Positions 1 through 32,000 of a DNA stretch of 32,000 nucleotides are shown here, one piece after another. The stretch's first letter is position 1, and each line of letters opens with the position of its first letter. The notes under the pieces are model-generated. The model had not been told where the DNA came from. It worked only from the letters and a program-made list of their open reading frames with translations, and did not search any database. The translations under genes were made by a program, and so were the position numbers. Origin of the DNA: Betaproteobacteria bacterium LSUCC0117 (GTDB lineage: Bacteria; Pseudomonadota; Gammaproteobacteria; Burkholderiales; Burkholderiaceae_C); the NCBI GenBank assembly GCA_030441535.1, contig JAUJFZ010000006.1, positions 6,456-38,455 on the forward strand, in the 5' to 3' direction.

Positions 1-952
1 ACAAGGCCCAGAGGGCAAGTGGCAGCGCTGGCCATGTAAACCACAAAACCAACTTAAACCAGCGGTACCAACCCAGACGGGGCTCTGTCGTGATCGCTAA
101 GGGATAGCTGACGGGCGGTTGAATAAGCAGAACCGTTAGGCTGACCACTGATACGGCCAATGCCCACGCGATTAATGTGTGGCGAGCGCATTGCCAGCGA
201 TTTAAAAACACCATCGCCAACCCCGAACCGACCAAGATGGAGAGAATGAGAGCCAATGTAGGCTGACCACTCAAGGCCAAGCCTATCAACCCAAGCCCAC
301 CAAGAAGCGGCGGGCTGATATGTCGCCAAACCGAGGGGCGCTTCTGTGCCTCGTACGGCGTCGTGTTTGATACGCGCGCCATTTGCGCGATCGTGTGCGA
401 GGCCGCCGCGATAAAAAATCCTGTAAAGGCCACACCGAAGACGTCGACAGCGGTCTCGTGCCCGATTTGGGCGAGGCCTAAACAACCGGCGAATATCAGC
501 AACGCGGCGTCGGCCATGGCGCGCGCGTACCCACTGCGATTAGCCTGACCACCGAATGCAAATGCCACCGGTTGCGCCTTCGGCAGATGTGCCAAATGGT
601 AGACGGCGTACCAAACGCTTGCAATGGCAGCAGCCAGCATCAGCGCAAAGGGAATGCGCACGACGACTGCAGGTCCCAAGGCTCCAAACCACTTGATGAA
701 CAGCGCGCCAACCCAGTAGGGTAACCAGCCATCGATGTCGGGCCTCAGACCGAGGAGTGTCGGCGAAAACCAGTCGCTGTGACCGTTCGCCAAAGAGTTC
801 ATGAGGCCGAAGCCAGCCCCATCCGCTTCTTTCCAGGGCTCGCGACCGATGTAGCCAGGAATGACGTAGAACACCGACAACAGCACCAAGGCCCACCGGG
901 GCAACCGGCGGACAGCTGCTTGCGTAACCAGGGCTGGGGAGGGCGGATTCAC
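1..952 (-). CDS. Polytopic membrane protein, N-terminal about 317 codons (C-terminus lies beyond the window edge); possibly a GT-C/ArnT-like glycosyltransferase
   Basis: Absent from the ORF track because the frame runs off the window. Hand translation of the minus strand from GTG 952 (alternative TTG 970; in-frame TGA at 971-973) is uninterrupted to position 2: VNPPSPALVTQAAVRRLPRWALVLLSVFYVIPGYIGREPWKEADGAGFGLMNSLANGHSDWFSPTLLGL...LILSILVGSGLAMVFLN...WFKLVLWFTWPALPLALWAL. It contains many hydrophobic helices. Track ORFs 54..485 and 540..896 are off-frame to it. The family assignment is weak. Confidence 0.6.
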   Translation of the reverse strand, partial: MNPPSPALVTQAAVRRLPRWALVLLSVFYVIPGYIGREPWKEADGAGFGLMNSLANGHSDWFSPTLLGLRPDIDGWLPYWVGALFIKWFGALGPAVVVRIPFALMLAAAIASVWYAVYHLAHLPKAQPVAFAFGGQANRSGYARAMADAALLIFAGCLGLAQIGHETAVDVFGVAFTGFFIAAASHTIAQMARVSNTTPYEAQKRPSVWRHISPPLLGGLGLIGLALSGQPTLALILSILVGSGLAMVFLNRWQCARHTLIAWALAVSVVSLTVLLIQPPVSYPLAITTEPRLGWYRWFKLVLWFTWPALPLALWAL

Positions 953-984
953 GGGCGGGCTAGCGGGCAATCAAAGGTGGCAGG

Positions 985-1029
985 CACAAAACAAAACAGC
1001 CGAACCAACGAAACATCGGTTCGGCTGTT
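985..1029 (-). terminator. Rho-independent terminator downstream of rpmE2
   Basis: Perfect 12-bp stem AACAGCCGAACC (995-1006) / GGTTCGGCTGTT (1018-1029) with an 11-nt loop. On the minus strand it is followed by TTTGTTTTGT (plus-strand A-run at about 986-996). Confidence 0.7.
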
Positions 1030-1045
1030 GCGCACGGTAGGCCAA

Positions 1046-1303
1046 TTACTTGGTCGTGCGGTTTGCGTAGCGGTTACGGAAGCGCTCAACACGGCCACCC
1101 ATGTTGTCAACACTCTTCTGTGTACCGGTATAGAAGGGGTGTGATTCGCTGGAAGTTTCCAGCTTGAACAAGGGCAATTCGCGGCCGTCGTCCATTTTGA
1201 TCATTTCTTTTGTAGGCGCGCAAGAGCGGGTCACAAATTGGAAGTTGTTGGACTGATCCAAGAAGCAAACTTCACGGTAGTTGGGGTGAATGCCTTCTTT
1301 CAT
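1046..1303 (-). CDS. rpmE2: 50S ribosomal protein L31, type B (no CxxC zinc motif)
   Basis: MKEGIHPNYREVCFLDQS...HPFYTGTQK...GRVERFRNRY is the characteristic type-B L31 sequence. 85 aa. Confidence 0.9.
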   Translation of the reverse strand: MKEGIHPNYREVCFLDQSNNFQFVTRSCAPTKEMIKMDDGRELPLFKLETSSESHPFYTGTQKSVDNMGGRVERFRNRYANRTTK

Positions 1304-1430
1304 GGCGTTTCTCTTTTCTGTAGGTCAGGTGCGGCAGCCTTGATCGTGCGGAATTGCCGAATCACACTTTTCGCAAAATTAAAAAGTTCAACCTCAGATT
1401 ATCGCATGAAATCGCCTGAATTGGCCCTCT

Positions 1431-2693
1431 TTAGCCACCTCGACGCATCATGTCGAAGAATTCCGAGTTGTTTTTGGTTTGCTTCATGCTTTTGAGGACC
1501 ATTTCCATGGCCTCAACTTCGTCCATGCTGTACATGAACTGGCGCAAAATCCGAGTTTTTTGCAGGATTTCGGGCTGCAATAGCATTTCCTCGCGACGGG
1601 TACCGCTGCGATTCAACTGGATTGATGGGAAGACGCGCTTCTCGTATAAGCGGCGATCGAGGTGGATCTCGGAGTTACCGGTGCCCTTGAACTCCTCAAA
1701 GATCACCTCATCCATACGGCTACCCGTATCGACCAGTGCCGTTGCGATGATGGTCAATGAGCCACCTTCCTCGACATTACGTGCGGCACCAAAGAAGCGC
1801 TTAGGGCGTTGCAAAGCATTCGCATCCACACCGCCAGTCAGCACCTTGCCAGAGGAAGGCAGGACGTTGTTGTAGGCACGGGCCAGACGGGTGATGGAGT
1901 CCAGCAGGATCACCACATCTTTCTTCAATTCAACCAGCCGTTTCGCACGCTCGATCACCATCTCAGCGACGTGGACGTGGCGAGCGGCCGGCTCGTCGAA
2001 GGTCGAAGCGATGACCTCGCCATCGACCGTACGCTGCATTTCGGTCACTTCCTCTGGGCGCTCATCGACCAACAGGACAATGAGTTCCACATCGGGGTTG
2101 TTGGATGTGATCGCGTGCGCAATGTGCTGCATCATCACCGTTTTGCCGCTTTTGGGTGGCGCGACGATCAGTGCACGCTGACCTTTGCCAATCGGGGCAA
2201 TGATGTCGATGACTCGGCCCGTGATGTTTTCCTCTGACTTGGTCTCTCGCTCCAAGCGCATCTGCTCTTTTGGAAACAGCGGCGTGAGGTTTTCAAACAT
2301 GATCTTGTGTTTGTTGTCCTCCGGCGGCAAGCCGTTGATCTTGTCGAGCTTGGTCAGTGCGAAGTATCGCTCGCCGTCCTTCGGCGTGCGGACCTCGCCT
2401 TCAATCATGTCGCCCGTATGCAAGTTGAAACGACGGATTTGGCTGGGCGATATGTAGATGTCATCCGTGCTTGCGGTATAGCTTGTGTCGGGTGCACGCA
2501 GGAATCCAAAACCGTCTGGCAACACCTCAAGGACGCCATCAGCAAACACCTGCTCGCCCCCGCGCGCGCGCTTTTTGATGATGGCAAACATCAGTTCTTG
2601 CTTACGCATGCGACCCGTATTCTCAATCTCGAGTTGCTCGGCTTGCTTGAGAACTTCAGAAATGTGGAGGGCTTTTAGCTCAGATAAATGCAT
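1431..2693 (-). CDS. rho: Transcription termination factor Rho
   Basis: 420 aa. N-terminal MHLSELK...LMFAIIK Rho_N region, cold-shock-like RNA-binding region ([14 protein letters not shown]), Walker [22 protein letters not shown], and the typical C-terminus. Confidence 0.97.
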
Positions 2694-2919
2694 AGTGAGT
2701 GGTCCGACCCGGGGGTCCTAAATGACAACAAAGGGGGCGAATCAACGCCAAGTAGAAGGTGGGGGGATGACGCCAGACCGGGGGTAGGTCTGCGTGGTGC
2801 CGGTTGATACCGACTGCGGTCAACGCACGGGGACTGTTTTAGGTCAGGTGCGAATCCGGTTATAACTATAACAGCGCTGCAGGCTTATTTGAACTTGTCG
2901 TATTTTGGAAACAAATCAG

Positions 2920-2945
2920 GCTGCACCCGGCATTTCGGGTGCAGC
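2920..2945 (-). terminator. Hairpin between trxA and rho (terminator/attenuator candidate)
   Basis: Perfect 10-bp GC-rich stem GCTGCACCCG (2920-2929) / CGGGTGCAGC (2936-2945), 6-nt loop, 13 nt after the trxA stop. On the minus strand it is followed by a moderately T-rich CTGATTTGTTTCC. Confidence 0.5.
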
Positions 2946-2957
2946 GCTTGGGTTCGG

Positions 2958-3290
2958 TCAGGCCAATTGACTGTTTACAAACTCTTCCAACTGGGCTTTG
3001 CTAAGGGCGCCCACTTTGGTCGCAGCCAGCGCACCGTCCTTGAAAACCATCAAAGTCGGGATACCGCGGATGCCAAATTGGGCGGGGACGCTGCGGTTCT
3101 CATCGACATTGACTTTGGCAACGCTTAGCTTGCCTTGAAAACTCTGCGCGACCTCGTCGAGGATCGGGGCAATCATCTTGCAGGGGCCACACCACTCGGC
3201 CCAAAAATCGACCAAAACAGGGGTGCTCGATTTCAGGACATCCTGATCAAAAGAAGCATCAGATACGTGTTTGATAAGGTCGCTTGCCAT
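2958..3290 (-). CDS. trxA: Thioredoxin
   Basis: 110 aa, active site WAEWCGPCK, typical TrxA length and C-terminus. SD AGAGGA lies upstream. Confidence 0.95.
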
Positions 3291-3366
3291 GTTGCTTTTC
3301 CTCTAAGTTTCGTTGCGTCGGCTGTGTTAAAACAGAAAACCTAATTGTGACAGAAACTCCGCTGGC

Positions 3367-6072
3367 GTGATGCCCACCCCGATAACAACCGCGACAGTCC
3401 AGCCTTTGCCAAGCCTCCCATCTGCGGAAGAGGTGATTGGTCATTGGGACTGGAGTCCCGCGCTGGGCACGTTGCATGAATGGATCCAATCGCAGGGCAT
3501 TCATGCGTCTCAGGTGGTTGTGCTGGTCCCTTTTGCGCAAATGATGTCGCAAGCGACCGCCGCTTGGGGTCAAGCCTTTCCCACGAGCTTCGTACCCCGC
3601 TTCGAGACCACTCGCAATTGGGCTGGCGCGGCAGGCGGACCAGCGATACAGGCAGACGATTTAACGCTTGACGTGGCACACGATAGCGTTGTGGCTGCCG
3701 CCATGCTCGCGAGCGTCAAAATTCGGGGGCTCGATGCCCACTGGCGACGAACGCTGGCACCACAGCTCGTTGAAACAGCGCACGAATTAGCGACGCTGGT
3801 CGCTTCTGTGCACCCCGATACACGGTCCGATTGGCTTGCCGAGCGCCTCGCCGTATTGAATCTTGGTAGCGGTGACGGCTTCCAGCGCTGGGAGTCGCTC
3901 ATCGGGACGATGGCTCTGACATGGGCGGCCAACTCGCAGTACCCAACCGATGTGCTCTGGCATCCGGTCCTGCACCCGTCTGTCGCCGCATTGGCCGCGA
4001 TACCTGGCCTCGCAGATGACCCTTTGACATCGGCCTTGTTGGCTCACTGGCCGAACGTCAAGCGCCTACCACCGCTGGCGGTACGAACCGCTGAAAACGG
4101 GTCACCGAACCCGGCTCGTTTGCTGGCAGCCGATGATGCGCAAACAGAGGCGCAAATGGCTGCAGCGCGCGTGATTGCGCATCTGCAGGCGGGCAGAGTA
4201 CCCGTCGGCATCGTGGCTCAAGACCGTTTATTGACCAAGCGGATCCACGCCCACCTGCAAACCGCTGGGGTCGATTGGCGAGATGAGACTGGCTGGCGCC
4301 TGTCGACCACCCGGATCGCTGCGTGGGCGATGCAGTGGCTTGCAGCGGCTGCACCGGATGCGCCAGCTGATGCGCTGGTTGACTTCGTGAAGTTGTGCCC
4401 GTGCTGGCAGGATCGTGAGACAGGGCTCTTCGAGGCTGACATTCGAGCGCTTCGGGCGCGGCAAGCCAGGGTGGCCCTAACACACGAGAAGGTGACGCAA
4501 CTGGACGGTTTAGCCAAGCTATTGGCAATGGCGCAGCGCCCGAAGACTTTTGATGATTGGCGACAAACAACACTTGACGCGCTGGACCTCGCGGGGCTCT
4601 GGCGGTCAGGTGATTGTCCCGAGGATATTGCGCAACTACTGCACGTCCTGCGCGCCGATTCGGCGGGCGCTGACAGCGCCCGGTCTCTGCAGCTTTTGCC
4701 ATGGCCCGTTGCACAGGCTGCTGATTGGGCGCAACTGTCACGCAATCGATTTGTGGCGTGGCTGCGTGGGGCACTGGAGGCCCACAGCTACAAGCCGACC
4801 TACGTGGGGCGTGTTGAAGTGGTGGCTTTGCCGATGCCTCAGCTGTACGGTAGGGAGCTGGGCGCTGTGGTTTTGGCGGGTTGTGATGCCGTGCACCTAC
4901 CCGCACACGTCGCAAACGCGTCAATTTGGACGCCGGCGCAGCGAACGGTGCTGGGCTTGGAAAGTGCCGAAGAGGCGACCCAGCGCGCTTATGACGCTTG
5001 GTGTTTGACGCTGCAATTTCCACGGCTTGACATCTTCTGGCGTCAAACAGATGGTGATCAGGTCATGCAGCCTGCACCTTGGTTGAGCTTGCTAACCACC
5101 GGCACAGCGGACGATAAGCGCCCAACTCGCTGGTCCGTCATGCGCCCGGTCGTTGACAGCAAAGACGAGCGGCATACCCGCAGCTTGACCCACACGCCAA
5201 CGCAGACGCCGGCAACGCCAATGGGGACCGTTCTGCCGACTCGTCTTTCTGCGAGCGCTTATCAGGCCTTGCGTGATTGCCCTTATCGGTTTTTTACACA
5301 TTACGGCCTGCGGTTGCGCGAGGTTGAGGAATTGGCGCTACCGCCCGGCGCGCGCGATTTTGGCAATTGGATTCACCGGACACTTGCTGCGTTCCACGTG
5401 GGCGGGGGACAGTTGTCTCACTCAACGACCCGTGCCGTTTTAGAAGAAACGCTGAGTCAGTGCGCACATGCCGCGCTGCCGAGCACACTGGCTGAGGATC
5501 CTGATTTTTTGCCGTATCTGGCATCCTGGCCCGCACTTCGGGATGGCTATCTCGACTGGCTCCACGCGCACGAGGCAAATGGCTTTTCAGTCGATAGCCA
5601 CGAGACACCGATTGAGCGCGTCATCTCGGAAGACACTGGGCTCACATTGTTTGGCACCGTGGATCGCATCGACACCGGCACCGATGCCGAAGGTAAGCGC
5701 ACCTTTGCGTTCATTGATTACAAGACGGAGCATCCCGATAAGACCCGGGCCCGGGTGTCAAGCAATAGCGAGGACACCCAACTGCCTTTTTATGCTGCTA
5801 TCCATGAGCCGCGGCGCCGCGGCAGTGACACCAGCGTCGAGGCCAGCTATCTCAATCTAGGCAGTCGACCCGACTCGAAGGCAAAAGGTCGCCTCACGCA
5901 GACCATGACGTTGGCGGCGGTTGACGAACAGGCCGAGCAATTGGTCACCCAAATTGCGCACGATTGGCAGCGCTTACAGGCGGGCACAGCCGTCAAGGCA
6001 TTAGGGGAAGGGGATGTGTGCACCCATTGCGCCGCCCGCGGTCTCTGTCGAAAGGCGTATTGGGATCTATGA
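3367..6072 (+). CDS. addB: AddB-like PD-(D/E)XK nuclease subunit of an AddAB-type helicase-nuclease (no Walker A)
   Basis: 901 aa. C-terminal RecB-type nuclease motif (GTVDRIDT...FAFIDYKTE). Four Cys in the AddB Fe-S pattern: LRDCPYRF ... CTHCAARGLC (C-x2-C-x5-C). Stop overlaps the start of the downstream UvrD-like gene (ATGA). GTG 3367 or ATG 3370 could be the start. Confidence 0.8.
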   Translation: MMPTPITTATVQPLPSLPSAEEVIGHWDWSPALGTLHEWIQSQGIHASQVVVLVPFAQMMSQATAAWGQAFPTSFVPRFETTRNWAGAAGGPAIQADDLTLDVAHDSVVAAAMLASVKIRGLDAHWRRTLAPQLVETAHELATLVASVHPDTRSDWLAERLAVLNLGSGDGFQRWESLIGTMALTWAANSQYPTDVLWHPVLHPSVAALAAIPGLADDPLTSALLAHWPNVKRLPPLAVRTAENGSPNPARLLAADDAQTEAQMAAARVIAHLQAGRVPVGIVAQDRLLTKRIHAHLQTAGVDWRDETGWRLSTTRIAAWAMQWLAAAAPDAPADALVDFVKLCPCWQDRETGLFEADIRALRARQARVALTHEKVTQLDGLAKLLAMAQRPKTFDDWRQTTLDALDLAGLWRSGDCPEDIAQLLHVLRADSAGADSARSLQLLPWPVAQAADWAQLSRNRFVAWLRGALEAHSYKPTYVGRVEVVALPMPQLYGRELGAVVLAGCDAVHLPAHVANASIWTPAQRTVLGLESAEEATQRAYDAWCLTLQFPRLDIFWRQTDGDQVMQPAPWLSLLTTGTADDKRPTRWSVMRPVVDSKDERHTRSLTHTPTQTPATPMGTVLPTRLSASAYQALRDCPYRFFTHYGLRLREVEELALPPGARDFGNWIHRTLAAFHVGGGQLSHSTTRAVLEETLSQCAHAALPSTLAEDPDFLPYLASWPALRDGYLDWLHAHEANGFSVDSHETPIERVISEDTGLTLFGTVDRIDTGTDAEGKRTFAFIDYKTEHPDKTRARVSSNSEDTQLPFYAAIHEPRRRGSDTSVEASYLNLGSRPDSKAKGRLTQTMTLAAVDEQAEQLVTQIAHDWQRLQAGTAVKALGEGDVCTHCAARGLCRKAYWDL

Positions 6073-9000
6073 ACGCGACTGCCTCAGACTCAACACCGCA
6101 CTACAGAAAAGACGGTGAAGCATGCGACGCCAGGACGTTCTACGCAGTGGCTTGTGACCCCACGCGGCCGGTGGTGGTCGAGGCCTGCGCCGGCGCCGGG
6201 AAAACCTGGCTTCTGGTCAGCCGCATTGCGCGAGCGCTATTGCTGGACACACCACCGCACGAAATCTTGGCCATCACCTTTACTAAAAAAGCCAGCGCTG
6301 AGATGGCCCAGCGACTGCAGGCGCTGTTGGGTTCGTGGCGCGATCTCTCGGATGAGGCCCTGACAGCGGAGTTGATGGCGCGCGGCCTGTCTGACCAGGA
6401 CAGCCAACAGGCGTCCCTACGCGAAAAAGCCCGTGGTCTCCATGCCGTGGCATTGTCAGGTCGTGGGGTACAAATACGCACGTTTCACGGCTGGTTTGCC
6501 GCGTTGTTGCGAATGGCGCCAATGTCGTTGCTGCAATCATTGGCGCTTCCATCGCCCTACGAATTACTCGAAGACGACACCGAAGCGATTGCGGGTGTGT
6601 GGCCGCTTTTTTACGCCATGGTGCGAGACGACCCCCAACTGAAAGCGGATTTTCAAGCGGCGCTCGAAGTCTACGGGCGGCATAACCTGCGCGAAGCGTT
6701 GACGTTTTCGCTCACCAAACGGATCGAGTTTGAGCTGGCGGACCAACCGGGCAATTCATCCGTAGCGGGACTTGAAAGCGCAGTCGCTGATTACCGCGCG
6801 GTTTATCCCGGGTTCGCTAACTGTGACGACTTACAGCAACCATTCGATACTGTGTCGGCGTTCAAAGCCAGCCTGCGCGCCGCCGCCGTCGCACTGGGTA
6901 CGAAAAAGGGTAACGATGCATCCGCTCGGGCTGCGACCCGTTTGGGTAACGCAATCGATACCCTCGACATGATGGCGATTGTCGATGTGTTGCTCACACA
7001 AAAGGGCACGCCACGCGCCAAGGGACTTTCGGTTGACGACCCCACAGTCATCGAAACGGCACAAGGTTGGGTCATCGACTGGCAGGGCGCTGTTCACCAG
7101 GCGGCTTGCCGCATCCACCAACAACGGATGGTTCGCCTGTCCCGGGCCTTGTTGGCTTGTTTCAAAGACCTCAAACGCCAGCGCGGTTGGGTCGATATGA
7201 ACGATATCGAATCGGCCGCCACTCAGCTGCTGGCTGATTCCGCTTTGTCAGCCTGGGTCCAGCAGCGTTTAGATGCCCAGATCAGTCATTTGTTGATTGA
7301 TGAATTTCAAGATACCAATCCCATGCAGTGGCGGGCACTCAATGCGTGGCTGGAAGGTTACGCTGGCGCCGGTGGTGGAGGCAACAACCCGCCCAGCGTC
7401 TTCATCGTGGGTGACCCCAAACAGTCCATTTATCGATTCAGACGCGCAGAGCCGCGTGTTTTTAAGGTCGCCACTGCCTTTCTGAAAGAGGCCATGGGGG
7501 CGTCGGTCCTGGCGTGCGACCACACCCGTCGCAACGCACAGTCGATCATCAGTGTGGTGAACGCCGTCATGGTTCCTAACGTGACCAATGACCCTGAAGC
7601 GCCCCAATTCAGAACACACAGCACACAACGCCCGGAAGCGGGCGCGGTGTTGGGTCTGCCCATGGTGTTGGACACCCGTCCGGCAAAAACGGCTCCGGAT
7701 GCAGCTGATCATGCCGCGCCCGGAATCTGGCGCGATTCACTCAACACGCCGAAGTTAGAGCCCATTGAACTTTTGGCGGCGCTAGAAACCCAGCAGGCGG
7801 CGCGTTGGATTCGCGCACAGGTCGATGACGGCGAGGTGGTGCCCAGCGAGGTCATGGTCATCGCCCGCACCAATGCACGACTCAGTCTGATGCAAGAGGC
7901 GCTCACAAATGAGGGAGTGCCCTGTGCGCAGCCCGACAAATCGAGCCTGATCGAGAGTCCCGCTGTGGCGGATGTGATCGCACTGCTAGACGCTCTGGTA
8001 TCACCGACACACGACCTGTCACTTGCGCAGGCGTTGCGTTCGCCCCTGTTCAATGCGAGCGATGCAGACCTGATTGAGTTGGCACAGCATATAAAGACCA
8101 CGAAAGACAAGGCCCCTGGTGCTTGGTGGCGCGCTGTTGAGGCGCTGGCACAAACCGGCGCCTCTCAATTGGCCAGTCGTTGCCAGTCATGGCGCGACAC
8201 GCTTCACCGACTCAAGCATCGCTTGGCTCACGAAAGCCTGCATGAGGCCTTAGTCGGTGTTTACAAAGTATGCGACGCGATCGCCGCTTTTTCAGCAGTG
8301 GTACCCGAGGCTCAAAGAGCCGCCACCCGAGCGCAGCTCAACGCTTTGCTCGATGAAACGCTGATGATCAATCAAGGGCGCTATCTCACCCCGTATCAGT
8401 TCATACGTGCGATCAAGGCGGGCACAAAACAAAAGGCATGGCCGACACCGCCAGGTGTGGTGCGCCTCCTCACCGTTCACGGTGCGAAAGGCTTAGAGTC
8501 TCAGCTCGTGGTGCTGCTCGATACACACGCCCCCCCGAAGCCTGCTCAATCCATGACGGTGCTGGTTGACTGGCCGGCGCATGATCTGGCACCACGCCGA
8601 TTCGTTTTCATCGCAAAGGAAAGCGCGCCGCCGAAGTGCGCAGAAGGGCTCCTGTTGCGGGACCAACAAGCTCGCGCGACCGAGGAGAACAATGCCCTAT
8701 ACGTTGCCATGACGCGAGCGGCTGACCGCTTGGTCCTGTCGGCGCACCAACCCCGCAGCAAAGACCACGTCAGTTGGTACACGCGTTTGTCCACTGTGAT
8801 GACGCCTGTTGATACTCACACCGAGGTTGATGCAGATACGGTAATGACGAAGCCGTCGAAAGCCACAGCGACAAACGTTGACAACGCGCTGACCGTCGCT
8901 GATATCCCTGCATGGAGTGGCCGTGCTGCAATGCCGATGCAGGCTGAGACAGCAGGCGGCGATGACCTGGCGTCTCGTCGCGGGCAGGCGATGCACTTAT

Positions 9001-9428
9001 TGCTATCTTGGTGTTTTGCCGAGAGCGCTGGTACCCCATGGTCCCCTTCGCGGCTGCAATCTACACGTATTGCCTTTGGCTTGACTGAGGCCGACCTCCA
9101 CATTGCGATCGACCAAGCACGGGCCATGCTTGAAGGCGAGGGCGGGTGGTTATGGTCCGCCGAACAGGTCGCCTTTGAGGCTAACGAGGTCGCCGTTTTT
9201 GACGCCGGTGAGCTGTTACGTATCGATCGGCTGGTGCAAACCGTGGACCACCAGTGGTGGGTCATCGATTTCAAGTCAAGCACGCGTCCAAACGATGATG
9301 CGGTTTTGCGGGCACAGCTTAAACGGTACGCTGACGTCATAGCCCGTTTGACCGGATCAACTGCCGTGAACCCGGTTTTTATGACACCTGAGGGACGCCT
9401 CGTCCCACTGAACCTGACAGAAAATTAA
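6069..9428 (+). CDS. addA: AddA-like UvrD/REP-family helicase with C-terminal nuclease domain
   Basis: Walker A ACAGAGKTW, motif II LIDEFQDTN, HGAKGLE, YVAMTRA, and a C-terminal nuclease motif (RIDRLV...WWVIDFKSS). Start set at ATG 6069 (MNATASD...), which overlaps the addB stop by 4 nt. The track's upstream start at 5964 lies inside addB. Confidence 0.85.
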   Translation: MNATASDSTPHYRKDGEACDARTFYAVACDPTRPVVVEACAGAGKTWLLVSRIARALLLDTPPHEILAITFTKKASAEMAQRLQALLGSWRDLSDEALTAELMARGLSDQDSQQASLREKARGLHAVALSGRGVQIRTFHGWFAALLRMAPMSLLQSLALPSPYELLEDDTEAIAGVWPLFYAMVRDDPQLKADFQAALEVYGRHNLREALTFSLTKRIEFELADQPGNSSVAGLESAVADYRAVYPGFANCDDLQQPFDTVSAFKASLRAAAVALGTKKGNDASARAATRLGNAIDTLDMMAIVDVLLTQKGTPRAKGLSVDDPTVIETAQGWVIDWQGAVHQAACRIHQQRMVRLSRALLACFKDLKRQRGWVDMNDIESAATQLLADSALSAWVQQRLDAQISHLLIDEFQDTNPMQWRALNAWLEGYAGAGGGGNNPPSVFIVGDPKQSIYRFRRAEPRVFKVATAFLKEAMGASVLACDHTRRNAQSIISVVNAVMVPNVTNDPEAPQFRTHSTQRPEAGAVLGLPMVLDTRPAKTAPDAADHAAPGIWRDSLNTPKLEPIELLAALETQQAARWIRAQVDDGEVVPSEVMVIARTNARLSLMQEALTNEGVPCAQPDKSSLIESPAVADVIALLDALVSPTHDLSLAQALRSPLFNASDADLIELAQHIKTTKDKAPGAWWRAVEALAQTGASQLASRCQSWRDTLHRLKHRLAHESLHEALVGVYKVCDAIAAFSAVVPEAQRAATRAQLNALLDETLMINQGRYLTPYQFIRAIKAGTKQKAWPTPPGVVRLLTVHGAKGLESQLVVLLDTHAPPKPAQSMTVLVDWPAHDLAPRRFVFIAKESAPPKCAEGLLLRDQQARATEENNALYVAMTRAADRLVLSAHQPRSKDHVSWYTRLSTVMTPVDTHTEVDADTVMTKPSKATATNVDNALTVADIPAWSGRAAMPMQAETAGGDDLASRRGQAMHLLLSWCFAESAGTPWSPSRLQSTRIAFGLTEADLHIAIDQARAMLEGEGGWLWSAEQVAFEANEVAVFDAGELLRIDRLVQTVDHQWWVIDFKSSTRPNDDAVLRAQLKRYADVIARLTGSTAVNPVFMTPEGRLVPLNLTEN

Positions 9429-9431
9429 CCC

Positions 9432-10100
9432 ATGACTGATTCTGCGCCGCTCCACATAACCGTCGTATCGGATGTCGTTTGCCCCTGGTGTTACATCGGC
9501 AAGCGGCACCTTGAGGCCGCACTCGACTTATTCCATGAAGCGCACCCTGACCAAGCGACACCCCAGATCGAATGGTCTGCGTTTCAGCTCAACCCTACGA
9601 TGCCGATTGAGGGCATGGACCGTGAGACCTATGTGGCCACCAAATTCGGCGGGAACCGCGATGCCATCATGGAGCGGATGACCGCGGCAGGTTTGAATGC
9701 GGGTATTGCCTTTCAGTTCGACGGTATCCAAAAGCAACCCAACACACTGGCGCTACACGCTTTGATTGCAGCGGCAGATACGCAGGGCCAACAAACCGCG
9801 ATCGTGGAACGCTTGTTCCAAGCGAATTTCCTAGAGGGTATTGATCTAACCGACGGCCCTGCTATCATCGCGCTCATGACCCCGTTGGGCTTGTCGCCTG
9901 AGGTCATTGCCGACTGCCTCGATACGCAGGGGACGCCGCAAGCGAATGCTTCGGCAACCGATGCCCATTGGCGGTCATTGCAGGTACAAGGTGTGCCGCT
10001 GTTTGTGTTTGATCGTCAATGGGCGGTTTCAGGCGCGCAGCCACCCGATGCGCTTGCACAGGCCATGACCCATGCACTTGCGCAGCGGACTGAGAATTGA
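9432..10100 (+). CDS. DsbA-family (FrnE/HCCA-isomerase-like) thiol oxidoreductase
   Basis: 222 aa. N-terminal ITVVSDVVCPWCYIGKRHLE is the characteristic CPWC thioredoxin-fold motif of this family. Confidence 0.8.
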   Translation: MTDSAPLHITVVSDVVCPWCYIGKRHLEAALDLFHEAHPDQATPQIEWSAFQLNPTMPIEGMDRETYVATKFGGNRDAIMERMTAAGLNAGIAFQFDGIQKQPNTLALHALIAAADTQGQQTAIVERLFQANFLEGIDLTDGPAIIALMTPLGLSPEVIADCLDTQGTPQANASATDAHWRSLQVQGVPLFVFDRQWAVSGAQPPDALAQAMTHALAQRTEN

Positions 10101-10112
10101 TTTTTACAACAA

Positions 10113-10550
10113 ATGGAGACCTTTATGATCCGACGCTTCGCCCAATTCCTATCCGCCGTCGCGGTAGTCCTACTCGCTGCGGGATGCAGCATGACCAACC
10201 CGCTCGCCAGCAAAGATCAAGTGGTCTTTCAAGTCAGCTCAGACGATGCAAAAACGTGGAATTTGGCGCTTAACAACGCGAAAAACGTTCAGTCTGCCAA
10301 GGGCACGGCTGCAGAGGTCGAAATCGTGGTTTACGGCCCAGGCATTGGTATGTTGAAAGCCGATGCTGTCGTCGCTAACCGGGTCTCAGAAGCGGTTAAA
10401 AGCGGCGTGAAGGTTGTCGCCTGCCAAAACACCATGCGCGGGCAAAAACTGACGCCTGCTGACATGAACGCCGATATCGGATATGTGCCAGCTGGCGTGA
10501 TCGAACTCATGGCCAAGCAGCAGGCGGGCTGGAGCTATATTCGTCCCTAA
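10113..10550 (+). CDS. DsrE/DsrF-like family protein (COG1416-type), probable lipoprotein
   Basis: Lipobox LLAAGCS, then VVFQVSSDD...WNLALNNAKNV...VEIVVYGPGIGMLK...VVACQNTMRGQK...GYVPAGVIELMAKQQAGWSYIRP, which matches my memory of the family pattern. Confidence 0.65.
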   Translation: METFMIRRFAQFLSAVAVVLLAAGCSMTNPLASKDQVVFQVSSDDAKTWNLALNNAKNVQSAKGTAAEVEIVVYGPGIGMLKADAVVANRVSEAVKSGVKVVACQNTMRGQKLTPADMNADIGYVPAGVIELMAKQQAGWSYIRP

Positions 10551-10843
10551 TGACCGCTATGCACGACGACTTTGCCAGCTTTGAGGCCGCTGCTAAGCGC
10601 GGCGGGTACACCGAGGTCATCGCCAAAGATTGGGAGCCCTCTCTCGTACTCGAGCGCCATACCCATCCCTACGATGTTGATGCGCTGCTCGTCAGCGGCA
10701 ATTTAGCGCTAGAAATCGATGGAGAAACGCGACACTTAGTCGCGGGCGACGCGTTCCAGCTGGCGGCCAATGTGCCGCACAGCGAGGTATACGGCCCCAC
10801 CGGTGCCACCTTGTGGGTTGCCAGGCGACACCTCACAGCGTGA
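10550..10843 (+). CDS. Cupin-domain protein
   Basis: 97 aa. HTHPYDVDALLVSGNLALEIDGE...AGDAFQLAANVPHSE corresponds to cupin motifs 1 and 2. The start overlaps the upstream stop (TAATG). Confidence 0.7.
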   Translation: MTAMHDDFASFEAAAKRGGYTEVIAKDWEPSLVLERHTHPYDVDALLVSGNLALEIDGETRHLVAGDAFQLAANVPHSEVYGPTGATLWVARRHLTA

Positions 10844-10855
10844 GCCATCAAACGG

Positions 10856-11632
10856 TCACCATTTAGGTGGCCGTTTATCGATGAAGGCCTGCACACCTTC
10901 GAGTGCGCTGTCGTCCATCATGTTGCATGCCATCGTGGTGGCGGCATCGCTGTAGGCTTCGCCCATTGTCTTTTCTAACTGGCGGTAGAAGAGCGCCTTA
11001 CCCATTTGTAAGGCGACACGCGGCTTTTGTATGATCTGTTGGACCAGGGCCCCGGTCGCTTCGTCAAGCGCTTCGGGCTCGACAGCCCGGTTAACCAACC
11101 CTTTTGTGACGGCCTCTTCAGCAGAGATAAAGGCGCCCGTCGCGAGCATCTCAAACGCCGCTTTACGTCCCAAATTGCGCGTCAATGCGACGCTCGGTGT
11201 GGCACAGAACAGCCCGAGGTTAACGCCGCTGACTGCAAATTGCGCCGACGTGCTGGCCACTGCCAAATCACATTGCGCAACCAATTGACAGCCTGCTGCC
11301 GTCGCCAAACCATGTACCTTTGCAATCACTGGTACGGGCAGCGCTTGAAGCCCCATCATCACTTGGCTGCACCGCGCAAAGAGGGCGGCGTAATAGGCGT
11401 CGGAGGGCTGGGCCCGCATTTCCTTCAGATCGTGCCCCGCACAGAACGCTTTTCCGTTGGCCTGGATGACAACCACACGCAGCGCGTCGTTTTGGTTGAG
11501 CGCCGTGATCGCAGCCGTCAGCGCATCCAGAAGGTCTTCACTCATGGCGTTGAACGCATCGGGGCGGTTCAGCGTCAGCGTCGCAACACCGCGCTTGTCG
11601 ATATCTACTAGGAGTGGGGCGGCTGAAGTCAT
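10856..11632 (-). CDS. Enoyl-CoA hydratase/isomerase (crotonase) family protein
   Basis: 258 aa. ...TLNRPDAFNAMS..., FCAGHDLKEM, VIAKVHGLATAAGCQLVAQCDLAVAS are the crotonase-fold oxyanion-hole signatures. Confidence 0.85.
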   Translation of the reverse strand: MTSAAPLLVDIDKRGVATLTLNRPDAFNAMSEDLLDALTAAITALNQNDALRVVVIQANGKAFCAGHDLKEMRAQPSDAYYAALFARCSQVMMGLQALPVPVIAKVHGLATAAGCQLVAQCDLAVASTSAQFAVSGVNLGLFCATPSVALTRNLGRKAAFEMLATGAFISAEEAVTKGLVNRAVEPEALDEATGALVQQIIQKPRVALQMGKALFYRQLEKTMGEAYSDAATTMACNMMDDSALEGVQAFIDKRPPKW

Positions 11633-11652
11633 GCGGCACCTTTCATGCGTTT

Positions 11653-13293
11653 TTAGATTGACTGTTTAGCGCGTTCGCGCAACTGAAATTTTTGAATCTT
11701 GCCCGTTGATGTTTTAGGAATGGCCTCAAATCGAATGCCCCTCGGCACCTTATAGCTCGCCAATTTAGTGCGGCAGTGCGCAATTAAATCAGCGACGGTA
11801 ACGTTGCTATCGGCTTTTAATTCCACAAAAGCGAGCGGTGTCTCACCCCACTTGGTATCCGGCTTTGCAACCACGGCACAGGCCATAACGTCCGGATGGC
11901 TGTAGAGCGCGTCTTCGACCTCGATTGAGCTGATGTTTTCACCGCCGGAGATGATGATATCTTTGCTCCGATCTTTGATCTTCACGTACCGGTCTTGATC
12001 CATCACAGCCAGGTCGCCCGTATGGAACCAACCGCCCGCGAAAGCCGCTTCCGTGGCGTTCGGGTTCTTGAGGTAGCCCTTCATCACGATATTGCCTTTG
12101 AACATGATTTCGCCCATGGTCTCGCCATCTGCCGGGCAGACCGCCATGGTCTCTGGGTCCATCACGGCCATGCCCTCTTGCAACACATAGCGCACCCCTT
12201 GGCGACCATTCAGGCGGAACTGCTCGGCCAATGGTTCAGACGCCCAGGAGGGCCGCTTCACCGCGACACAGGCAGGCCCATACACTTCTGTCAGTCCATA
12301 CACGTGCGTGATGTCAAAACCAATCTTGGCCATGCCTTCGATCATTGCCGCCGGTGGCGCGGCGCCAGCGACCATGCCGCGCACAGACCAATCGATGCCA
12401 TCGCGCCACGCATCGGGGGCGTTATAAATTTGGCTTTGTACGATCGGCGCAGCGCAATAGTGGTCGGCGCGGTGGGCGCGAATATTCGCCAAAATGTGCT
12501 CACCATCCACGCGACGAAGGCAGATATGCGTACCGGCTTGCATCGCAACTGTCCACGGAAAACACCACCCGTTGCAGTGGAACATGGGCAAGGTCCACAG
12601 GTAGCGGGGAAAGTGGGGCATTTGCCACGTGGTGACATTACTCACGGCGTTCAAGTACGCGCCTCGGTGGTGGGTGACAACCCCCTTCGGGTCGCCGGTG
12701 GTGCCGCTGGTGTAGCTGACAGCGATCGCATCCCACTCATTAGCGGGCCCCTTCAATTCGCCCACGGGGTCGTGCGCAGCCAACCAAGACTCGTACGTGT
12801 CGGTGCCAATCAGCTCGCTGGGGCCCGTGTACTCAGCGTCCGCCACATCGATGACCAATGGGTGGCGGCCATGCGTCTCCGCCAAGATGTTCAAAGCGGC
12901 TCGCATCGTGCTCGAAAACTCGGTGTCGGTGATCACGACTTTGGCTTCGCAATGATTCATCTGCCAAGCTAACAATGACGAGTCCAGGCGTGTGTTTAGC
13001 GTGTTGAGAACTGCATTGATAGCCGGGACCGCGTAATGCACCTCGACCATCTCAGGGGTGTTGGGCAGCATGACGCTGACGGTATCACCCCGTTGAACAC
13101 CAGCGCTTTGTAACGCGGCTGCAAGGCGTGCGGAGCGGTTGCGGGTTTCAAGCCAGGTGTAGCGACGCTGTCCATGAATGACTGCGGGGAGATCGCCAAA
13201 AATTTCTGCGGTCCGTTCCACAAAGCTAACGGGCGACAGGGCTACAAAGTTGGCAACGTTGGTGTCTAGATTTTGGTCGTAAATAGAGGTCAT
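11653..13293 (-). CDS. AMP-forming acyl-CoA synthetase (medium-chain/DmdB-like subfamily)
   Basis: AMP-binding motif YTSGTTGDPKGV, plus GWFHTGDLAV and KDRSKDIIISGGENIS. Start placed at ATG 13293 (MTSIYDQNL...), 4 nt past the metY stop. The track's 35-codon 5' extension overlaps metY. Confidence 0.85.
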   Translation of the reverse strand: MTSIYDQNLDTNVANFVALSPVSFVERTAEIFGDLPAVIHGQRRYTWLETRNRSARLAAALQSAGVQRGDTVSVMLPNTPEMVEVHYAVPAINAVLNTLNTRLDSSLLAWQMNHCEAKVVITDTEFSSTMRAALNILAETHGRHPLVIDVADAEYTGPSELIGTDTYESWLAAHDPVGELKGPANEWDAIAVSYTSGTTGDPKGVVTHHRGAYLNAVSNVTTWQMPHFPRYLWTLPMFHCNGWCFPWTVAMQAGTHICLRRVDGEHILANIRAHRADHYCAAPIVQSQIYNAPDAWRDGIDWSVRGMVAGAAPPAAMIEGMAKIGFDITHVYGLTEVYGPACVAVKRPSWASEPLAEQFRLNGRQGVRYVLQEGMAVMDPETMAVCPADGETMGEIMFKGNIVMKGYLKNPNATEAAFAGGWFHTGDLAVMDQDRYVKIKDRSKDIIISGGENISSIEVEDALYSHPDVMACAVVAKPDTKWGETPLAFVELKADSNVTVADLIAHCRTKLASYKVPRGIRFEAIPKTSTGKIQKFQLRERAKQSI

Positions 13294-13297
13294 GGTG

Positions 13298-14584
13298 TTA
13301 TGCCGTGTTCGCGGAGCTGAGCGCTTGATCAATATCCCACAAAATGTCATCGATGTGCTCGAGACCGACCGATATGCGCACCATATCAGGGTGCACACCC
13401 GCGGCGATTTGTTGCGCTTCGTCCAGTTGTCGGTGCGTTGTGCTTGCGGGATGACTGATTAAGGTGCGGGTGTCACCAATGTTGACCAGATGGCTCATCA
13501 TCTGCGCAGCCTCGATAAATCGCACCCCCGCCGACAGGCCGCCCTTTACACCGAAGGCCAACAAGCCGGATGCACCCGACATCTGGGCGCGCAGCAGCGC
13601 GTGTTGCGGGTGCGAGGGGAGGCCGGGATAGTTGACATAGGCCACGCGTGGGTCGCTTTCAAGGAACGCCGCAACGGCGAGCGCATTCTCATTGTGTTTC
13701 TCCATGCGTAACGGCAGCGTCTCCACGCCCTGCAGTATTTGCCACGCACTGGTCGGGCTTAACGCGGCGCCAAAAACGCGCAACGACTCCATGCGGCAGC
13801 GCATGGTGAAACCGAAGTCACCAAAGGTTTCATAGAACCTCACACCGTGGTAGCCGGGGGAGGGCTCGGTCATACCGGGGAATTTGCCGTTATCCCACGG
13901 AAACCGGCCGCTCTCAACAACGACACCGCCCAACGTCGTACCGTGACCGCCCAAATATTTGGTCGCTGAATGCACCAAAATATCGGCCCCAAATTGGATC
14001 GGATTGCATAAATACGGGGAGGGCACCGTGTTGTCGATCACCAACGGTAAGCCGTGCGCGTGGGCAACATCGGCGATGGCCGCGATGTCGAGCACGACCA
14101 GACTGGGGTTACCCAAGCTCTCAGCGTAAATCGCCCGGGTATTTGGCCTGATGGCGGCGGCAAACGCATCCGCGCTGGTGGCGTCCACAAAGGTGGTCTC
14201 AATCCCAAACTTTTGAAGGCTCACGGCCAGCATGGTGACCGACCCGCCATACAACGCACCCGCCGCGACAACGTGGTCGCCAGACTGCAGGATGGTCATG
14301 AGAGCCATGGCCTCGGCAGACATACCTGAGGCGCTGGCCACGGCAGCTCGGCCGCCCTCGAGTGCGGCGACCCGTTCCTCCAACACGGCTACGGTGGGGT
14401 TGCTCAAGCGCGAATAGACGTTGCCAAACGTTTGCAAGTTGAACAGCGAGGCCGCGTGCTCCGCACTGTCGAACACGAAACTGGTCGTTTGGTAGATCGG
14501 GAGGGCACGCGCGCCGGTGGCACTGTCTGGAATCTGTCCCGCGTGAATGGCGAGGGTGGCGGGCTTAAAAATGTGATCAGTCAT
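13298..14584 (-). CDS. metY: O-acetylhomoserine aminocarboxypropyltransferase (sulfhydrylase), PLP-dependent
   Basis: Cys/Met-metabolism PLP family: TLAIHAGQ..., YSRLSNPT, and the PLP-lysine region VHSATKYLGGHG. Start set at ATG 14584 (MTDHIFKPATLAIHAG); the track extension overlaps the upstream gene. Confidence 0.85.
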   Translation of the reverse strand: MTDHIFKPATLAIHAGQIPDSATGARALPIYQTTSFVFDSAEHAASLFNLQTFGNVYSRLSNPTVAVLEERVAALEGGRAAVASASGMSAEAMALMTILQSGDHVVAAGALYGGSVTMLAVSLQKFGIETTFVDATSADAFAAAIRPNTRAIYAESLGNPSLVVLDIAAIADVAHAHGLPLVIDNTVPSPYLCNPIQFGADILVHSATKYLGGHGTTLGGVVVESGRFPWDNGKFPGMTEPSPGYHGVRFYETFGDFGFTMRCRMESLRVFGAALSPTSAWQILQGVETLPLRMEKHNENALAVAAFLESDPRVAYVNYPGLPSHPQHALLRAQMSGASGLLAFGVKGGLSAGVRFIEAAQMMSHLVNIGDTRTLISHPASTTHRQLDEAQQIAAGVHPDMVRISVGLEHIDDILWDIDQALSSANTA

Positions 14585-14589
14585 GGGCT

Positions 14590-15072
14590 TTAATCGGGAC
14601 GCAGGGCACGTTTTGCGGAAATAACGCCGGTGTTGACGCCGACCCAATTCAGACCGCCGAACAACCGGGCATGTTCAATCTTGACGCACCGGTCTTCCAC
14701 GGCATCACGCTGCTGGGCCGTGAAAAGCAAAGAAGCGGCCTCGTTATGCACACCCAGTTGCTGCCACAGGGATTTGGCGCCAATTGCGAGGGCCTCCTCC
14801 GCGATGGGCAGTACATCGGCTGTGCGGCGAAATACGTCGACCATGTCCACGGCAAAGGGAATATCTGACAAACTGGCATAACACCGCTCACTCAAAATGC
14901 CAGCGGCGTCACCGGCGTAACGCGGGTTAACAGGCACGATCTTGTAACCATGGCTTTGCATGTACTTCGCGGCAAAGTAGCTGGGACGATTCCAGTCAGC
15001 CGACAACCCGACCACCGCGATGGTGCGGTGTTGGGTCAGGATTCGACGCAGTGCGGGGGTGTCAATGGGCAT
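14590..15072 (-). CDS. CoA-binding domain protein (YccU/YneT-like)
   Basis: 160 aa. TIAVVGLSADWNRPSYFAAKYMQSHGYKIVPVNP is the typical CoA_binding_2 N-terminus. Confidence 0.7.
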   Translation of the reverse strand: MPIDTPALRRILTQHRTIAVVGLSADWNRPSYFAAKYMQSHGYKIVPVNPRYAGDAAGILSERCYASLSDIPFAVDMVDVFRRTADVLPIAEEALAIGAKSLWQQLGVHNEAASLLFTAQQRDAVEDRCVKIEHARLFGGLNWVGVNTGVISAKRALRPD

Positions 15073-15201
15073 GGATCGGACGCCTTCTACGTGGTTTCTG
15101 GTTGGCAGATGAACAACCGTGCGGGTCCATTCTAAGTGCAGCTAAGGCCTTAAAATAGCAGATTGCCGGCCTGTTGAGGCGCGGTGCAACCCCCTATGTC
15201 T

Positions 15202-16821
15202 ATGTCTCACCAAAAGATCCTCATCCTCGACTTCGGTTCTCAAGTTACCCAGCTGATTGCACGCCGCGTGCGCGAGGCCCACGTCTATTGCGAGGTTCAC
15301 CCTTGCGATGTATCGAGCGATTGGGTCAAAGCATTCGCTGCAGATGGGATGTTGAAGGGGGTGATTCTGTCTGGCAGTCACGCGAGCGTCTACGAGGAAT
15401 CGACGGACCGTGCGCCTGACGCCGTATTCGAGTTGGGTACCCCTGTCTTGGGCATCTGTTACGGCATGCAAACCATGGCCCAACAACTGGGCGGGAAAGT
15501 CGCGAGTGGTCAGACACGCGAGTTTGGCTACGCCGAAGTGCGCGCCCACGGGCACACGCGGTTGCTGAACGACCTTGCGGATTTCACCACCCCCGAAGGA
15601 CATGGCATGTTGAAGGTTTGGATGAGTCATGGCGACAGGGTAGTCGACATGCCGCCGGGCTTTAGTGTGATGGCATCGACCCCCAGCTGTCCGATCGCTG
15701 GCATGGCCGACGAAACCCGCGGTTACTACGCATTGCAATTTCACCCGGAAGTGACCCACACCGTGCAGGGCGCTGCCATGTTGCGTCGCTTCGTGCTGGA
15801 TATCTGTGGCACTTCACCCGACTGGATCATGGGTGACTATGTGAGTGAAGCCGTCGCACGCATCCGCGAGCAGGTGGGCGACCAAGAGGTTATTTTGGGT
15901 TTGTCTGGCGGTGTCGATTCTTCGGTCGCGGCAGCCCTGATTCACCGTGCAATTGGCGACCAACTGACCTGCGTCTTCGTTGACCACGGTCTGCTGCGTC
16001 TCAATGAGGGCGACATGGTGATGGAAATGTTTGCCGGTAAATTGCACGCCCGCGTGATCCGTGTTGATGCCTCCGAGCTATTCCTAGGGCAGTTGGCGGG
16101 CGTCGATGACCCCGAGAAAAAGCGCAAGATCATTGGCGGTCTTTTTGTCGATGTTTTCAAGTCCGAGGCGGCGAAATTAAAGGCGGGTGACGGTGGCCAC
16201 AAAGGCGCGACCTTCCTCGCCCAAGGCACGATATATCCGGACGTTATCGAAAGCGGTGGGGCAAAGAGCAAAAAAGCCGTCACCATCAAGAGCCACCACA
16301 ACGTGGGCGGCCTACCTGAACAACTGGGGTTGCAGTTGCTTGAGCCGCTACGGGACCTGTTCAAGGACGAAGTCCGAGAGCTAGGTGTGGCGCTGGGCTT
16401 ACCGCACGACATGGTGTACCGCCACCCATTCCCAGGCCCCGGACTGGGCGTACGCATCTTGGGTGAAGTCAAAAAGGAATATGCAGACTTGCTGCGTCAA
16501 GCCGATGCCATCTTCATTGAGGAATTACGCAATTTCCGAGATGAAGCAACGGGTAAAACTTGGTACGAGCTGACCAGTCAAGCCTTCACCGTCTTCTTAC
16601 CCGTCAAAAGCGTTGGCGTTATGGGGGATGGTCGTACCTATGAGTACGTCGTTGCCTTGCGCGCGGTGCAAACCAACGATTTCATGACCGCCGATTGGGC
16701 CGAGTTGCCCTACGCGCTACTCAAGAAGACTTCGGGCCGCATCATCAACGAAGTGCGCGGTATCAACCGCGTGACGTACGACGTGTCGAGTAAACCGCCA
16801 GCGACGATTGAGTGGGAGTAG
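15202..16821 (+). CDS. guaA: GMP synthase (glutamine-hydrolysing)
   Basis: GATase domain ([27 protein letters not shown]), ATP-PPase P-loop LSGGVDSS, and dimerisation-domain end ...[13 protein letters not shown] 15202 gives 539 aa; ATG 15196 and GTG 15184 are alternatives. Its last 15 nt form the left island repeat. Confidence 0.97.
16807..16821 (+). repeat. attL core (left copy of the direct repeat; functional end of guaA)
   Basis: ATTGAGTGGGAGTAG encodes IEWE-stop. It matches 27977..27991 at 14 of 15 positions. Confidence 0.85.
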
Positions 16822-16833
16822 TTTTTATAATCT

Positions 16834-16951
16834 AAGTTGTTGATTTATAAGGGTTTTGTAGTTACACAAAACTTTCACAAATCAAATAAGTTGTTGATTT
16901 TATTAGGCGTTGAAATTACAGTTACACGTAAAGCTACACAAAACTGTAGCT
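16834..16951 (+). repeat. Left-arm repeat cluster (candidate integrase/RDF arm sites)
   Basis: Perfect 13-bp direct repeat AAGTTGTTGATTT at 16834-16846 and 16888-16900. AGTTACACAAAAC at 16860-16872, GTTACACG at 16921-16928, AGCTACACAAAAC at 16932-16944. Inverted repeats GTTTTGT-N6-ACAAAAC (16853-16872) and AGCTACA-N6-TGTAGCT (16932-16951). The same motif classes recur at the right end. Confidence 0.7.
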
Positions 16952-16981
16952 ATTCAAAATCGTAAGTAACTTCAACGCCAT

Positions 16982-18283
16982 ATGCCTCTCAAAAAACAGC
17001 CACACGAATCCAATGAGATAGCCATATACGACGAAGCCTTAATTTACCAAAGAGGTGAATATTGGCAGATGCGTATGTGGTTGGCTAAGGAAAAGAAGTA
17101 CGCACGTTTTAGTCTGCGTACGAGAAATAGAGACACAGCAGAGGCTAAAGCTAAGAAGCATTACCACGAGCTAATGGCACAGCAATTAGCGGGTAAAACC
17201 TACTTCTCTATGACAGCCAAGCAAGCTGTTGAAGAATTCATTAAGCAACGCACTAAAGATATGGAAGCGGGCTTAATCGTTAAGGGTAGGCTTGGCACAA
17301 TCAAAACACACTTAGAGCATTGGCTTAAGTTCATAGGCAAAGACACTAAAGTTAAGGAAATGGAACGCACAGACTGCGAAAACTATTTCCACAACCGCAC
17401 AAAGAACAAGAAGAAGTTGCCCGTTAGTAGAACCACTGTGCTTAATGAGCAGAGTAGCATCAACGCAATGATGAGTTGGCTACACAAACGTGGCGAAAGT
17501 TATATCGAGGCTTTTGAGTTTAAGAAGTTAGGAAAGATTGACACTGGCGACGAACGCACAAGGCGTAATACCTTTACGGACGAGGAAATCGTTGCCATAA
17601 AGTCCGAGCTTGAGAAATACATAAAGGAAGCCAAAGAAGATTTAAGCTTGTACGGCAACCTAAACAAAGTCGTCACAAGCTATTACTTGCTGATATCAAT
17701 CATAACTGGACTGCGTAGGGGAGAACAGTTACAGCTAACTTGGAGTGACATTAGTTGGATTGAGAAGCAAGTAAAGAGCGAAAGCAATGAGGACGAAGAA
17801 GGCGAGACATACAGCTTAGTTAAGATAACTGTTAGGGGTAAAACATCCAAAGTAGGTAAGACAAGAAACTTTGTAGTTAAGGATTGGGAGTACTTTGACG
17901 AACTGTTTAAATTCCTACATCCACGCTACATAAAGGCACACAAAGGTGAAAAGAACGCAACACCATTCGGTAAGACGTTAATCTTTAGTGTAGATGGTAA
18001 GACACCTCTAACGCCTCGTGTAATCCTTTACCACTTTGATGAAATACTCACACGCTGTGAAATTGATGGTGGTGATGAGCGAGATTTAGTGCCATACAGC
18101 TTTCGTCACTACTTCATCACAGATATGATTAACAAGGGTGCTTCTCCAACGCAAGTGGCTGAGACTTGTGGAACAAGTACGGCACAGATTGAGAAAACCT
18201 ACTACCACACTACAGAGCGTAAGATGATTGAAAACGCTCTGCCACAGTTCTACTACAAAGACGGATTGCTAATTCCTAAGTAA
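16982..18283 (+). CDS. int: Tyrosine-type site-specific integrase
   Basis: 433 aa. Catalytic signatures TGLRRGEQLQLTW (Arg I), VRGKTSK (beta-hairpin Lys), YSFRHYFITDM (Arg II-His), GTSTAQIEKTYYH (Tyr nucleophile). There is a long N-terminal arm/core-binding region. The gene lies next to attL. Confidence 0.9.
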   Translation: MPLKKQPHESNEIAIYDEALIYQRGEYWQMRMWLAKEKKYARFSLRTRNRDTAEAKAKKHYHELMAQQLAGKTYFSMTAKQAVEEFIKQRTKDMEAGLIVKGRLGTIKTHLEHWLKFIGKDTKVKEMERTDCENYFHNRTKNKKKLPVSRTTVLNEQSSINAMMSWLHKRGESYIEAFEFKKLGKIDTGDERTRRNTFTDEEIVAIKSELEKYIKEAKEDLSLYGNLNKVVTSYYLLISIITGLRRGEQLQLTWSDISWIEKQVKSESNEDEEGETYSLVKITVRGKTSKVGKTRNFVVKDWEYFDELFKFLHPRYIKAHKGEKNATPFGKTLIFSVDGKTPLTPRVILYHFDEILTRCEIDGGDERDLVPYSFRHYFITDMINKGASPTQVAETCGTSTAQIEKTYYHTTERKMIENALPQFYYKDGLLIPK

Positions 18284-18296
18284 TGGAGAAATGACT

Positions 18297-18599
18297 ATGA
18301 AATATAAACAGCCTACAGTTGGTGATAACAAAGTTGTTTATAAAGGAAAGCGATACTGGATTATTGAGTTAAGTGGCAAAGACAAAATCGAAGGCTTTGG
18401 TTCTGATTTCTGCCAGTACATAATGTACGACAAGCTCTACGAAGGAATACTTGCGACAATCGTAAGAGATGATAAGGGAACACTGACAGCTTCTTTAATG
18501 TCACATGTCGAGCTAAGTTATGACTTTCAAGATATGAAAGAGCTTATACGGTCAGTTCCTCTACATGCTGATGCTTACTACAAAGCTTGTGGAGGGTAG
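18297..18599 (+). CDS. Hypothetical protein (about 100 aa)
   Basis: ORF directly after int with island-type codon usage. GGAG at 18285-18288 is better spaced for ATG 18297 than for ATG 18291. No motif recognised. Confidence 0.55.
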   Translation: MKYKQPTVGDNKVVYKGKRYWIIELSGKDKIEGFGSDFCQYIMYDKLYEGILATIVRDDKGTLTASLMSHVELSYDFQDMKELIRSVPLHADAYYKACGG

Positions 18600-18727
18600 G
18601 CAGAGGGTATAGGTAAAAAATCACCAACCCAAAAGCGTAAGTACTCCACCTAAAAAAACTGCGTAGCAATTTTTAAGGGTAGTAAAACCATTTTTGCTAT
18701 GCCTGTCGTCACCACGAACCAGATTTT

Positions 18728-19138
18728 TTATACGCCATTATCACCGCCAAAAGTGTGCGATTTAACGCCGGAAGACGCATTATTGAGGCGAGACACGGCT
18801 CCATTGTAGGGCTGAGATAGGTTCTGCTGACTTGTGGGTAATGCTGAATTAGGCTGTGACGTAGGTTGGGGGTTGGTGGCTTTCGGCTTGGGCTTAAGTG
18901 GGGGTTGGGGTGAGGGTTGCTTGGGCTTAGGTGGGGGTGGTGGAGTGGGTGGCTTTTTTATAGCCTTACCCATATCAGCCTTACGCTTACGTGGCTTGAG
19001 TTTGGCGTTAGCCTTACGCTGTGCTTCGGATCGCTTCTGTTCTTCCGCTTGCTTTGCGATAGCCGCCCAAGTGTTGTCAATAATCGTACGCAATAAGCCA
19101 AGCTGTGCTTCCGCATCCGCAAACTCAAAGAACCTCAT
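18728..19138 (-). CDS. Hypothetical protein with a basic, extremely proline-rich centre
   Basis: 136 aa. Strong SD AAGGAG 6 nt before the ATG. A plausibly folded N-terminus (MRFFEFADAEAQLGLLRTIIDNTWAAIAKQAEEQ) is followed by KKPPTPPPPPKPKQPSPQPPLKPKPK. The antisense Gly-rich ORF 18834..19235 was rejected. Confidence 0.6.
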   Translation of the reverse strand: MRFFEFADAEAQLGLLRTIIDNTWAAIAKQAEEQKRSEAQRKANAKLKPRKRKADMGKAIKKPPTPPPPPKPKQPSPQPPLKPKPKATNPQPTSQPNSALPTSQQNLSQPYNGAVSRLNNASSGVKSHTFGGDNGV

Positions 19139-19178
19139 AGTGTCTCCTTTTCTTTTATTTAGTGAGAAAAGGAAGAAT

Positions 19179-19203
19179 GGGCTGACTTACAATAAGCCAG
19201 CCC
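19179..19203 (-). terminator. Intercistronic hairpin (weak terminator/attenuator candidate)
   Basis: GGGCTG (19179-19184) / CAGCCC (19198-19203) with a 13-nt loop. On the minus strand it is followed by ATTCTTCCTTTTCT. It sits between the 145-aa and Pro-rich genes. Confidence 0.3.
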
Positions 19204-19211
19204 TTGCTCTG

Positions 19212-19649
19212 TCATTTGCTAAAGCCAGCACGTAGGTTGTCACTGGCATTGGTAATCGCATCGTCAAGTTCGCCAGCAATTACCGCTTCCTTAAGCATTG
19301 ACAAAGTAGTCAGCAATTCATCACCAGAGCTAAGTTCAATGGCATTCTTCCCCTTAGCAAGCTCCAATGTCTTGCTTCCGTAGCGGACGCTTAGGTTAAT
19401 CTTGTTCGCTGGCGTTGTCCAAAACCATTCCTTAACACGCTTGGTAGTCTCTACAGCTACACGTTCACCTTCGGCATTAGTCACATTCTTAATACGCTTT
19501 GGAGCGTAAAAACGTCCTTCCTTTTGTGCTGTAGCAAGCTGTAGTTGTTCTTCAATCTTAGCCGCAAGCTTGTTTCTGCGAACGAGGATAGGGCTAAGGT
19601 TACGTTCACGCTTGCTTGCTACAAGTTTCAATTTGGCGATAAAAGTCAT
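19212..19649 (-). CDS. Hypothetical protein (145 aa), first gene of the leftward island operon
   Basis: ORF with SD AAGGAA. Basic N-terminal half, then KRVKEWFWTTPANKINLSVRYGSKTLELAKGKNAIEL and an acidic tail. No catalytic or HTH motif recognised. Confidence 0.6.
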   Translation of the reverse strand: MTFIAKLKLVASKRERNLSPILVRRNKLAAKIEEQLQLATAQKEGRFYAPKRIKNVTNAEGERVAVETTKRVKEWFWTTPANKINLSVRYGSKTLELAKGKNAIELSSGDELLTTLSMLKEAVIAGELDDAITNASDNLRAGFSK

Positions 19650-19679
19650 ACAAATTCCTTTTCGTAAAGTGGAATTTGT
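19650..19679. promoter_or_regulatory. Perfect 9-bp inverted repeat abutting the start codon of the 145-aa gene (operator or SD-sequestering hairpin)
   Basis: ACAAATTCC (19650-19658) - N12 - GGAATTTGT (19671-19679). On the minus-strand mRNA the 3' arm contains the SD (AAGGAA) and ends at the AUG. Confidence 0.45.
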
Positions 19680-19755
19680 ACTGTAGCTTCAGAACTTATT
19701 AAGGACAACCGAAAGGAAAATTTCTCCAATCCTTTGGTTTCGTATAAATAATAGT

Positions 19756-20280
19756 ATGAAACTACAAGAAATCCGCTCTCGTACAGCTTATGACCCTAAC
19801 GCTCTGCCTACACAGAAGGCAGCGGTACGTGCTTGGTTAGGTGGAATGAGTAAGGAATTTCCGCTGTCTTTGACGTTGACGCTTAAGCAAACCATTGTTG
19901 AGAAAAACGACAGAGGCGTGTACAGAAGAACTGTGAAGCGTGATGATTGCGAACGCATAGCCAAACGCTTCATACAAAAACTGAACAGACAAGTGTTCGG
20001 AAAGTATGCGGCAGACAAGTGCGGTAAGTCACTAAAGTATTTGCCAATCGTTGAAGGTGAGAGAAGCAATAAGCATCTTCATCTTCACTTTGCCATTGGT
20101 GGATTGCCAAGTCACGTTAAGTTTAATCAGTTTGACACGCTGGTTACCAATGCCAAGTTACAAGTTGAGAACATAGACAGCGAACACAAGGTGGACGTTA
20201 CCGACAGCGGTTGGATTTCGTACATCACTAAAGAGGTTGGCACAAAGGACACTGACAATGTCCTTTGGACTCTTTTCTAA
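19756..20280 (+). CDS. HUH-superfamily rolling-circle Rep-like protein (small; inovirus gpII/YagK-YfjJ-like layout)
   Basis: 174 aa with three motifs in canonical order. Motif I is FPLSLTLTL (aa 35-43), motif II is HLHLHFAI (aa 107-114, HUH), motif III is WISYITKE (aa 153-160, YxxK). No SD is present; TATAAA sits at 19743-19748, just upstream of the ATG, so the transcript may be leaderless. Confidence 0.6.
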   Translation: MKLQEIRSRTAYDPNALPTQKAAVRAWLGGMSKEFPLSLTLTLKQTIVEKNDRGVYRRTVKRDDCERIAKRFIQKLNRQVFGKYAADKCGKSLKYLPIVEGERSNKHLHLHFAIGGLPSHVKFNQFDTLVTNAKLQVENIDSEHKVDVTDSGWISYITKEVGTKDTDNVLWTLF

Positions 20281-20316
20281 AAGCATTACTGCCCTCGTTT
20301 GGCTCTTGCTTCGTCC

Positions 20317-20630
20317 TTAAAGCTGTAATAGCTTTAATTGGCGAAGCTATGTCTAAACACAATTAAACAGCTAAAGCTAACACTCAAACAGTCAAACACT
20401 GAAAGCAAAACAATAAAACTGAGTAGTACAGAGGTAAAGAATAAACAGCAGAAGCAAAGCTGACGCACTAAAACAAGCTACAAACGCTTCAAACAAGCTG
20501 AGCTAAGCTTGGGTAGCTGAGTAAGCTTAAAACAGCGTATAGGGCTTGTACGCAAGTCTGTTCGTATGTGGCTAAGCTGCCACAGCTTAAGAACAGCTAC
20601 AAAACCAAAGAGAATTACTAAAAGCTTTGT
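20317..20630 (+). repeat. AGCT-rich, A-skewed non-coding repeat region (candidate origin, recombination site or ncRNA)
   Basis: No ORF of 60 aa or more on either strand between 20281 and 20680. I count 16 AGCT tetramers between 20321 and 20626. Palindromes: TTAAAGCT-gtaat-AGCTTTAA (20317-20337) and TAAGCTG-cca-CAGCTTA (20573-20589). Direct repeats: AAACAAGCT at 20471 and 20491; AGCTGAGCTAAGCTT (20496-20510) versus AGCTGAG-TAAGCTT (20515-20528). Confidence 0.7.
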
Positions 20631-20768
20631 TTTTTAGGTTAAATATACATAACCTGTTGAAAACATTGAGGAAATTACTTTGGAACAAACAACGTCAAAA
20701 TCGGTAGGAATTAAGAAACAAAGAAAATACACTTTAGACATTGGAAAGCTTACATTAAGGAGAGCACT

Positions 20769-21345
20769 AATGTCCAAGCAAGCAAAAGTACTGACAGCAC
20801 AAGAAATCCGTAGGGTACTTGATTACGTGGCTACACGTCCACATTCAGTGCGTAATAGGGCGATGTTTTTGACGATGCTTTACGCAATGCTACGTGTCAA
20901 AGAGTGTGCCGCACTACGCTACGAAGATGTATTAGACGCAGAAGGCAAGATTAAAGCGGAGTTCTATCTGTCAGCTGAGCAAACCAAAGGGCGTAAGGGC
21001 GGGACTGTATTCGTCAGCGAAAAGCTTCGCAAAGAGCTACAAACCTACGTACGTGCGTTTCCGCCTAAGGCACTCAGTGACAAGCTTTTCTATTCACAGA
21101 AGCGTCCAAGTGAGGGTTGGAACAGCAACACGCTTTGCCAATTCTTCCATCACTTGTTCCGCAACTGTGACATTTCGGGTGGCACAAGTCATAGCCCAAG
21201 ACGCACTGGAATTACCAATTTGGCAGACAAAGGTGTCAGCGTTCGGGTTTTACAAAGCATTGCCCGTCACGCAAATATCTCAACCACTCAGTGCTACATA
21301 GACGTCAATGACGCTATGAAGCGGAAGGCTATTGAGTTAGTTTAA
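20769..21345 (+). CDS. Small tyrosine recombinase, essentially the catalytic domain only (FimB/FimE-sized)
   Basis: RHRY-type signatures: AMLRVKECAALRYEDV (Arg I), HSPRRTGITNL (HxxR), IARHANISTTQCYIDV (His and the Tyr nucleophile). Start set at ATG 20769, 8 nt after AAGGAG (192 aa). The track's TTG 20680 start has no SD. Confidence 0.85.
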
Positions 21346-21579
21346 GGCTTCGTCTAACTCGTCATCATCCATACCCCAAATTGCTTGGGCTATGACGTAC
21401 TTGTCAATCTCGATTTTGGCAGTATCAATCTCTGCCCACTTTAGATTGTCAAGAGCCTGAGCCGCTATTCCTTCCCAAGCTTCTTGTTCATCGACCTCCG
21501 ATGGAGATGTTTGATTATCAAAGTCAGCTCTGAGGAACGCAGTTGATATTGCTAGTCCAACGATAGCATCGATGTTCAT
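21337..21579 (-). CDS. Hyper-acidic small protein (80 aa; 19 Asp/Glu against 4 Lys/Arg)
   Basis: The ORF starts 10 nt downstream of the truncated H-NS-like gene on the same strand. The sequence ends ...WGMDDDELDEALN. Net charge is about -15 by my count. No family recognised. Confidence 0.6.
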   Translation of the reverse strand: MNIDAIVGLAISTAFLRADFDNQTSPSEVDEQEAWEGIAAQALDNLKWAEIDTAKIEIDKYVIAQAIWGMDDDELDEALN

Positions 21580-21588
21580 TTTCAGTCC

Positions 21589-21804
21589 TTACTTAGTTGT
21601 TTTCTTTGGTGCCGCTCTCTTAGCCGCTGTACCACGCTTCTTACGTGTAGCAAGTACGCCCTTAAAGTCTGACGTCTTGAAGCCGTAAAGCTTGATGTCA
21701 GCCTTCATCTTAGCCAATACGTTAGCTCGTTCCTTAAGCATTGCGTCTTCACGCTCAGCTTCAAGTTTGGCGATTTGGGCGTTGATTTCATCTACACGTG
21801 TCAT
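21589..21804 (-). CDS. Truncated H-NS-like protein (oligomerisation coiled-coil and basic linker only; no C-terminal DNA-binding domain)
   Basis: MTRVDEINAQIAKLEAEREDAMLKERANVLAKMKADIKLYGFKTSDFKG...RKKRGTAAKRAAPKKTTK* resembles the N-terminal two thirds of betaproteobacterial H-NS-like proteins (for example Bordetella BpH3, from memory). It stops just before where the (Y/F)R.P.TG.TW.GRG DNA-binding motif would begin. Start set at ATG 21804 (GGAG 8 nt upstream). The track's ATG 21855 lies inside the predicted promoters. Confidence 0.6.
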   Translation of the reverse strand: MTRVDEINAQIAKLEAEREDAMLKERANVLAKMKADIKLYGFKTSDFKGVLATRKKRGTAAKRAAPKKTTK

Positions 21805-21829
21805 TTGAGTGGCTCCATAAGTTATGACA

Positions 21830-21868
21830 TTGACAAGGTACTCTACAGTGGGCATAGTTGTGTGTCAA
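21830..21868. promoter_or_regulatory. Two fully overlapping divergent sigma70-like promoters (rightward to hsdM, leftward to the truncated H-NS operon)
   Basis: Plus strand: TTGACA (21830-21835) - 17 nt - CATAGT (21853-21858). Minus strand: TTGACA (complement of 21863-21868) - 17 nt - TAGAGT (complement of 21840-21845). Each -10 element lies in the other promoter's spacer. Confidence 0.45.
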
Positions 21869-21947
21869 CATTCCTTAGAATGACATCATCTATGCCGTAA
21901 GGATAAACCCTTACGAAACGCCATCCCAAAACTGAGAACCTGCCGCA

Positions 21948-23402
21948 ATGTTTGAGACTACTTTTCGCAATTTGGACGACACGCTACGCAAGGACGCAGG
22001 CTGTAGCAGTGAACTTGACTACATTGAACAGACAAGCTGGGTTCTGTTTCTCAAATATTTGGACGACTTTGAGGCAGACAGGGAAGCCGCCGCCAAGCTC
22101 AACGGCGAACGCTATCAACGCATCCTAAGCGATGAGTACGCTTGGACTACGTGGGCAATGCCTAAAACGGCAGATGGGAAGTTGGACTACAACAAGGCTC
22201 TGACTGGGGATGACTTAAAGGAGTTCGTAGACAACAAGTTGTTCCCATACCTCAAAAGCTTCCGTGTTACCGCAGAACGGGCAGATACGATTGAGTACAA
22301 GATTGGAGAGATATTCCACGAGCTTAAGAACAAGCTACAAAGTGGCTACAGCTTGCGTGAAGTCATCACAAAGGTGGATGAACTTCGATTTCGTAGCAAT
22401 GAAGAAAAGCACGAAATGTCCAGCTTATACGAGGACAAGATTAAGAATATGGGTAATGCGGGACGCAATGGTGGCGAATACTACACGCCACGCCCGCTAA
22501 TTAGGACAATCGTTAAGGTTGTTAACCCAAAGTTGGGCAACAAAGTCTATGACGGTGCTGTTGGTAGTGCGGGCTTCTTGTGTGAAGCCTATGAGTTTAT
22601 GCGTACCAGCAAACAGCTAACCGCTAAAGAATTTGAACAGCTACAGCGTAAGACGTTTTACGGCAAAGAGAAGAAGTCACTTGCCTACATCATTGGCGTA
22701 ATGAATATGATATTACACGGGATTGAAGCTCCTAATATCATTCACACCAATACCTTAGGAGAGAACATTGCTGACATACAGGAAAAAGATAGGGTAGATA
22801 TTGTGCTGGCTAATCCGCCATTTGGTGGTAGCGAGCGTGTGGAAGTACAAGAGAACTTTCCAATCCGAACAAGTGAAACAGCCTATCTTTTCCTACAGCA
22901 CTTCATTAAGATTTTGCGAGTTGGAGGACGCTGTGGCATTGTCATTAAGAACACGTTTCTCAGCAACACAGACAACGCAAGCGTGGCACTGAGAAAGCAA
23001 CTGCTGGAAGAGTGTGACTTACAGGCTGTGCTTGAGTTGCCAGGTGGTGCGTTTACAGGCACTGGTGTTAAGACTGTGGTTCTGTTCTTTGAGAAGGGTA
23101 GGGCTACCGAGAAGGTCTGGTACTACCAACTCAATTTGTCACGCAACTTGGGCAAGACCAATAGTCTTAATGAGCGTGACTTAGAGGAATTCATCACGTT
23201 ATCAGCCTCACAAGCTGACAGCGAAAATTCGTGGTCTGTGAACGTTAAGGACATTGACAAGTCAACTTGGGACTTAACGGCTAACAATCCTAACCGCAAG
23301 GACACAACAGACAAGCGTACGCCAGAAGAAATCTTGGCTGAGATAGAAGAACTGGATTTAGAAGCGGCGACGGCAATTGCGGCAATTAAGGAGTTGCTGT
23401 GA
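21948..23402 (+). CDS. hsdM: Type I restriction-modification system, DNA methyltransferase subunit M
   Basis: 484 aa. HsdM_N-type N-terminus (LRKDAGCSSELDYIEQTSWVLFLKYLDD), AdoMet motif VYDGAVGSAGFL, catalytic LANPPFGG. Confidence 0.95.
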   Translation: MFETTFRNLDDTLRKDAGCSSELDYIEQTSWVLFLKYLDDFEADREAAAKLNGERYQRILSDEYAWTTWAMPKTADGKLDYNKALTGDDLKEFVDNKLFPYLKSFRVTAERADTIEYKIGEIFHELKNKLQSGYSLREVITKVDELRFRSNEEKHEMSSLYEDKIKNMGNAGRNGGEYYTPRPLIRTIVKVVNPKLGNKVYDGAVGSAGFLCEAYEFMRTSKQLTAKEFEQLQRKTFYGKEKKSLAYIIGVMNMILHGIEAPNIIHTNTLGENIADIQEKDRVDIVLANPPFGGSERVEVQENFPIRTSETAYLFLQHFIKILRVGGRCGIVIKNTFLSNTDNASVALRKQLLEECDLQAVLELPGGAFTGTGVKTVVLFFEKGRATEKVWYYQLNLSRNLGKTNSLNERDLEEFITLSASQADSENSWSVNVKDIDKSTWDLTANNPNRKDTTDKRTPEEILAEIEELDLEAATAIAAIKELL

Positions 23403-24526
23403 GTAGTTTTACAGCTAAGCTTGGTGACATTTGCGAGATCAAGCGTGGAACAACTATTACCCAAAAAAACGCCATTGAAGGCGAGATACCAGTTGTTGCG
23501 GGTGGTATCAAGCCAACATATTTTCACAATACCGCTAACCGTACTGGTAAAACAATAACGATTAGTGGTTCTGGTGCTAATGCTGGGTATGTGAATTTTT
23601 GGAGCGTACCAATATTCGCCTCTGATTGTTCAACAGTTCAAGTTTTTAGAGACGACGTATGTGTGGAGTACATACACTATTTTTTATTAAGCAAGCAGGA
23701 ATTCATCTATAAAGAACTAAGAAGCGGTGCGGCTCAACCTCACGTTTATGGAAAAGACATTGCTCACATTGAAGTGAGTGTTCCTGAAATCCTTATTCAG
23801 AAAAAGATAGTCGCAAAACTTGACTCAATATTTGCTGAAATAGAGAAGGCTACGGCGGCGGCTGAGGCTAACGCTAAGAACGCTGAGGCACTTTTTCAGA
23901 GTTATTTGACGCAGATTTTTAATCGTAATAGTGATGATACCTTGTCGACTTTAGGGGAATATTACGATGTAAGAGATGGGACTCACGATTCGCCAAAGTT
24001 TTTTGATGAAGGATATCCCTTAATTACTTCGAAAAATCTGAGAAGTGGAGTAATTGACTTTTCTAATGTTCAGAACATCAGCAAAGAAGACTATAAGAGC
24101 ATTTCGCAAAGAAGTGATGTTAAAAAAGGTGATGTACTTATGGCTATGATTGGAACAATTGGAAATCCCGTCATTGTCGATACTGATATGGAGTTTGCCA
24201 TTAAGAATGTTGCGTTGTTCAAAACCAGCCAAAGTCAATCGCCAGAATTTTTACGTTATTACCTTAGTTCAGACTTTGTTGTAAAGAAAATGGAAAAAGA
24301 CGCAAAGGGTGCTACTCAAAAGTTTGTGGGGCTTGGATATTTGCGTTCATTTCCCATAAAGATACCTAAGTATGAGCAACAACTAAATGTTGTCAAAGAT
24401 TTAGAGAGGTATGAACGGCATACCAAAAAACTTCTAAATGCGTACAGAAATAAAGTCTCTGAATGTGTTTCACTCAAGAATTCAATCCTAAAGCAAGCCT
24501 TCGCTGGTGAGTTAGTTAAGGAGTAA
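23399..24526 (+). CDS. hsdS: Type I restriction-modification system, specificity subunit S
   Basis: 375 aa. The GTG start overlaps the hsdM stop (GTGA). Two target-recognition halves are separated by a central helical conserved region (KIVAKLDSIFAEIEKATAAAEANAKNAEALFQSYLTQIF). A matching C-terminal helix ends ...LKNSILKQAFAGELV. Confidence 0.9.
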   Translation: MSSFTAKLGDICEIKRGTTITQKNAIEGEIPVVAGGIKPTYFHNTANRTGKTITISGSGANAGYVNFWSVPIFASDCSTVQVFRDDVCVEYIHYFLLSKQEFIYKELRSGAAQPHVYGKDIAHIEVSVPEILIQKKIVAKLDSIFAEIEKATAAAEANAKNAEALFQSYLTQIFNRNSDDTLSTLGEYYDVRDGTHDSPKFFDEGYPLITSKNLRSGVIDFSNVQNISKEDYKSISQRSDVKKGDVLMAMIGTIGNPVIVDTDMEFAIKNVALFKTSQSQSPEFLRYYLSSDFVVKKMEKDAKGATQKFVGLGYLRSFPIKIPKYEQQLNVVKDLERYERHTKKLLNAYRNKVSECVSLKNSILKQAFAGELVKE

Positions 24527-24528
24527 AT

Positions 24529-26847
24529 GTGAACGAAGCTGATACACGGGCAGAACTCATTGACCCCAAACTTAAGCAAGCTGGTTGGGGGGATGTGGCA
24601 GAGTCACGTGTTCAGCGTGAGTACAACATCAATGCGGGCGAGATTCGCTCTGGTGGTATTCGTACTGGACAGATGAAGGCTGACTATGTGTTGGCATATA
24701 AGAACCGCAAGCTGGCTGTCGTTGAAGCAAAGAGTATAGAAGTTGAAGTGGGTGAGGGTGTGGCACAAGCCAAGCTCTACGCTACCAAGCTTGAACTCGC
24801 CTATACCTATTCCACCAATGGCAAGGAAATCTATGAGATATGCCTATCCACTGGTGAGGAAAAGCTAATAGACAGCTTCCCTACACCTGATGAACTCTGG
24901 CAAAGAACATTTGGTGATGCTAATGAGTGGCAAGCTAAGTTCAACGCTGTACCATTTGAAGATGTTAACGGGACAAAGCAGGCTCGCTACTACCAAGAAA
25001 TCGCTGTCAATAAGGTAATGGAATCCGTTGCCACTAATAAGCAACGCATTCTTCTGACACTGGCAACGGGTACAGGCAAGACCTTTGTTGCGTTTCAAAT
25101 CGCTTGGAAGTTGTTTCAGGCACGTTGGAACTTGAGCAAAGACGGAAAGCGTACACCTCGCATCTTGTTCTTAGCTGATAGAAATATTCTTGCGAATCAA
25201 GCTTACTTAGACTTTGGTGCGTTCAAAGAAGACGCACTTGTACGCATCAGTCCAAGCCAAATAGCCAAGCGTGGTGAAGTACCTAAGAACGGGAGTGTGT
25301 TCTTTACTATCTTCCAAACCTTTATGAGTGGGGCAGATGGTAAGCCCTATTTTGGTGACTATGAACCCGACTTTTTTGATTTAGTAATCATTGACGAGTG
25401 CCACAGAGGAGGAGCCAATGACGAAAGTAACTGGAGAGATATTCTCAATTACTTCAGTCCAGCGGTTCACTTGGGGCTGACAGCAACCCCTAAGCGAGCG
25501 GACAACGCTGACACATACAAATACTTTGGTGAGCCAGTCTACAAGTACAGCTTAAAAGAAGGCATACAAGATGGCTTCCTAACACCGTTCAAAGTTAAGC
25601 GTATTCAGACAACAATGGATGAATACGTCTATACGCCAGATGATCAAGTGTTAGAAGGTGAGGTTGAGGAAGGCTACGTCTACACAGAAAAAGACTTTAA
25701 TAAGAAGATTGTCATACATGAGCGTGAACGTAAGCGAGTACAAGAGATGCTTGCTAACATCAATCCAATGGAAAAGACGTTGGTGTTCTGTGCTAATCAA
25801 GCACACGCCGCAATGGTTAGAGATATCATTAACCAAGAATCCAGTATTAAAAAAGCTGACTACTGTGTGCGTGTCACAGCTAATGACGGGGCGATTGGTG
25901 ACACATACCTTAAGCAATTCCAAGACAACGATAAGCAAATTCCTACCATCATAACTACAAGTCAAAAGCTTACGACTGGTGTAGACGCACGTAATGTTAG
26001 GAACGTGGTTCTTATGCGTCCAGTTAACTCAATGATTGAGTTCAAGCAGATTATTGGACGTGGTACACGATTGTTTGAGGGTAAGCATTACTTCACCATC
26101 ATTGACTTCGTCAACGCTTATCACTTATTCAGCGATTCTGAATGGGATGGCGAGCCAATTGAGCCAGAACCAAAAACCCCTAAGCCTCCTAAGGAACCAC
26201 CAGAGGGTGGCGGAGAAGGAAGCGACGGTGGCGATGAGGGTGGTGACACTAAAGAGAAAAAGGTAAAGATTAGGCTCAGTGATGGCAAAGTACGTGAGAT
26301 ACAGAGTATGCGTAGTACTCTGTTCTATGTGGATGGAAAGCCAATCAGTGTTGAGGAGTTCTTACAAAAGTTGTTCAACACACTACAGCTGCCTGAGTTC
26401 TTTGGTTCGGAAGAGGTTTTACGTAAGCTATGGGCTAATCCCATCACACGTAAAGAGCTCCTTGTCAAACTTGAACATCACGGTTGTGCCAAAGAGGACT
26501 TAGTCAAACTACAAGAGATGATTGACGCACAGAACTGCGACTTGTTTGACGTAATTGAGTACATCAGTTACGCCAAAAAGCCAATCACTCGTGCCGAACG
26601 TGCCTCCAACGCACAAGGAAACATCTATACGTTTCTGAATGAGCGGCAGAGAGACTTCATTGCCTTCATTCTAAGAAACTATGTACAAGATGGAGTAGAC
26701 GAGTTGGATATTTCCAAGTTGAGTTCGTCACTGACTTCTAAGTACGGTAGTGTCTACGAGGGACAAAAACAGCTTGGTGACGTGGATGAGATTAAGCGTG
26801 TATTTGTCGAATTTCAACAACACTTGTACAACGTAAAGATTGCCTGA
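24529..26847 (+). CDS. hsdR: Type I restriction enzyme, endonuclease/translocase subunit R (short, EcoAI/EcoEI-like architecture)
   Basis: 772 aa. N-terminal NEADTRAELIDPKLKQAGW and a PD-(D/E)XK element (KADYVL...VVEAKS). Helicase motifs LATGTGKT, IIDECHRG, LGLTATP, QIIGRGTR. A low-complexity linker (EPEPKTPKPPKEPPEGGGEGSDGGDEGGD) precedes a C-terminal helical domain. AAGGAG lies 5 nt upstream of the GTG start. Confidence 0.93.
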   Translation: MNEADTRAELIDPKLKQAGWGDVAESRVQREYNINAGEIRSGGIRTGQMKADYVLAYKNRKLAVVEAKSIEVEVGEGVAQAKLYATKLELAYTYSTNGKEIYEICLSTGEEKLIDSFPTPDELWQRTFGDANEWQAKFNAVPFEDVNGTKQARYYQEIAVNKVMESVATNKQRILLTLATGTGKTFVAFQIAWKLFQARWNLSKDGKRTPRILFLADRNILANQAYLDFGAFKEDALVRISPSQIAKRGEVPKNGSVFFTIFQTFMSGADGKPYFGDYEPDFFDLVIIDECHRGGANDESNWRDILNYFSPAVHLGLTATPKRADNADTYKYFGEPVYKYSLKEGIQDGFLTPFKVKRIQTTMDEYVYTPDDQVLEGEVEEGYVYTEKDFNKKIVIHERERKRVQEMLANINPMEKTLVFCANQAHAAMVRDIINQESSIKKADYCVRVTANDGAIGDTYLKQFQDNDKQIPTIITTSQKLTTGVDARNVRNVVLMRPVNSMIEFKQIIGRGTRLFEGKHYFTIIDFVNAYHLFSDSEWDGEPIEPEPKTPKPPKEPPEGGGEGSDGGDEGGDTKEKKVKIRLSDGKVREIQSMRSTLFYVDGKPISVEEFLQKLFNTLQLPEFFGSEEVLRKLWANPITRKELLVKLEHHGCAKEDLVKLQEMIDAQNCDLFDVIEYISYAKKPITRAERASNAQGNIYTFLNERQRDFIAFILRNYVQDGVDELDISKLSSSLTSKYGSVYEGQKQLGDVDEIKRVFVEFQQHLYNVKIA

Positions 26848-26856
26848 GGTAACGAT

Positions 26857-27804
26857 ATGTTAGGTGAATTTGAACCAGTAGACTTGCGAACTATTTGGAA
26901 TAATGAGGCAACGGACTTCACACCGTGGCTTGCTAAAGCTGAGAATTTAGAGCGGCTTAGTAAAGCATTGGGTATGGATTTAGAGACGACTGGCACAGAG
27001 CAAAGTGTCGGCCCATATCGTGCGGATTTGCTTTGTAAGGACGCATTTAGTGGCAATGCGGTACTCATTGAGAACCAATTAGAGAAGACGAACCACAGTC
27101 ATTTAGGGCAGATTCTGACCTACTCTGCGGGACTGAATGTAAAGACTGTTGTGTGGATTGCGTCACGCTTCACTGACGAGCATAGAGCCGCACTTGACTA
27201 TCTAAACGAAATTACAGAAGAAGGTTACAGCTTCTTTGGACTTGAGATAGAGCTATGGAAGATAGGTAATAGTGTTCCAGCCCCCAAGTTCAACATAGTT
27301 TCACGTCCAAATACGTGGACAAAGAATGTTCGAGAAAGTAACCAACAACACGGTGAGTTGACTGAAATTAAGCGTCAACAGTTGGCTTACTGGAGTGCTT
27401 TCAAAGAATTTATGGACGCTCGTAAGAGCTCTGTACGTTGCCAAAACGGCTCGCCTCAGCATTGGGTGAATATGAGCATTGGCAAAAGTGGTTTCTGGTT
27501 AACGGCTCGTGTGAACAGCCTTAAGTCAATCATATCTGCCGACTTCCGATTTAAGACGCCTTCTTCTAAGGCGTTATACCATCAGTTTTATTCTGACAAA
27601 GAGGCGATTGAGAGAGAGTTTGGTGGCGAACTTGAGTGGTTTGAATTGCCCGAAGGTAAAGAATCTTATGTGACTGTCACGAAGTCTAAGTCTGACTTTA
27701 GGAACGAAAGTGATTGGGATAGTCAATTTACTTGGCTAGCTGAGCGACTTGAGAAGCTTGACAACGTGTTTAGAAAGCGAGTGAAGAAGGTGGATTTAGA
27801 ATAA
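26857..27804 (+). CDS. RM-operon accessory protein: PD-(D/E)XK-nuclease-like N-terminal domain plus a DUF4268-like C-terminal domain
   Basis: 315 aa, starting 9 nt after the hsdR stop with a GAGG SD. N-terminus: GPYRADLLCKD...AVLIENQLEKTNHSHLGQILTY (D...E.K-type core). C-terminus: YWSAFKEFM...HWVNMSIGKSGFWL...ELEWFELPEGKESYVTV...WLAERLEKLDNVFRKRV. This matches my recollection of DUF4268; not verified. Confidence 0.65.
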   Translation: MLGEFEPVDLRTIWNNEATDFTPWLAKAENLERLSKALGMDLETTGTEQSVGPYRADLLCKDAFSGNAVLIENQLEKTNHSHLGQILTYSAGLNVKTVVWIASRFTDEHRAALDYLNEITEEGYSFFGLEIELWKIGNSVPAPKFNIVSRPNTWTKNVRESNQQHGELTEIKRQQLAYWSAFKEFMDARKSSVRCQNGSPQHWVNMSIGKSGFWLTARVNSLKSIISADFRFKTPSSKALYHQFYSDKEAIEREFGGELEWFELPEGKESYVTVTKSKSDFRNESDWDSQFTWLAERLEKLDNVFRKRVKKVDLE

Positions 27805-27900
27805 TTTTTTCCATTCGCATTCTGTGTATCAAAACGAAAGTAAAATCAAAGCTTCACAGGCACTTAGTCCAACCATAAGGGAACTTATGTCCGTGCGCAA

Positions 27901-27970
27901 AGTTACACAAAAGTTACACATGAAAAATCACCGCTCACAAGTCGTTGATTATATTGACTATTTTAGTCAA
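27901..27970 (+). repeat. Right-arm repeat cluster (candidate integrase/RDF binding sites)
   Basis: Tandem AGTTACACAAA-AGTTACACA (27901-27920). AAGTCGTTGATT (27939-27950) is related to the left-arm AAGTTGTTGATT. Inverted repeat TTGACTA-ttt-TAGTCAA (27954-27970) lies 6 nt from the att core. Confidence 0.65.
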
Positions 27971-27976
27971 GTAACT

Positions 27977-27991
27977 ATTGAGTGGGAATAG
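27977..27991 (+). repeat. attR core (displaced copy of the guaA 3' end)
   Basis: ATTGAGTGGGAATAG is a 14/15 match to 16807..16821. GC-rich host sequence resumes immediately to its right. Confidence 0.85.
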
Positions 27992-28034
27992 TACGCTGAG
28001 CGCCCAATGACCATGGTCTGAATCAAGGCGCACG

Positions 28035-28892
28035 GTGTCCAACAACCTCAAAGCCGCCCTGTGGATGCTGGGCGCCATCGCATCCTTTTCGGCAATGGCG
28101 GTCGCGGGTCGCGAGGTCAGTCAATGGCTTGATACCTTCGAGATCATGACCTACCGCAGTCTGGTGGGCATCGTGGTCCTGTGGGTCATCCTCACACTAA
28201 CCGGACAATGGCGGCAGGTGACGCGTCGCTCAATCAGCACGCATGTGGTTCGCAACGCTGCGCATTTCACGGGGCAGAACCTGTGGTTTTATGCGATGAC
28301 TTCGATTCCCTTGGCGCAGGTGTTTGCGCTCGAGTTCACTTCGCCCATTTGGGTGGTCTTACTGTCTCCATTGATTTTGGGTGAGCCACTGACACGCCTC
28401 CGGTTGATGTCGGTGTTGGTTGGTTTTGTGGGGATCTTGATCGTCGCGCGCCCGTCGCCAGACACCATCAGTCCAGGATTGATTGCGGCAGCCAGCTCTG
28501 CTGTTTTCTTTGCGCTGTCTGTGATGTACACACGACTGCTCACGCGCACCGAGACCGTGCTGTGCATCATGTTCTGGCTCACGTTGATGCAGGCTGCTTT
28601 TGGCATCATCTTCAGCGCTTGGGATGGTGACATGGTGGCGCCATCGGCCCAGACATTGCCGTGGTTGGTTCTGATCGGATTGGCAGGGCTGCTGGCTCAC
28701 TATTGCCTCACCAGCGCACTGGCTATTGCGCCTGCGACCGTGGTCGTGCCAATTGATTTTGTGCGTTTGCCGACCATTGCGATCGTCGGTATGTTGCTTT
28801 ATGGCGAGGCACTCGATGCGTGGGTGTTTGTCGGTGCCACCGTGATCTTCGCTGCGAATTACGCCAATATTTGGTATGCGAACAGGCGTTAA
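28035..28892 (+). CDS. DMT-superfamily (EamA-like) transporter
   Basis: 285 aa, about 10 hydrophobic helices, two EamA-like halves (ALWMLGAIASFSAMAVAGR...; ...LIGLAGLLAHYCLTSALAIAPATVVVPIDF). GTG start. Confidence 0.8.
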   Translation: MSNNLKAALWMLGAIASFSAMAVAGREVSQWLDTFEIMTYRSLVGIVVLWVILTLTGQWRQVTRRSISTHVVRNAAHFTGQNLWFYAMTSIPLAQVFALEFTSPIWVVLLSPLILGEPLTRLRLMSVLVGFVGILIVARPSPDTISPGLIAAASSAVFFALSVMYTRLLTRTETVLCIMFWLTLMQAAFGIIFSAWDGDMVAPSAQTLPWLVLIGLAGLLAHYCLTSALAIAPATVVVPIDFVRLPTIAIVGMLLYGEALDAWVFVGATVIFAANYANIWYANRR

Positions 28893-29071
28893 GGCCCCGT
28901 GAAACCCTAGCTCGATTCGGTGACGGTTTCGTACCTTCCGGGCAGCACAATTTCAATCAACTCCAGATCCTCCCAACGGGCTATCTCCCGATGCCTAATC
29001 AATGAGGCGCATGCGTATCAACCCAGACTAAAATCGCCTTTGACCAGCGATAGGTCATAAAGGAGCCTCCG

Positions 29072-29698
29072 GTGTCTACTGATAGTTTGTACGTTCCGCC
29101 GCAATTTAACTGCACCGACATTGACAAGGCGCAAGCGCTCGTTCGTGCCTACCCCTTGGCGCAGTTGGTCTCGGTGGGGAGCGATGGTGCACCCTTCATA
29201 TCACCGTTACCCCTTGAGACGTCTACCAGTGACCCTTGGGTGCTCATCGGCCATTTGGCGAACGCCAACCCCCAGGTTGCCTTGTTGAAAACCAATCGAA
29301 AAGCTTTGGTGACGGTGATGGGGCCACAGGCTTATCTGTCTCCAACCGTCTATCCAGATTCACAGCGCGTACCCACTTGGAATTACGTCACCTTGCACGC
29401 GCAGGTGGATGTACAGCCGATCGATCCAGCGACCGACAAAGATGCGTTGCTCAAAGCCTTGATCAAAACACATGAACCCCCGTACGCCGCGCAATGGCGT
29501 GGATTACCCGAGTCATACACGGAAGCCATGCTGAGAGCCATTACGGGCTTTACCCTGACTGTCACAGCGTGGACGCTGAAGGTCAAAGTCAACCAGCACC
29601 GACCCGAAGCCAAAGCCGCGATGCTTGCCCAGTATGCGAAGGGTGACGGCAGCGCGCAGGCACTGGTCGAATGGATTGAAGGATGGCAGCGGCCGTGA
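29072..29698 (+). CDS. paiB: FMN-binding negative transcriptional regulator (PaiB family)
   Basis: 208 aa. LYVPPQFNCTDIDKAQALVRAYPLAQLVS..., ...GHLANANPQ..., ...PTWNYVTLHAQG-like VPTWNYVTLHAQV are typical PaiB signatures. Confidence 0.75.
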   Translation: MSTDSLYVPPQFNCTDIDKAQALVRAYPLAQLVSVGSDGAPFISPLPLETSTSDPWVLIGHLANANPQVALLKTNRKALVTVMGPQAYLSPTVYPDSQRVPTWNYVTLHAQVDVQPIDPATDKDALLKALIKTHEPPYAAQWRGLPESYTEAMLRAITGFTLTVTAWTLKVKVNQHRPEAKAAMLAQYAKGDGSAQALVEWIEGWQRP

Positions 29699-30864
29699 CA
29701 GAGGCGGCTGAGGGCGCTCGAGCTGAGGATGTCGCCGGTATGCAGGCGGCCCTGGATTTGGCGTCCAAGGCTTACGCGTGTGGGGAGGTGCCTGTCGGCG
29801 CGGTGGTTGTGCGCAATGGGCAGGTGGTTGGACGGGGATTCAATCAACCCATTGGCAGCCATGATGCCAGTGCACATGCGGAGATACAGGCGATCCGCGA
29901 TGCTGGCCGGGCGATAGGAAACTACCGTCTAACCGACTGCACGATGTATGTCACGCTAGAACCTTGCGCCATGTGTGCCGGTGCCATTATGAATGCCCGC
30001 TTCACAAGGGTGGTCTATGGGGCGTCTGAGCCGAAAACGGGCGCAGCCGGTTCGGTGATTGATTTGTTCAGCAACGCTACTTTGAACCACCACACCACCG
30101 TAGAAGCGGGGGTGTTGGCCCAAAGTTGTAGCGAGCTATTGGGGCGATTCTTCGCCGATCGGAGAGCGGTTAATCAACAGCAGGCTACCCCCTTACGAGC
30201 GGATGCGTTGCGAACACCGGCAGTAGCCTTCGAGGCACTCAAAGACTTTGACTACCCACGCCATCGCTTAGATGCGCCCGATTTGCTTCAAGGGCTGCGA
30301 CTTGAGTACATTGATATGGGCCCAAGGGAGGCTGCAAAAACATGGCTACTCATTCATCCCGCCCACGGTTGGAGCGCGTCTTGGCGCCATTGGATAGAGC
30401 CACTCCTCGCGCTGGGCTACCGCGTGGTGATCCCGGACTTGATTGGATTTGGGCGCAGCGACAAGCCCAAAAAGGAAACCGTGCACACGCCTGAGTTTCA
30501 GAGCGCAGTCTTACGCGCACTCGTCAGTGCAATTGATGCCGCTGGTCTGCGCGTTGTTTTCTGCAACGATACGATGGGGTTAAACCTCGCGCAGACGGCG
30601 GAAGCGCTGAAACCAGGTGCCGGCGCTTGGTTGATCGCTGTGGCCAGTGATAACCGCAGCCGAGAGGCTTTATCGGTGGACGCGCTACCGTATGTTGATC
30701 AGGGTCACGCTGCCGCTATGCGAGCGGTGCGACGCTGGCCCAAGCCAGCCATTGACGTGCCCTCAAGGGTTATATTGTCGTCGTTACCCTACCAGTTATA
30801 CGATTTGGATCCGCAAGCTGATGCGCAGAGGCGAACTGCTCTTATCTCGGCGCTTGCGAGCTAA
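29683..30864 (+). CDS. tadA: tRNA adenosine(34) deaminase TadA fused to a C-terminal alpha/beta-hydrolase-like domain
   Basis: N-terminal about 165 aa: GEVPVGAVVV, HAEIQAIRDA (Zn His/Glu), TLEPCAMCAGAI (PCxxC). C-terminal about 220 aa: LLIHPAHGWSASWRHWIEPLLALGYRVVIPDLIGFGRSDKP resembles the start of haloalkane-dehalogenase-type hydrolases, but the nucleophile-elbow region reads VFCNDTMGLN. The start could instead be M20 (29740). Confidence 0.8.
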   Translation: MAAAVTEAAEGARAEDVAGMQAALDLASKAYACGEVPVGAVVVRNGQVVGRGFNQPIGSHDASAHAEIQAIRDAGRAIGNYRLTDCTMYVTLEPCAMCAGAIMNARFTRVVYGASEPKTGAAGSVIDLFSNATLNHHTTVEAGVLAQSCSELLGRFFADRRAVNQQQATPLRADALRTPAVAFEALKDFDYPRHRLDAPDLLQGLRLEYIDMGPREAAKTWLLIHPAHGWSASWRHWIEPLLALGYRVVIPDLIGFGRSDKPKKETVHTPEFQSAVLRALVSAIDAAGLRVVFCNDTMGLNLAQTAEALKPGAGAWLIAVASDNRSREALSVDALPYVDQGHAAAMRAVRRWPKPAIDVPSRVILSSLPYQLYDLDPQADAQRRTALISALAS

Positions 30865-30886
30865 CTTTCACAGAAAAACAATACAC

Positions 30887-31813
30887 ATGAGTCACATTTA
30901 CCTGCTTTCTCCCAGCTCTGCGGTTCGCGATAAGGCGGCGTTGCGGCGCGGTGTCAAACGACTGGAAGCAGCAGGCCATCAAGTTGAGGTCGATGCCCAC
31001 GCCTTGAACCGCGACACCCGCTTTGCGGGTACCGACACCGAGCGGCTGGCCGCCATCAAGCGGGCTGCCGCCAGCGGGGCGGATACCGTGATGACGACTC
31101 GGGGTGGGTATGGCCTCAGCCGCCTGCTACCGGCCCTGCCCTACAAAGCCATTGCCAAGTCAATTGATAAAGGAACCCATTGGGTCGGCTTCAGTGATTT
31201 CACGGCATTCAGTTTGGCAGTGATGACCAAGACGCGGCGTGTCACGTGGGCGGGTCCCGCGGTGGTTGAGGATTTCGGCGCACTTGACGGTGTCGATGAA
31301 ATCACTGACCTGTGTTTTGATGACCTGATGACCCACATGAGTGAGGGCACCGGTTGGCGCATTGGCAAAGATGACCCCACCGCGTTTAGTGCGCAAGGGT
31401 TAACGCTATGGGGAGGGAATTTGTCCATGATCACCTCATTGGTTGGAACCCCTTATCTGCCCGCTGTGACGCGTGGCGCCCTGTTTATTGAGGATGTCGC
31501 TGAGGCACCCTATCGAATCGAACGCATGCTCACACAACTGCTGCATGCAGGGATTCTGGCCAATCAAAGGGTCATTTTCCTAGGCGCATTTAACCGATTC
31601 ACCGCGTCTCCTCAAGACAGGGGTTACGGCCTGAAAGCTGTCATTGCTTGGCTACGGACCCATACCAAAGCGCGGGTCATCACGGGACTGCCCTTCGGGC
31701 ACGTACCGACCAAGGTGCTTCTGCCAGTGGGGCAAACGGTTGATGTGGCGGCCACGGGGCGAGAGGTGCTGGTTTTGTGGTCCCACGATCACACTCATGC
31801 GCACCACCACTGA
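30887..31813 (+). CDS. ldcA: LD-carboxypeptidase (peptidase S66, muramoyltetrapeptide carboxypeptidase-like)
   Basis: 308 aa from ATG 30887 (MSHIYLLSPSSAV...). It has TTRGGYGLSRLL, the nucleophile motif VGFSDFTAF, and LPFGHVPTKVLLPVG. The track's upstream extension overlaps tadA. Confidence 0.8.
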   Translation: MSHIYLLSPSSAVRDKAALRRGVKRLEAAGHQVEVDAHALNRDTRFAGTDTERLAAIKRAAASGADTVMTTRGGYGLSRLLPALPYKAIAKSIDKGTHWVGFSDFTAFSLAVMTKTRRVTWAGPAVVEDFGALDGVDEITDLCFDDLMTHMSEGTGWRIGKDDPTAFSAQGLTLWGGNLSMITSLVGTPYLPAVTRGALFIEDVAEAPYRIERMLTQLLHAGILANQRVIFLGAFNRFTASPQDRGYGLKAVIAWLRTHTKARVITGLPFGHVPTKVLLPVGQTVDVAATGREVLVLWSHDHTHAHHH

Positions 31814-31833
31814 GGCCTGAACTGGAGCCCCCC

Positions 31834-32000
31834 ATGACACTGCCATCTCGTCGACGCACCTTCGAAATACTTGAACGCGTGAACGGCAATGACCGAGTTG
31901 CCAAATGGGTTAACGGCTTCATCATGATCCTGGTGTTGGTCAATATTTGCGCGGTCATCATCGAGTCGGTCGAATCGATCTACCAGGCCTACAGCACGGC
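31834..32000 (+). CDS. Ion-transport (voltage-gated-channel-like) protein, N-terminal fragment (continues past the window end)
   Basis: Hand translation from ATG 31834 (GGAG 6 nt upstream) gives MTLPSRRRTFEILERVNGNDRVAKWVNGFIMILVLVNICAVIIESVESIYQAYST... This is the typical cytoplasmic N-terminus plus first TM helix of bacterial ion-transport-family proteins. Confidence 0.5.
   Translation, partial: MTLPSRRRTFEILERVNGNDRVAKWVNGFIMILVLVNICAVIIESVESIYQAYST

Follow-up and report, generated by a model that had tools for sequence, protein, structure and literature searches.

HUH174, a small relative of phage rolling-circle initiators, and its likely target element in integrative islands of freshwater Burkholderiales

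Described systems and the guaA island

The gpII nuclease of the filamentous Ff phages (f1/M13/fd), a protein of ~410 aa with extra domains, has its HUH motif ahead of its catalytic tyrosine, lacks a helicase and acts at an origin in non-coding DNA with hairpins. The Ff nick sequence is CTTT/AAT (PMC11765958; bioRxiv 10.1101/2023.12.22.573028). Plectrovirus ORF2 shares the same Pfam profile, REP_ORF2-G2P (PF23343), and microvirus initiators join the family by fold. Helicase-less Y1 Reps use host helicases and terminate as oligomers (PMC5714925; PMC4439123). Some integrated elements likewise have their own rolling-circle initiator, active after excision or while still integrated: the pSAM2-type elements (RepSA) and the CTX and TLC phages (RstA, Cri), whose dependence on a host helicase (PMC4439123) is shared by the system proposed here. 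Among islands, the ‘Inovirus Gp2-like’ genes (E. coli YagK/YfjJ; Pseudomonas tmRNA islands I23/I44/I55) are recurrent core genes of uncharacterised function (bioRxiv 10.1101/2024.08.29.610337). SGI1 (MpsA, MpsB, oriT) replicates after excision and has a second, atypical protein of the tyrosine recombinase family beside structured non-coding DNA.

The protein considered here, HUH174, probably belongs by profile and fold to the same HUH nuclease family as gpII. The two systems have in common the order of HUH and tyrosine, the absence of a helicase, hairpins in adjacent non-coding DNA and CTTT/AAT within an invariant core. Unlike gpII, HUH174 consists of the nuclease domain plus a ~35-aa N-terminal helix, resides on a chromosomal island with an integrase rather than in a phage, and is partnered by DUF6641 and a truncated tyrosine recombinase; the nick motif of its element is in a stem, not a loop. 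With the Gp2-like islands, compared by description only, it shares a gpII-related core gene, a tyrosine integrase, defence cargo and the lack of transfer genes, but hosts, attachment site and partner genes differ, NCBIfam has no match to HUH174, and a cognate origin-like element can be named. RepSA and RstA come from different Rep families (a weak RepSA match occurs in only 1 of 87 HUH174 relatives), and the pSAM2-type, CTX and TLC elements also carry transfer or virion genes. The replication initiator of SGI1 is of a different protein class from the HUH174 nicking enzyme.

The window, meaning the whole 32,000-nucleotide stretch analysed, contains an 11.2-kb low-GC island (16807-27991) inserted at the guaA 3′ end. 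A preliminary description of this DNA had called it an integrated island, and the call stands: GC is 42-46% between ~17 and 28 kb, down from ~58%, and 15 nt of the guaA 3′ end recur as a direct repeat. The island boundaries and integrase are:

16807-16821, + strand: attL core ATTGAGTGGGAGTAG, formed by the last guaA codons; direct repeat, with GTTACAC arm repeats at 16861 and 16921
27977-27991, + strand: attR core ATTGAGTGGGAATAG; direct repeat, with GTTACAC arm repeats at 27902 and 27913
16982-18283, + strand: island integrase of the tyrosine family, 433 aa; guaA is its neighbour in 8 genome loci

No transfer genes were found in the island beside this integrase, and neither a morphogenesis ATPase (pI/Zot type) nor coat genes, as an inovirus would have, were present among the scanned island ORFs of at least ~80 aa. 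A related element is seen in circular form: an 8,475-bp circular metagenome contig (locus L094) has a single att core joining two arm regions, that is, an attP, without host DNA. This being one contig, it could also stem from islands in tandem or from an excision product that does not replicate.

HUH174 and its relatives

The gene and its upstream region are placed as follows:

19756-20280, + strand: HUH174, stand-alone HUH-Y1 endonuclease of 174 aa, assigned from motifs, homologue alignments, Pfam and an AlphaFold model
19710-19748, + strand: HUH174 upstream control region; inverted repeat and -10-like TATAAA, without a Shine-Dalgarno sequence

The ORF runs from ATG 19756 to TAA 20278-20280, and its position and its three HUH motifs in Rep order were reproduced: FPLSLTLTL (aa 35-43), NKHLHLHFAIGG (aa 105-116) and GWISYITKE (aa 152-160). 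It is far beyond a chance reading frame, because it has 362 homologues, nearly all of 174 aa, together with 495 cluster representatives (E<=1e-3) and 268 metagenome loci that were confirmed.

Nine residues (T40, T42, E100, K106, H109, H111, Y156, K159 and E160) are invariant in a 66-sequence alignment of close homologues. In an 87-sequence divergent alignment, reaching down to ~21% identity, invariance is limited to H109, H111 and Y156; conservation of the His and Tyr residues among homologues, the check earlier suggested, holds for these three. T40 is kept in 83 of these 87 relatives, T42 in 79 and K159 in 83; these three and E100 are each at least 90% conserved, and E100, likely the third metal ligand, is exchanged solely for His or Gln. 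The catalytic pair had been given as H107/H109. H107 is replaced by Asn in 35/66 close homologues and by Arg in 44/87 distant relatives; because it varies, the HUH motif is H109-L-H111, two histidines about a hydrophobic residue in the 66 close and 87 divergent sequences alike, and the H107A mutant once suggested would be off target. Motif I (uuTu), in HUH nucleases on the first strand of the sheet, is LTLTL on strand 37-43, and motif III is a YxxK (Y156, K159) on an alpha-helix C-terminal to HUH. E160, one helical turn from Y156, was considered as a termination nucleophile and rejected, being present in 42/87 sequences only. That three catalytic residues are the sole invariant ones over such deep divergence argues for retained catalysis.

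The sole meaningful Pfam match is PF23343, at 24.7 bits against a gathering threshold of 27.8 bits (E=2.9e-5), aligning aa 39-159 with profile positions 4-93 of 99 (90/99 positions). The same profile is matched by 63/87 relatives, with a best E of 1e-9, and a precomputed match exists for many close homologues. The AlphaFold model (pLDDT 89.7, pTM 0.82) has the order of strands and helices expected of the HUH alpha/beta fold with its central antiparallel sheet, with motif I and HUH on strands and the tyrosine in helix 151-157. In BFVD it has 16 matches with E<=1e-3, at probability 1.0 and with E reaching 2e-5; those that bear a name are microvirus ‘replication initiator protein’ and ‘ORF2/G2P domain’ proteins. 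Against PDB by Foldseek the matches of highest probability (0.82) are HUH nuclease domains, weak at E ~0.05 and TM ~0.4, and include AAV Rep, NS1, RAYT and ISDra2 TnpA. PDB sequence searches with the protein and with the family profile returned spurious matches only, and NCBIfam, PHROGs and PADLOC returned none.

The Pfam and AlphaFold checks earlier suggested thus give a sub-threshold REP_ORF2-G2P match and an HUH fold rather than a non-HUH family. They agree with the proposals of a minimal nicking/joining enzyme without helicase or primase, also supported by the invariant residues, and of kinship to filamentous-phage gpII, also supported by the fold matches to phage replication initiators. 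As judged from sequence and predicted structure, HUH174 is confirmed as a genuine stripped-down relative of the rolling-circle initiators of single-stranded DNA phages.

Upstream of the gene, an inverted repeat CGAAAGGA-N12-TCCTTTGG (19710-19737) is kept in loci down to ~65% protein identity and is followed by TATAAA at 19743-19748. Among the distinct upstream regions compared, an A/T-rich (T/C)ATAAAT box lies ~7 nt ahead of the ATG; a Shine-Dalgarno sequence, reported missing here, is found in 0/76. A leaderless transcript had been suggested: the TATAAA-type box and the missing Shine-Dalgarno sequence fit, a strict scan gave no full sigma-70 promoter, and the idea is a plausible hint only.

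The hosts of the islands are Limnohabitans and Polynucleobacter. At the sensitivity of tblastn no relative was found on PLSDB plasmids or INPHARED phages, and hence there is no example there of the family sustaining an autonomous replicon; in IMG/VR the family is on only 1 of 2.9 million contigs.

The origin-like element at the stop codon

Directly at the HUH174 stop codon begins an element of ~70-85 nt made up of two hairpins and a core:

20278-20362, + strand: whole origin-like element (H1, H2 and core); covariance model R1, 98 bits
20281-20311, + strand: hairpin H1; recovered independently by RNAalifold, with covariation
20317-20337, + strand: hairpin H2, TTAAAGCT-loop-AGCTTTAA; register-free hairpin search, compensatory variants
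20331-20347, + strand: invariant core GCTTTAATTGGCGAAGC; one occurrence in the window

The element adjoins the HUH174 stop codon in 81/82 distinct loci. Model R1 finds exactly one strong copy per island, always on the + strand and always at that stop codon; it also finds the element in distant loci (L102, L106), and the element is recognisable beside HUH relatives at 28-36% identity. H1 has an outer stem N-AGCA/TGCT-N′ (20281-85 with 20307-11), an internal loop TTACT/TCT and an inner stem GCC/GGC (20291-93 with 20301-03) closed by a 7-nt loop. Its closing pair is U:A in 33, A:U in 28 and C:G in 15 cases, the middle pair of its inner stem is C:G in 70, G:C in 6 and A:U in 6, and 99.6-100% of cells are paired; the observed covariation was reached by 0/500 shuffles. 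H2 is found in nearly all distinct loci, with a loop variable in sequence and length and compensatory stem variants that include AAAGAT/ATCTTT, AAAGCA/TGCTTT, AAAGCCG/CGGCTTT and GAAG/CTTC. The G-T wobbles of the hairpins are on the + strand.

The core holds the Ff gpII nick motif, its CTTTAAT lying partly within the 3′ arm of H2, and a nick is predicted between T20335 and A20336. The predicted position falls in the H2 stem rather than its loop, and the resemblance to the Ff site spans 7-9 nt. GCTTTAA recurs 37-69 nt past the stop codon in 4 independent distant lineages, at ~1% by shuffling in each; in two loci (L103, L107) the stretch shared with the gpII nick site is CTTTAATAG(T). A tandem duplication in L033 begins 0-2 nt from the predicted nick. 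Possible resemblances to the nick sequences of pMV158 (TACTACG) and pC194/phiX174 (CTTG/ATA) are at less conserved positions. Three other leads were set aside. An alternative hairpin, H3 (AGCTT/AAGCT), would have the nick in its loop but is left uncompensated when the H2 arm changes; a similarity break right after H1 in L060 is an IS3-family insertion and uninformative as a nick or recombination junction; and the CTX phage RstA nick site is not comparable, because RstA is a Rep_trans protein.

The preliminary description had placed the nick site in one of the adjacent hairpins. A target in adjacent non-coding DNA is supported, in the form of a composite of H1, H2 and the CTTTAAT core. Among the hairpins it listed, H2 (20317-20337) is conserved and shows compensatory changes, 20543-20558 is part of a conserved block that has no covariation, and 20573-20589 lacks conservation; the best-supported hairpin, H1, was absent from the list. 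This conserved two-hairpin element with a phage-type nick motif is likely the target of HUH174. A rolling-circle replicon would have a unique origin near its rep gene, and here a structured element, with a predicted nick position, sits at the stop codon of the gene.

The hairpins could instead work as RNA (a 3′ UTR stabiliser, a terminator or a small RNA), with the protein a DNA-binding regulator that does not cut. The element is co-oriented with HUH174 and directly 3′ of it, SGI1 mobilisation requires a self-encoded small RNA, and covariation is blind to the difference between RNA and single-stranded DNA. We nevertheless hold this very improbable: no U-run follows H2, Rfam has no match to the element, conservation within it peaks in the CTTTAAT core, unpaired or at a stem base, that is shared with a DNA nick site, and a non-cutting protein sits poorly with the invariance of the catalytic residues alone.

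Size, a single tyrosine, target DNA with hairpins and the presence of RAYT and ISDra2 TnpA among the weak PDB fold matches would also suit a Y1 transposase (IS200/IS605 TnpA or RAYT type) moving a hairpin-bounded segment as single-stranded DNA. Such an enzyme would have two hairpin ends, dispersed copies and a Y1_Tnp domain. HUH174 has no Y1_Tnp match in Pfam; its element is present once per island, with no second end, and stays fixed beside the gene in islands bounded by integrase att sites; in the sole two-copy case (L016) the second copy is decayed. This reading is largely refuted, and we give it hardly any weight.

The position of the element also bears on transfer. As a mobilisation protein, HUH174 would nick the element as an origin of transfer and pilot the strand into a recipient by way of the mating machinery that a conjugative element in the same cell provides, a role that Rep-type proteins play for some mobilisable elements. 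This would suit an island with an integrase and no transfer genes; many islands are ‘hitchers’, and plasmid Rep proteins may double as Mob proteins (PMC5714925). With the nick site just downstream, the HUH174 gene would enter the recipient last, as is usual for relaxases. However, the motifs run motif I, HUH, Tyr, the Rep/transposase topology, and not in the permuted order of classical HUH relaxases (MOB F/P/Q/V), in which the tyrosine is N-terminal to HUH; Pfam gives no relaxase family match, the nearest structural relatives are phage replication initiators, and neither a coupling protein nor a helper element was identified. We regard mobilisation as unlikely, though it and replication are not mutually exclusive. 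Of the three roles proposed earlier (island initiator, relaxase-like protein, gpII-type protein), the kinship to gpII is upheld and the relaxase-like role is the least supported.

Partner genes and a proposed replication cycle

The preliminary description did not include a three-gene core, HUH174 with DUF6641 and a truncated tyrosine recombinase, which is found in several hundred freshwater Burkholderiales loci. Its other parts are:

19212-19649, - strand: DUF6641 gene, 145 aa, divergent partner of HUH174; Pfam PF20346, E=1e-13
20680-21345, + strand: rec221, tyrosine recombinase, catalytic domain only; PF00589, E=3e-25
20465-20560, no strand assigned: block 2, non-coding, with AAGCT-rich repeats; sequence strongly conserved in 36 loci

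DUF6641 is beside the HUH gene in 18/19 genome loci and also around relatives at 28-36% identity. Its model (pLDDT 83) has no PDB neighbour by Foldseek (best E 0.85), and its only plasmid match is in an Azospirillum chromid island, where the HUH relative has a degenerate motif. Synteny of rec221 holds in 18/19 loci and extends to distant ones. Its start codon is TTG 20680, with GAGGAAA ahead of it (ATG stands at the same column in L009 and L011). The protein spans positions 1-170 of the 172 in the PF00589 profile, aligns with XerD over positions 101-277 and lacks a core-binding domain. PF00589 (Phage_integrase) is its only Pfam match; unlike SGI1 MpsA, it does not match PF12835, the signature used for the MpsA-type (INT_DTR_like) class (PMC10484663). 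Block 2 has inverted arms GCGTAT (20534-39) and GTACGC (20547-52) about a 7-bp spacer AGGGCTT and shows no structural covariation in the 36 loci; this arrangement may be a protein-binding or recombinase core site.

We favour, at a probability of roughly 55%, the reading of HUH174 as an active HUH endonuclease with a single tyrosine, from the gpII/gpA lineage and reduced to the nuclease domain, that serves as the replication initiator of small (~8-11 kb) integrative islands. We infer the following cycle. The large integrase would free the island from guaA as a circle. HUH174 would bind the origin that starts at its own stop codon and nick the + strand at or near CTTT/AATT (20335/20336), with the metal held by E100, H109 and H111 and Y156 becoming joined to the 5′ phosphate. 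From the free 3′-OH as primer, a host polymerase would synthesise the leading strand, aided by an SF1 helicase (Rep or UvrD type) borrowed from the host, and after one round a second HUH174 subunit would cleave and rejoin. Folded on the displaced + strand, H1 and H2 may serve in origin recognition, as a single-strand origin for complementary-strand priming, or both. rec221 would most likely resolve multimers, or may act on the conserved block upstream of its gene, and DUF6641 may be an accessory or regulatory factor. The obligate tie to a tyrosine recombinase and DUF6641 is atypical of ordinary rolling-circle replicons and is unexplained by simple replication.

A role for rec221 is built into one further scheme, in which HUH174 makes a circular single-stranded form of the island and the folded H1/H2 are the substrate for rec221 or for packaging by a helper filamentous phage. 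Integron attC for IntI and CTX phage attP for XerCD are analogues. A recombinase that lacks the core-binding domain and is invariably linked would suit it, as would the + strand wobbles and an island size within the inovirus range; an initiator of gpII type, together with a nick motif like that of phages and strand-specific hairpins directly ahead of the nick, resembles the arrangement of an Ff intergenic region. Against it, the island has no morphogenesis ATPase or coat-like genes, the family is all but missing from the IMG/VR contigs, the conventional integrase, att repeats and arm sites already account for integration, and action of rec221 on H1/H2 is conjectural. We judge this scheme quite unlikely. 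If it is true, a rolling-circle nickase would work together with a tyrosine recombinase whose substrate is folded single-stranded DNA, and the DUF6641-HUH-origin-rec221 module would explain the spread of integrase-only defence islands.

Small islands that bring no more than an integrase and defence cargo pose the question of how they are copied and how they pass from cell to cell. The HUH174 system is compact and tractable, with a 174-aa enzyme, a candidate origin of ~85 nt, a predicted nick site and two obligate partners; several hundred natural variants supply compensatory-mutation data, and there is evidence of a free circular form. A minimal sequence-specific HUH nickase with a short target might also become a tool for covalent DNA tagging. 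Limnohabitans and Polynucleobacter are dominant freshwater bacterioplankton; with such hosts, the element likely matters ecologically as a vehicle for defence genes, those for restriction-modification among them.

The guaA island and its cargo

Host genes in the window, in DNA of ~58% GC, include rho, dsbA, guaA, metabolic genes and a nuclease/helicase pair of AddAB type. Where guaA ends, GC falls to 42-46% in a segment bounded by a 15-nt direct repeat, which bears out the integrated island of the preliminary description. The island is complete, and the repeat restores the guaA stop.

Features of the island and its target (strand where assigned)
15184-16821, guaA
16807-27991, island, 11.2 kb
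16807-16821, left repeat, guaA 3′ end, ATTGAGTGGGAGTAG
27977-27991, right repeat, copy of the guaA 3′ end, ATTGAGTGGGAATAG
16861, 16921, 27902 and 27913, GTTACAC arm-type repeats inside both island ends
18728-19138, minus, 136-aa ORF with a long Pro/Lys/Gln-rich tract
19212-19649, minus, DUF6641
19710-19737, inverted repeat, CGAAAGGA-N12-TCCTTTGG
19756-20280, plus, HUH174 (174-aa HUH protein)
20281-20311, H1, bulged hairpin
20317-20337, H2, hairpin
20331-20347, core after H2, GCTTTAATTGGCGAAGC, one occurrence in the window
20465-20560, block 2, second conserved non-coding stretch
20534-20552, inverted arms GCGTAT-AGGGCTT-GTACGC with a 7-bp spacer, inside block 2
20680-21345, plus, rec221 (221-aa tyrosine recombinase)
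21589-21855, minus, 88-aa protein
21948-23402, hsdM
23399-24526, hsdS
24529-26847, hsdR

The gene order is a 433-aa tyrosine integrase, a 102-aa ORF, the Pro-rich 136-aa ORF, DUF6641, HUH174, a 399-nt non-coding region, rec221, two small minus-strand ORFs, an EcoAI-family type I restriction-modification system (hsdM, hsdS, hsdR; NCBIfam, 829 bits) and a 315-aa protein whose PADLOC match is the defence candidate PDC-S11 (E=3e-120). The cargo span, 21948-27804, is defence-related; related islands carry other cargo (HTH/Peptidase_M78, AAA_21/DUF4435, Mrr_N). The 136-aa ORF has no family match, and its conservation in related islands is limited to the N-terminal ~55 residues. The 88-aa protein, kept in most related islands, has a weak match to MvaT/MvaU (H-NS-like silencer, E=0.004) and may work in xenogeneic silencing or against it.

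HUH174 as a predicted single-tyrosine nuclease

The HUH174 ORF is a real gene, placed exactly by the preliminary description (ATG 19756, TAA 20278-20280, plus strand). A search of 5.8 billion proteins gave 362 homologues, nearly all precisely 174 aa and none with a name, and profile searching turned up 495 clusters at E<=1e-3 among 1.84 billion cluster representatives, mainly stand-alone proteins of 160-200 aa. Confirmed metagenome loci number 268. Among viral collections the family appears in one of 2.9 million IMG/VR contigs, and at tblastn sensitivity neither INPHARED phages nor PLSDB plasmids hold a relative.

The three motifs first noticed are present in the same order: FPLSLTLTL, NKHLHLHFAIGG and GWISYITKE. 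Pfam and AlphaFold, proposed as checks of the HUH fold, both favour it. The sole meaningful Pfam match, PF23343 REP_ORF2-G2P (E=2.9e-5), aligns residues 39-159 with profile positions 4-93 of 99 at 24.7 bits, just below the cut-off of 27.8; it is also found in 63 of 87 divergent relatives (21-60% identity to HUH174), at best with E=1e-9. The confident AlphaFold model (pLDDT 89.7, pTM 0.82, input alignment of 66 sequences) is of HUH type; in it, strand 37-43 bears motif I, strand 109-115 the HUH motif and helix 151-157 the residue Y156. A Foldseek search of predicted viral structures gave 16 matches at E<=1e-3, every one with probability 1.0, those with names being microvirus replication initiators and ORF2/G2P-domain proteins. 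PDB matches of the model are weak (E ~0.05, TM ~0.4); AAV Rep origin-binding domains reach the highest probability (0.82), and the top matches also include parvovirus NS1, a RAYT and ISDra2 TnpA, all of them HUH nucleases. Sequence searches of PDB, NCBIfam, PHROGs and PADLOC found nothing.

Only H109, H111 and Y156 are invariant across the 87 relatives, while T40, T42, E100 and K159 are each at least 90% conserved; E100 is replaced by His or Gln only, the pattern expected for a third metal ligand. Because position 107 varies among homologues (Asn in 35/66 close ones, Arg in 44/87 distant ones), the motif is H109-L-H111, and H107, formerly counted in it, drops out; for the other catalytic His and Tyr residues the anticipated conservation holds. 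From sequence and model, we predict with high confidence that HUH174 belongs to the Rep class of HUH nucleases, with a single tyrosine and an intact catalytic apparatus, and that it has neither helicase nor primase domain, as originally described.

A fixed module with an origin-like element

Twenty named-genome loci were recovered, in Limnohabitans, Polynucleobacter, Comamonadaceae and other Burkholderiales, and in MAGs labelled Francisellaceae, Gammaproteobacteria, Bacteroidetes and Bifidobacterium. Synteny matches came from 19, and 18 of these share one arrangement, with DUF6641 divergent from the HUH gene and a small recombinase downstream; the other, on a short contig (L014), is without the DUF6641 side. 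The large integrase and the insertion site differ between loci: guaA is used in eight, and in others the integrase is just 24% identical. Cargo varies too. Among relatives at 28-36% identity, DUF6641 adjoins the HUH gene in L102, L106, L107 and L108, and L106 and L107 also have a Phage_integrase protein of 188-198 aa downstream. Homologues of DUF6641 number more than 2,000, some of them in cultured Burkholderia, Paraburkholderia and Cupriavidus. The confident DUF6641 model (pLDDT 83) has no structural neighbour in PDB.

A cluster of integrase, DUF6641 and HUH relative also occurs in the alphaproteobacterium Azospirillum sp. B510, on the 629-kb chromid pAB510d (L110, 5140-7752). In the HUH relative there (153 aa, hhalign probability 94%) the HUH motif is degenerate, and an IS element adjoins the gene, so the cluster is probably what is left of a decayed module.

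The start of rec221 is TTG 20680, preceded by GAGGAAA; two loci (L009, L011) have ATG in that column. The protein is a catalytic domain only, aligned to XerD positions 101-277, with a basic 30-aa N-terminal tail, and it matches PF00589, not PF12835, the Pfam signature of the MpsA-type class (PMC10484663). It is always linked to the module, at 0.3-3.6 kb of variable DNA from the HUH gene, depending on the locus. Block 2, between them, is strongly conserved in sequence, and covariation, looked for there, was absent; its inverted arms have the layout of a tyrosine-recombinase core site and are a possible site for rec221. A competing explanation for the module is a single-strand route via rec221 or a helper filamentous phage.

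Upstream of the HUH gene, a Shine-Dalgarno-like motif is present in 0/76 distinct regions, in agreement with the preliminary description, and a conserved (T/C)ATAAAT box ends ~7 nt ahead of the invariant ATG. A strict sigma-70 scan upstream of HUH174 found no full promoter. A leaderless or near-leaderless mRNA is plausible. The inverted repeat just upstream of the box, which sits between the divergent DUF6641 and HUH genes, is conserved and looks like an operator.

Alignment of post-stop regions from 82 distinct loci revealed an element of ~70 nt that starts at the HUH stop codon and is near-constant even at 55-60% protein identity. H1, predicted independently by RNAalifold, has a closing pair that is U:A in 33 sequences, A:U in 28 and C:G in 15, and a middle pair of the inner stem that is C:G in 70, G:C in 6 and A:U in 6. 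When the H1 structure is specified, 94.8% of cells pair, with double changes at five pairs; 0/500 shuffles reached this covariation, and slid controls pair at 19-62%. In H2 the loop varies, and the stem occurs in several compensatory forms. Of the adjacent hairpins once proposed to hold the nick site, 20317-20337 (plus), which is H2, is conserved, and 20573-20589 is not. A covariance model finds exactly one strong copy per island, always on the plus strand and abutting the HUH stop codon, and picks up the element at L102 and L106 too, beside distant relatives. The heptamer GCTTTAA is found 37-69 nt past the stop codon in four independent distant lineages, a placement with a chance expectation of ~1% for each lineage. 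The hairpins might alternatively act at the RNA level.

Two loci show altered elements. L016 has a second, decayed copy (12131-12218), whose core reads CATTAAC rather than CTTTAAT. It follows the functional-looking copy at a distance of 1.6 kb, in the same orientation and with three cargo ORFs between; origin-mediated cargo gain or inter-island recombination may have left it there. In L060 an IS3-family transposase (1836-2467, rve core motifs) directly follows H1 and splits it from H2 and the core, so the origin is probably inactivated.

Predicted nick site, circular form and proposed replication

Ff gpII nicks at CTTT/A, between nt 5781 and 5782 (PMC11765958), and the functional Ff cleavage-site oligonucleotide is GTTCTTTAATAGTGGACTC (bioRxiv 10.1101/2023.12.22.573028). 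It has CTTTAAT in common with the island core; L103 and L107 share a longer stretch, CTTTAATAG(T). By this analogy we predict that HUH174 nicks the plus strand between T20335 and A20336. Circumstantial support comes from L033, where the left edge of a 25-nt tandem duplication (2430-2480, AATTGGCGAAGCTTTATCTAAATTC x2) is 0-2 nt from the predicted nick.

Two related islands, L028 and L057, are complete and integrated, at ~7.8 kb each. The metagenome contig JACCDO011665613.1 (L094; 8,602 nt) assembles as a circle of 8,475 bp because its ends overlap by 127 nt. It has no host DNA anywhere and a single att core, ATGGAGTGGGAGTAG, with attR-type arm repeats on one side and attL-type repeats on the other, past which come integrase, DUF6641, HUH gene, origin element, rec221 and cargo. 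This is an attP junction: the contig is a related island in its attP form, and it shows an excised circle (or tandem array) abundant enough for assembly.

The best-supported reading is that HUH174, with no helicase of its own, initiates rolling-circle replication of the excised island. It would make a metal-dependent nick at the adjacent origin, leaving Y156 linked to the 5′ end; host polymerase with a borrowed SF1 helicase would extend the 3′ end, and a second HUH174 subunit would terminate the round. The steps after nicking are established behaviour of single-tyrosine, helicase-less Reps (PMC5714925; PMC4439123). The hairpins would fold on the displaced plus strand for origin recognition, complementary-strand priming or both. 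A rival role is mobilisation, with the element used as oriT; replication and transfer are not mutually exclusive and are inseparable computationally. A Y1-transposase role was rejected because the element is present as a single copy on one side only, and a transposase signature is absent.

Some integrated elements are known to encode a rolling-circle initiator themselves (pSAM2 RepSA, CTX RstA, TLC Cri). By profile and fold HUH174 falls within the gpII/ORF2 nuclease family already defined by Pfam, and many of its close homologues already bear that precomputed label. In Pseudomonas, uncharacterised 'Inovirus Gp2-like' genes have been noted in the core of defence islands whose only mobility gene is an integrase (bioRxiv 10.1101/2024.08.29.610337). 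New here are an HUH nuclease cut down to a stand-alone domain of 174 aa, the fixed module that it forms with DUF6641 and a shortened tyrosine recombinase, a structured candidate origin cognate to it, with an Ff-type nick motif and backed by natural covariation, and the circular form of a HUH174-family island.

Follow-up and report, generated by a model that had tools for sequence, protein, structure and literature searches.

The 400-bp AGCT-rich, non-coding interval between rep174, which encodes a 174-aa HUH-type Rep, and the mini-recombinase gene rec191 is best explained as a cis-acting origin-type region, combining a nick/recognition site for the Rep with a site for the mini-recombinase, either a transfer origin or a resolution site; we give this explanation about an even chance of being correct. 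The AGCT-rich stretch is not one element but a composite patchwork of hairpins and candidate protein-recognition sites and, as the original prediction had it, contains no open reading frame of ≥60 aa. All positions refer to the window, that is, the whole 32,000-nucleotide stretch of DNA that was analysed.

An 11.2-kb island that is integrated at the guaA 3′ end contains the interval; guaA itself ends at position 16821. A search for att sites on the island retrieved one att pair only, with no internal copy. The true attL arm repeats are AGTTACACAAAA; an echo of the attL arm motif that had been proposed within the interval (AGCTACAAAC) is not above chance, with 15 matches against 9.7 expected. 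The cargo of the query island includes a type I restriction system, its ORFs of 102, 136 and 80 aa gave no significant family match, and none of the screened ORFs was recognised as a canonical relaxase. The DNA from 19700 to 21400 had no match in E. coli genomes and plasmids. Thirty-two genomic loci have the island backbone, consisting of int, DUF6641, a rep-like gene, the non-coding region and rec191, together with variable cargo, and another 80 loci, from metagenomes, have the rep/non-coding/rec191 segment. Freshwater Polynucleobacter and Limnohabitans harbour such islands in abundance, and >1800 rec191 homologues were found in metagenomes. The same layout is kept in >100 related loci of freshwater Burkholderiales: two covarying hairpins and a conserved flank lie directly 3′ of rep, followed by a degenerate CAAAC/AAACA spacer, a core of ~100 bp with the invariant motif AGCGTATAG and a variable hairpin, a terminator-like hairpin and the rec191 promoter/leader (Table 1).

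Table 1. Features of the interval, its boundary genes and the ends of the island
Feature	Position	Strand	Remarks
attL core	16804-16822		arm repeats present at both island ends
rep174, minimal HUH-type rolling-circle Rep	19756-20280	+	upstream boundary gene
Hairpin A, two-tier	20282-20310	+	outer stem AGCA/TGCT, 20282-20285 with 20307-20310
Hairpin A, inner stem GCC/GGC	20291-20293 with 20301-20303	+
Hairpin B, TTAAAGCT-gtaat-AGCTTTAA	20317-20337	+	2 AGCT; first palindrome of the original prediction
Conserved flank TTGGCGAAGCTATGTCTAAACAC	20338-20360	+	3′ of hairpin B; candidate Rep nick/recognition sequence
A-rich, T-poor low-complexity spacer	20350-20461	+	degenerate (T/C)AAACA units
Conserved core, AAACAAGCTACAAACGC ... 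TTGGGTAGCTG ... AACAGCGTATAGGGCTTGTACGCAAGTCTG	20462-20560	+	6 AGCT
Invariant heart AGCGTATAG (9-mer)	20534-20542	+	within core
Variable hairpin adjoining AGCGTATAG	20535-20558	+	two mutually exclusive versions
Hairpin version 1, GCGTATA/TGTACGC	20535-20541 with 20547-20553	+
Hairpin version 2, GGCTTG/CAAGTC	20543-20548 with 20553-20558	+
Hairpin TGTGGC-taagct-GCCACA	20567-20584	+	2 AGCT; overlaps second palindrome of the original prediction
Terminator-like hairpin and T-run	20603-20637	+	A-run precedes, could act on both strands
rec191 promoter/leader	20640-20769	+	highly conserved (alignment A1); RBS AAGGAG at 20757
rec191, catalytic-domain-only tyrosine recombinase, 191 aa	20770-21345	+	downstream boundary gene
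attR core	27974-27992		arm repeats present at both island ends

The Rep motifs of rep174 are in canonical order (LSLTLTL, residues 37-43; HLHLHF, 107-112; YITKE, 156-160), and H109, Y156 and K159 are invariant in the alignment of the Rep family (A6); in a sister Rep clade, H-x-N replaces HUH. rep174 matched Pfam PF23343 at 24.7 bits, below the cutoff, while many of its relatives carry PF23343. Foldseek searches of the PDB with an AlphaFold model of rep174 (pLDDT 80) returned AAV Rep, parvovirus NS1, RAYT and IS200-type nucleases as top matches, all weak (E at least 0.036, TM at most 0.50), with a match probability of 0.98 for 1uut_A, and the model weakly supports an HUH-nuclease-like fold. A Rep-family profile found no significant match among PDB sequences, and a tblastn search with rep174 found none in phage and plasmid collections.

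Conservation begins right at the rep stop codon. Scored by per-sequence folding, both hairpins form in each of the 42 distinct sequences, with compensatory stems. The inner stem of hairpin A occurs as GCC/GGC, GGC/GCC, GAC/GTC, GCT/AGC and GTC/GAC, and hairpin B, which has no U-run, occurs in at least nine stem versions with Reps 28–100% identical. The 68-nt module formed by the two hairpins folds at −19.3 kcal/mol (z −2.9), and its divergence tracks that of the Rep (rho 0.89). The flank that follows, with the consensus TTAAT(T)GGCG(A/T)AGCT(A/T)TG(T/C)C(T)AAA, is kept across Rep classes down to 28% identity. At the border of hairpin B and the flank, CTTTAAT matches the M13 gpII nick context, which is a lead only; CTTTAAT and AACACTCAA stand in the same order as in the M13 (+) origin, and two such short words could do so by chance. 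Of the roles originally considered for the interval, a double-strand origin for the HUH Rep has the best support, though for the Rep-proximal third only, given the Rep motifs, the weak fold match and the hairpins with their flank.

As in the origins of HUH-Rep rolling-circle replicons and Ff phage, the nuclease gene adjoins a strand-asymmetric non-coding region with several hairpins and a putative nick context. Unlike the rolling-circle origins compared, the putative origin lies 3′ of rep, the Rep is only 174 aa long, and there are neither iterons or other regular repeats nor a stable fold resembling a single-strand origin. Iterons, in the sense of at least three direct repeats of ~17–22 bp at regular spacing, had been suggested previously; they are not supported, since the repeat families found are in two copies only, the one exact repeat, a 9-mer, occurs in two places and periodicity is lacking. 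The + strand of 20462-20640 folds at −49.6 kcal/mol compared with −44.2 in shuffles (z −1.3; minus strand, z −1.9) and is not unusually stable, so that it does not qualify as a classical single-strand origin. The spacer between the Rep-proximal module and the core is poorly conserved in alignment A1, contains a conserved AACACTCAAAC (20379-20389) and varies in length between loci from ~100 to ~650 nt; in locus L114 it is a pure (CAAA)n run.

Every one of the 80 aligned relatives has the core, even in loci with rep174 absent or replaced, and it accompanies recombinases down to ~50% identity; it is far better conserved than the spacer next to it. Each island or locus carries one copy; the few extra pattern matches are located in coding sequence, such as a 271-aa ORF of locus L002. 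The sole invariant columns of the core in the 80 sequences are a G, a C, a T and a G of AGCGTATAG, and in 75 of 85 sequences this motif maps to −235 ± 2 relative to the rec191 ATG. Just 5′ of the core, the relatives show several sequence classes that are unrelated to one another. A site for the adjacent recombinase, as originally proposed, is plausible for the core on the strength of the fixed distance to the rec191 ATG, the presence in loci without rep and the single copy per island, although not in the sense of an inversion site (see below). Whereas the position of the core is tied to rec191, its divergence tracks that of the Rep (rho 0.72) more than that of rec191 (0.57) among loci with all three parts, so that which enzyme uses the core is uncertain.

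Version 1 of the variable hairpin is 84% paired, with G-U pairs that are valid on the + strand only, and is the local minimum-energy fold. The GGCTTG-TACG-CAAGTC hairpin of the original prediction (version 2) does exist at 20543-20558 but is not the minimum-energy fold locally, GCGUAUA/UGUACGC being preferred; its stem is kept with different sequences in loci L010, L109 and L116. In the L010 group, the second arm of version 1 is replaced by a direct AGCGT repeat, and in the L110 group the inverted repeat of version 1 is not kept. By covariation, the two exclusive folds are statistically indistinguishable (scores of 0.150 and 0.151); none of the robust measures is significant, 78–178 of 500 shuffles having reached them. 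RNAalifold keeps just one invariant helix and the terminator. The TGTGGC/GCCACA hairpin is present in the closest subclade only (52% paired over all relatives), in a region that is variable.

The terminator-like hairpin is 88% paired, with four of its six pairs changed on both sides, and distant loci have the entire stem exchanged for ATGTAAGG/CCTTACAT. The hairpin is strong in relatives (−13.9 kcal/mol, z −3.7 in locus L008) and weak in the query locus (−3.4 kcal/mol, z 0.27). Complementarity between the terminator and the leader (CTTTGTTTTTT with AAGAAACAAAG) was judged coincidental, because it is lost where the hairpin sequence changes. From a TTG at 20680, an in-frame 30-codon extension of rec191 stays free of stop codons in 92 of 98 sequences and shows no third-codon-position excess.

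rec191 matched Pfam PF00589 with E = 2.8e-25 from residue 6 (36-211 of the 221-aa TTG-start ORF) and has neither a core-binding nor an arm-binding domain. Its catalytic residues R42, K73, H141, R144, H167 and Y176 are complete and invariant. The protein is Xer-like by NCBIfam and PDB comparisons, with XerA, XerD and XerC as the best named relatives; weak full-length NCBIfam matches are FimB/FimE-like, and it has the size of the FimB/FimE invertases. Judged from its sequence, rec191 looks like an ordinary Xer/FimB-type catalytic domain, which counts against a MobK-like relaxase. Plasmid homologues of rec191 adjoin parAB and toxin-antitoxin genes, a setting more in keeping with resolution than with transfer, and the 5′ regions of those in Legionella, Azospirillum and Piscirickettsia contained no comparable motif.

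In the origin-type explanation, hairpins A and B with the flank would be where the Rep recognises and nicks the DNA. Once Int has excised the island, the Rep would nick the + strand at this module, from which the circle would undergo rolling-circle replication or be transferred as a single strand. The degenerate CAAAC/AAACA spacer of variable length accounts for the A-over-T skew, and the core, at its fixed distance 5′ of rec191, would be where rec191 acts, by way of AGCGTATAG and the variable + strand hairpin. An invariant motif next to a variable hairpin is the usual layout of sites that are nicked or recombined in single-stranded or extruded form. rec191 itself may be an atypical relaxase, with the core as transfer origin in a rep-oriT-mobK arrangement as in pIGRK, or a multimer resolvase, and the hairpin with its T-run would insulate the rec191 promoter. 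If the spacer is indeed an origin for an HUH nuclease and a one-domain tyrosine recombinase, this would explain how 'immobile-looking' islands replicate and move, and would bring environmental Betaproteobacteria into the small and poorly sampled set of tyrosine-recombinase-linked origins (pIGRK, pCW3 and Salmonella Genomic Island 1, SGI1). Defined sites open to testing are hairpins A and B with the flank, and the invariant AGCGTATAG with its hairpin.

A precedent for a transfer origin in such a position is the Klebsiella plasmid pIGRK, in which a spacer of ~456 bp between repR and mobK holds oriT just 5′ of the mobK promoter, and MobK is a catalytic-domain-only tyrosine-recombinase-like relaxase of the MOB_M group, together with TcpM and MpsA (PMC8152469). 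The two systems share a replication gene, a spacer of ~450–490 bp with inverted and direct repeats and a catalytic-domain-only tyrosine-recombinase-like protein, and the Arg/Lys/His/Arg/His/Tyr catalytic set of MobK is present in rec191. However, rec191 is shorter (191 compared with 242 aa) and lacks the C-terminal tail, and BLASTP gave no specific relatedness to MobK (E = 0.32, confined to the HxxR...H...Y region). Unlike rep174, the Rep of pIGRK belongs to the winged-helix proteins and lacks HUH motifs (PMC6854812), and unlike pIGRK the island is integrated at guaA and has no G-rich tract; by eye, the core has no sequence similarity to the pIGRK oriT.

The position of the putative origin 3′ of rep, the same-strand orientation and the terminator fit an RNA equally well. 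On that account the core and terminator would be a non-coding RNA, made from its own promoter or as the 3′ end of the rep transcript, and needed for or regulating the mini-recombinase, which we regard as unlikely. It would lie on the same strand as both flanking genes and have the A-rich, T-poor composition typical of unpaired RNA segments, its wobble pairs are valid on the + strand only, a hairpin and U-run with compensatory stem swaps closes the conserved block in most relatives, and conservation runs from the rep stop codon onward, as in a 3′ untranslated region. There is also a precedent with the same gene order in SGI1 (PMC9299015), where sgm-sRNA is cut from an mRNA 3′ end, lies between oriT and mpsA and is essential for mobilisation (PMC9299015); the non-coding stretch of SGI1 forms the 3′ portion of a transcript that includes a small ORF as well (PMC6414798, PMC9299015). 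SGI1, which was compared by description, is likewise integrative and has a same-strand conserved non-coding stretch ending in an inverted repeat 5′ of a tyrosine-recombinase-type gene (PMC6414798, PMC9299015). Its MpsA is, however, much longer than rec191, with the catalytic tyrosine at residue 319, and needs MpsB, a separate core-binding-like protein of which no counterpart was recognised on the island, and its oriT is GC-rich, unlike the island region. Rfam searches retrieved nothing relevant from the island at E up to 1 or from five related loci at E up to 0.1. No sigma-70-type promoter recurred in a consensus scan of 85 relatives, but the scan also misses the rec191 promoter and is thus uninformative. 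The unrelated sequence classes just 5′ of the core, a folding energy no better than that of shuffles, the equal scores of the two exclusive folds with non-significant robust covariation and the degenerate terminator of the query locus speak against an RNA as well. The long non-coding RNA listed among the original candidate roles is a less likely alternative, with a terminator that is good in the relatives and weak in the query locus.

Slightly less probable again is that the core is a multimer-resolution (res/dif-like) site at which rec191 recombines double-stranded DNA and so keeps the excised, replicating circle monomeric. The remainder of the interval would then still be Rep origin and spacer, and the difference from the origin-type explanation lies in the role of the core only. 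The full, invariant active site and Xer-like catalytic domain of rec191 agree with such a role, a one-domain FimB/FimE-like architecture, to which its weak NCBIfam matches point, can recombine, the plasmid homologues adjoin parAB and toxin-antitoxin modules, the inverted repeat GCGTATA-N5-TGTACGC has a suitable size, and each element has one core copy. The known guaA-targeting island GIsul2 carries int-alpA-rep-resG at the same guaA 3′-end site and is built alike, with an integrase, replication genes and then a second recombinase, and its resG is thought to keep the excised circle monomeric (PMC9376610); by gene names, its repA/repC and resG differ from the island genes, and the DNA of 19700-21400 had no match in E. 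coli genomes and plasmids. The inverted repeat is, however, lost in the L010 group, with its direct AGCGT repeat, and in the L110 group, and the changes in its arms preserve pairing on one strand only, which is unexpected for protein-binding half-sites.

Still more doubtful is the idea that rec191, having no DNA-binding domain, relies on more than protein-DNA contacts to find its site and uses the adjacent conserved + strand element as a nucleic-acid cofactor, either core RNA or a folded single strand released by the Rep. The RNA option parallels SGI1, in which the relaxase-like MpsA needs sgm-sRNA. Were it true, an HUH nuclease, a domain-poor tyrosine recombinase and a structured spacer would make up a new type of machine for mobilisation or recombination that acts on single-stranded substrates.

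Ordinary intergenic DNA, consisting of a rep terminator, an AT-rich spacer silenced by an MvaT/H-NS-like protein and the rec191 promoter, with no dedicated cis-acting site, is improbable. It would account for the low GC content (0.372 at 20401-20800, one of the lowest values of any 400-nt block on the island) and for a low-complexity spacer of variable length, and an MvaT-like gene, a weak match with E = 0.004, lies near the interval. It does not account for a core of ~100 bp with an invariant 9-mer at a fixed distance from recombinases down to ~50% identity, for a hairpin B that has no U-run and covaries across Rep classes, or for core and hairpin conservation far above that of the spacer. 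Finally, a switch inverted or deleted between the two AAGCT palindromes, or a junction of two tandemly accreted islands, is very improbable and largely refuted: the two related palindromes do occur 254 bp apart and rec191 has the size of a FimB/FimE invertase, but all 85 of 85 relatives are collinear with the query locus in one orientation, which contradicts an inversion role of the FimB/FimE switch type, the second palindrome is not conserved beyond the closest subclade, and the relic junction that had been proposed is at odds with the one att pair and a rep-non-coding-rec191 order that recurs in >100 loci.

The compositional features that drew attention to the interval are real. We counted 16 AGCT in the 306 bp from 20321 to 20626, 10 of them as AAGCT, as predicted; all other 306-bp windows in the 32 kb hold <7. 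The enrichment of more than 10-fold claimed for AGCT depends on the null model: it is 12–17-fold relative to base composition (0.94–1.3 expected), 6.6-fold relative to the island-wide density of 7.9 per kb (2.4 expected) and 2.5-fold relative to dinucleotide-preserving shuffles (n=2000; mean 6.5, maximum 13), none of which reached 16. The strong A-over-T skew (A, 0.41; T, 0.20) was likewise reproduced, with an AT skew of 0.355 that ranks 7th among 3170 windows (island mean 0.087, s.d. 0.133), and so were the AAACA tracts, of which we found 10 (about nine had been reported) against 1.5 expected, compared with a single TGTTT; the spacer supplies most of both the skew and the AAACA excess. The palindromes TTAAAGCT/AGCTTTAA (20317-20337) and TAAGCTG-cca-CAGCTTA (20573-20589), the AAACAAGCT direct repeat at 20471 and 20491 and the AGCTGAG(C)TAAGCTT pair spaced by 19 bp are all present as described. 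The proposed 10/20-bp phasing, on the other hand, did not hold, Fourier analysis of the query locus showing no significant periodicity. Across homologous islands the region and its architecture are kept, but AGCT richness is confined to the clade with rec191 ≥74% identical: locus L075 has the same architecture with 0 AGCT, and so has the clade with rec191 ~50–62% identical, with 0–6. Because these loci keep the architecture with few or none, we conclude that the AGCT excess is a lineage-specific, dispensable by-product of self-complementary stems and not a functional unit. It arises because the many stems and repeats of this lineage have self-complementary AGCT cores (AAGCTT, CAGCTG, TAGCTA), and a striking k-mer excess can in this way stem from stem composition instead of being a signal.

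The interval lies in a low-GC island of ~11.2 kb at the 3' end of guaA, with the gene order int, two small ORFs, DUF6641 (minus strand), rep174 (a 174-aa Rep gene), the non-coding region, rec191 (a 191-aa tyrosine recombinase), two small minus-strand ORFs, one of them weakly MvaT-like, and a type I restriction-modification system. The island's enzymes are one predicted HUH nuclease and one domain-poor tyrosine recombinase, and no relaxase was recognised among its genes. The 19-nt attachment-site cores at its left and right ends (attL and attR) are identical at 17/19 positions. Of the five accompanying arm-type repeats, three lie close to attL and the others form a tandem pair by attR. This single att pair argues against the interval being an accretion junction of two islands, and AGCTACAAAC, thought to echo attL, is not enriched beyond chance (15 matches vs 9.7 expected), the actual arm repeats being AGTTACACAAAA. 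Two tandem 33-nt G-rich repeats (GCTTGGGCTTAAGTGGGGGTTGGGG...) were also seen within a 136-aa minus-strand ORF.

Two scans, one of genomes and one of metagenomes, retrieved 112 related loci, nearly all from freshwater Burkholderiales (Polynucleobacter, Limnohabitans), and >1800 rec191 homologues are present in the protein database. A backbone of guaA or another target, int, DUF6641, a rep-like gene, the non-coding region and rec191 recurs in the genomic loci, with variable cargo downstream, and the rep/non-coding/rec191 segment was seen in the shorter metagenomic loci. The interval is a real and conserved cis-acting region, composite in structure, that belongs to a hitherto undescribed island family of the guaA type; among known regions it is best regarded as a variant of the origin/oriT type. 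Near-identical modules on a few contigs (L009, L014, L021, L024) are binned in Saprospiraceae, Terrimicrobiaceae or 'Bacteroidetes' MAGs, through either mis-binning of a mobile element or its spread outside Burkholderiales. On a Comamonadaceae contig, a group I intron-like match that scores 42 bits, short of its gathering score of 50, is unrelated to the interval.

rep174 carries three Rep motifs (LSLTLTL, HLHLHF and YITKE), Pfam PF23343 was found in its relatives, and the best PDB matches of its AlphaFold model (pLDDT 80) are HUH nuclease domains, all weak (E at least 0.036; for example, AAV Rep 1uut_A, probability 0.98, TM 0.50). Homologues of 28–100% identity occur in 41 of the 66 loci with sufficient upstream sequence. 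Several of the remaining loci encode a diverged sister Rep, in which H-x-N (LHYNIY, IHVNLA) replaces HUH and the Y-x-T/L-K-E tyrosine motif is retained, each gene being followed by its own long hairpin. In a few loci without any rep, the space between DUF6641 and the core of the interval is filled by another conserved non-coding block; it has no ORF and no Rfam match, and its first ~55 nt are found in the opposite orientation in L013, L029 and L030.

Positions of features in the window and in related loci; parts (a)–(e) are the five into which alignments split the interval
Feature	Sequence	Position	Remarks
attL core	window	16804-22	ACGATTGAGTGGGAGTAGT; end of guaA
attR core	window	27974-92	ACTATTGAGTGGGAATAGT
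Island ends	window	16804-16965, 27880-27992	att cores and arm-type repeats AGTTACAC(A/G)
G-rich repeats	window	18886-18951	
(a) rep-tied part	window	20281-20360	hairpin A, hairpin B, conserved flank
(b) spacer	window	20350-20461	degenerate (T/C)AAACA
(c) core	window	20462-20560	in 80/80 aligned relatives, loci without rep174 included
(d) terminator-like hairpin and T-run	window	20603-20637	
(e) conserved rec191 promoter/leader	window	20640-20769	ribosome-binding site 20757, ATG 20770
rec191 in-frame extension	window	20680-20769	TTG 20680
(CAAA)n spacer	L114	~2040-2075	
Terminator compared	L008	5830-5872	
Sister Rep	L015	4225-4746	
Sister Rep	L017	5061-5603	
Sister Rep	L009	670-1245	
Sister Rep	L056, L082, L086, L098		
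Rep-replacing block	L001	~5000-5700	+ strand; ~700 nt; GGTTAGCACGCCGACTGTAAT.GTGCCGC.AAATCCGTTCTGATGTGTGACGGTAAG...
Rep-replacing block	L007, L099, L101		+ strand; ~700 nt
Group I intron-like match	L013	67-281	

Hairpins A and B of part (a) fold in 42/42 distinct sequences. Hairpin A is two-tiered, with inner stem versions GCC/GGC, GGC/GCC, GAC/GTC, GCT/AGC and GTC/GAC, and hairpin B, which is the first palindrome of the original prediction, has at least nine stem versions among relatives; the 68-nt module of the two reaches -19.3 kcal/mol (z -2.9). The flank that follows, TTAAT(T)GGCG(A/T)AGCT(A/T)TG(T/C)C(T)AAA, is kept even between Reps of 28% identity, and the divergence of part (a) tracks that of Rep (rho 0.89). 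The lack of a U-run sets hairpin B apart from a plain terminator. At the 3' edge of this hairpin stands CTTTAAT, followed 47 nt later by AACACTCAA; the pair recalls the nick site and binding region of M13 gpII, a resemblance of two short words that could be chance and serves as a lead only.

The spacer is poorly conserved, ranges from ~100 to 650 nt among loci and is the source of most of the A-over-T skew; the L114 copy is nothing but a (CAAA)n microsatellite, which suggests that slippage shapes this part. The core, by comparison of 80 aligned relatives, has invariant columns in AGCGTATAG only. This motif lies at -235 +/- 2 from the rec191 ATG in 75/85 sequences, while its distance to rep differs by hundreds of bases. 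A hairpin always follows it, varying in stem sequence and register: the window has GCGTATA/TGTACGC or GGCTTG/CAAGTC, L010 has AGCTTG/CAAGCT around a larger loop, L109 has GGGCT/AGCCC and L116 has GGGGCG/CGC-CCC. GCGTATA/TGTACGC is 84% paired, with numerous G-T pairs, which on the opposite strand would be C-A mismatches. Hairpins A and B, like the one next to the invariant motif, probably form by pairing within a single + strand, either of RNA or of DNA. No second copy of the core was found elsewhere in the islands.

The terminator-like hairpin is 88% paired, with two-sided changes in 4/6 pairs and the entire stem swapped in distant loci. Relatives have a strong version (-13.9 kcal/mol, z -3.7), the window a degenerate one (-3.4 kcal/mol). 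Here and in the closest relatives two stem pairs have been lost (CCAAAGAG vs CCAAAGCT) and a 5-bp stem is left, so that this subclade may have more read-through out of rep into rec191. rec191 itself consists of an Xer-like catalytic domain only, with an invariant R-K-H-R-H-Y set. A 30-codon in-frame extension, with a TTG/GTG/ATG start exactly 90 nt before the ATG, is open in 92/98 relatives, the remaining two frames being nearly always closed, and 221 aa is the annotated length in many database entries. Its variability is equal across codon positions, which is not coding-like evolution, and since it lacks a third-position excess we kept the start at the ATG.

A short conserved motif beside a hairpin of free sequence is the kind of site that HUH nucleases and relaxases recognise. 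The closest described arrangement to that of the island is pIGRK, where repR is followed by a 456-bp spacer with oriT immediately before the mobK promoter, and then by MobK, a catalytic-domain-only tyrosine-recombinase-like relaxase (PMC8152469). From the layout of motif and hairpin, the enzyme set and this parallel, we take the interval to be the origin-type region of the island, combining a Rep nick region with a mini-recombinase site, and put the chances of this reading at about even. Rep would nick close to hairpin B and so set off rolling-circle replication of the circle after excision, and the core would be the mini-recombinase site, either a transfer origin or a multimer-resolution site. 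In favour of resolution are the ordinary Xer/FimB-like character of rec191, the par and toxin-antitoxin genes adjoining its plasmid homologues and the gene order of GIsul2 (int-alpA-rep-resG), which has the same guaA target (PMC9376610). However, rec191 shows no specific relatedness to MobK (E = 0.32) and was therefore not filed as MOB_M. Core divergence, in loci with all parts, is closer to Rep (rho 0.72) than to rec191 (rho 0.57), and the core could therefore be a Rep site instead. In a plasmid database, pIGRK (L036, NC_011405.1) and 15 close relatives are typed 'non-mobilizable' and mobK is annotated 'site-specific integrase', contrary to the experimentally demonstrated mobilisation of pIGRK. 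This annotation blind spot would equally hide any relaxase role of rec191.

That the core and terminator instead constitute a non-coding RNA appears unlikely: there is no Rfam match, no recurrent promoter was found, the sequence upstream of the core is unrelated among subgroups, the folding energy is no better than that of shuffles (z -1.3), and two mutually exclusive helix sets tie (0.150, 0.151), with robust covariation measures not significant. In its favour are the strand shared with both flanking genes, the A-rich composition, wobble pairs valid on the + strand only, a terminator after the conserved block and the precedent of SGI1, in which an sRNA cut from an mRNA 3' end, between oriT and mpsA, is needed for transfer (PMC9299015). 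An inversion switch is contradicted by the collinearity of 85/85 loci and a second palindrome that is not conserved, no iterons were found, and a classical single-strand origin was rejected, the fold not being exceptional.

The original prediction had centred on the composition of the interval. All of its palindromes and repeats were recovered at the coordinates it gave, and confirmed too were the lack of an ORF of at least 60 aa, the A-over-T skew (A 0.41, T 0.20; AT skew 0.355, rank 7 among 3170 windows) and the AAACA tracts, predicted as about nine and counted as 10 (1.5 expected). Its ~20-bp phasing was not borne out, neither 10- nor 20-bp periodicity being significant, and the GGCUUG-UACG-CAAGUC hairpin is present but another fold is the local minimum-energy structure. 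The 16 AGCT in 20321-20626, 10 of them AAGCT, were verified, the size of the excess varying with the null model: 'more than 10-fold' holds against base composition (0.94–1.3 expected in 306 bp), but not against the island's own density (7.9/kb, 2.4 expected; ~6.6-fold) or dinucleotide content (~2.5-fold; mean 6.5 and maximum 13 in 2000 dinucleotide-preserving shuffles, which never attained 16). No further 306-bp window in the whole 32 kb has at least 7, and by these counts the enrichment is neither a general property of the donor genome nor an island-wide trait.

Of the AGCT sites, hairpin B and a subclade-specific hairpin account for two each, the flank for one, the spacer for three and the core for six, and of the last two one lies immediately before the terminator and the other within it; as AGCT is self-complementary, a stem bearing it is counted twice. 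The excess (mostly 6–17 per 320 nt) is seen in the clade with rec191 at least 74% identical, except in L075 (0) and L085 (3). The 50–62% rec191 clade has 0–6, with ACGC/GCGT-type stems instead, and retains the invariant motif, hairpins and spacing. Since AGCT is sparse in this clade and in L075 while the architecture is retained, it is not the recognised unit; the tetramer is a lineage habit of stem composition, which explains the statistic and makes it secondary.
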